From Gemmatimonadota bacterium (GTDB lineage Bacteria; Gemmatimonadota; Gemmatimonadetes; Longimicrobiales; Gaopeijiaceae), in NCBI GenBank assembly GCA_040905545.1, contig JBBDRI010000032.1, forward strand, positions 89,230 to 121,229: a DNA stretch of 32,000 bases. Reading direction: 5' to 3'. This document shows, in pieces, positions 1-32,000 of this stretch. Below the pieces are notes generated by a model. It made no database searches, was not told where the DNA came from, and saw only the letters and a list, made by a program, of their open reading frames with translations. The position numbers were made by a program, and so were the translations under genes. Within the stretch, counting starts at the first letter, position 1; the number at the start of each line of letters is the position of its first letter.

Positions 1-29
1 CCGGGTCCCGGACATATTCCGGGACCCGG
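1..29 (-). terminator. Perfect hairpin (11-bp stem, 7-nt loop) just downstream of the OmpA-like gene; candidate intrinsic terminator
   Basis: CCGGGTCCCGG (1-11), loop acatatt, CCGGGACCCGG (19-29) are exact reverse complements. It lies 22 nt beyond the minus-strand stop codon (51-53). Any U-tract would lie left of position 1 and cannot be seen. Confidence 0.45.
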
Positions 30-50
30 ATCACACCTGACCCCTACAAT

Positions 51-749
51 CTAATCCATTCCATCGGAGGAACCGGCAACCCTGGGGGACGGCCCGGCGC
101 TACCGAAGTCCACTACCACAGCCACCCGACGGTTCTGCCACCCTTCCCCACCGGGGCCGGCGGCGCCGGCGATGATCTGCCGCTCAGGCGCTGAACCGTA
201 ACTCACCGCTCGGATTCGCTGGGCGTCCACACCCCGGCCTACAAGATGATCCTGAACTGCTTCAGCCCTTCGCTGACCCAACCGGAGGTTGTAATCCCGG
301 GAGCCCGAGGGGTCCGCGAAGCCCTCCACGGTGAGAACCGCGTCGGGATAATACCCCTCCAGAATCTCTGCCATCCGATCCAGGAGCGGAATGTCCTCTG
401 AGCGGAGGGCGGCCTCGTCGAAGGCGAAGTGCACCGGGGTGTTGAACCGCACCGCCGACTCCAGTCGCTCCACCGTGACCCGGAACTCGCCCTCCAGTTC
501 CTCCACCGCACCCTCCAGTCCGGCAAGCCGTCCGTCCATGCGGCTCTCCAACTGGCTCATCTCCCCTGTGAGGCGCCCCTCTACGGCTTCATCTCCCTGA
601 GCCATCTCTGTGCGGATACGATCCAGTTCTGTTTCCAACTGATCGGGTTTCACGTGGGCGCACCCTACGAGTCCTGCAGTCAAAGCGAGCACCGCCACCT
701 TTGTGCTTACGGACCCTACCGAGGGTCGAAGTCCCATCCCGCTAGTCAT
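51..749 (-). CDS. OmpA-family (peptidoglycan-associating) lipoprotein
   Basis: C-terminal OmpA_C-like domain: FNTPVHFAFDEAAL...LTVEGFADPSGSRDYNLRLGQRRAEAVQDHLV. N-terminal lipoprotein signal VAVLALTAGLVGC. The 334-aa track ORF is an over-extension. ATG at 749 has GGAG 6 nt upstream on the minus strand; ATG at 773 or 737 are alternatives. Confidence 0.85.
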   Translation of the reverse strand: MTSGMGLRPSVGSVSTKVAVLALTAGLVGCAHVKPDQLETELDRIRTEMAQGDEAVEGRLTGEMSQLESRMDGRLAGLEGAVEELEGEFRVTVERLESAVRFNTPVHFAFDEAALRSEDIPLLDRMAEILEGYYPDAVLTVEGFADPSGSRDYNLRLGQRRAEAVQDHLVGRGVDAQRIRAVSYGSAPERQIIAGAAGPGGEGWQNRRVAVVVDFGSAGPSPRVAGSSDGMD

Positions 750-1000
750 GTCTTTCTCCAGGTCGGAAGTCATGGGTTGGCGGGTAGCCGACACCACCGC
801 CACACCCTCTCGACTTGCAACAATGATGCCAGCCACTCCGACCTCTTTCCATGACCGTTCCCAGGCCAGTTGCCAGGAAGTTTCCGGGATTCTTGCGGGG
901 AGACTCAGGAGAAAAATTCCCAGGCTATCGGAACGATTGCCCGGATTAAAAGGCCGTTGAAGAAGTACAGGGACCACCGGGATATGCCCCGCTCTGCGGT

Positions 1001-1750
1001 TCACTCCACTAAGGGAGGAGGCCGCCGGGGGAAGCCGGGATGCTCTCCCACCCATTCCCGATCCTGGAGCTGGAGGAGCATGTCCTGGAATCCAGAGTGC
1101 ACCAGAGGATACCGCACCCGATACCCCCGCCGATAGATGGAGTAGAGAATCCGCCTCACCTCGTCGGCTGGGAGCACCTCCCGTTCATCACCCACCGGCT
1201 GCCGATAGAGGATGAAGGCAGACGTTGTGCTCTCCGGGTTCATTCCCGGATGAAAGTAGGTGAGATCGAAGGTGATGGCCGCCCGACGCTGGAGGAGGCG
1301 AGTGAGCCAGTCGCTGTCTGCCTCGATCTCTCCCAGAGCCCAAGCCAGGTCGGGGTGACCTGCTGCTCGAGCATCCCTTCGGAGGCAACGCACCAGGGCA
1401 CTTCGGAGAGAAGGCCCCAACCTGCGGCCCTGAAAGTGGGGAGATACAGCCAGATAGGTCACAAAGCCGGCGTTGACACCCTCCAGGTAGATACCGGCTG
1501 CGGTGCCCACCACCTCCCCGTCCGATGTCACCGCCGCCATGAGATGAAAATCCATGGCGGCCAGGAGGCCCATCCTCTTCTCGGCCACCTCACTTCTGAG
1601 CTCGGAGAGGGGCTGCCGGTCAGGCCGGGAGAACGCCTGTCCGATGAGCTCCAGGGCGGCATCCGCCAGGGGTTCCCGCTCGTCGGAGATCTCGAGGATC
1701 TCCACCCTCTTCGGGGAGGGGAATCCTGGGCCGCTTCGGACGGGACTCAC
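1001..1750 (-). CDS. GNAT-family N-acetyltransferase
   Basis: 249-aa ORF with an acetyl-CoA-binding-type motif (YLAVSPHFQGRRLGPSL, i.e. Q/R-x-x-G-x-G/A) and GNAT-like length. GTG start at 1750 overlaps the upstream gene's TGA (GTGA overlap). Confidence 0.65.
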   Translation of the reverse strand: MSPVRSGPGFPSPKRVEILEISDEREPLADAALELIGQAFSRPDRQPLSELRSEVAEKRMGLLAAMDFHLMAAVTSDGEVVGTAAGIYLEGVNAGFVTYLAVSPHFQGRRLGPSLRSALVRCLRRDARAAGHPDLAWALGEIEADSDWLTRLLQRRAAITFDLTYFHPGMNPESTTSAFILYRQPVGDEREVLPADEVRRILYSIYRRGYRVRYPLVHSGFQDMLLQLQDREWVGEHPGFPRRPPPLVE

Positions 1751-2598
1751 ACCGACCGGTCCCCCGGAACCCCGGTGTCATGAGAGGTCTTCTGGGCCGA
1801 CGGCTCCAACCCGAAGATCCGTACGCTGTTCTGCCACAGGATCTGCTCCCGTTCACTTTCCGTGAGCGCTAGTTTCTCCACGAAGGCCAGATAGCTTCCC
1901 ATGTCGCAGATGGGCCAGTCCGTGCCGTAGAGAAGCTTGCTCCGGTCTCCGGCGAAGGCGATGACCTCCTCTACCTGCCTCAGCATGTATCGCTCGAAGC
2001 GCTCTTCGAAGTGCTTCAGGGTAAAGCCCGAAATGTCTCCCACCACGTTGTCGTTCTTGTAGATCACCTCCATGGCATCGGTGATCCAGGGATTTCCGAT
2101 GTGGCAGATGACGAAGGTGACATCCCGGAAGTCAACGGCCACCTCATCCACTTGCAGGGGGTGGGCGTACTTGAGTTTCCCTTTGGGATCGAAGGTGTCG
2201 CCGGTATGGATCATCACCGGCACCCCGAACTCCCCCGCCAGTTCATAGACCACCGTCATCCGGGGATCGCTCACGTAGAATGGCTCGTACCCGGGGTACA
2301 ACTTCAGCCCCCGGATGCGGCCTTCGGTGAGCAGCTGACGAAGCCTCGCGAGATCCTGTGCCCTGTAATTGAGGTAGCTCACCCCTGCCACCACCGTGAT
2401 CTGGGGGTCGTCACCCACCACATCCAGAATCTCATCCACCGAGGGGCGCGCCTCATTCACCTGGTAGCTGGAAAGGACCACCGCATGGTCGATGCCGTGC
2501 CTGTCCATCTCCGATTTGAGCAAGCGGTAGCGCCCTTCCAGGGTGGGAGGATCTTCGTCCTCGTAGCGATTCAGATGCACATGGCAGTCGATGATCAA
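1747..2598 (-). CDS. Metal-dependent TIM-barrel hydrolase (Amidohydro_2 / COG2159-like)
   Basis: N-terminal IIDCHVHL (HxH metal site), internal VMIHTGD and ICHIGNPW, C-terminal LLYGTDWP (Asp ligand). The track ORF (to 2841) overlaps the upstream ATPase gene. A TTG at 2598 directly precedes IIDCHVHL and has GGAG upstream, so I place the start there. Confidence 0.8.
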   Translation of the reverse strand: MIIDCHVHLNRYEDEDPPTLEGRYRLLKSEMDRHGIDHAVVLSSYQVNEARPSVDEILDVVGDDPQITVVAGVSYLNYRAQDLARLRQLLTEGRIRGLKLYPGYEPFYVSDPRMTVVYELAGEFGVPVMIHTGDTFDPKGKLKYAHPLQVDEVAVDFRDVTFVICHIGNPWITDAMEVIYKNDNVVGDISGFTLKHFEERFERYMLRQVEEVIAFAGDRSKLLYGTDWPICDMGSYLAFVEKLALTESEREQILWQNSVRIFGLEPSAQKTSHDTGVPGDRSV

Positions 2599-2665
2599 TG
2601 GAGCACTCCAGGGTTGATGGGATAGGCATGGAAGACCCGAAGGCAGGATGCCAGGTTCCGCCGTG

Positions 2666-4078
2666 TCAGCCGAACAGCTGGGTTGCCTCCACCAGGACCA
2701 GGTCGTCTCCAGTGCGGGCCAGTCGCACCAATTCGCTAGTGAAGCTGCATCCGGACACCATGATGCGCACCCTGCGCTCCCGGCCGAAGCCGTAACGGGT
2801 CTCATCCATATTTCGTTCCAACGCATCCAGATGAAGAACATCCAGAGGGTCTCCGCGCCACCGGGTCACCCCGTAGAACGGCGCTCCGCTGAGAAGCGTA
2901 CCGGCCAGGCCGATACTGTGGTTGGCTCCCCAGATTCCCCCCACTTCCCGGGCCTTGAAGCCCACGCCGGGGATCTCCCGGTGGAGGAGAATCTCTTCCA
3001 CCGCCCGACCCAGATTCCGCTGGGTGGCATCCTCCATCCACTCCTCAAGCCGGCCATCATCCACCCAGCCCGCGCCGGCAAAGCGGAATCGTCCCAGGTG
3101 AGGAAGCACTGCTCTCAACCAGAATTCCACGAAGGGGTCTGCCACCCGATATCGGCGACGGCGTGCTCCTGGCGGTGCGTCCAGGGGCCGCTGGGAATCA
3201 ACCCAGCCCAGCTCCTCCAATCTCGACATATAGGGAGCCACGGCGGCAGAGGTGGTGAATGGCCCCCCCATCTTCACCACCTCCCCCCAACTGCGGGCAC
3301 CGTGGGCCAGTGCCCGGAGAACCGCCAGATACCGGCCTGGTCCCTGGAAGTCCTCCTGGAGCCGGTGAAGTGGCTCCCGGTGTAGCACTCCGTGGGGGTC
3401 CAGAACCAGGTGCCGGATGCTCTCCATCACCGACTTGCCGGGCTCCAGGTGCCGCAGGACCCGAGGAAGCCCACCCAGCGTACACCAACATCGGAGAACA
3501 TCCGCGACGCCGTCGCCCGTATGCTTGGAGCGAATAGCAGGGGGATCCAGGGCTCTGACCTCGGCCACCGAACCCGGTCGGAGGTCATGTCCCGGCGGCA
3601 GGACGAGTGGCGGACGGGGATCGCGAAAAGAGGATCCCTCTCCCCGGAGCCGGTCCAACCAACCCCTGCCTCTCCCCATGAGCACCAGAAGGCGGGGGTC
3701 ACGACTCCGGGCCAGGCGCTGCCAGAACTCTCCCATTTCCCGACCTACCCGGCCTCCGCCGGTGAGGAGATCGTCCGCATCGTCCAGCACCCACACCCGC
3801 GGACCGGGCTGGCTCTCCACCCGTCTCAATAGCTCCCTCCACCCCGGCGGGTCGCCTTCTTGCCCCAGATAGTTCGCCACCTGGCGGCGGACCGCCACAT
3901 CGTCGTGAGCGCGGCATTCGATCCAGGCCACATCCCAGCCAGTCAGGGCCGCCGCCAGCCGAGATGACTTTCCAACGCCCGCCGCTCCGTGAACCCAGAG
4001 CAGACTCGACCGATCCAGGCGCAGACGAGCTGAGACGGCTGGGGCAAGGGAAAGGTGCAGCGGTAGATTGTTGTCCAT
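2666..4078 (-). CDS. AAA+ ATPase with C-terminal DUF234-like (restriction-endonuclease-fold) domain (COG1672-type 'archaeal ATPase' family)
   Basis: Walker A HGAAGVGKSS and Walker B VWVLDDADDL near the N-terminus. The C-terminal third (EIPGVGFKAREVGGIWG...DVLHLDALERNMDETRYGF...) resembles the DUF234 module usually fused to this ATPase. ATG at 4078. Confidence 0.7.
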   Translation of the reverse strand: MDNNLPLHLSLAPAVSARLRLDRSSLLWVHGAAGVGKSSRLAAALTGWDVAWIECRAHDDVAVRRQVANYLGQEGDPPGWRELLRRVESQPGPRVWVLDDADDLLTGGGRVGREMGEFWQRLARSRDPRLLVLMGRGRGWLDRLRGEGSSFRDPRPPLVLPPGHDLRPGSVAEVRALDPPAIRSKHTGDGVADVLRCWCTLGGLPRVLRHLEPGKSVMESIRHLVLDPHGVLHREPLHRLQEDFQGPGRYLAVLRALAHGARSWGEVVKMGGPFTTSAAVAPYMSRLEELGWVDSQRPLDAPPGARRRRYRVADPFVEFWLRAVLPHLGRFRFAGAGWVDDGRLEEWMEDATQRNLGRAVEEILLHREIPGVGFKAREVGGIWGANHSIGLAGTLLSGAPFYGVTRWRGDPLDVLHLDALERNMDETRYGFGRERRVRIMVSGCSFTSELVRLARTGDDLVLVEATQLFG

Positions 4079-4205
4079 TACAGAAATTATCTTAGCCTAT
4101 CAAAAATATCTACCATACCAACCCACACACCCCTTCCCGGGGAGTTGGGAACCGGGCAACTTTCGTACCAGCACTTCCACCCTGAACCCCGAGGTCGTCC
4201 ACACC
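4079..4205. promoter_or_regulatory. Divergent intergenic region (ATPase <-> glnN) with an AT-rich block and phased TATC repeats
   Basis: 4081-4120 (cagaaattatcttagcctatcaaaaatatctaccatacca) is by eye one of the most AT-rich stretches I saw in the high-GC core. TATC occurs at 4088, 4098 and 4107, at 9-10 bp phasing. No consensus promoter could be assigned. Confidence 0.3.
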
Positions 4206-6398
4206 ATGTCTTCCCGAGCTGCGAATCGCTTCGACTCTCTTCAGGCCGCCACCGGATGGAACCCCGAGAATGGTTCCGGCCACCGGACCGGAGGAGGAGA
4301 CTTCCTGGAAGAGATCTACGGATCCCGGACCTTCGGCCTTCCCCAGATGAAGGCCCGCCTGCCGAAGCATGTCTACAAGGCCCTTCTCAGCACCATCGAA
4401 GAGGGAACCCCCATCGATGCTTCCCTGGCTGATGCGGTAGCGGTGGCCATGAAGGATTGGGCCCTGGAGCATGGCGCCACCCACTTCACCCACTGGTTCC
4501 AGCCTCTCACGGGTCTCACGGCGGAGAAACATGACTCCTTCCTGACGGTGGGTCCCGATGGACGCGCCCTCTCGGAGTTCAGTGGGGGTGATCTGGTGCG
4601 GGGCGAGCCCGACGCCTCCTCCTTCCCATCCGGCGGCCTGCGGGCCACTTTCGAGGCTCGCGGTTACACCGCGTGGGACCCCACGTCTCCGGCCTTCCTG
4701 GTGGAGTCCCCCAGCGGGAGCGTCCTCTGCATTCCCACGGGCTTCACCTCGTGGACCGGGGATGCCCTGGACAAGAAGATCCCGTTGCTGCGCTCCCTGG
4801 ATGCCCTGGACAAGCAGACCCGTCGGGCACTGGAGCTCTTCGACGAGCCCGCCACCCGGGTCACGGCTAATCTGGGGCCGGAGCAGGAGTTCTTCCTGGT
4901 GGACCAGGAGTTCTTCTACCGCCGACCCGACCTCATGACCTCCGGACGCACCCTCTTCGGGGCACCCCCGCCCAGGGGTCAGGAGATGGAAGACCACTAC
5001 TTCGGCTCCATCCCTGAACGGGTCCTGGCGTTCATGCACGACGTAGAGACCGAGTTGTACCGTCTGGGGGTACCCATCAAGACCCGGCACAATGAGGTGG
5101 CGCCAGGCCAGTTCGAAATGGCCCCGGTCTATGAGCATGCGAACCTGGCCGCCGATCACCAGCAGCTCACCATGCTGGCCCTGCGAAAATACGCCCGGAA
5201 CTATGGACTCGTCTGCCTCATGCACGAGAAGCCTTTCGCGGGGGTGAACGGCTCGGGCAAGCACCTGAACTGGTCGTTCGGAACGGAGTCCAACAACCTG
5301 CTGGACCCCGGCGAGACCCCCCACGACAACCGTCTCTTCCTCTTCTTCACCACGGCGGTGCTGAGAGCCGTATTTCGCCATCAGGACCTCCTCCGGGCAG
5401 CCATCGCCCATCCCGGAAACGACCATCGTCTGGGGGCCAACGAAGCCCCCCCCTCCATCATCTCCGTCTTCCTGGGCGACCAACTCCAGGACGTCATGGA
5501 CCAGATCGCCGAAACCGGCGAGGCTCAGGGCAGTTCCGAGGGGGGACTTCTGGGCCTGGGAGTGTCCATCCTTCCGGCTCTGCCCCGGCATGCGGGTGAT
5601 CGGAACCGCACCTCACCCTTCGCCTTCACGGGCAATAAGTTCGAATTCCGGGCTGTGGGCGCGTCTCAGAGCATCTCCTTCCCCGCAACCGTGCTGAACA
5701 CCATCGCGGCGGAATCCATCGATGAGATGACCTCTGAGCTGGAGGAGGCTCTCAAGGGGGGCGCTGACCTGCGAGACGCCCTTCGGAGTCTCCTGGCCCG
5801 TGAGATCCGGGCCTGCAAGGACATCGTCTTCAACGGAGACGGATATTCCGACGAATGGGTGGAGGAAGCCGGGCGCCGGGGACTCCTGAACCTCCCCACG
5901 GCCATGGACGCCCTGCCGCGGCTGGTAGACGAGAAGAATCTCGGGTTGTTCGAGAAGTACGACGTGCTTCGCCCGAGGGAGTTGGAATCTCGCTATGAGA
6001 TCATGGTGGAGCGCTACTTCAAATCCATCAACATCGAAGGTGAGACCGCCGCCAACGTGGCTCGGACCATGGTGATCCCGGCAGCCACCCGATACATGGA
6101 CGAACTCCTGGGTGCTGTAGAAAAGGCAGAGGCCCGGGGAATCTCCAGCCCGGCGCTGTTTCGGGAGGCCCAGGAACTGTCAAAGCTTCTGAATGACGCC
6201 CTGGAGGCCCTTCGCACCCTGGAGGCCCAGAACGCAGAACTGGGAGGCGATACGGTTCACTCCAAGGCCGAGCATATGCGGAGCAACATCATTCCCGCCA
6301 TGCGTGCCCTCCGGGAGCACGCAGACCGGTTGGAGCGGACCGTGCCGGACGATCTGTGGCCGCTTCCCACCTACCGGGACATGCTCTTCGTCAAATAG
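4206..6398 (+). CDS. glnN: Glutamine synthetase type III
   Basis: 730 aa from ATG 4206, a typical GSIII length. Strong GSIII-like N-terminal region (FGSRTFGLPQMKARLPKHVYKALLSTIEEGTPID...ATHFTHWFQPLTGLTAEKHDSF) and catalytic core (HNEVAPGQFEMAP, EKPFAGVNGSGKHLNWS). The track's TTG at 4068 is an upstream extension. Confidence 0.93.
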   Translation: MSSRAANRFDSLQAATGWNPENGSGHRTGGGDFLEEIYGSRTFGLPQMKARLPKHVYKALLSTIEEGTPIDASLADAVAVAMKDWALEHGATHFTHWFQPLTGLTAEKHDSFLTVGPDGRALSEFSGGDLVRGEPDASSFPSGGLRATFEARGYTAWDPTSPAFLVESPSGSVLCIPTGFTSWTGDALDKKIPLLRSLDALDKQTRRALELFDEPATRVTANLGPEQEFFLVDQEFFYRRPDLMTSGRTLFGAPPPRGQEMEDHYFGSIPERVLAFMHDVETELYRLGVPIKTRHNEVAPGQFEMAPVYEHANLAADHQQLTMLALRKYARNYGLVCLMHEKPFAGVNGSGKHLNWSFGTESNNLLDPGETPHDNRLFLFFTTAVLRAVFRHQDLLRAAIAHPGNDHRLGANEAPPSIISVFLGDQLQDVMDQIAETGEAQGSSEGGLLGLGVSILPALPRHAGDRNRTSPFAFTGNKFEFRAVGASQSISFPATVLNTIAAESIDEMTSELEEALKGGADLRDALRSLLAREIRACKDIVFNGDGYSDEWVEEAGRRGLLNLPTAMDALPRLVDEKNLGLFEKYDVLRPRELESRYEIMVERYFKSINIEGETAANVARTMVIPAATRYMDELLGAVEKAEARGISSPALFREAQELSKLLNDALEALRTLEAQNAELGGDTVHSKAEHMRSNIIPAMRALREHADRLERTVPDDLWPLPTYRDMLFVK

Positions 6399-6471
6399 TA
6401 CAGACGGCAACGCGTGGGGCGGCTCTCCCTCCCGTGTTGTCTTGGCCCCTCCTTCTCTCCAGCTTGCTGAC

Positions 6472-8025
6472 ATGACCAGGGGAGGAGGGGCCGTTGCATG
6501 TGGGCACCCGGTGACATGCCGGGCCGCGGAAGACGTGCTGCGAGCAGGGGGCAACGCATTCGATGCGGTGGCCGCCGCACTCTGGACGGCGTGCGTGGCT
6601 GAACCCGTACTGGCTTCCGTTGGGGGAGGCGGGTTCCTCATGGCCCGCCCCCATGGGGAGGAAGCCAGGGTCTACGATTTCTTCACCCACACGCCCCACC
6701 GGAGGATCCCACCCGACATCGAGGACTTCCGGGAGATCCAGGCCGATTTCGGTGCGGCCCAACAGGGCTTCCAAATCGGGCTGGGCTCCGCTGCCACCCC
6801 GGGGATGGTGGCGGGCATCTTCCGGTTCCATTCAGAACTGGGAACCCTCCCCCGCCAGGATGTCATGGCTCCGGCCATCGAAGCCGCCCGCCGGGGAGTG
6901 CCTCTGAACGAGGTGGGTGCCTACCTGCTCCAGGTGCTTTCTCCCATCCTCACCGCTACCCCGGGCGCGCAGGCAATCTTCGCACCAGGGGGAAGCCTCC
7001 TCACCCCAGGGGATACCCTCCGGCAGGGAGAACTGGCCCACCTCCTGGAAGCGCTGCTCACGGAAGGACCCGACCTCTTCTACCGGGGAGAAGTGGCGGA
7101 CAAGATCGGGCGAGCCTGTGAGGAAGGCGGAGGCCATCTCACCCGGCAGGATTTTCAGCGGTACCGCGTCCAGGTGCGACGCCCCCTTTCCACCTCGTTT
7201 CGGGCCTCGCGGGTGTGGTCCAATCCTGCGCCGGCATCCGGGGGACTCATGGTGGCCTTCGCCCTCCAGATGCTGGCAGATCCCCGGAGCGCGAGGGAAG
7301 CCATGGAAGCTCCTCTGAACCCGGTGATCCGGGCGGCCCGGGCCCTGGCCGTGACCCAGCGCGCCCGCCTCCAGGAGGGCCTGCTGGACGGCCTGGACGA
7401 CCGGCGGGCGCTGGAAGTCCTCTCACCGGAGATACTGTCTCGATACCGGGCTCTCACACGCCAAGGGTGGCCGGCCACCCGGGGCACCACCCACATCAGT
7501 GTGGTGGATTCCCAGGGCGGGGCCGCAGCGGTGACGGTGTCCAACGGGGAGGGGTGCGGATGGATGGTTCCCGGCACCGGCTTCATGCTGAACAACATGC
7601 TGGGTGAGGAAGACCTTCAGCCCGGGGGATTCCAACGCTGGCCTCTGGCCCAACGCCTCACATCCATGATGGCTCCCACCCTGGTGGAGGAGCCAGACGG
7701 AACCATCACGGTGCTGGGCTCCGGCGGCTCCAACCGGATCCGCTCAGCTCTGGTTCAGGTACTTCGAAGTCTCCTGGAGGAGGGCGTTTCCCTGGAGTCT
7801 GCCATCGCTTTCCCTCGAATCCATGTGGAGGGCGAGACGCTGGAGGTGGAGGGCGGATTCCCATCCCACATCCTGGCCGAACTGGTGAAGGAATGGCCCT
7901 CTCATCGAATCTGGGACGGCATGAATCTGTTCTTCGGCGGGGTTCATGCAGTGCGGAGGGGCCCCGACCTGCTGGAAGCCGGCGGCGACCCGCGTCGGGG
8001 AGGCGTATCAACTCTGGTGGCGTAA
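6472..8025 (+). CDS. ggt: Gamma-glutamyltransferase (Ntn hydrolase)
   Basis: 517 aa from ATG 6472. AVACGHPVTCRAAEDVLRAGGNAFDAVAAA, autoprocessing/nucleophile site RGTTHISVVD, GFMLNNMLGEEDL, and MAPTLV are all GGT hallmarks. The track ORF from 6193 overlaps the glnN 3' end and is an extension. Confidence 0.92.
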   Translation: MTRGGGAVACGHPVTCRAAEDVLRAGGNAFDAVAAALWTACVAEPVLASVGGGGFLMARPHGEEARVYDFFTHTPHRRIPPDIEDFREIQADFGAAQQGFQIGLGSAATPGMVAGIFRFHSELGTLPRQDVMAPAIEAARRGVPLNEVGAYLLQVLSPILTATPGAQAIFAPGGSLLTPGDTLRQGELAHLLEALLTEGPDLFYRGEVADKIGRACEEGGGHLTRQDFQRYRVQVRRPLSTSFRASRVWSNPAPASGGLMVAFALQMLADPRSAREAMEAPLNPVIRAARALAVTQRARLQEGLLDGLDDRRALEVLSPEILSRYRALTRQGWPATRGTTHISVVDSQGGAAAVTVSNGEGCGWMVPGTGFMLNNMLGEEDLQPGGFQRWPLAQRLTSMMAPTLVEEPDGTITVLGSGGSNRIRSALVQVLRSLLEEGVSLESAIAFPRIHVEGETLEVEGGFPSHILAELVKEWPSHRIWDGMNLFFGGVHAVRRGPDLLEAGGDPRRGGVSTLVA

Positions 8026-8080
8026 CACCATCCAGGATGGGGGGCACCCGTACCTGGGCGCCTCACTCCGACTTTTGAAG

Positions 8081-8908
8081 TCAGTCCGGCTTGTGCAGGT
8101 GGACGTCCGTCTGCGGATACGGGATGGAGCAACCTGCCGCCTCCAACTCCTCTTTGAAAGTCCGAACCAGATCTCTCCGGAGTCCCCAGTAGTCTTCGCT
8201 ATTGCACCAGGGCCGCACCACGAAATTCACCGAACTGTCCGCCAGCTCATCCACGGCGATGAGGGGTTCGGGCTCGGCCAACACCCTCTTGTCTGCTCCG
8301 ATAACCCTCTCCAGTACTCCCTGCACCACCTTCAGGTCGTCGTCATAGGAAACCCCCACCACCAGATCCACCCGGCGGGTGGGGTTCGCCGAGAAGTTGC
8401 GGATGGTCTCCGTGAATACCTGGGAGTTGGGAATGGTGACCCGGATGTTGTCGCCGGAGTGGAGCACGGTGAAAAAGAGTCCTACCTCCTGCACGGTCCC
8501 CGAAGTTCCAGCCACATCCACCCAGTTACCCACCACAAACGGCCGAAAGGTGAGGAGCATGACTCCAGAGGCGAAATTGGCCAGCGTGCCCTGCAGCGCC
8601 AGACCCACCGCCAAACCTGCGGCACCCAGCACAGCGATGGCCGACGCGGTCTGCACCCCGAAAAGGTTCAGGACCGCCAGGACCACGAAGACCATGAGGC
8701 CCCAATAGGCCAGCCCCGAAAGGAACGGGATGAGGGTGGGGTCCAACCCTGTACGACCCAGATTGTCCCGGAGGCCCGTCCGGATTCGGGTAGCCACCCA
8801 ACGGCCCAGCAGGAACACGGCCAGTGCACCCAAGGCACTCAGTCCAAATTCGGTGAGGTACTCCACCAGCGTGTCCAGATGCCCTTGCACCGCGAATGAC
8901 TCCTGCAT
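8081..8908 (-). CDS. mscS: Small-conductance mechanosensitive channel (MscS family)
   Basis: 275 aa, three N-terminal TM helices, then the MscS pore/beta-domain signature GAAGLAVGLALQGTLANFASGVMLLTFRPFVVGNWVDVAGTSGTVQEVGLFFTVL...IPNSQV. Convergent with ggt. Confidence 0.9.
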   Translation of the reverse strand: MQESFAVQGHLDTLVEYLTEFGLSALGALAVFLLGRWVATRIRTGLRDNLGRTGLDPTLIPFLSGLAYWGLMVFVVLAVLNLFGVQTASAIAVLGAAGLAVGLALQGTLANFASGVMLLTFRPFVVGNWVDVAGTSGTVQEVGLFFTVLHSGDNIRVTIPNSQVFTETIRNFSANPTRRVDLVVGVSYDDDLKVVQGVLERVIGADKRVLAEPEPLIAVDELADSSVNFVVRPWCNSEDYWGLRRDLVRTFKEELEAAGCSIPYPQTDVHLHKPD

Positions 8909-9092
8909 CGGTCCTATTCCTCTATCTCAAATGGTCTGGTCTGTGGGCGCTTGATCTGCTCAAGGGTGGCCAGCCCCTCTCCCGGGCTGCCAACCCCGGA
9001 AGCCACTTCATGTTTCGGAACCCATGTACCGTGCCAGACTTCCTGGACCCGCATTTGACAGGAGTGGTTAATGAGGCCTAGCCTCGTTGGCC

Positions 9093-10712
9093 ATGCATAC
9101 GCTCCCCAGCCCGCCGCGCCGCACTTCCGTCCGCTCCCTTGGACCCAGGCTTGCCCTGCCTCTCCTCCTCCTGGCCGGAGGGGCATGTCAAGATGGAGCG
9201 ACACCGGCCCTGGACGGCGCGGGAAGCGTCGAGGCAGTGGAACTCACCATTCGAGAGCTCCATTCCGCTCTGGCAAACCGTCGGACCCGTTGCCGTGCCG
9301 TTATCCAGGCTCATCTGGATCGAATCCACGCGTACGACGAATCTTCCGGGCTACACGCCGTCACCGAGATAAACCCCAACGCCCTGACCACCGCGGATTC
9401 CATCGACGCCGCCCTTGCCGCCGGGGCCCCCATGGGTGCCATGGCCTGCGTCCCGGTACTGGTGAAGGACAACTTCAACACCCACGATCTCCCCACCACG
9501 GGAGGGTCGGTTGCCCTCCTGGGGAATATCCCTCCCACGGATGCCTTCATGGTACGTCGGCTCAGGGAGGAGGGCGCCGTCATCCTGGCCAAGACGAATA
9601 TGGCCGAATGGGCGTTCAGCCCCCGTCAGACCATTTCGTCCTCCTATGGGACCACCGCCAACGCATACGATCTGGCTCGGGTCCCCGCAGGATCCAGTGG
9701 GGGCTCTGCATCCGGGGTGGCAGCGGCGTTCGGAGTAGTGGGGTTGGGAAGCGACACGGGCAATTCCATCCGGGGGCCGGCTTCGCACCTGGCCCTGGTG
9801 GGGATCCGGTCGACCTTGGGTCTCACATCCCGCTCAGGCGTGATTCCCCTGAGCTTCGATCGGGATGTAGCCGGCCCTCTCACCCGCACGGTGGAAGACG
9901 CGGCTCGCGTGTTCAACGTGGTGGCAGGAACCGATCCTGAGGATCCATACACCGACCTGGGCGGCCACCTTCGCGAGGCCGACTACACCTCGTTTCTCGT
10001 ACCCGATGCCCTGGAAAGCCGGAAGGTGGGAGTGATCCGACGGTTCGCGGACCCTTCCACCGCAGATCCGGAGGTCCTACAGCGTTTCCAGGAGGCTCTT
10101 GAGGTGTTGGCGGAGCAGGGAGCCGACATCATGGATCCCTTCCCACTTCCGGAACTGGATGCGTGGCTATCGCAGGCCACCTTCTGTCGCCGTTTCCGAT
10201 ACGACGTTCACCAGTACCTCCTCTCCCTTGGGTCCGACGCCCCGATTCTGGACCCCCTCACCGTGCTGGAAACCGGAGACTTCGGCTCCGACGCCGAGGC
10301 GGGGCTTCGGTCGTTCGGAGAGGGCCCCCTGAATGTCCATCCAGCGCAGGCTGATCCGCCGTGCCTGGACTTCGCTCAGCATCCCGGTAGACAGCGGCTT
10401 CTCAACAATGTGATAATGGCCATGGACGAGGCGGGGCTGGACGCACTGGTCTTCCCCACCTGGAGCCACCCTCCGGCGCCTCTGGACCGGGGGAACGAGG
10501 AGTACCGCGGCGACAACAGTCAAGGCCTGGTACCCTCTGCGGGCCTTCCAGCCATCACGGTCCCCATGGGATTCACGCAGGGCACCCTGCCGGCCGGCCT
10601 CCAGTTCGCGGGGAGGCCGTACTCCGAAGGACTGCTCTTCGGACTGGCCTTCGCATACGAACAAGCCACCTTACATCGTCGCCCCCCCTCAGCCTTCCCT
10701 CCCCTGCCTTGA
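9093..10712 (+). CDS. Secreted amidase (amidase-signature family)
   Basis: AS-family Gly/Ser-rich signature GGSSGGSASGVAAAFGVVGLGSDTGNSIRGPAS with catalytic-Lys context (VLVKDN). N-terminal signal or lipoprotein sequence LALPLLLLAGGAC. The track start at 9087 is TTG; ATG at 9093 is two codons later. Confidence 0.9.
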   Translation: MHTLPSPPRRTSVRSLGPRLALPLLLLAGGACQDGATPALDGAGSVEAVELTIRELHSALANRRTRCRAVIQAHLDRIHAYDESSGLHAVTEINPNALTTADSIDAALAAGAPMGAMACVPVLVKDNFNTHDLPTTGGSVALLGNIPPTDAFMVRRLREEGAVILAKTNMAEWAFSPRQTISSSYGTTANAYDLARVPAGSSGGSASGVAAAFGVVGLGSDTGNSIRGPASHLALVGIRSTLGLTSRSGVIPLSFDRDVAGPLTRTVEDAARVFNVVAGTDPEDPYTDLGGHLREADYTSFLVPDALESRKVGVIRRFADPSTADPEVLQRFQEALEVLAEQGADIMDPFPLPELDAWLSQATFCRRFRYDVHQYLLSLGSDAPILDPLTVLETGDFGSDAEAGLRSFGEGPLNVHPAQADPPCLDFAQHPGRQRLLNNVIMAMDEAGLDALVFPTWSHPPAPLDRGNEEYRGDNSQGLVPSAGLPAITVPMGFTQGTLPAGLQFAGRPYSEGLLFGLAFAYEQATLHRRPPSAFPPLP

Positions 10713-10853
10713 GTCGTAGGATGCCAGCCGTGGTCGTTGGACTTTCGGGGCAATCTGCCCCAGATTCTCCCCCTCCGTGCCCGTCGCCTTCCTGGGACGA
10801 TCCCGGATCCATCTCGTGTTGAACCATCTACTCTTTGATTGTGAGCAAAGCCC

Positions 10854-11342
10854 ATGCGAAGCATAGCATCCCACTCTCCTATGAGCCTGACTCTTATGAG
10901 CCTGACTGCCACCGCGTTCCTGGTAGCTTGTGGCGGAACCGATGCCCCACCGGCAACCGATATGGCGGAGTCCCCAGCGCCCACCGAGGCCGCCACCCAG
11001 GTCTGGTTCGAGTCGCCGGTTGACGGTGAAGTGGTGGAAGGCCCCGACGTATTGGTGAGGTTCGGGCACAGCGGGATCGAGTTGGTACCTCCCGATGAAC
11101 CTCGTCCAGGGGAGGGTCATCATCACATCTTCGTGAATGTGGACGTCACACCCATGGGCCAGGTCATCCCCGCAGGACGGGAAGGGATCATCCATATGGG
11201 CGACGCCTCGTCGGAGTACCTGCTGGAGGGACTGGAGCCGGGTGCGTATCGTCTCATTACCGTCATGGCCGATGGTCTGCACATTCCCCTGGATCCCCCG
11301 GTGGTGGATACCGTGAATATCACGGTGGTGGAACCGCAGTGA
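10854..11342 (+). CDS. DUF4399-like lipoprotein
   Basis: 162 aa, lipobox LTATAFLVACGG, and the GHHHIFVN motif I associate with DUF4399 domains. The family assignment is from memory of that motif only. Confidence 0.6.
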   Translation: MRSIASHSPMSLTLMSLTATAFLVACGGTDAPPATDMAESPAPTEAATQVWFESPVDGEVVEGPDVLVRFGHSGIELVPPDEPRPGEGHHHIFVNVDVTPMGQVIPAGREGIIHMGDASSEYLLEGLEPGAYRLITVMADGLHIPLDPPVVDTVNITVVEPQ

Positions 11343-11455
11343 GTGAAAGGGTTGCCAAGCGGCAACCTCGCATCGCACCGTAGAAACAACCGGGGAAGGC
11401 CGCGGGCCATCATTCGAGGCTGTTCCCGCTATTCCACCGTCACAAAGGAGGATTT

Positions 11456-14290
<2,835 letters not shown>

Positions 14291-14330
14291 CCGGAAGCCT
14301 ATGAGCCTGCCACCAGCGCTTCGGTGGTCA

Positions 14331-14361
14331 CACGGCCCCACACCGCCGGTGTGGGGCCGTG
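14331..14361 (+). terminator. GC-rich hairpin 40 nt downstream of the TonB-dependent receptor gene (terminator-like)
   Basis: CACGGCCCCACACCG (14331-45), c, CGGTGTGGGGCCGTG (14347-61) is a perfect 15-bp palindrome, giving about a 13-bp stem after loop opening. It is followed by ctcgtctt, only a weak T-tract. Confidence 0.5.
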
Positions 14362-14541
14362 CTCGTCTTGACTGCGGAGAGGATGAGGCTTCCTCACCCT
14401 TGCCCTGCCCCTGCGATCAACCCTTTCAAAGCCTCAGGGGTCCTAGATATTGCCCCCCGCATCTGGCAGGAACGGGGGTTTTCACCTATCCTGCCCGTCT
14501 TTCCGGTATCCTTGAATTTTCCAACCCATCAGGAGCTGTTC

Positions 14542-15027
14542 ATGGAGTCGTTTCCGCGCCCGGTAGCCCTGGCACTTACCCTGTTCACCATCGCAGGATG
14601 TGCCTCGTCCGCCGGCCCAGCCGATAGCCCCGCGCCCCAACCAGAAGCGGCTCCGGTGGAAGAAGCTGCGGCACCTGTGGAGGAAGCGGGACCTCGCTTT
14701 GCCTCGGAGACGCCGGTCTACTCCGAGGCCCAGGCCACCCGCGGTCGTGACCTCTACGATGTGGAGTGCGCCACCTGTCACGGTCCCCGCGAGTTCTCGG
14801 GCACCAGCTTCCTTCGCCGTTGGAGCGGAGGGCCGGTGGGCTCGCTCTTTGGCTATATCAATGGCAGTATGCCCCAGATGAGTCCTGGCATCCTTACCTA
14901 CGAAGAGACCGCCGATATCGTAGCCTATGTTCTCAGCCTCAATGGATTTCCTGCGGGGAACGTGGAGTTGCCGTCGGAGCCCAGCGCTCTGGCTGAGATC
15001 CGCTACCAACCGTCCACTGGACGCTAG
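14542..15027 (+). CDS. Mono-haem c-type cytochrome lipoprotein
   Basis: CATCHG haem-binding motif, downstream Met-containing segment (GSMPQMSP), lipobox LFTIAGC, and AGGAG RBS at 14531-35 before ATG 14542. The track ORF from 14359 is an extension. Confidence 0.75.
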   Translation: MESFPRPVALALTLFTIAGCASSAGPADSPAPQPEAAPVEEAAAPVEEAGPRFASETPVYSEAQATRGRDLYDVECATCHGPREFSGTSFLRRWSGGPVGSLFGYINGSMPQMSPGILTYEETADIVAYVLSLNGFPAGNVELPSEPSALAEIRYQPSTGR

Positions 15028-15088
15028 GCGCTTCACGCCTACTGGTCCTGATGGCCCACTGTTTCGTTTTCCACTGCACGGGGGAAAG

Positions 15089-17101
15089 ATGAGAGGAATT
15101 GAACGCCGGTTGCCCAAACAGGCCATCTGGCATCGCCTGACCGCCACCGCCTTTGCCGCCGCTGTCATGGGCGCCGCCTTCACTGCCCCGGCCCTCACCG
15201 CCCAGGATTATCAGAACTGGACGCACTGGGGCGGGGACGTCTTCAGCACCCGGTACTCGGCCCTGGATCAGATCACCCCCCAGAACTTCGGGGACCTGGA
15301 GGTGGCGTGGGTGTGGCGCGGCGACAACTACGGGCCCCAAGTGGACAATATCCTCAGGGCCACGCCCATCTACGCCGAAGGGAAGCTCTTCACGGTGGCA
15401 GGTCAGCGGCGATCCGTCATCGCCATCGATCCCGCCACCGGCGAGACCCTCTGGATGTGGCGCATGCGTTACACCAAGCGGTGGGAAGACTCCATGCGGA
15501 AGAACTACGGGAAGTCCGTGGTCTATGAAGTGGTGGATGGCCGGGGACGCATCTACGTGGTGGACCCGGGCTTCTTCCTCATCGCCCTGGATGCCGAAAC
15601 AGGGCATCCCATCCAGAGCTTCGGGGAAAACGGCATCGTGGATCTCCTGGAAGATCTGGGCTACCCCTTCAACGGCGACGAGGGCATCCCTCGGGACCGG
15701 GGCTACATCACCAACTCCTCGGCGCCCATCATCGTGGACGGGGTCATCATCGTTCCCAACTCCGGGGAGCAGGGATACTACCAGACCCGAAAAGAAGAGG
15801 TGGCCGGGCACATCCTGGCCTACGACGCCCGCACCGGCCGGCACATGTGGAAGTTCAATGTGATCCCCCAGCCTGGGGAATTCGGTCACGACACATGGGA
15901 GGAAGGCTCCTGGGAGTACACAGGAAACGTAGGCTCATGGGCCCCCATCTCCGCCGATCCTGAACTGGGGCTGGTCTACCTCCCCACCAAGGGCGGCACC
16001 AACGACTACTACGGCGGGCATCGCCCAGGCGACGAGCTCTTCGGAAACTCCATTCTCGCCCTGGATGTCCAGACGGGGGAACGGCGCTGGCACTTCCAGA
16101 CCGTCCGCCACGATGTATGGAACTTCGATCTTCCCCATGCCCCCCAACTGGTGGACCTCACGGTGAATGGGCAGCGAGTACCCGCTCTGGTGCAGGTGAG
16201 CAAGCAGGGGTGGGCGTATGTACTGAACCGCGTTACAGGTGAGCCTCTTTGGCCCGTGGAGATGCGGGAAGTACCTCAGTCGGACGTGCCTGGCGAGCGC
16301 CTCTCTCCCGTACAGCCATACCCCACCAGACCAGCCCCCTACGAGCGTCAGGGTCTGGCGGAGGACGATCTCATCGACTTCACTCCGGAGCTTCGGCGGG
16401 AGGCTCAGGAGATCGCCTCTCGCTACCGCCTGAGTGGGGAGCTGTTCAACCCGCCCTCCGTCCGCAACGCCCCTGACGGCACGCTGGCCTCGGTCCACTG
16501 CCCCGGAGCCAATGGTGGCGCCAACATCCCCGGGGGAGCCGCCGTGGATCCGGAGACGGGCATCCTCTACGTGGCCTCCATCGCCGGCTGTAGCGCACCT
16601 CAGCTCATGCCCGGAACAGAAAGAGACCCCGACTCCACCATGGACTGGGTGACCAATGGCCCGGGCGGAGTGCCGGGCCCCCAGGGTCTTCCCCTCTGGA
16701 AGCCCCCGTACGGGAAGATTACCGCCATCGACCTGAACACGGGTGAGCACCTGAGCAGCTTCGGAAACGGTCGGGGGTGGATTCCCAATGGTGAGCCCCA
16801 GGAGCGCTTCGTGGAGCACCCGGCGCTCCAGGGTATCGACCTCTCCCTGATTGGGAAATCGGCTCACGCCACCCCTCTGGTGACACGCACCGCCTTCCTG
16901 TTCGGAGAGGGACGCGGCGGGTACCCTCTCTTCCATGCCGCAGACAAGCGGACCGGCGAGATCCTGGCGTCGGTGGAACTCCCTGCCCCCACGAACACGG
17001 CACCCATGACCTTCATGCATGAAGGCAAGCAGTACATCGTGTCGGCGATTGGCGGCCAGGGCTTCCCTGGATCCCTGGTGGCACTCCGCCTTCCGGACTG
17101 A
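15089..17101 (+). CDS. Periplasmic PQQ-dependent dehydrogenase (glucose/quinate-dehydrogenase-like beta-propeller)
   Basis: 670 aa from ATG 15089 with a signal peptide. Quinoprotein motifs: NWTHWGGDVFSTRYSALDQI, ATPIYAEGKLF, AIDPATGETLW, LALDVQTGERRWHFQTVRHDVWNFD, SKQGWAYVLNRVTGEPLW. I see no vicinal Cys-Cys pair (the methanol/ethanol-DH hallmark), hence the GDH-like call. Confidence 0.88.
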   Translation: MRGIERRLPKQAIWHRLTATAFAAAVMGAAFTAPALTAQDYQNWTHWGGDVFSTRYSALDQITPQNFGDLEVAWVWRGDNYGPQVDNILRATPIYAEGKLFTVAGQRRSVIAIDPATGETLWMWRMRYTKRWEDSMRKNYGKSVVYEVVDGRGRIYVVDPGFFLIALDAETGHPIQSFGENGIVDLLEDLGYPFNGDEGIPRDRGYITNSSAPIIVDGVIIVPNSGEQGYYQTRKEEVAGHILAYDARTGRHMWKFNVIPQPGEFGHDTWEEGSWEYTGNVGSWAPISADPELGLVYLPTKGGTNDYYGGHRPGDELFGNSILALDVQTGERRWHFQTVRHDVWNFDLPHAPQLVDLTVNGQRVPALVQVSKQGWAYVLNRVTGEPLWPVEMREVPQSDVPGERLSPVQPYPTRPAPYERQGLAEDDLIDFTPELRREAQEIASRYRLSGELFNPPSVRNAPDGTLASVHCPGANGGANIPGGAAVDPETGILYVASIAGCSAPQLMPGTERDPDSTMDWVTNGPGGVPGPQGLPLWKPPYGKITAIDLNTGEHLSSFGNGRGWIPNGEPQERFVEHPALQGIDLSLIGKSAHATPLVTRTAFLFGEGRGGYPLFHAADKRTGEILASVELPAPTNTAPMTFMHEGKQYIVSAIGGQGFPGSLVALRLPD

Positions 17102-17115
17102 GGAGGAGAGGTACC

Positions 17116-18693
17116 ATGACGACCCCCGGGCCACACCTTCCCGGGGAGCGGCATGCAGGTGAAGGGGTGGGGTCCGAGATGCCGGGCCCCACCCCTTCGT
17201 ACATGATGGTGGATCCTTTCAGACGTTTCTCGCCTGCGACACGCAGGGCAGTCTGGGCAGCAATCATCTTGCTCCTCCTGATCCTCACAGCCCTGGGGGT
17301 CTACTGGTACACCCAATCCACCCGGATCACCGCCCCTGCACCGGGCACGGAGGAATCGGACCCCGATTGGCCTCCGCTTCCGGCCTCGTCCATCAACCTC
17401 CCCGTCCTGTTCGATCTCCATCGGGTGCTGGACTCGCTGGAAGAAGCCGTCCCCGTGCGCTTCGGAAGCCTGGATCAGCGCCGCACCCATCCTTCCAACG
17501 GACGGGTGGAATATGCCTTCACGGTAGAAAGGGAACCCTTCCAAACTCGACTCAGGGGTGACACGGCTCACCTCACCGCCGTAATCCACTATCAGGGACG
17601 CGGTTGGTACGATCCCCCCCTGCTTCCCGAGATCCGCAGCTCCTGTGGAACCGCCACAGATCGGGATGACCGGCCTCGGGCGCTGGTGGCCCTTTCCTCG
17701 CGCCTGGAGTTGGACCGGAACTGGGTCCTCCGCTCCCGCGTGCAGGTAGACCGGGTGGCACCCCTCACCGACTCCGATGCCGACCGATGCCGGGTCACCT
17801 TCCTCCGCATGGACATGACCGATAGGATCATGGGGGCAGCTCGCGACGGCCTACAGGAGCGTACACCCCGCATCGACGCACGCCTGGCGGGAGTGGATAT
17901 CAAGGGGAGGCTTGAGCGGTACTGGGATATCCTCCGGGAACCCGTGGAACTCACCGAAGACGTCTGGCTGGTGTTGGATCCGGTAGCCATTCGGCACGGG
18001 CAAATGGGTGGGGTGGAGGGCTCCCCCGGAACCCTCCGGGCGGAACTGGGGGTTGTGGCGCATCCCCGCATCCTGGTGGGTGACCGACCCACCATGAAGG
18101 CACTTCCTCTGCCACCCCTGGAGGTGGGGGAGGTGGAGGACGGGTTCCAGATCGTCCTGGAAGGCACGGCCGAGTACGACGCGGCGGCCCGGATTCTCAC
18201 CCGGGAGCTCTCCCAGCGCAGATTCCAGGTGAGGGGCAACGAGGTGCGGATCCGCGAGGTGCAGGTGCAGGGCATCGGCGGGGGCCGTTTGGCCGTGGAA
18301 CTGGACATGCGGGGAGACATCCAGGGCCGAATCTACCTGGTGGGCACCCCTACCTTTGATCGGCAGAGCTCGCAGATCACCGTTCCCGACCTGGATTTTG
18401 ACGTGGCGACCCGGAATATGCTGGTCGGGGGCGCCGCCTGGCTGGTTCGTAGCGGCTTCCCGGAGTTCGTTCGGGGGCACGCCCGCTGGCCGGTGGAAGA
18501 CGCCATGGAATTGGCGGAAGAGCACGCCCACCGAGGGCTCAACCACCGCCTCTCCACCACAGCCCGATTGGAAGGGGAACTCAAGTCCGTAGATGTGGTG
18601 GGGGTGCTGGCCACCAGGAATGCCCTTATGATTCGTACGCGAGCGGAGGCCACACTCCGCCTGGTCATCGACTACGAGGAGGATGCACCATGA
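17116..18693 (+). CDS. Membrane-anchored hypothetical protein (possibly DUF4403-like)
   Basis: GAGGAGGAG RBS before ATG 17116, starting 14 nt after the PQQ-DH stop. One N-terminal TM helix (VWAAIILLLLILTALGVYWY), then about 450 aa of non-low-complexity sequence beginning SSINLPVLFDL. The family guess is weak. Confidence 0.6.
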   Translation: MTTPGPHLPGERHAGEGVGSEMPGPTPSYMMVDPFRRFSPATRRAVWAAIILLLLILTALGVYWYTQSTRITAPAPGTEESDPDWPPLPASSINLPVLFDLHRVLDSLEEAVPVRFGSLDQRRTHPSNGRVEYAFTVEREPFQTRLRGDTAHLTAVIHYQGRGWYDPPLLPEIRSSCGTATDRDDRPRALVALSSRLELDRNWVLRSRVQVDRVAPLTDSDADRCRVTFLRMDMTDRIMGAARDGLQERTPRIDARLAGVDIKGRLERYWDILREPVELTEDVWLVLDPVAIRHGQMGGVEGSPGTLRAELGVVAHPRILVGDRPTMKALPLPPLEVGEVEDGFQIVLEGTAEYDAAARILTRELSQRRFQVRGNEVRIREVQVQGIGGGRLAVELDMRGDIQGRIYLVGTPTFDRQSSQITVPDLDFDVATRNMLVGGAAWLVRSGFPEFVRGHARWPVEDAMELAEEHAHRGLNHRLSTTARLEGELKSVDVVGVLATRNALMIRTRAEATLRLVIDYEEDAP

Positions 18694-19187
18694 ATGCTCT
18701 ATCCCTGGCCCTGCTCCGGCTCACACTGGGCATCCTGCTCTTCTGGTGGGGTACGGACAAGATCATGAATGTGGAACACGCCCAGGCCGTGTCCGACTCC
18801 TTCTACCTGGGACTCTTGAGTCACCCAGGTCTCCTCCCCGTCCTGGGAGCCGTTCAGATGGTGCTGGCCCTGGTATTCCTGCTGGGATACAAGCGGCGGT
18901 GGGTGGATCCGGTGGTGGTCCTTATCTACCTGGCCACTGCGGTGGGTGTCTGGCGCTCCCTGCTGGACCCCTTCGGCTACCTGTTGGAAGGCACCAACGC
19001 ACTCTTCTTCCCGTCTGCCGTGGTCTTTGCGGGTTCGCTGGTCCTCATGACCTCCCACGCCCGTGAGACGCTGGTGTTGGATCGAGCCCTGGCCAAGGCT
19101 CCCGAGCCGCCACCCCCCGTCGTCTCTGAACCGGATCAGCCCGTCACCCCAGATCCCTTCCTGGACGACGAGCTCCCGGACATCTGA
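18690..19187 (+). CDS. DoxX-like small integral membrane protein
   Basis: ATGA start/stop overlap with the preceding gene. Four predicted TM helices and a DoxX-like N-terminus (LALLRLTLGILLFWWGTDKI). Acidic, Pro-rich C-terminal tail. Confidence 0.6.
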   Translation: MNALSLALLRLTLGILLFWWGTDKIMNVEHAQAVSDSFYLGLLSHPGLLPVLGAVQMVLALVFLLGYKRRWVDPVVVLIYLATAVGVWRSLLDPFGYLLEGTNALFFPSAVVFAGSLVLMTSHARETLVLDRALAKAPEPPPPVVSEPDQPVTPDPFLDDELPDI

Positions 19188-19197
19188 CCGCTAGAAG

Positions 19198-20454
19198 CTA
19201 GCGGTTCCCCCCGGAGCCGTTGCCCCCGTTGTTCCTCCGGCGGGCCCGGCGTTCCTCGCCTGAACCACTCCGGGTGGGAGGCGGCGGGGATTTCACCTGC
19301 GTTCCCCGGGGGGTTACGGCGGGACGGTTGGGCTGGCTGGTTCCCCTGGACGGCGTGGAACCGCGGGCCGACGAGCCAGACCCGGAACCTCCTCCGGAAA
19401 TGTAGCCCCGGTTCCGATCCACCCGGCTCCGGTCCTGAACGGTGGGCGGTCTCACCACCACCACCGTGGAACCGGCTCCAAAACGGGGATACCCCCACCC
19501 GTAGTTCCCGTAGCCGTAAGACCCATAGCTGTAACCGTAGCGGGAATAGAAGGGGTCATAGCCGTAGAACCCGCCGTATCGGGGACCAAAGGGGCCGGCA
19601 CCGTAGATCCTGCGAGAACCGTAGGGCCGATAGCTTTCCCCCGAGACGTCCCGGCTTCCACCCTGCAGAGCGAAGCGTTCGGGGTAGGTGGTGGCCACCA
19701 TGACATCCAACACCTCTCCCGGGAGCCCCTGGGCCGCCAACTCCCTGATGGTGGCGGCATTCAGGGCGAAGGCCTGCTCCCTCTCCGCTACCAGGGCTCC
19801 GGCCCCGTGGGCCCCCACCACCTCCACCAACTCCAGCACATCGTCAGGGGTGAGGGCCGAAGCGGCCTCCGCTCTTGCGGTGGCCACTGCCAGCGACAGT
19901 CCCTGAGACGGGTCGGTGACTCCGTGGAACGCCAGACTGGCACTTCCTGCGGGACGGAACCGACGCATTCCCAGCAGGGGGTCGCCTCCCTGGGCCCGGA
20001 TGCTCTGCACCTCGATCCACTCCCTGCCGTCAGGTAGGAAGCTGAAGACGGAACGGCCTTCGTGAAGCAGGCCTTCCCCACACACCATCTGGGAGGAGAG
20101 GAAGAACCTCCGCCCATCGTCGGACCACTCTCCCCGCTGCTCGCCACTGCATCCCTCATCCTCCAGAGCCGTGGCCACCCCATCGCTTCGAAGCACCTCC
20201 CGAGCCGTGGCTTCACCACCCTGGTAGGACACGAGCTGCACGGCCAAGCCGCCTTCCAGAGGCGTCACGCAGAGGAGGAATTCGGGGAACTCCGCCTCTT
20301 CCGAAAGCTCGGATGAGGAAGAAGCAGGAGCACCGTCCACCGACTCCCAACATCCTACCCACGGGAGCCAGCGATCGGCATTCTGAGCCTCGGCTCCCAC
20401 AGGCATGGAGAGGCCCAGAAAGGCAAGACTGGTAAGGAGGATGGGGTTTCTCAT
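19198..20454 (-). CDS. Secreted hypothetical protein with Gly/Tyr-rich segment and basic disordered tail
   Basis: GGGAG RBS before ATG 20454. Signal peptide MRNPILLTSLAFLGLSMPVGAEA|Q, then a Cys-containing N-domain. Paired helical motif follows (DDVLELVEVVG / GEVLDVMVATT). Residues 274-328 contain 14 Tyr and 15 Gly in 55 aa. Residues 341-418 are a S/G/R/P-rich basic tail. Confidence 0.7.
   Translation of the reverse strand: MRNPILLTSLAFLGLSMPVGAEAQNADRWLPWVGCWESVDGAPASSSSELSEEAEFPEFLLCVTPLEGGLAVQLVSYQGGEATAREVLRSDGVATALEDEGCSGEQRGEWSDDGRRFFLSSQMVCGEGLLHEGRSVFSFLPDGREWIEVQSIRAQGGDPLLGMRRFRPAGSASLAFHGVTDPSQGLSLAVATARAEAASALTPDDVLELVEVVGAHGAGALVAEREQAFALNAATIRELAAQGLPGEVLDVMVATTYPERFALQGGSRDVSGESYRPYGSRRIYGAGPFGPRYGGFYGYDPFYSRYGYSYGSYGYGNYGWGYPRFGAGSTVVVVRPPTVQDRSRVDRNRGYISGGGSGSGSSARGSTPSRGTSQPNRPAVTPRGTQVKSPPPPTRSGSGEERRARRRNNGGNGSGGNR
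19471..19635 (-). repeat. Coding low-complexity region (Gly/Tyr-rich, recurring CCGTAG/GTAGCC units on the + strand)
   Basis: Encodes SYRPYGSRRIYGAGPFGPRYGGFYGYDPFYSRYGYSYGSYGYGNYGWGYPRFGAG. The DNA shows reiterated ccgtag / gtaacc / gtagcc units. Confidence 0.8.
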
Positions 20455-20466
20455 GATTCAGCTCCC

Positions 20467-21228
20467 TCAGTAACGGAAGGAAAGGCCCAGCGAAAGGCGC
20501 AGGCCGGAAAGGTCGATGGGCTCAAAGCCGGAGAAGTTGCTGCTGTTGAGCCGGGCGTCGGCCCATTGGTATTTCCCCTCGAAAGTCAGATATGTGCGCT
20601 GGAGGAAGCGGAGATCAATGCCGCCAGATGCATAGTACATGAGCGACTCGCCCTTGGAAGTGAAGTCACCGGTGAAGATGATTTCCTCCTCTTCGTCAAC
20701 GAAATCGCCCCACTGATGGAAGGTGTAGCTGGTCCGACCCAGCCCTCCACCCACATGTGCGTTCAAGGTGCGGGGAATCCAGACGAACTGCCCGAACTGA
20801 TCACCCACGGGCAGGAGGTAGACCTTGCCTCCCACGTAACCCGTGGGGCCCGAGGAGAAACGGGTGTCCTGAAGGATGGGGTCGCCGTTCTCCTCCTCCC
20901 AATCGCGCAATTCGGACGTGCGGGTCACCTGACTCAGGTCGAAGCCCACCACCAATTCGGCACGGTTCCCGAACCAGACTCCCACCTCTCCTCCCCCTGA
21001 CGGGGATCGGAAGTCGGAGCGATCCAGGGTAAGCTGCCGGGTGGTGAAATCGAAGACGTCACTTCCAGCCCGAGGAAGGAACATCCCACCCTTCAGCGTG
21101 AGGCTGATGGTGGGTGCTCGGAACTGGAAGTCCGGGGGTGCCGCCTGACCGGCCAGCAGACCAGGCGCCATGAACAAAGCTGCTCCCAGGACTCCGGGAA
21201 GGACCCAGCGTAGGGACGAATACGTCAT
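20467..21228 (-). CDS. Outer-membrane beta-barrel protein (small porin/OMP-like)
   Basis: AAGGAGGAG RBS before ATG 21228. Signal peptide (VLPGVLGAALFMAPGLLAGQA), alternating amphipathic beta-strand pattern, and a C-terminal OMP signature ending LSLGLSFRY. Only 12 nt separate it from the downstream Gly/Tyr-rich gene. Confidence 0.7.
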   Translation of the reverse strand: MTYSSLRWVLPGVLGAALFMAPGLLAGQAAPPDFQFRAPTISLTLKGGMFLPRAGSDVFDFTTRQLTLDRSDFRSPSGGGEVGVWFGNRAELVVGFDLSQVTRTSELRDWEEENGDPILQDTRFSSGPTGYVGGKVYLLPVGDQFGQFVWIPRTLNAHVGGGLGRTSYTFHQWGDFVDEEEEIIFTGDFTSKGESLMYYASGGIDLRFLQRTYLTFEGKYQWADARLNSSNFSGFEPIDLSGLRLSLGLSFRY

Positions 21229-21266
21229 GGCTCTCCTCCTTCAGCGATAGGTGGTCGTGGAATCCA

Positions 21267-21315
21267 GATTTCCTACCACAACCAGATTCCGCACCACACC
21301 CGATTCCGCACCACA
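21267..21315 (-). repeat. Three tandem direct repeats (14-bp core, 17-18-bp period) upstream of the OMP gene; candidate regulator-binding array
   Basis: GATTTCCTACCACA (21267-80), GATTCCGCACCACA (21285-98), GATTCCGCACCACA (21302-15). On the transcribed strand the core reads TGTGGTGCGGAATC. It lies 39-87 bp upstream of ATG 21228. A partial fourth copy, GATTCCG, is at 21331-37. Confidence 0.55.
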
Positions 21316-21327
21316 ATAGGGTAGGAC

Positions 21328-23550
21328 TCAGATTCCGGGGGAAAGGTTCCCCTCCTCCCGGATGGCCCGGATCCCATCGCCCTCCAATACCCGTGCTGCA
21401 GCCACCTCATCCTCGTCCGTCAACAGCACCCCGAAAACCGTGTAGTCCGGGTCCAGGCGGATATTGTCCACCAGATTCACGAAGATCTGACCGTCGCCGG
21501 TGTCCCGCCCCCGGGTGGACAGCCCCACCGTGCCCCGCCAGTGGGGGTGGTAGATCTCGTCCCGGGTGAAGGGGCCGTCGCCCATGTATTCGTTGGCCGC
21601 TGGGCTTCCGCCCTGGATGACGAAGTTGGGGACGACCCTGTGAAAGGTGAGGCCCTGGAAATGGCCTTCCCGAACCAGCCGGGCAAACCTTGCGGCGTTG
21701 GTGGGAGCCTCCCAGGGGAGGAGACGGAGGCGGAACACCAACCCGCTCTCCATCTCCACCGTCCACACCACCTGGGCCAGAGCATGCAACTCCCGGGGCT
21801 CGGGTACCGGAATGCCCTCGAGCCGGCGAGGAGATGGTGTTCGAACCTCCCCCGTCCAGGCTTCCAGCGCCTGCGCCGCCGTCTCGGCCACCGCCGGATC
21901 GAAGTCGGAGAGGAGGGGCTCCACCCCAGAGATCACGTCAGGCGCCATATCTGGTGCCCACCGGGCCGCCTCCAGGAGGCGTGCCAGGAGGGCCAGCCGG
22001 GGATCGCGGAACGTTTCCCGTTGGGTGGCGGAAAGGCGGTCCAGAGCATCCAGGTACGCAGGCACCACCTCGGGCCGTTGAGTGCCCGTGAGACCTCGAG
22101 CAGCTGTGAGGAGCAACTGGGGATCATCTGCCGAGAGAGCCTCAACCGCCTCCTCCTCCCCCCATCCTCCTGCCAGCAGCCCCTGAAGAGCGGCCGTTCG
22201 GACGTTGGGATGGGGGTCATCCACCGCCAGAAGCTGGAGAGAGGGGAGGTCTTCCAGACGAGCCGCCGCCTGGACTCCCCAGGATCGGACGAACGGGCTT
22301 TCGGCTTCCAGGAAGCGGGGCAGTGCCTGGCGGGCTATGGAAGGCTCCAGGGTTGCCAGAGAGAGGAGAGCCCGGGCGGGGGCATGCCAGTCTTCCGTAT
22401 CCGGCCCCTGGGCCAGGACCTTCCCAAGGAGTGCCACCACCGGGCCCCCTGGCTGACACCGCTCCAGCGCCGAAATGGCCTCCAACGCCACATGTGGCGA
22501 GTCATCCTGCGCGGCCCGAACCAGTGGTTCACATCCGGCCGGGGTCCAGGTGGGATCCCACCGGCGTACCCCCACCAGCCGGACCGTGGGGTGGGGATCG
22601 CCCATGGCCTGCAGCACCAGCTCCGGCATCTCGGACGTACCCAGAGCGCCCTCTCTGCGGACCCACGGGTCGGGATCTTCCAGACCCTTCACCAGGTCGG
22701 CGGGCTCCACCTGCCGGGAGGCCACCAGAGCGGCCAAGGCCAATCGGCGAGCGCGGGCCAACTCCAACACGCTCTCCTCTGTCTTCTCGGCCCCCGCCTC
22801 CGCCCACTCCCTCAAGTGCTCCAGCACGTCGGGAGGAAGTTGACCCTGGACCTCCGGGCGCCGGGCCAGGAGGAAGAACCCGCGGAGTGCGTGCAGGGCA
22901 GGTTGAACGGCGTCGAACGAGTGGGGCGAAGCCGGAGGAGCGAGGGCCACCATGGCCATCATCCGGGGGACGATGGCCTCCCGGGCGGCTCCTCCACCTC
23001 CCTGGGCAGCGCCAGATAACGCGGCCGCGGCCGAGTCCGGAGGGCCCGGATGGAGGCGTCCCAGGGCCAAGACTACCGCACCGCGTACGGCCGGATCCTC
23101 TTCCCGTTCGCCCAGCGAGATGAGGAACTCCGCCATGGCCTGGGTGTCTCGCCCTCGCATGGAGTGCCCCAGTGCCCATACAGCGGCCTTCCGAACCGTG
23201 GGCTCCGGATCATCCAGGAGTCCCTGGAGGAGGGGAGCCAGGCTGTCGCGCTCCAGCCGTCCCACCCCCACCGCCGCTCGGGCTCGAAGTCCGGGATGGT
23301 CAGCCTCCAGTCCCCTTACCAGTGGGTCCAGCCCCTCCCGGGTCTGGGGCCGGGCATCTTCAGCCACCAGCATCTCGTGGAGGAGTGCCGCTTCCTCCGG
23401 GGTCCACGGGAAGGGCTCCGCTCGGTCGCCGCTCCCGCACGCAGTCGCCAGCAGAACCACGCCTGCGCCCCAGACCATCCGCGCTGCGAGGATAGGCGGC
23501 GTGAGCAGGGTCCGGCGATGGCCACTCATGACGAAGCGACAACCACTCAT
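21328..23550 (-). CDS. Lipoprotein with N-terminal HEAT/ARM-like repeats fused to a C-terminal cyclophilin-type peptidyl-prolyl isomerase
   Basis: C-terminal cyclophilin motifs: FHRVVPNFVIQGGSP...GTVGLSTRGRDTGDGQIFVNL...YTVFGVL. The upstream ~560 aa are Ala/Leu-rich with repeated D-P-x-x-x-V-R units (DDPEPTVRKAAVWALG, DPHPTVRLVG, DDPHPNVRTAAL), typical of HEAT repeats. Lipobox LLATACG. ATG 23550 has GGAGGA 6 nt upstream; ATG 23529 is the alternative. Confidence 0.85.
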   Translation of the reverse strand: MSGCRFVMSGHRRTLLTPPILAARMVWGAGVVLLATACGSGDRAEPFPWTPEEAALLHEMLVAEDARPQTREGLDPLVRGLEADHPGLRARAAVGVGRLERDSLAPLLQGLLDDPEPTVRKAAVWALGHSMRGRDTQAMAEFLISLGEREEDPAVRGAVVLALGRLHPGPPDSAAAALSGAAQGGGGAAREAIVPRMMAMVALAPPASPHSFDAVQPALHALRGFFLLARRPEVQGQLPPDVLEHLREWAEAGAEKTEESVLELARARRLALAALVASRQVEPADLVKGLEDPDPWVRREGALGTSEMPELVLQAMGDPHPTVRLVGVRRWDPTWTPAGCEPLVRAAQDDSPHVALEAISALERCQPGGPVVALLGKVLAQGPDTEDWHAPARALLSLATLEPSIARQALPRFLEAESPFVRSWGVQAAARLEDLPSLQLLAVDDPHPNVRTAALQGLLAGGWGEEEAVEALSADDPQLLLTAARGLTGTQRPEVVPAYLDALDRLSATQRETFRDPRLALLARLLEAARWAPDMAPDVISGVEPLLSDFDPAVAETAAQALEAWTGEVRTPSPRRLEGIPVPEPRELHALAQVVWTVEMESGLVFRLRLLPWEAPTNAARFARLVREGHFQGLTFHRVVPNFVIQGGSPAANEYMGDGPFTRDEIYHPHWRGTVGLSTRGRDTGDGQIFVNLVDNIRLDPDYTVFGVLLTDEDEVAAARVLEGDGIRAIREEGNLSPGI

Positions 23551-23657
23551 GGAACGTCCTCCACGACTCAGGGGTGGGCGAGAGAGGAACTTGCGTTTCT
23601 GGCCCCATCCCCCGCAATTCCCCGAGGATTCCACTCTTTCCCCAACGGATCTCAGCC

Positions 23658-24980
23658 GTGCCCGATGAACCCACCGCCCCCTCCCCGGATCGGGAGTGGG
23701 GATTCCAGACCCGTGCCATCCACGCCGGTGCCCAACCCGACCCCACCACCGGGGCCAGGGCGGTCCCCATCTACCAATCCACCAGCTTCGTCTTCGAAGA
23801 CAGCCAGGACGCCGCCGACCTCTTCGCGCTGCAGAAGTACGGCACCATCTACAGTCGCATCTCCAACCCTACGGTGGCGGCGTTTGAAGAGAGGGTGGCT
23901 TCCCTGGAAGGCGGCATCGGTGCTGTGGCCACCTCCAGTGGCCAGGCAGCCCAGTTCCTCACCGCCACGGCGCTCTGTCATTCAGGAGATCACCTGGTGG
24001 CCAGCGCCGCCCTCTACGGGGGCACATACACTCAGTTCTCCGTCACCCTGAAGCGCCTGGGTATCGAGGTGACCTTCGTGAAGGGATCCGACCCGGCAGA
24101 CTACGCCCGGGCCATCCGACCGGAAACGAAGTTCCTCTACACGGAGATCATCGGAAATCCGTCCGGCGACATTCCCGACCTGGAGGGGTTGGGAAAGGTG
24201 GCCCGGGAGCACGGCCTGCCCCTGGTGGTGGACTCCACCTTCGCCACCCCCTGGCTCTGCCGTCCCCTGGAGCATGGGGCAGATATCGTGGTGCATTCGG
24301 CCACCAAGTTCATTGGGGGTCACGGCACCTCCATCGGTGGCGTCATCGTGGATTCCGGCCGCTTCCCCTGGGATTCGGGCCGCTTCCCCCAGATGACCGA
24401 GCCCGTGCCCTCCTACAACCGGCTGCGCTTCTGGGAGAACTTCGGGGAGTATGCCTTCTGCACGAAGGTGCGGGTGGAGCAGCTCCGAGAGGTGGGCGCC
24501 TCCATCTCGCCCTTCAACGCCTTCCTTCTGCTGCAGGGGCTGGAAACCCTCCCCTTCCGCATGGAAGCCCACGTGGCCAACGCACAGAAGGTGGCGGAGC
24601 ATTTGAATTCCCACCCACAGGTCACCTGGGTGCGCTATGCCGGACTCCCGGATTCTCCCTTTCGGGAACGGGCTGAGCGGTACCTCCCTCGGGGCCCGGG
24701 GGCCGTCTTCACCTTCGGTGTGAAGGGAGGTCGCGACGCCGGAGCCCGCTTCATCGAGGGGCTCCAGATGATCAGCCATCTGGCCAATGTGGGGGATGCC
24801 AAGACCCTGGTGATCCACCCGGCCTCCACCACCCACCAGCAGCTCTCCGATGAAGAACTGGAGGCGGGGAACGTCTTGCCCGACATGGTGCGGATTTCCG
24901 TGGGGCTGGAAGATGTGGACGACATTCTCTGGGATCTGGATCAGGCGCTGGCGAAAGCCGGCTCGAGAGGTGGGGCATGA
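23658..24980 (+). CDS. metY: O-acetylhomoserine sulfhydrylase / aminocarboxypropyltransferase (PLP-dependent)
   Basis: GFQTRAIHAGAQPDPTTGARAVPIYQSTSFVFEDSQDAADLFALQKYGTIYSRISNPTV, PLP-lysine motif VHSATKFIGGHGT, and C-terminal IHPASTTHQQL...RISVGLEDVDDIL. Both start candidates are GTG (23574 and 23658). 23658 gives the family-typical short N-terminus, but the start is uncertain. Confidence 0.9.
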   Translation: MPDEPTAPSPDREWGFQTRAIHAGAQPDPTTGARAVPIYQSTSFVFEDSQDAADLFALQKYGTIYSRISNPTVAAFEERVASLEGGIGAVATSSGQAAQFLTATALCHSGDHLVASAALYGGTYTQFSVTLKRLGIEVTFVKGSDPADYARAIRPETKFLYTEIIGNPSGDIPDLEGLGKVAREHGLPLVVDSTFATPWLCRPLEHGADIVVHSATKFIGGHGTSIGGVIVDSGRFPWDSGRFPQMTEPVPSYNRLRFWENFGEYAFCTKVRVEQLREVGASISPFNAFLLLQGLETLPFRMEAHVANAQKVAEHLNSHPQVTWVRYAGLPDSPFRERAERYLPRGPGAVFTFGVKGGRDAGARFIEGLQMISHLANVGDAKTLVIHPASTTHQQLSDEELEAGNVLPDMVRISVGLEDVDDILWDLDQALAKAGSRGGA

Positions 24981-25477
24981 CTGCCTCCACACCCGCGCGG
25001 CCCTGGTCTCCACCCTCCGCTGCAGACCGCCTCCGGATTATCCGGGAAAGCCGCTCCGTGGCCCTGGTGGGCGTATCTTCCAAGCCGGAACGTCCCAGCT
25101 ACTTCGTGGCCACCTATCTGCTGAGCCGGGCCACCCACTTCCAGGTCTATCTGGTGAACCCCAGGGAGACGGAGATCCTGGGGCACCCGGTGTACCCCAC
25201 CCTGGCGGACCTTCCGGAGGTGCCGGACATGGTGGATGTGTTCCGGGCGGCGGAGTACTGCCCAGAGGTTGCCCGAGAAGCCGCCGCCGTTGGGGCCCGG
25301 ACCCTCTGGCTCCAACTGGGCGTGGAGAGCCAGGAAGCCTGTCGCATCGCCACCGAGGCCGGCATGCAGGTGGTGATGAACCGATGCCTCAAGATCGAGC
25401 ACGCCCGGTTCCATGGGGGGCTGCATCTGGCGGGGTTTGACACGGGGGTGATCTCATCCAGGCGGAGGGGGCCGTAG
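24977..25477 (+). CDS. CoA-binding domain protein (YccU/YneT-like)
   Basis: ATGA overlap with the metY stop. SVALVGVSSKPERPSYFV...VYLVNPRETEILGHPVYPTLADLPEVPDMVDVFR...LWLQLG matches the CoA_binding_2 Rossmann pattern. Confidence 0.8.
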   Translation: MTASTPARPWSPPSAADRLRIIRESRSVALVGVSSKPERPSYFVATYLLSRATHFQVYLVNPRETEILGHPVYPTLADLPEVPDMVDVFRAAEYCPEVAREAAAVGARTLWLQLGVESQEACRIATEAGMQVVMNRCLKIEHARFHGGLHLAGFDTGVISSRRRGP

Positions 25478-25630
25478 AAGGAGGCCAGCCGCTGTCCGGA
25501 GTGGCGACTCGTGCCCCTCCGGCTTCCCTGAAATCCTCGCCTTCCGATGGTGCGCGGCGTATTGTGCACGAAGCCAGCAGGGGCGGCCTCTCCGTCGGCC
25601 CCGACAGTCTCCTCATCGCCTCGAGTTCTC

Positions 25631-28171
25631 ATGCACCGGAAACCCGTCTCCGTCTCGCGCCTCCCGGCATCCCGCACAGCCGCCAGTCGAGCCATGATTC
25701 TTGCATTCGGCCTCCTGGCCGTCACGCTTTCGGCCCCTGGGGCCTCGCCCCTGGCCGCGCAGTCCGGCTCCTTCGGGGTGTCGGCAGAGGTGTCGGTGGA
25801 TGAGCTCATCATCGCCGAGCCCAACAACTACTTCCGCCCGGGGCAGGTGCACGTGTACCGTCGGGGCGGCGGCGGATGGGTGGTGGGCCAGGTGCTGGAG
25901 GCCCCCAACGCGGAGCGGGCCGACGGCTTCGGAACTGCGGTGGCCCGGACGGAGAATACCCTCTTCGTTTCCCAGAAGAATGGCCCGGTACATCGCTTCC
26001 AGCGCAGTGGTGACCGGTGGAACCATGTCGGGGTTCTCCCAGGCACCGACGGACTGGGTTTCGACCCGGGTTGCAACCAGTACGGCTACTGCGGCATCGA
26101 CTTCGGCCTGACCCTCGCTGCTTCGGGACCATGGCTCCTGATTGGGGAACCTGGACCTTCGCCCGAGTCGTTGAATCCGGAGGATGAGGCCATGGCCGGC
26201 CGAATCCACCTCTTTTGGCAGAACGCCGCCGGCCAGTGGGCCGCCGCCGGAACCCTGTCACCCAGCGACGGTGTGCCGGGAGACGGTTTCGGGAGCGCCA
26301 TCGCAGTGGACCTTTCCCCGGAAGGAGGGATTGCCCTGGTGGGCGCCCCCCGTTGGCACATCCCAACCCCGGATTCCCCCGGGGAGCCCCTGGGACGGGT
26401 CTACCGCTTCCAACTGGATGGCCAGGCGTGGAGGGAAGCAGGGGCCCTCCCGGCCTCCCCTGGCTCCAACGCAGGGTTTGGATCCGCCCTGGCCCTCTCG
26501 GAAGATCGGCTTGTTGTAGGGAGCCCAGGTGCTGACGATGGGGTGGGTACCGCCGTCCTCTATCGCCGGAGCGGAGCTGATGGCGGATGGAGCCAGGCGT
26601 TCACCATTTCCCCTCCGGACGGGGAGCGGGGCGACCTGTTCGGGAGCGCCGTGGGTCTGGACGGAAACGACATCTGGGTGGGAGCCCCCACGGACCGGGG
26701 GGAGGAAACGGGCCGGGTCTACCGCTTCGATGGGGCTACTGCCCCGGGTGCCACCCCTCCGGCAGGGCCCAGCCAGCGGATCCAGTTCCAAGAGCCGGAG
26801 ACCGTGACCCGCGACCGTCTGGGAGCCCGCATCGTGGCAGGTTCCGGGGTGGCGCTGGTCACCGCCACCGGCATGCACCACCAGGCGGGAGCCGTCTTCG
26901 TGCACCGCCGGAACGGCGATACGTGGCAGGACGAGGGAATGCTGGTGACACCTCCAGATGCCCTCCAGGCCATGGTGGGCTCGGAGGAGATCTGCGGAGA
27001 GGAGGGGCAGGTGGGCGTATTCGATTGCGAAGGAGTGGATCTGCTGGCCTTCGTGTCCACTTCTCTTCTCCGGGACGGTCATTGGGCCCGGGGAGTCCGC
27101 ATGAACGACAACTGGGGGTGGACGGACCCGGAGACCGGAAGGGAATACGCGTTGATCGGTCGAAACGACGGCACCTCCTTCGTGGACGTCACCAACCCTT
27201 CCAACCCCGTGTTGGTGGGCGACCTCCCCAAGACCCCCAACACTCCACCTTCCCAGCTCTGGCGGGACATCAAGACCTACGACAGCCACGCCTTCATCGT
27301 GGCGGACGGGGCGGGGAACCACGGGATGCAGGTGTTCGATCTACGGCGCCTCCGCAGCGTCCAGGACGCCCCGGCCCTGTTCCAGCCCGACGCACACTAT
27401 CCCAATGTGGCCAGCGTCCACAACATCGTCATCAATGAGGACTCGGGATTCGCGTATCTGGTGGGGTCCCGCGGTGGCGGTGAGACCTGTGGCGGGGGGC
27501 TCCATATGGTGGACATCCGTACACCTCTGAGCCCCACCTTCGCAGGCTGCTTCGCCCATGAGGGCACCGGGCGCCAGGGCACCGGTTCCACCCATGATGC
27601 CCAGTGCGTCATCTACCAGGGTCCCGACGAGCGCTACCACGGCCAGGAAATCTGCCTGGGAGCCAACGAGAATCTGCTGAGCATCGCCGATGTCACGGAC
27701 AAGTCGAATCCGGTGCCCCTGGCCACGGCCGCCTACCCCAACCCCGGGTACCTCCATCAGGGATGGCTCACGGAAGATCAGCGCTACTACTTCATGGACG
27801 ACGAAGCCGACGTGATCCAGGGCACGGTGAAGACCACCCGGACCATGATCTGGGACCTTCAGGATCTGGAAGATCCGGTACTGGCCAATGAGTTCATGGG
27901 CTCCATGCCCGCCAGTGCCCACAACCTGTACATCAAAGACGATCTGATGTACCAGGCCAACTATCGGCACGGACTCCACATCCTGGATGTGAGCGACCCA
28001 TTGAACCCCTTGGAACTGGCCCACTTCGATACGGCGCCCTATCTGTCTGGGCCCGGGTTCAGCGCCGCCTGGAGCAACTACCCGTTCTTCGAGAGCGGGA
28101 GCATCGTGGTCACCAGCGTGCAGGAGGGCTTCTTCCTTCTCCGGAAGCAGGATCCGGATTTGGTGTTCTGA
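25631..28171 (+). CDS. Large secreted protein: N-terminal FG-GAP-like beta-propeller repeats plus C-terminal choice-of-anchor-B / LVIVD-like domain
   Basis: Signal peptide (MILAFGLLAVTLSAPGASPLAAQ). Repeated x-D-G-F-G-x-A-hydrophobic units (DGFGTAVA, DGFGSAIAV, AGFGSALAL, DLFGSAVGL). The C-terminal half has NDNWGWTDPETGREYALIGRNDGTSFVDVTNPSNPVLVGDLP...LWRDIKTYDSHAFIVADGAGNHGMQVFDL, which I recognise as choice-of-anchor B. The start could be 25631 or 25694 (both ATG). Confidence 0.8.
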   Translation: MHRKPVSVSRLPASRTAASRAMILAFGLLAVTLSAPGASPLAAQSGSFGVSAEVSVDELIIAEPNNYFRPGQVHVYRRGGGGWVVGQVLEAPNAERADGFGTAVARTENTLFVSQKNGPVHRFQRSGDRWNHVGVLPGTDGLGFDPGCNQYGYCGIDFGLTLAASGPWLLIGEPGPSPESLNPEDEAMAGRIHLFWQNAAGQWAAAGTLSPSDGVPGDGFGSAIAVDLSPEGGIALVGAPRWHIPTPDSPGEPLGRVYRFQLDGQAWREAGALPASPGSNAGFGSALALSEDRLVVGSPGADDGVGTAVLYRRSGADGGWSQAFTISPPDGERGDLFGSAVGLDGNDIWVGAPTDRGEETGRVYRFDGATAPGATPPAGPSQRIQFQEPETVTRDRLGARIVAGSGVALVTATGMHHQAGAVFVHRRNGDTWQDEGMLVTPPDALQAMVGSEEICGEEGQVGVFDCEGVDLLAFVSTSLLRDGHWARGVRMNDNWGWTDPETGREYALIGRNDGTSFVDVTNPSNPVLVGDLPKTPNTPPSQLWRDIKTYDSHAFIVADGAGNHGMQVFDLRRLRSVQDAPALFQPDAHYPNVASVHNIVINEDSGFAYLVGSRGGGETCGGGLHMVDIRTPLSPTFAGCFAHEGTGRQGTGSTHDAQCVIYQGPDERYHGQEICLGANENLLSIADVTDKSNPVPLATAAYPNPGYLHQGWLTEDQRYYFMDDEADVIQGTVKTTRTMIWDLQDLEDPVLANEFMGSMPASAHNLYIKDDLMYQANYRHGLHILDVSDPLNPLELAHFDTAPYLSGPGFSAAWSNYPFFESGSIVVTSVQEGFFLLRKQDPDLVF

Positions 28172-28189
28172 GCTCCGACGGGTGGCTGC

Positions 28190-28213
28190 CTGTGACAGTC
28201 TTGTGACCTCACA
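28190..28213. promoter_or_regulatory. Two short palindromes / TGTGAC direct repeat upstream of intI (candidate operator)
   Basis: CTGTGACAG (28190-98) and TGTGAccTCACA (28202-13). TGTGAC recurs 11 bp apart, 46-69 bp upstream of ATG 28259. A CCCCGG-ctgca-CCGGGG hairpin follows at 28223-39. Confidence 0.3.
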
Positions 28214-28258
28214 TGCCCTGTTCCCCGGCTGCACCGGGGGGAGATCCGTCCGTGTCGT

Positions 28259-29287
28259 ATGTCCCAAACCGACATGGCCTTGCACCTCCCGTGGGGCGAG
28301 ACTGGAGTCATGTCGTCCCCCGGGCCCTCCATTCTGCATGAACTGAGCGTCGCGATTCGAACACGCCACTACAGCCGGCGGACGGAGCAGGCCTACGCCC
28401 ACTGGGTGGAGCGCTTCCTGGGTCACCATAGGGTTCGGTCACCGGAACAGCTTGGTGCCGAAGAAGTCAACGCGTTCTTGAGTCACCTGGCCGTGGAGCG
28501 GAAGGTGGCGGCGCCCACGCAGGCCCAGGCCAGGGCTGCGTTGCTCTTTCTATACCGGCACGTCCTCCGAAGGCCGCTGGATGCTGAGGTCGGTACTGGA
28601 TCCATCGTCCGTGCGCACGTTCCCAAGCGGCTTCCGATGGTCCTCTCGAGGCAGGAGATTCGGGCGCTTCTCGCCTCAATGACGCCCCCGGGCCGTACCG
28701 TGGCCCTCCTCCTCTACGGCGGAGGGCTCCGCCTGAATGAGGCGCTCCACCTTCAGGTTCATGACCTCGAGTCTGAGCGCGGTCAGCTTACCGTACGGGG
28801 AGGGAAAGGGAACCGCGACCGCATCACCCTTTATCCCGCAGCTGCCGTTCCGGCGGTGGAGGAACAGCTCCGACGCACCCGCCTGATGCATGAGCGGGAT
28901 CTAGCTCGGGGCGCCGGGAATGTCCCCCTTCCTGCGGCGTTGGCCCGCAAGTACCCCGGCGCGCCCCGGGAGTGGGGATGGCAGTGGCTTTTCCCGGCTT
29001 CCCGGCTTCACCACAGCCCTCGCACCGGCGCCGGATTCCGGTGGCCGCTTCACCCCTCAGCGGTGCAGCGGGCCGTCAAGGAGGCTGTGAGGGCAAGTGG
29101 AATCTCGAGTCGAGCGTCCTGCCACACCCTCCGGCATTCCTTCGCCACCCATCTCCTGGAGGACGGCTATGACATCCGTACGATCCAGGAGCTTCTGGGA
29201 CACCGCAGCGTGAAGACGACCATGATCTACACACACGTTCTGGACCGGGGAGGACGAGGTGTCCGGAGTCCTCTCGATGGGTTGTGA
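28259..29287 (+). CDS. intI: Integron integrase (IntI-type tyrosine recombinase)
   Basis: N-terminal IRTRHYSRRTEQAYAHWVERFLGHH. Box I: LLLYGGGLRLNEALHLQVHDL. The IntI-specific insertion PLPAALARKYPGAPREWGWQWLFPASRL...SPRTG is absent from XerC/D. Box II: CHTLRHSFATHLLEDGYDIRTIQELLGHRSVKTTMIYTHV, then the C-terminal GVRSPLD. An alternative start is ATG 28310 (MSSPGPSILHEL). Confidence 0.93.
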   Translation: MSQTDMALHLPWGETGVMSSPGPSILHELSVAIRTRHYSRRTEQAYAHWVERFLGHHRVRSPEQLGAEEVNAFLSHLAVERKVAAPTQAQARAALLFLYRHVLRRPLDAEVGTGSIVRAHVPKRLPMVLSRQEIRALLASMTPPGRTVALLLYGGGLRLNEALHLQVHDLESERGQLTVRGGKGNRDRITLYPAAAVPAVEEQLRRTRLMHERDLARGAGNVPLPAALARKYPGAPREWGWQWLFPASRLHHSPRTGAGFRWPLHPSAVQRAVKEAVRASGISSRASCHTLRHSFATHLLEDGYDIRTIQELLGHRSVKTTMIYTHVLDRGGRGVRSPLDGL

Positions 29288-29504
29288 TGTCGTCTTGCCC
29301 CGTAGCGCTTCCTTCCTGCGCCGGCATGCAGCCCAATGGAGGAATCCTGCCCAAGCGATAGGCGGCGCCCGGGGCAGTACAACACGTCAACGAGGTTCTT
29401 GCGAAGCCGGAAGGGGCCCAACACCTTAGCGAATCAAGGAGGCGCCCGGCCCCGGTCGTTTGAGTGGCATCAGGGGAAAGGATCATCCACCCGAATACGT
29501 GGCG

Positions 29505-29541
29505 GTTGAACGGTCGGTGGGCGGCTGAAAGGGCGTTAGAG
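29505..29541 (+). other. Candidate attI core with recombination point G(29535)|T(29536)
   Basis: GTTAGAG at 29535-41 is in the context GGCGTTAGA, identical to the GGCGTTAGA at the attC R' box (31376-84). Its reverse complement CTCTAAC is exactly the R'' box closing cassette 1. A second GTTRRRY-type box, GTTGAAC, is at 29505-11. The extent and architecture of attI are not resolved. Confidence 0.5.
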
Positions 29542-31379
29542 GACCTGCGAGCGGGAGACATTTGTTGCGAATCAATACTAAGGGCGCCCTTGCGCTCTTC
29601 CTGCCAGTGGCCATTGCCGCGTGCCACATCGTTGGGCAGTCCGTGAGCGACGGCGAGGACCTCGCCGCCGTGGGCAGCCTTGCCCTCAAGCACGCATCCG
29701 TCGTCTCGTTGACGGGGGACTCCGTACTCCGAGACTGGACGCTCGTTCTTGCGGACGGCGAGATTGTCGCGCTCGGGCCGACGGGTTCGGTCCCGATACC
29801 TAGAGGAGCTCAGGTCCGCGACTTGGACGGACGCTACGTCGTTCCAGGCCTAATCGATGCGCATGTTCATCTGAGGGAACCTGCACTGAGCCTGGCGTTG
29901 TTTCCTTCGTACGGTGTCACAACAGTGGTGAACCTTCAGGGTGAAGCGTCACACCTCGCCCTGCGGGATTCGATCCTCGCGCACGGGATCTTCGCCCCCC
30001 GCATCCTGTCTTCTGGCCCATTCATCGACCGGGTTGTGAAGTCGCCTGCGGAGGCGAGGCAGGAGGTCCGGCGCCAGCACGGCGCGGGCTTCGATCTGAT
30101 CAAGATCCATGGAGTGATGGAGGAGCGCACGTTCGCGGCCACCATCGAGGAAGCACGCCGATTGGGCCTGCCGGTAATCGGCCATCACCCGAGGAATCTC
30201 GAGACCGGCACGGTGCTCGAGGGGCTCGACGCACTCGCTCACGCCGAGGAGCTCCTCCGATCATCTCTTCTCGATCAGCCGCGTGGACTCGCATCGGACT
30301 CGGTGGACGTGTTAGCCCGCACCGTGGTCGAGTCCAACACCAGACTGATTACGACACTCGGGTTCTTTACGGGCATGCGGGATCAGGCGACCGACCATTT
30401 CTACCAGATGATCAGCCAGCCCGAGTTGGCCTATGTGTCGCCCGAGCGTCGCAGGGAGTGGCTCTACGACGGACACCGTGAGTACATCCCCCGCTCCGAG
30501 CTTCCCTGGTACGACACGGCCGTCGTCATCCTCCACAGGGTCACCGGTGCAATCCACAAGCGAGGCGGTGTGATCATCGCGGGTACGGACACTCCTCTCG
30601 AGTTTACGATCCCCGGAATATCACTTCATCGGGAGCTGCAGCATCTGGTCGCCGCCGGGCTCACGCCGCTCGAGGCGTTGCGCGCGGCAACCGTTTCATC
30701 AGCCGACCTGCTGGGAGCCCCGGCGCTGGGAAGAATAGAAGTCGGCGCGTCGGCGGACCTCCTCATCCTCAGCCAGGATCCCACCCATTCGTTGGCCGCG
30801 CTTGACGAACTGGAGGCGGTGATCTTGCGAGGAATGTGGATTCCGAGGACTGAGCTGGAGCGGAGACTCAATCACGTCGCAGCGGCCTATGCGCGGGAGG
30901 ATGTCGCGTGGGCTGCTGGTCAACGGATCCAGGATGCCGTCATGGATCTGCTTCATAGCGAGGGGATACCGGCAGCGTTTTCCGAGATTCAGCGTATATC
31001 CGAGATTCCGGGCGTCCCCCCGATGACCGAACGTGACCTTAACACGATCGGCTATCGGCTACTCGCCAATTCGGCGATCAACAGGGCGATCGAAGTGTTC
31101 CAGCTCAATGCACGGCTCCACCCAGGTTCCGCGAACGTGTACGACAGCCTCGGTGAAGCGTTGCTAACGGCGGATCGCCTCGACGAAGCGGAGACGAACT
31201 ATCGTCGTGCCTTGGAACTCGACTCTACCATGGATTCGGCCCGACGCGGTTTGCGAACGATCGCGGAAAGACGTTGTGACGCAGAAGTTTGCCGGTGAGC
31301 GCAGGAGGTCGCGGTGGTCCTCTAACAGGCCGATGAACCTGCCGGTCGCCTTCGGCGCCCGCAGGTTATCGGCGAGGCG
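29536..31379 (+). mobile_element. Integron gene cassette 1 (1844 bp)
   Basis: It starts TTAGAG and ends with the G of the attC R' box. Circularising it would rebuild R' = G+TTAGAG, perfectly complementary (7/7) to its own R'' CTCTAAC (31320-26). It holds a single + strand ORF. Confidence 0.75.
29562..31298 (+). CDS. Secreted/lipoprotein amidohydrolase (COG1228-like metallo-hydrolase) with C-terminal TPR repeats
   Basis: Lipobox LPVAIAAC. Amidohydrolase metal-site motifs: PGLIDAHVHL, FDLIKIHG, VIGHHP, AHAEEL, IIAGTDTP. C-terminal TPR-like segment: ANVYDSLGEALLTADRLDEAETNYRRALELDS. TTG starts at 29562 and 29565, with GGGAG at 29553-57. Confidence 0.85.
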   Translation: MLRINTKGALALFLPVAIAACHIVGQSVSDGEDLAAVGSLALKHASVVSLTGDSVLRDWTLVLADGEIVALGPTGSVPIPRGAQVRDLDGRYVVPGLIDAHVHLREPALSLALFPSYGVTTVVNLQGEASHLALRDSILAHGIFAPRILSSGPFIDRVVKSPAEARQEVRRQHGAGFDLIKIHGVMEERTFAATIEEARRLGLPVIGHHPRNLETGTVLEGLDALAHAEELLRSSLLDQPRGLASDSVDVLARTVVESNTRLITTLGFFTGMRDQATDHFYQMISQPELAYVSPERRREWLYDGHREYIPRSELPWYDTAVVILHRVTGAIHKRGGVIIAGTDTPLEFTIPGISLHRELQHLVAAGLTPLEALRAATVSSADLLGAPALGRIEVGASADLLILSQDPTHSLAALDELEAVILRGMWIPRTELERRLNHVAAAYAREDVAWAAGQRIQDAVMDLLHSEGIPAAFSEIQRISEIPGVPPMTERDLNTIGYRLLANSAINRAIEVFQLNARLHPGSANVYDSLGEALLTADRLDEAETNYRRALELDSTMDSARRGLRTIAERRCDAEVCR

Positions 31380-31385
31380 TTAGAC
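31320..31385 (+). other. attC recombination site (66 bp)
   Basis: R'' is CTCTAAC (31320-26) and R' is GTTAGAC (31379-85, fits GTTRRRY). L'' GATGAAC (31332-38) pairs with L' GTTATC (31365-70). 31329-50 pairs with 31354-73 over 20 bp, with one mismatch (C31343/C31360), two bulged bases (G31335, T31346) and a 3-nt apical loop (ttc). It starts 21 nt after the cassette-1 stop. Confidence 0.8.
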
Positions 31386-32000
31386 AGCGCGAAATCTGCC
31401 GAATGGATATAGGAAGGGCTTTGGCCGAGTTGGCGCACTGGATTTCGAAGTAGTACATCATCCGCGCAAGCCGGAACTTTAGGCCCTGGCGGAGTTCTTG
31501 TCCCCCCTTTTCGGTAGGAGGCGGTGATGCTGCTACGCACGACGGTCGTCGTTCTCTTAGCGGCAATGTTCGGAGCCTGCGGTGCTGCACCCGCGGCGGA
31601 TGACCTCAGGGAGGAGCTACGCACTTCGTCCGATCAATACTGGGCGGCAGTGGCTCGCCAGGATGCCGAGGAGGTTACGAGTTGGTGGCTCGAGGACGCC
31701 GTGGTGCTCGGCTCGGGAATCCACCTCGTGGGGCGAGCCGCACTGCAAGAGATGCTTGAGGGACTCTACCCGGCTTTGACGGTCCACAACATGGAAGTCT
31801 TGGATCGAAGCATCGACGCTGCTGGGAACCTTGGTATCGAAAGGGCGCGGTACCGCGAGGTGATCAGTCTTGGTGGGGGGCCACAGCAGACTGTAGACGG
31901 GTCCTATCTCGCTCACTGGCGCCGCGACTCGGAAGGTCAGTGGAGAATCAAGGCAATGGTACTCGCTACTGCCGGTGCTGACTCGCTTCACTCGCAGTAA
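31380..32000 (+). mobile_element. Integron gene cassette 2 (5' boundary defined; 3' attC beyond the window)
   Basis: It begins TTAGAC at the attC crossover and contains one + strand ORF ending exactly at 32000. Its own attC is expected to have R'' = GTCTAAC and is not in the window. Confidence 0.6.
31527..32000 (+). CDS. SnoaL-like / DUF4440 (NTF2-fold) lipoprotein
   Basis: AGGAGG (31516-21) lies 5 nt before ATG 31527; GTG 31524 is the track start. Lipobox LLAAMFGAC. The size (~157 aa) and pattern (YWAAVARQDAEEVTSWWLEDAVVL...GSYLAHWRRDSEGQWRIKAMV) are typical of DUF4440/SnoaL_3 proteins. TAA stop at 31998-32000. Confidence 0.7.
   Translation: MLLRTTVVVLLAAMFGACGAAPAADDLREELRTSSDQYWAAVARQDAEEVTSWWLEDAVVLGSGIHLVGRAALQEMLEGLYPALTVHNMEVLDRSIDAAGNLGIERARYREVISLGGGPQQTVDGSYLAHWRRDSEGQWRIKAMVLATAGADSLHSQ

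Follow-up and report, generated by a model that had tools for sequence, protein, structure and literature searches.

A probable chromosomal integron with an integrase gene co-oriented with its cassettes in a Longimicrobiales (Gemmatimonadota) genome

Organization of the locus

The window, by which we mean the whole 32,000-nucleotide stretch of DNA analysed here, comes from a Longimicrobiales (Gemmatimonadota) genome. Its left 28 kb holds chromosomal metabolic genes (GS type III, GGT, amidase, TonB receptor, PQQ dehydrogenase and O-acetylhomoserine sulfhydrylase), as expected from a preliminary description of the letters alone, which had called this part housekeeping. That description had also placed an 874-aa gene 5' of an integrase gene; its product is indeed a choice-of-anchor B/FG-GAP protein, matches the corresponding model at 416 bits and has homologues named Longimicrobiales/Gemmatimonadota. 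There follow, all on the + strand, the integrase gene (intI), a spacer of about 250 bp, a putative attI and at least two cassettes (Table 1), each with a single open reading frame (ORF) that has its own Shine-Dalgarno sequence. Both cassette ORFs (29562/29565-31298 and 31524/31527-32000) read in the direction of intI, and the attC match is likewise on the + strand only, so that the common orientation reported earlier holds. No terminator-like hairpin lies between intI and the cassettes.

Table 1. Features of the locus, with the evidence for each
Feature	Position	Strand	Evidence
Flanking gene, choice-of-anchor B / FG-GAP + LVIVD protein, 874 aa	25547..28171	+	TIGR04312; FG-GAP_2, LVIVD
intI, integron integrase	28259..29287	+	TIGR02249; Phage_int_SAM_4 + Phage_integrase; 2A3V alignment
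GCAGCCCAA motif	29328..29336	+	recurs once or twice in same spacer of relatives
Conserved ~58-bp spacer element (GCAGTACAAC..AACGAGGTTCTTGCGAA..CACCTTAGC)	29374..29431	+	conserved in window, L082, L084
Putative attI core, TGAAAGGGCG/TTAGAG	29526..29541	+	conservation in relatives
Cassette 1, 1844 bp	29536..31379	+	interval between two GTT crossovers
attC of cassette 1	31320..31385	+	covariance model R1; bottom-strand fold
Cassette 2, runs off window	31380..32000	+	ORF 31524/31527-32000; DUF4440, SnoaL_4

The first cassette runs from a GTTAGAG at 29535 to the next GTTAGAC, which starts at 31379 and closes it at the length given in the preliminary description. Its ORF takes up about 94% of the distance from one GTT crossover to the other and encodes an amidohydrolase-fold protein (Amidohydro_1/3) with a C-terminal TPR (TPR_12) and a lipoprotein-like N-terminus; the DUF4440/SnoaL-like product of the second cassette has a lipoprotein-like N-terminus as well. 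The window contains one complete attC, and a second is visible as a 26-nt 5' half on the Logan contig L001. This contig, with 0 mismatches to the window in 3930 shared bases, extends 105 bp beyond the right end and stops inside the second attC. The attC of cassette 2 starts about 80 nt beyond the right edge of the window, and the terminal TCTAACGAGGGCGTGAAGCTGACGCG of the contig agrees with a 5' attC half in the related locus L082 (L082:17684) at 23 of 26 positions; the 5' halves of the two attCs share 16 of 26. The second cassette and the continuation of the array past 32000, both proposed earlier, are thereby borne out. The GC content declines from 0.644 (1-28171) to 0.621 (29288-32000), and GC3 is highest in core genes (0.78-0.80), lower in intI (0.73) and down to 0.72 and 0.67 in the two cassettes; the drop noted by eye after about 29300 is thus real but small.

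The integrase and the attC site

IntI is 342 aa long from the ATG at 28259 and 325 aa from the ATG at 28310, the start assigned by gene calling on the Logan contig that is identical to the window. The 17-codon N-terminal extension is in frame and similar in L082 and in its assembly-mate L084. IntI scores 389.9 bits against the 'integron integrase' model TIGR02249 (cut-off 265), and just 145-150 bits against XerC/XerD models with cut-offs of about 330. It aligns over its full length with the crystallised VchIntIA (2A3V; E=5e-81), and in this alignment the IntI-specific insertion, ALARKYPGAPREWGWQWLFPASRLHHSP, lies opposite VchIntIA residues ~203-240. The catalytic R-K-H-R-H-Y set is intact, with GLRL, GKG, HTLRHSFATH, LGH and IYTH all conserved. 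These results uphold the earlier reading of the ORF, from its recombinase boxes and insertion, as an IntI and not a XerC/D.

A covariance model, R1, derived from 12 attCs found at other loci, with the window site left out, detects this site on the + strand at 42.8 bits (E=4e-9), the sole significant match in 32 kb. The second-best match in the window reaches 11.3 bits (E ~0.9), and the minus strand of the site itself 6.2 bits. It is also the only match in the window to an R-box/L-box heuristic. The site lies directly after the first cassette ORF, 2033 bp past the intI stop and so within 4 kb of it, whereas R1 finds no attC-like site in the 28 kb upstream of intI, in agreement with the claim that nothing cassette-like is present there. 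On the top strand the order is R'' CTCTAAC, a 2-nt spacer, L'' GCCGAT[G]AACCTG, a terminal stem-loop, L', a 5-nt spacer and R' GTTAGAC; the R-L spacer is therefore short and asymmetric. When folded, the bottom strand reaches -22.6 kcal/mol (z=-3.7; 0 of 200 shuffles as good), as befits the folded attC that had been described, with its unpaired bases on one arm and a 6-bp stem between them. The first of these bases is a C on the bottom strand, where a G is usual (PMC5027507).

The attI candidate, the flank and related loci

The GTTAGAG noted earlier starts 248 bp past the intI stop and is embedded in a 13-nt core, TGAAAGGGCG/TTA. This 13-mer, TGAAAGGGCGTTA, is shared without change by the window, L084, L085 and L086, while L082 differs from it at one position. 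The core is found on the + strand 215-276 bp after the intI stop, in loci whose IntI is 66-80% identical to that of the window, and the sequences of the relatives part immediately after its GTTA. Conservation at a like offset with divergence right after it is the pattern expected of an attI, and from this comparison of five sequences (the window and four relatives) we regard the core as a putative attI, in which the crossover would fall between G29535 and T29536 (G/TT). The core is present once in the window, where chance alone would give 0.02 occurrences. The attI region shows no hairpin signal (z=+1.8), which accords with an attI that is double-stranded; no inverted L box stands out clearly at the putative site.

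Two further elements lie in the spacer between intI and attI. The GCAGCCCAA motif is found at +41 in the window, at +42 and +190 in L082, at +106 and +152 in L083 and at +135 in L085; one might guess that it is an accessory integrase-binding repeat. The 58-bp element is kept in the three loci listed in Table 1 while the adjoining sequence varies. It includes an imperfect palindrome, which in L084 is a perfect 8-bp inverted repeat, CGCAAGAA-N5-TTCTTGCG, and is a candidate promoter or operator for the cassettes. A scan of 27900-32000 gave no match to the sigma-70 consensus, a scan that does not cover Gemmatimonadota promoter rules, and no covariation supports an RNA fold of the 58-bp element.

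Comparison with other genomes places the left edge of the inserted region at the stop codon of the flanking gene. Similarity to the sister contig L087, which is 85% at the nucleotide level across this gene, stops exactly at 28171; L087 has an alpha/beta-hydrolase gene where the window has intI and lacks the element. The cassette region is thus not syntenically fixed, and its presence or absence between genomes with so similar a flank points to recent gain or loss. The preliminary description had called the integron sedentary. That it is chromosomal, in association with neither a transposon nor a plasmid, stands, as metabolic genes fill the left 28 kb and the window has no transposase; that it is stably held at one locus across the lineage does not, given its absence from L087 and the position of the 80% identical intI of L082, which adjoins an ETF-QO gene.

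Among relatives of the same clade, attCs were detectable in two, L082 (5-7 attCs downstream of intI, + strand) and L090 (66% IntI identity; one attC downstream), and both are co-oriented. The same layout is found in 14 more distant loci. All attC matches with E <=0.01 among the IntI homologues lie either downstream on the + strand or upstream on the - strand, apart from weak reverse-strand echoes of strong + sites; as these are the only two configurations, the strand calls of the model are meaningful. The clade formed by the window, L082, L085, L083 and L090 was monophyletic in 100 of 100 NJ bootstraps. Its next annotated neighbours were classical in 58% of the bootstraps and co-oriented in 35%. 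L006 and L089 (61-63% identity) are neighbours of the clade with the classical orientation.

Interpretation and comparison with known systems

Our results make it very probable that the locus is a chromosomal integron which is complete and belongs to the 'inverted integrase' (co-oriented) type: the top strand of attC and intI are on the same strand, and the array lies 3' of intI. As the preliminary description said, such an architecture is known: published work covers co-oriented integrons and the fact that they are not monophyletic, and it also reports integrons in Gemmatimonadota. The locus is a well-supported yet ordinary further example of an uncommon layout.

By analogy with studied integrons, IntI would bind the folded bottom (-) strand of attC and recombine it with attI, inserting a circular cassette, and would excise cassettes by attC x attC recombination. 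The unpaired bases are on the arm that would make the - strand the recombined one, so that cassettes would be fixed with their ORFs on the + strand. Transcription of the cassettes may start at the intI promoter and read through, or it may start at a promoter within the 58-bp element. There are indirect hints of recombination in the polymorphism seen with L087 and in L082, where attI and a distal attC are followed by the same 131 nt, as expected if one cassette exists in two contexts.

Could the element instead be a decaying remnant, in which intI and one or two genes with attCs persist, recombination has ceased and the genes are fixed? A single full attC is visible, L010 (Longimicrobiales, 56%), the closest homologue in a reference genome, has intI but lacks attCs in the 10 kb to its left and right, and intI of L084 is truncated to 262 aa. 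However, the window IntI is full length with every catalytic motif, the attC folds well and keeps its asymmetric unpaired bases, the attI core is conserved, the element is present or absent between genomes with closely similar flanks, and L082 has the repeated stretch just described. We therefore consider decay improbable. We find it very improbable that the array is classical and this integrase foreign to it, for example a XerC/D-like or phage integrase that happens to lie beside a CALIN (an attC cluster lacking an integrase of its own) belonging to an integrase further to the right. The window does stop at 32000, a second, divergent intI could sit at the far end of the array, and CALINs are common (PMC4889954). 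Nevertheless, the curated model identifies this integrase as IntI, and were a divergent intI present at the far end, the attCs would have to lie on the strand opposite to it, whereas the observed orientation puts the attI end on the left, next to this intI. The attI core also keeps a fixed distance to the intI stop in four relatives whose cassettes differ, and the co-oriented layout recurs in L082, L090 and the 14 more distant loci.

It is also conceivable that the attC is a mere terminator or chance hairpin and the GTTAGAG at 29535 a chance match. GTTRRR-type heptamers are frequent, with three in the 420 bp after intI, and a hairpin right after a stop codon is where a terminator would usually lie. 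Against this, no T-run follows the hairpin, a terminator scan did not report it, and its R boxes are paired (TCTAAC/GTTAGA). A model derived from other phyla recognises it on one strand only, and the attI core, of which chance would put 0.02 copies in the window, is conserved in relatives. We disfavour this reading, which has hardly any probability left.

A further question is how the complete, co-oriented integron that we favour arose. The clade may have switched to co-orientation independently, from classical ancestors like L006 and L089, and acquired its own control region, a scenario that we regard as rather unlikely. In it, the palindromic element of the 250-bp spacer may serve as operator or promoter and tie the expression of cassettes to transcription of intI, and the attCs of the clade may use C instead of G as the strand-selecting unpaired base, with a 2/5-nt central spacer. 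The original definition, by Boucher in 2007, reportedly recognised a single clade of inverted integrases. The group was already paraphyletic in the analysis of Cury 2016 (PMC4889954), and the classical neighbours L006 and L089 fit that paraphyly.

The locus leaves the current picture of integrons unchanged, its architecture and scattered phylogenetic distribution being in the literature. What it offers is a cleanly delimited co-oriented integron from a poorly studied phylum: the left boundary is resolved to the base, and both an attI candidate and a control region that is conserved in part are available. Cassette expression under an intI that reads into the array, and the tolerance of IntI for non-canonical unpaired bases and spacers in attC, are two subjects for which it could be a test case.

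The layout of the 'inverted integrase' integrons, such as that of Treponema denticola (Boucher 2007, Cury 2016), is matched by the window and at least 14 related loci. The host phylum differs, and identity between the window IntI and the retrieved spirochaete homologues (L023, L051, L080) is only about 50%. With the classical Vibrio cholerae superintegron (VchIntIA/VCR, 2A3V) the window shares the integrase family, the insertion and the catalytic residues, as well as the logic of attC, with R''/R' boxes of the form RYYYAAC/GTTRRRY, an L box and a single arm that carries the unpaired bases (PMC5027507). Unlike in classical chromosomal integrons, intI and the array do not diverge; the R-L spacers of attC are 2 nt and 5 nt instead of 5-6 on each arm, and the first unpaired bottom-strand base is C where the classical base is G. 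The attC architecture is shared with co-oriented integrons from Acidobacteriota/Thermoanaerobaculia MAGs (L060, L073, L077, L055, L022, L024, L070), which have the same 2-nt/5-nt spacers and top-strand G bulge. A model made from their attCs recognises the window attC at 42.8 bits, and their IntIs are 50-56% identical to that of the window. However, their attCs are 76 nt long and highly uniform within each array (80-96 bits), whereas the window attC is 66 nt long and more divergent, and their attI is nearer to intI, with a spacer of 58-75 bp in L060, L073, L077 and L055 compared with about 250 bp in the window.

Integrase and cassette genes

The region 28259-32000 carries a complete chromosomal integron of the co-oriented layout, in which the integrase gene (intI) lies on the same strand as its cassettes (at least two); it contains three ORFs, all on the + strand. 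The product of the 342-aa ORF is firmly predicted to be an integron integrase because it scores 389.9 bits against the NCBIfam model TIGR02249, 'integron integrase' (curated cut-off, 265), scores only 145 to 150 bits against the XerC and XerD models (cut-offs of about 330), and aligns over residues 14-323 to the crystallised Vibrio cholerae IntI (PDB 2A3V; E=5e-81) across the IntI-specific insertion and the catalytic motifs GLRL, GKG, HTLRHSFATH, LGH and IYTH. Its Pfam domains are Phage_int_SAM_4 and Phage_integrase. The preliminary description, which had read this ORF as IntI rather than XerC/D and the element as an integron whose integrase reads into its own array, is borne out on both points, with an attC and ORFs on + downstream of IntI. 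The longer start may be the true one, despite the gene caller's choice of ATG 28310, because the additional 17 codons (28259-28309) are in frame and resemble at the protein level (MSQ..MA..P.GE.G.MS) those of two loci carrying close IntI relatives, L082 and L084.

Inspection by eye placed a Shine-Dalgarno sequence of its own ahead of each cassette ORF. Lipoprotein-like signal sequences, likewise identified only by eye, start both cassette proteins (…LPVAIAAC…, 29562-29640; …LLAAMFGAC…, 31524-31590), and hence both captured genes may encode exported or envelope proteins.

Features of the integron at the end of the window
Feature	Position	Strand	Remarks
intI ORF, 342 aa	28259-29287	+	325 aa from ATG 28310 (gene caller's start, identical public contig)
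GTTAGAG crossover heptamer	starts 29535	+	248 bp after intI stop, 27 nt before first cassette ORF
Cassette 1 ORF, 578/577 aa	29562/29565-31298	+	amidohydrolase-fold protein, TPR tail
attC of cassette 1	31320-31385	+	R/L-box heuristic, R1 covariance model, DNA fold
Cassette 2 ORF, 158/157 aa	31524/31527-32000	+	DUF4440/SnoaL-like protein

Recombination sites

The attC of cassette 1 was the sole site detected in 32 kb by a heuristic that pairs R boxes (NNNNAAC ... GTTNNNN) with an adjacent L-box helix. This heuristic was satisfactory on the window but noisy on AT-rich loci and was replaced by a covariance model, R1. For the model, 80 loci encoding IntI homologues (45-61% identity) were collected, with a single genome for each species; in several of these loci intI adjoined clear arrays whose repeats, 76-90 nt long, have the ends GCCTAAC...GTTAGGC. 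R1 was built from 12 array sites of three loci; the window's shorter site had been misaligned in a first alignment, A1, and was left out, so that its detection is an independent test of the model. With filters off, R1 returned this site as its single match in the window, at 42.8 bits (E=4e-9), as against 11.3 bits (E of about 0.9) for the runner-up and 6.2 bits for the same site on the reverse strand. Folded as DNA, the bottom strand reaches -22.6 kcal/mol (z=-3.7; 0/200 shuffles as good): the R boxes TCTAAC/GTTAGA pair, the spacer stays unpaired, an L-box helix forms and the 3' arm carries single-base bulges, in keeping with the folded attC claimed initially. By the rule that assigns the top and recombined strands of attC (PMC5027507), + would be the top strand and - the recombined strand, in agreement with the cassette ORFs reading on +. 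The site differs from textbook attCs in its R-L spacers, which measure 2 nt and 5 nt on the two arms where 5-6 nt is usual for each, and in its first unpaired bottom-strand base, C instead of G. Both features occur in acidobacterial arrays, and thus seem to mark a style of the lineage, not a defect. An Rfam scan of the whole window matched zero families, with no attC-like family among the results.

The array had also been expected to run on past position 32000. A 4035-bp Logan contig (SRR27977661_21780), found by exact-protein look-up with internal ATG starts, is identical to window positions 28071-32000 and reaches 105 bp further, terminating in TCTAACGAGGGCGTGAAGCTGACGCG, which begins about 80 nt past the DUF4440 stop. 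As this terminal sequence matches the 5' half of an attC in L082 (17684) at 23/26 positions, a second attC starts beyond the DUF4440 gene, with the contig breaking inside it, and the expectation of a longer array holds. Assemblies often break in repeats.

A lone GTTRRR heptamer means little at the attI position, because three are present in the stretch after intI. The GTTAGAG crossover, which the preliminary description had correctly placed about 248 bp past the 3' end of intI, lies in a core that is kept among relatives. A large protein database yielded closer IntI relatives at 80, 75, 71, 69, 68 and 66% identity, and the contigs of four were read. The window and the relatives L084, L085 and L086 share the 13-mer TGAAAGGGCGTTA without a mismatch, and L082 differs from it at one position; the 13-mer lies always on the intI strand, 215-276 bp past the intI stop, and directly past its GTTA the sequences are unrelated. 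It occurs once in the window (chance expectation, 0.02). As conservation stops at the crossover and different sequence follows, as should be the case for an attI with a different first cassette in each locus, this core is a candidate attI. A metagenome-wide scan for the attI core GNTGAAAGGGCGTTA matched at least 120 loci; among the matches listed none had IntI nearby (one unrelated hit has 30% identity), and they were set aside as uninformative chance matches. In L075 (4106-4310; Neomarinimicrobiota), directly past the intI stop, tandem heptamers GTTGGGC/GTTGGGA/GTTAGGA are followed by GTTGAAA and then GTTGAAG, each in several copies spaced 7 nt or 6 nt apart, an unusual core-site-like run at the expected attI position.

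The spacer between intI and attI contains the motif GCAGCCCAA and an element, conserved over about 58 bp (29374-29431), that includes an imperfect palindrome; the element is also present in L082 (10570-10630) and L084 (5500-5560). The palindrome is perfect in L084 (CGCAAGAA-N5-TTCTTGCG), while its left half is degenerate in the window; the hexamers TTGCGA and CACCTT stand at a fixed 17-nt spacing with variable sequence between them. This element may serve as an operator or as a promoter of unusual type. Neither a sigma-54 nor a sigma-70 reading fits in the window, by eye and by promoter scan. A reading as RNA was dropped because single-strand folding of the spacer showed no sign of structure (z=+1.8) and RNAalifold on the element gave unconvincing covariation.

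Genomic setting and possible rearrangement

The initial reading of the 28 kb to the left of intI as housekeeping is upheld by the products encoded there, among them glutamine synthetase III, gamma-glutamyltranspeptidase, an amidase, a TonB-dependent receptor, PQQ dehydrogenase, O-acetylhomoserine sulfhydrylase and a CoA-binding protein, and homologues of the 874-aa gene flanking intI are named Longimicrobiales/Gemmatimonadota. A sister contig, L087, carries a 90%-identical copy of this flanking gene and matches the window collinearly (83-85% of nucleotides identical) until the gene's stop codon at 28171, past which it has an alpha/beta-hydrolase gene and no intI. The 80%-identical intI of L082 adjoins an ETF-QO gene. 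The integron is therefore chromosomal but not fixed at this position; of the proposed sedentary chromosomal integron, the chromosomal setting stands but stability is not supported. The proposed fall in GC is present but small (0.644 to 0.621 overall), and GC3 is 0.78-0.80 in core genes, 0.73 in intI and 0.72 and 0.67 in the cassettes. This composition fits a horizontally acquired element, although the shift is not striking.

Possible traces of rearrangement were seen in the assembly that contains L082. At 4176-5439 in its contig L084 (GCA_041743405.1, JBGTMU010000111.1), a truncated intI (262 aa, 80% identical) follows a 111-aa piece of the ETF-QO gene, the neighbour of intI in L082. An attC array surrounds this intI, with + sites upstream (71, 945, 2639) and downstream (6418-13201), and the locus also has many toxin-antitoxin cassettes as well as fragments of IS. 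The arrangement suggests that the integron's left junction was duplicated or rearranged and that this copy lies within an array. In L082, 131 nt from the attI crossover (10732-10862) are 100% identical to 19924-20054, which follows an attC (19845-19932) at the contig end. This repeat may represent either one cassette in two places (or two population variants) or an assembly-graph overlap; if real, it would be a footprint of cassette movement.

Orientation among relatives and known systems

Across the 80 loci, R1 matches at E<=0.01 fall into only two configurations, bar low-scoring reverse-strand counterparts of some very strong + sites: attCs 3' of intI on the same strand in 14/80 (up to 22 sites in L060 and 19 in L073), and attCs upstream on the opposite strand in 20/80, mostly Cyanobacteria and Chloroflexota. 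Where R1 found no match, contigs often give out only a few hundred bp from intI, on the clade's expected array side. Contigs of the 80 loci (L002-L081) often end 30-570 bp from intI, upstream in classical clades and downstream in co-oriented ones. As contigs end on the clade's array side, assembly break points could predict array orientation.

Among close relatives, the + strand downstream of intI bears 5-7 attCs in L082, along with small ORFs and a toxin-antitoxin pair, and one attC in L090 (66% IntI identity). The layout is classical in L006 (61%) and L089 (63%). The clade of the window, L082, L085, L083, L090 and two short contigs was recovered in 100/100 neighbor-joining bootstraps, and its sister lineage was classical in 58% and co-oriented in 35%. 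The nearest reference-genome IntI, L010 (Longimicrobiales; 56%), gives no orientation information because R1 with filters off found no attC in the 10 kb to each side of intI. This locus is in an In0-like state, with GTTAGGC 190 bp past its intI stop. In L089 (8001-13813; attCs upstream on -), intI is followed directly on the same strand by imuB-like (IMS) and dnaE2-like (PHP/DNA_pol3_alpha) genes; an integron integrase here adjoins an SOS-mutagenesis gene pair.

Co-orientation was already known, as the preliminary description had stated for Treponema denticola, in which, as in related species, intI is transcribed toward attI, in the cassette direction (PMC3607928). An 'inverted integrase group' is one of three broad IntI groups (PMC3575428), recent metagenome work treats co-orientation as one of two expected orientations (PMC13323075), Cury et al. 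2016 found the inverted group 'clearly paraphyletic' (PMC4889954), and Gemmatimonadota integrons have been reported (PMC8618304). The architecture, patchy phylogeny and host phylum are therefore all precedented. Mildly new are a left boundary placed with single-base precision, the candidate attI core and conserved spacer element of a Longimicrobiales-type clade, and the non-canonical attC spacer and bulge identity.

Follow-up and report, generated by a model that had tools for sequence, protein, structure and literature searches.

A bottom-strand C at the L-box extrahelical position of the first-cassette attC site in a co-oriented chromosomal integron of a Gemmatimonadota bacterium

We propose that the hairpin at positions 31320–31385 (+ strand) of the window, the 32,000-nucleotide stretch of Gemmatimonadota DNA analyzed here, is a functional-type attC site belonging to the first cassette of a chromosomal integron, that it works through its bottom strand in the ordinary way, and that it departs from the textbook in base identity alone, a reading to which we would assign a probability of nearly nine in ten. 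The site, termed attC1, is a genuine attC with canonical geometry, and it is a member of a common 'bottom-strand C' subtype ('N-N6-C'), its L-box bulge being a G on the top strand, i.e., a C on the bottom strand. The textbook extrahelical bases of the bottom strand are G and T (PMC2727003, PMC5027507), as the initial annotation of this DNA had correctly stated, and this usual, although not defining, trait of attC sites is absent here.

The structure of attC1 can be read directly, and a covariance model of the array (R1, described below) scores it at 85.4 bits on the + strand. The site opens with the R'' box CTCTAAC (31320–31326), a 6/7 match to RYYYAAC, and closes with the R' box GTTAGAC (31379–31385), a 7/7 match to GTTRRRY, and the two boxes pair at 6/7 positions. 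Inside them, the L'' box GAT[G]AACCTG (31332–31341) pairs with the L' box CAGGTTATC (31362–31370) through 3 + 6 bp on either side of a single extra G at 31335. The R and L boxes are separated by an unpaired and asymmetric central spacer (UCS), which is 5 nt long between R'' and L'' (AGGCC, 31327–31331) and 8 nt between L' and R' (GGCGAGGC, 31371–31378). The two arms of the distal stem, CCGGTCGCC and GGCGCCCG, flank the VTS loop TTC (31351–31353). When folded as single-stranded DNA, the + strand reaches −20.8 kcal/mol (z −3.1 relative to shuffles) and the − strand −22.6 kcal/mol (z −3.8), so that both strands fold far better than shuffled sequences. The initial annotation had described a well-formed 66-bp attC with these R''/R' and L''/L' pairings and a single bulged G31335, and this description holds. 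The site is the first attC of an array of at least 10. A scan of the window against Rfam gave zero matches because Rfam has no attC family.

The distal part of the hairpin can be drawn in two ways. The initial annotation counted 13 pairs beyond the bulged G, with one C/C mismatch, a bulged T at 31346, and a ttc loop, and the pairs, the mismatch, and the loop are borne out, but the position of the bulge is ambiguous, as an alternative with a bulged C at 31342/3 and a T/C mismatch in place of the T31346 bulge and the C/C mismatch is equally stable. The energies of the original and alternative distal folds are −11.4 vs. −11.2 kcal/mol on the top strand and −13.3 vs. −13.8 kcal/mol on the bottom strand, a gap of at most 0.5 kcal/mol on either strand, and the minimum-energy fold of the bottom strand is the alternative one. 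A bulge at C31342/31343 also agrees with the canonical 6-bp spacing and with the aadA5 attC. Because R1 places the bulged A of aadA5 in the column directly after CTG, the alignment indicates that the homologous distal bulge position of attC1 is 31342 rather than 31346. Of the two bases that the bottom strand was said to present, C and A, the C stands, and the A is unsupported in that it hangs on one of two equally stable folds.

The surrounding locus is that of a chromosomal integron. The intI gene (28259–29287, + strand) encodes a 342-residue integron integrase (TIGR02249, 389.9 bits vs. a cut-off of 265; match to VchIntIA 2a3v with an E value of 7e-81), and the genome contains no second enzyme of this kind. 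At 29535, 248 nt 3' of the intI stop codon, lies a 12-nt stretch, GTTAGAGGACCT, that matches the reverse complement of the extended R'' of attC1 (TGGTCCTCTAAC, 31315–31326) at 11/12 positions, and the attI crossover box G|TTAGAGGACC (29535–29545, + strand) thus marks the start of cassette 1; the R1 search found no attC hairpin upstream of this box. Given this match, cassette 1 spans 29536–31379 (+ strand) between the two crossover boxes, and it consists of an ORF for a 578-residue amidohydrolase-TPR protein (29562–31298; Pfam matches to Amidohydro_1/3 and TPR) followed by attC1, the R'' box of which is separated from the stop codon by 21 nt, in keeping with ORFs that lie upstream of their attC. 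Cassette 2 begins at 31380 and runs to the end of the window (31380–32000, + strand) with a DUF4440/SnoaL-like ORF (31524–32000; Pfam DUF4440).

The array continues well beyond the window. The contig that carries the window (C32) ends 105 nt after the window end, and the second site, attC2, starts 71 nt after it, with R'' and L'' on the C32 tail and the remainder on contig C35. The C32 tail and the first 55 nt of C35 overlap exactly, which is why we take the array to continue on C35, and the R'' of attC2 (GCGCTGTCTAAC) is a 12/12 reverse complement of 31379–31390. The covariance model R1 was seeded with four 74-nt sites of the array and a hand-written structure, the 90-nt attC2 being left out of the seed. 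An R1 search returned nine array sites, all on the + strand, namely attC1 (C32:120545–120618) and those at C35:25–122, 6203–6276, 8623–8719, 9387–9460, 22201–22274, 23060–23133, 23762–23835, and 25617–25690, of which the one at 23060–23133 is degenerate (27.5 bits), its AAC and GTT being changed to GAC and GGT. A tenth site (C35:24399–24516, + strand) was found by a structural scan together with the complementarity that links successive sites, and it is confirmed by this chain rule, which connects sites 8 and 9 through it. The R1 search also gave two isolated attC-like relics elsewhere in the genome, on contigs C24 and C39. In total the array holds at least 10 sites with ORFs between them, and it spans C32:120.5 kb to C35:25.7 kb in the same orientation as intI, which lies approximately 2 kb upstream. 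The layout is therefore of the inverted or co-oriented kind, in which intI is on the strand of the attC top strands, the array is 3' of intI, and the integrase reads into its own array. As reported by Cury et al. (2016), this layout is known and paraphyletic (PMC4889954).

According to the chain rule, the extended R'' of each site is complementary to the bases that follow G|TT in the site before it. The cross-cassette matches along the array are 11, 12, 11, 9, 10, 8, 11, and 9 of 12, and via the tenth site approximately 11 and 12 of 12, while the two boxes within one site match at only 5–9 of 12. Judged from the sequences, this excess of cross-cassette over same-site complementarity is the signature expected of cassette exchange at G|TT. 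The sites are also uniform in their architecture. AAC and GTT are kept in 9/10, the spacers are 5/8 or 5/9 nt in the eight sites captured by the structural scan, and the extra bases lie on the 5' arm of the + strand, that is, the R''-L'' arm, in 10/10, which upholds the original remark that bulges occur on one arm only.

The L'' consensus of the array is CGT[G]AACCTG. Eight of the 10 sites have G as the top-strand L-box bulge (C on the bottom strand), the other two have A (T on the bottom strand), and the textbook C occurs in none. At the position 6 bp beyond this bulge, immediately following CTG, the top strand has A in four sites, C in three, T in two, and G in one (n = 10), i.e., T4, G3, A2, and C1 on the bottom strand. 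The distal bulge thus varies across the array and is not a conserved T.

To place these bases in context we used a sample of 80 loci encoding relatives of IntI (47–61% identity, many phyla) and a pattern that is blind to the identity of the bulge (AAC, 4–8 nt, 3 bp, one bulge, 6 bp ... 9 bp, 4–11 nt, GTT). The tally rests on this simple structural scan because R1 favors G at the bulge column. The 80 loci gave 167 matches, roughly 15% of which are expected by chance, compared with 30–45 in shuffled loci, and 137 of the 167 are placed where an array would be expected. The top-strand bulge is G in 53 sites, C in 17, A in 4, and T in 4 of the co-oriented arrays (n = 78 sites), and G in 31, C in 24, A in 3, and T in 1 of the divergent arrays (n = 59 sites); sites within one relative's array are not independent of one another, and counted by locus G is the majority base in 8/13 co-oriented and 8/12 divergent arrays. 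The few matches in other placements have a roughly uniform bulge base. Six of the relatives' arrays hold both G and C sites, and the R'-side spacer is the longer one in 113/136 sites. Both types are also found on clinical plasmids, with a top-strand G bulge in the attCs of dfrA5, dfrA14, and dfrA15 and a top-strand C bulge in those of aac(6')-Ib, arr-3, and aadA5, and the G-bulge dfrA cassettes occur in class 1 and class 2 integrons. One plasmid match (H3, locus L084) had no usable cassette array, and the aadA2 attC of locus L091 is internally deleted. The G bulge is common, and it occurs alongside the textbook type in arrays served by one integrase. Because it is frequent in co-oriented arrays, in divergent arrays, and in dfrA cassettes alike, it has no tie to the co-oriented layout, contrary to the relevance that the initial annotation had attached to that layout.

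The integrase provides the basis for the alternative that survives best, which is compatible with the explanation given above in that the bottom strand would still be used, although the site would then be a specialized variant and not simply an ordinary one. In VchIntIA the extrahelical base of the L box (G20'') contacts Q145, W157, K209, Y210, and W219, which correspond to H168, R180, K231, Y232, and W241 of the integrase described here, and these residues are conserved or IntI1-like, R180 being as in IntI1. The second extrahelical base of VchIntIA, T12'', is clamped by P232, H240, and H241 (PMC3053210, citing the 2A3V structure), and these align to P254, W262, and P263. A pocket formed by W262-P263 could therefore tolerate or even prefer distal bulges other than T. 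Among 81 integrase sequences, the second clamp His is replaced by Pro within a conserved R-aromatic-x-L context only in the present enzyme and in that of relative L010 (three others align poorly), and the base at the N6 position is A4, C3, T2, and G1 here compared with A on the top strand (T on the bottom strand) in 53 of the 58 relatives' sites that have a clean second bulge at 6-bp spacing, where the accompanying L-box bulge is G (28) or C (25) with about the same frequency. The W-P clamp and the variable distal base together suggest, but do not establish, that integrase and sites may have co-adapted. On the other side, the sample amounts to ten sites from one array, several of the N6 positions may be mismatches rather than bulges, and the sites in the relatives' arrays are mutually non-independent. 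In addition, the first clamp His is often Y, F, or W among the 81 sequences with no visible change in the bulge, and L010, the only other Pro-containing integrase, has no attC array for comparison, its locus holding only a collapsed remnant. We thus regard co-adaptation as possible but rather unlikely. A similarly guarded view applies to the broader idea that this lineage exchanged the His-His clamp, which is nearly universal among the relatives, for W262-P263 as its array lost the conserved distal T, in a natural case of integrase-attC co-evolution, and that a bottom-strand C is perhaps the majority state in non-proteobacterial chromosomal integrons.

A second alternative holds that the array is a decaying relic in which the hairpin is kept only as a terminator-like structure and the identity of the bulge reflects drift. 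The degenerate site of the array and the two isolated relics elsewhere in the genome could be taken in this sense. However, the intI reading frame is intact and its catalytic residues R158, K183, H289, R292, H315, and Y324 are all present and occupy invariant alignment columns, 9/10 sites have lost neither AAC and GTT nor the L box, the bulge, or the spacers, the bulged G shows conservation instead of drift, and cross-cassette complementarity is nearly perfect for most cassettes. Decay is accordingly a poor account of this array, with a probability well below that of co-adaptation.

It remains to consider which strand is used. The extended R''/R' complementarity was rejected as a test of orientation, since it is symmetric and both strand readings predict it, but the polarity at the attI end does discriminate between them. 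Beside intI the array begins with a solitary GTTAGAG crossover box that lacks a hairpin, and at the opposite end it finishes with a complete attC. On the + strand the extra bases share the R''-L'' arm with AAC, which places them opposite the AAC of the − strand, and in the literature it is this arrangement that defines the recombinogenic bottom strand (PMC5027507). The loop reads TTC on the + strand in 7/9 sites and hence GAA on the bottom strand, the sequence conserved in the bottom-strand VTS of mobile-integron sites (PMC5027507). The R1 model, which was built on the + strand, matches 18 attCs in 10 relatives that have the ordinary divergent layout, and all 18 lie upstream of intI and are matched on the strand opposite to it, the top strand for these sites. 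The class 1 integron attC of aadA5 aligns with R1 in the top-strand orientation only, its bulged C and A occupying the columns of the array G and of the base at position 27 (after CTG), and the attCs of dfrA5 and dfrA14 likewise match in the top-strand orientation only. Strand stability and GC skew are weaker indicators and fall off the mobile-integron pattern. The bottom strand is on average just 0.7 kcal/mol more stable, with a mixed sign across sites, 8/9 sites show a top-strand GC skew between +0.04 and +0.14, and the purine skew of mobile-integron attCs, in which the bottom strand is G-rich, is absent or slightly reversed here. The suggestion of the initial annotation that strand choice differs, here put as an integrase that would recombine the folded + strand as an adaptation linked to the co-oriented layout, might draw on this slightly positive skew, the opposite of that in mobile-integron attCs (PMC5027507), and on the G and, in the first of the two distal folds, T that bulge from the + strand as in the textbook, but it is highly improbable given that the resulting + strand geometry disfavors integrase binding (PMC5027507), that it predicts a crossover at R'' and a hairpin beside attI rather than the bare GTTAGAG and terminal full attC that are seen, that the G bulge is equally frequent in divergent integrons and present in dfrA cassettes, and that the distal bulge varies.

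Hence attC1 almost certainly uses its bottom strand in the canonical manner, and we infer both its recombination and this strand use from the features above. In the ordinary mechanism, the bottom (−) strand of attC1 would fold into a hairpin whose R and L boxes would be bound by two IntI monomers. The substrate strand would be marked by the unpaired bases of the R''-L'' arm, opposite the cleaved 5'-AAC-3', and by the asymmetric 5/8-nt spacer, and cleavage and exchange would take place between A and C of the bottom-strand R' box, which corresponds to G|TT on the top strand. The C that replaces G at the extrahelical position of the L box marks a common natural subtype and is not a property of this integrase or of its layout; integron integrases read the position of this base and not its identity.

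Such a mechanism is consistent with what has been published on extrahelical bases. As shown by Bouvier et al. (2009), a change of G16 to C in VCR lowers attI × attC recombination 2.7-fold and raises attC × attC deletion 1.2-fold, from which it was concluded that the nature of the L-box base is not essential, whereas strand selectivity switches once the bases are placed on the opposite arm (PMC2727003). Larouche and Roy (2011) found that T-N6-C sites are excised at least as well as T-N6-G sites by IntI1, IntI3, IntI2*179E, and SonIntIA, that the natural attCdfrA1 is A-N7-8-C, and that the optimal spacing is 6 nt (PMC3053210), and Nivina et al. (2016) ascribed selectivity to the localization of the bases (PMC5027507). 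Relaxed base identity, the other option raised by the initial annotation, is therefore general and already published, and it is supported here by the frequency of G in the relatives and in dfrA attCs and by mutagenesis that had little effect or led to a gain. Our literature search found no paper in which bulge identity is tabulated across environmental integrons.

The closest structural counterparts of attC1 are the aadA-type attCs (aadA7, aadA1, and aadA5), which share its length (approximately 60–66 nt), the RYYYAAC and GTTRRRY boxes, the 5-nt R''-L'' spacer, the single bulge in L'' with a second bulge 6 bp on, and the GC-rich distal stem with a TTC (top) or GAA (bottom) loop, and the attC of aadA5 aligns with the array model column for column in the same orientation. 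They differ in the L'' bulge, which is C on the top strand and G on the bottom strand in aadA but G and C, respectively, in attC1, in the L'-R' spacer (6 vs. 8 nt), and in the distal bulge (A top and T bottom vs. C or T top in attC1). With respect to the L-box base, attC1 resembles the attCs of dfrA1, dfrA5, dfrA14, and dfrA15 and the engineered T-N6-C sites, which also have C on the bottom strand (top strand TAT[G]CAATTG[A] in dfrA5 and dfrA14 and GCA[G]CAACTG[A] in dfrA15), and such sites are recombined by IntI1, IntI2*, IntI3, and SonIntIA (PMC3053210), although the dfrA sites are AT-rich, 87–89 nt long, and belong to mobile integrons of classes 1 and 2 whose intI is divergent. In its layout the locus resembles the inverted integron-integrase integrons of Treponema and others, where intI and the array are co-oriented and attI lies 3' of the intI stop codon. 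The same layout, together with a TG-bulge L'', is found in Acidobacteriota/Thermoanaerobaculia relatives (L024, L059, L065, L070, and L073), but their integrases share only 50–58% identity with the present one, which has W-P in place of His-His. The VCR/VchIntIA complex (PDB 2A3V) has the same hairpin architecture, IntI-specific insertion, and most of the L-box contact residues, but VCRs are approximately 120–130 nt long, their VTS is branched, and their bottom-strand bulges are G, T, and T, compared with 66 nt and a bottom-strand C in attC1.

The unusual base of attC1 carries little mechanistic weight, as the site fits the current model, in which what counts is where the extrahelical bases lie and not which bases they are. 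Among the 80 relatives sampled here, sites with a top-strand G (bottom-strand C) are no rarer than textbook sites. In practice, the 'G and T' rule, which derives from mobile-integron and Vibrio sites, is unsuitable for orienting or rejecting environmental attCs. The array represents a clean natural set of N-N6-C sites paired with a cognate integrase in which the His-His clamp is missing, and as such it could be useful for studies of how extrahelical bases are recognized.

The L-box extrahelical base of the first attC site (window 31320-31385, + strand) is a G on the top strand, where the textbook attC has a C. In the loci L069, L051, L056, L052, L071 and L055, which encode related integrases, top-strand G-bulge and top-strand C-bulge sites occur together within single arrays. 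Evidently, the two types of attC site are served by one integrase in these related integrons. In base composition the array sites here show a skew opposite to that of the attC sites of mobile integrons, in which purines are enriched on the bottom strand (PMC5027507), as eight of nine sites have a small positive GC skew on the top strand (+0.04 to +0.14) and the AT skew of the same strand is mostly positive, with this positive skew arising largely from the G-rich GAGGG spacer together with the bulged G.

The integrase itself is distinct at the residues that correspond to the clamp of VchIntIA, where the distal extrahelical T is held by a His-His pair (PMC3053210). Among 81 sequences, nearly all of its relatives have the second His of this pair at the place where IntI has Trp-Pro (W262-P263, at about window 29042-29047; the region of residues 256-262 spans window 29024-29044), and the only other Pro in that context is the F-P of L010, from a Longimicrobiales MAG.

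The second attC site of the array is split by an assembly break just past the window end, and a 55-nt exact overlap (C32:121280-121334 and C35:1-55 of the source genome, G000) joins the two contigs, with C35 carrying a further ~25.7 kb of cassette array. Its cassettes are unusually large and contain genes for big hydrolases, and within C35 locus L081 113-8715 they include a multi-gene cassette of 6.1 kb, in which a 1006-aa PD40-amidohydrolase is encoded together with a protein of the type I phosphodiesterase family, and one of 2.4 kb encoding a DPP-IV/S9 peptidase (744 aa). An amidohydrolase is also encoded by cassette 1, inside the window. No attC site was detectable across the 12.7-kb array interior at C35:9457-22204 (L081 9457 to L082 2204), in which both strands are coding and the genes include those for a BTAD-domain regulator and a BlaI/penicillinase-repressor-domain protein, and this stretch may represent either inserted DNA or a single, very large cassette.

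A class 1 integron on the Klebsiella plasmid NZ_CP089428.1 (L091) contains an aadA2 attC site (3170-3195) with an internal deletion (GTCTAACTCCGGCGTTAGAT), such that both core boxes are retained and the hairpin is gone. Elsewhere in G000, contig C24 carries a near-perfect 127-nt hairpin (411-537) with ends GGTTAAC and GTTAACC, located ~600 nt from a gene for a Xer-like tyrosine recombinase (1150-1971, - strand; 378 aa); this gene does not reach the cut-off score for integron integrases. At a great distance from the integron there are two isolated attC-like sites, a degenerate one at C24:89796-89869 (+) and another at C39:95583-95680 (-), and both have the same TG-AAGCTG L'' box with its bulged G.
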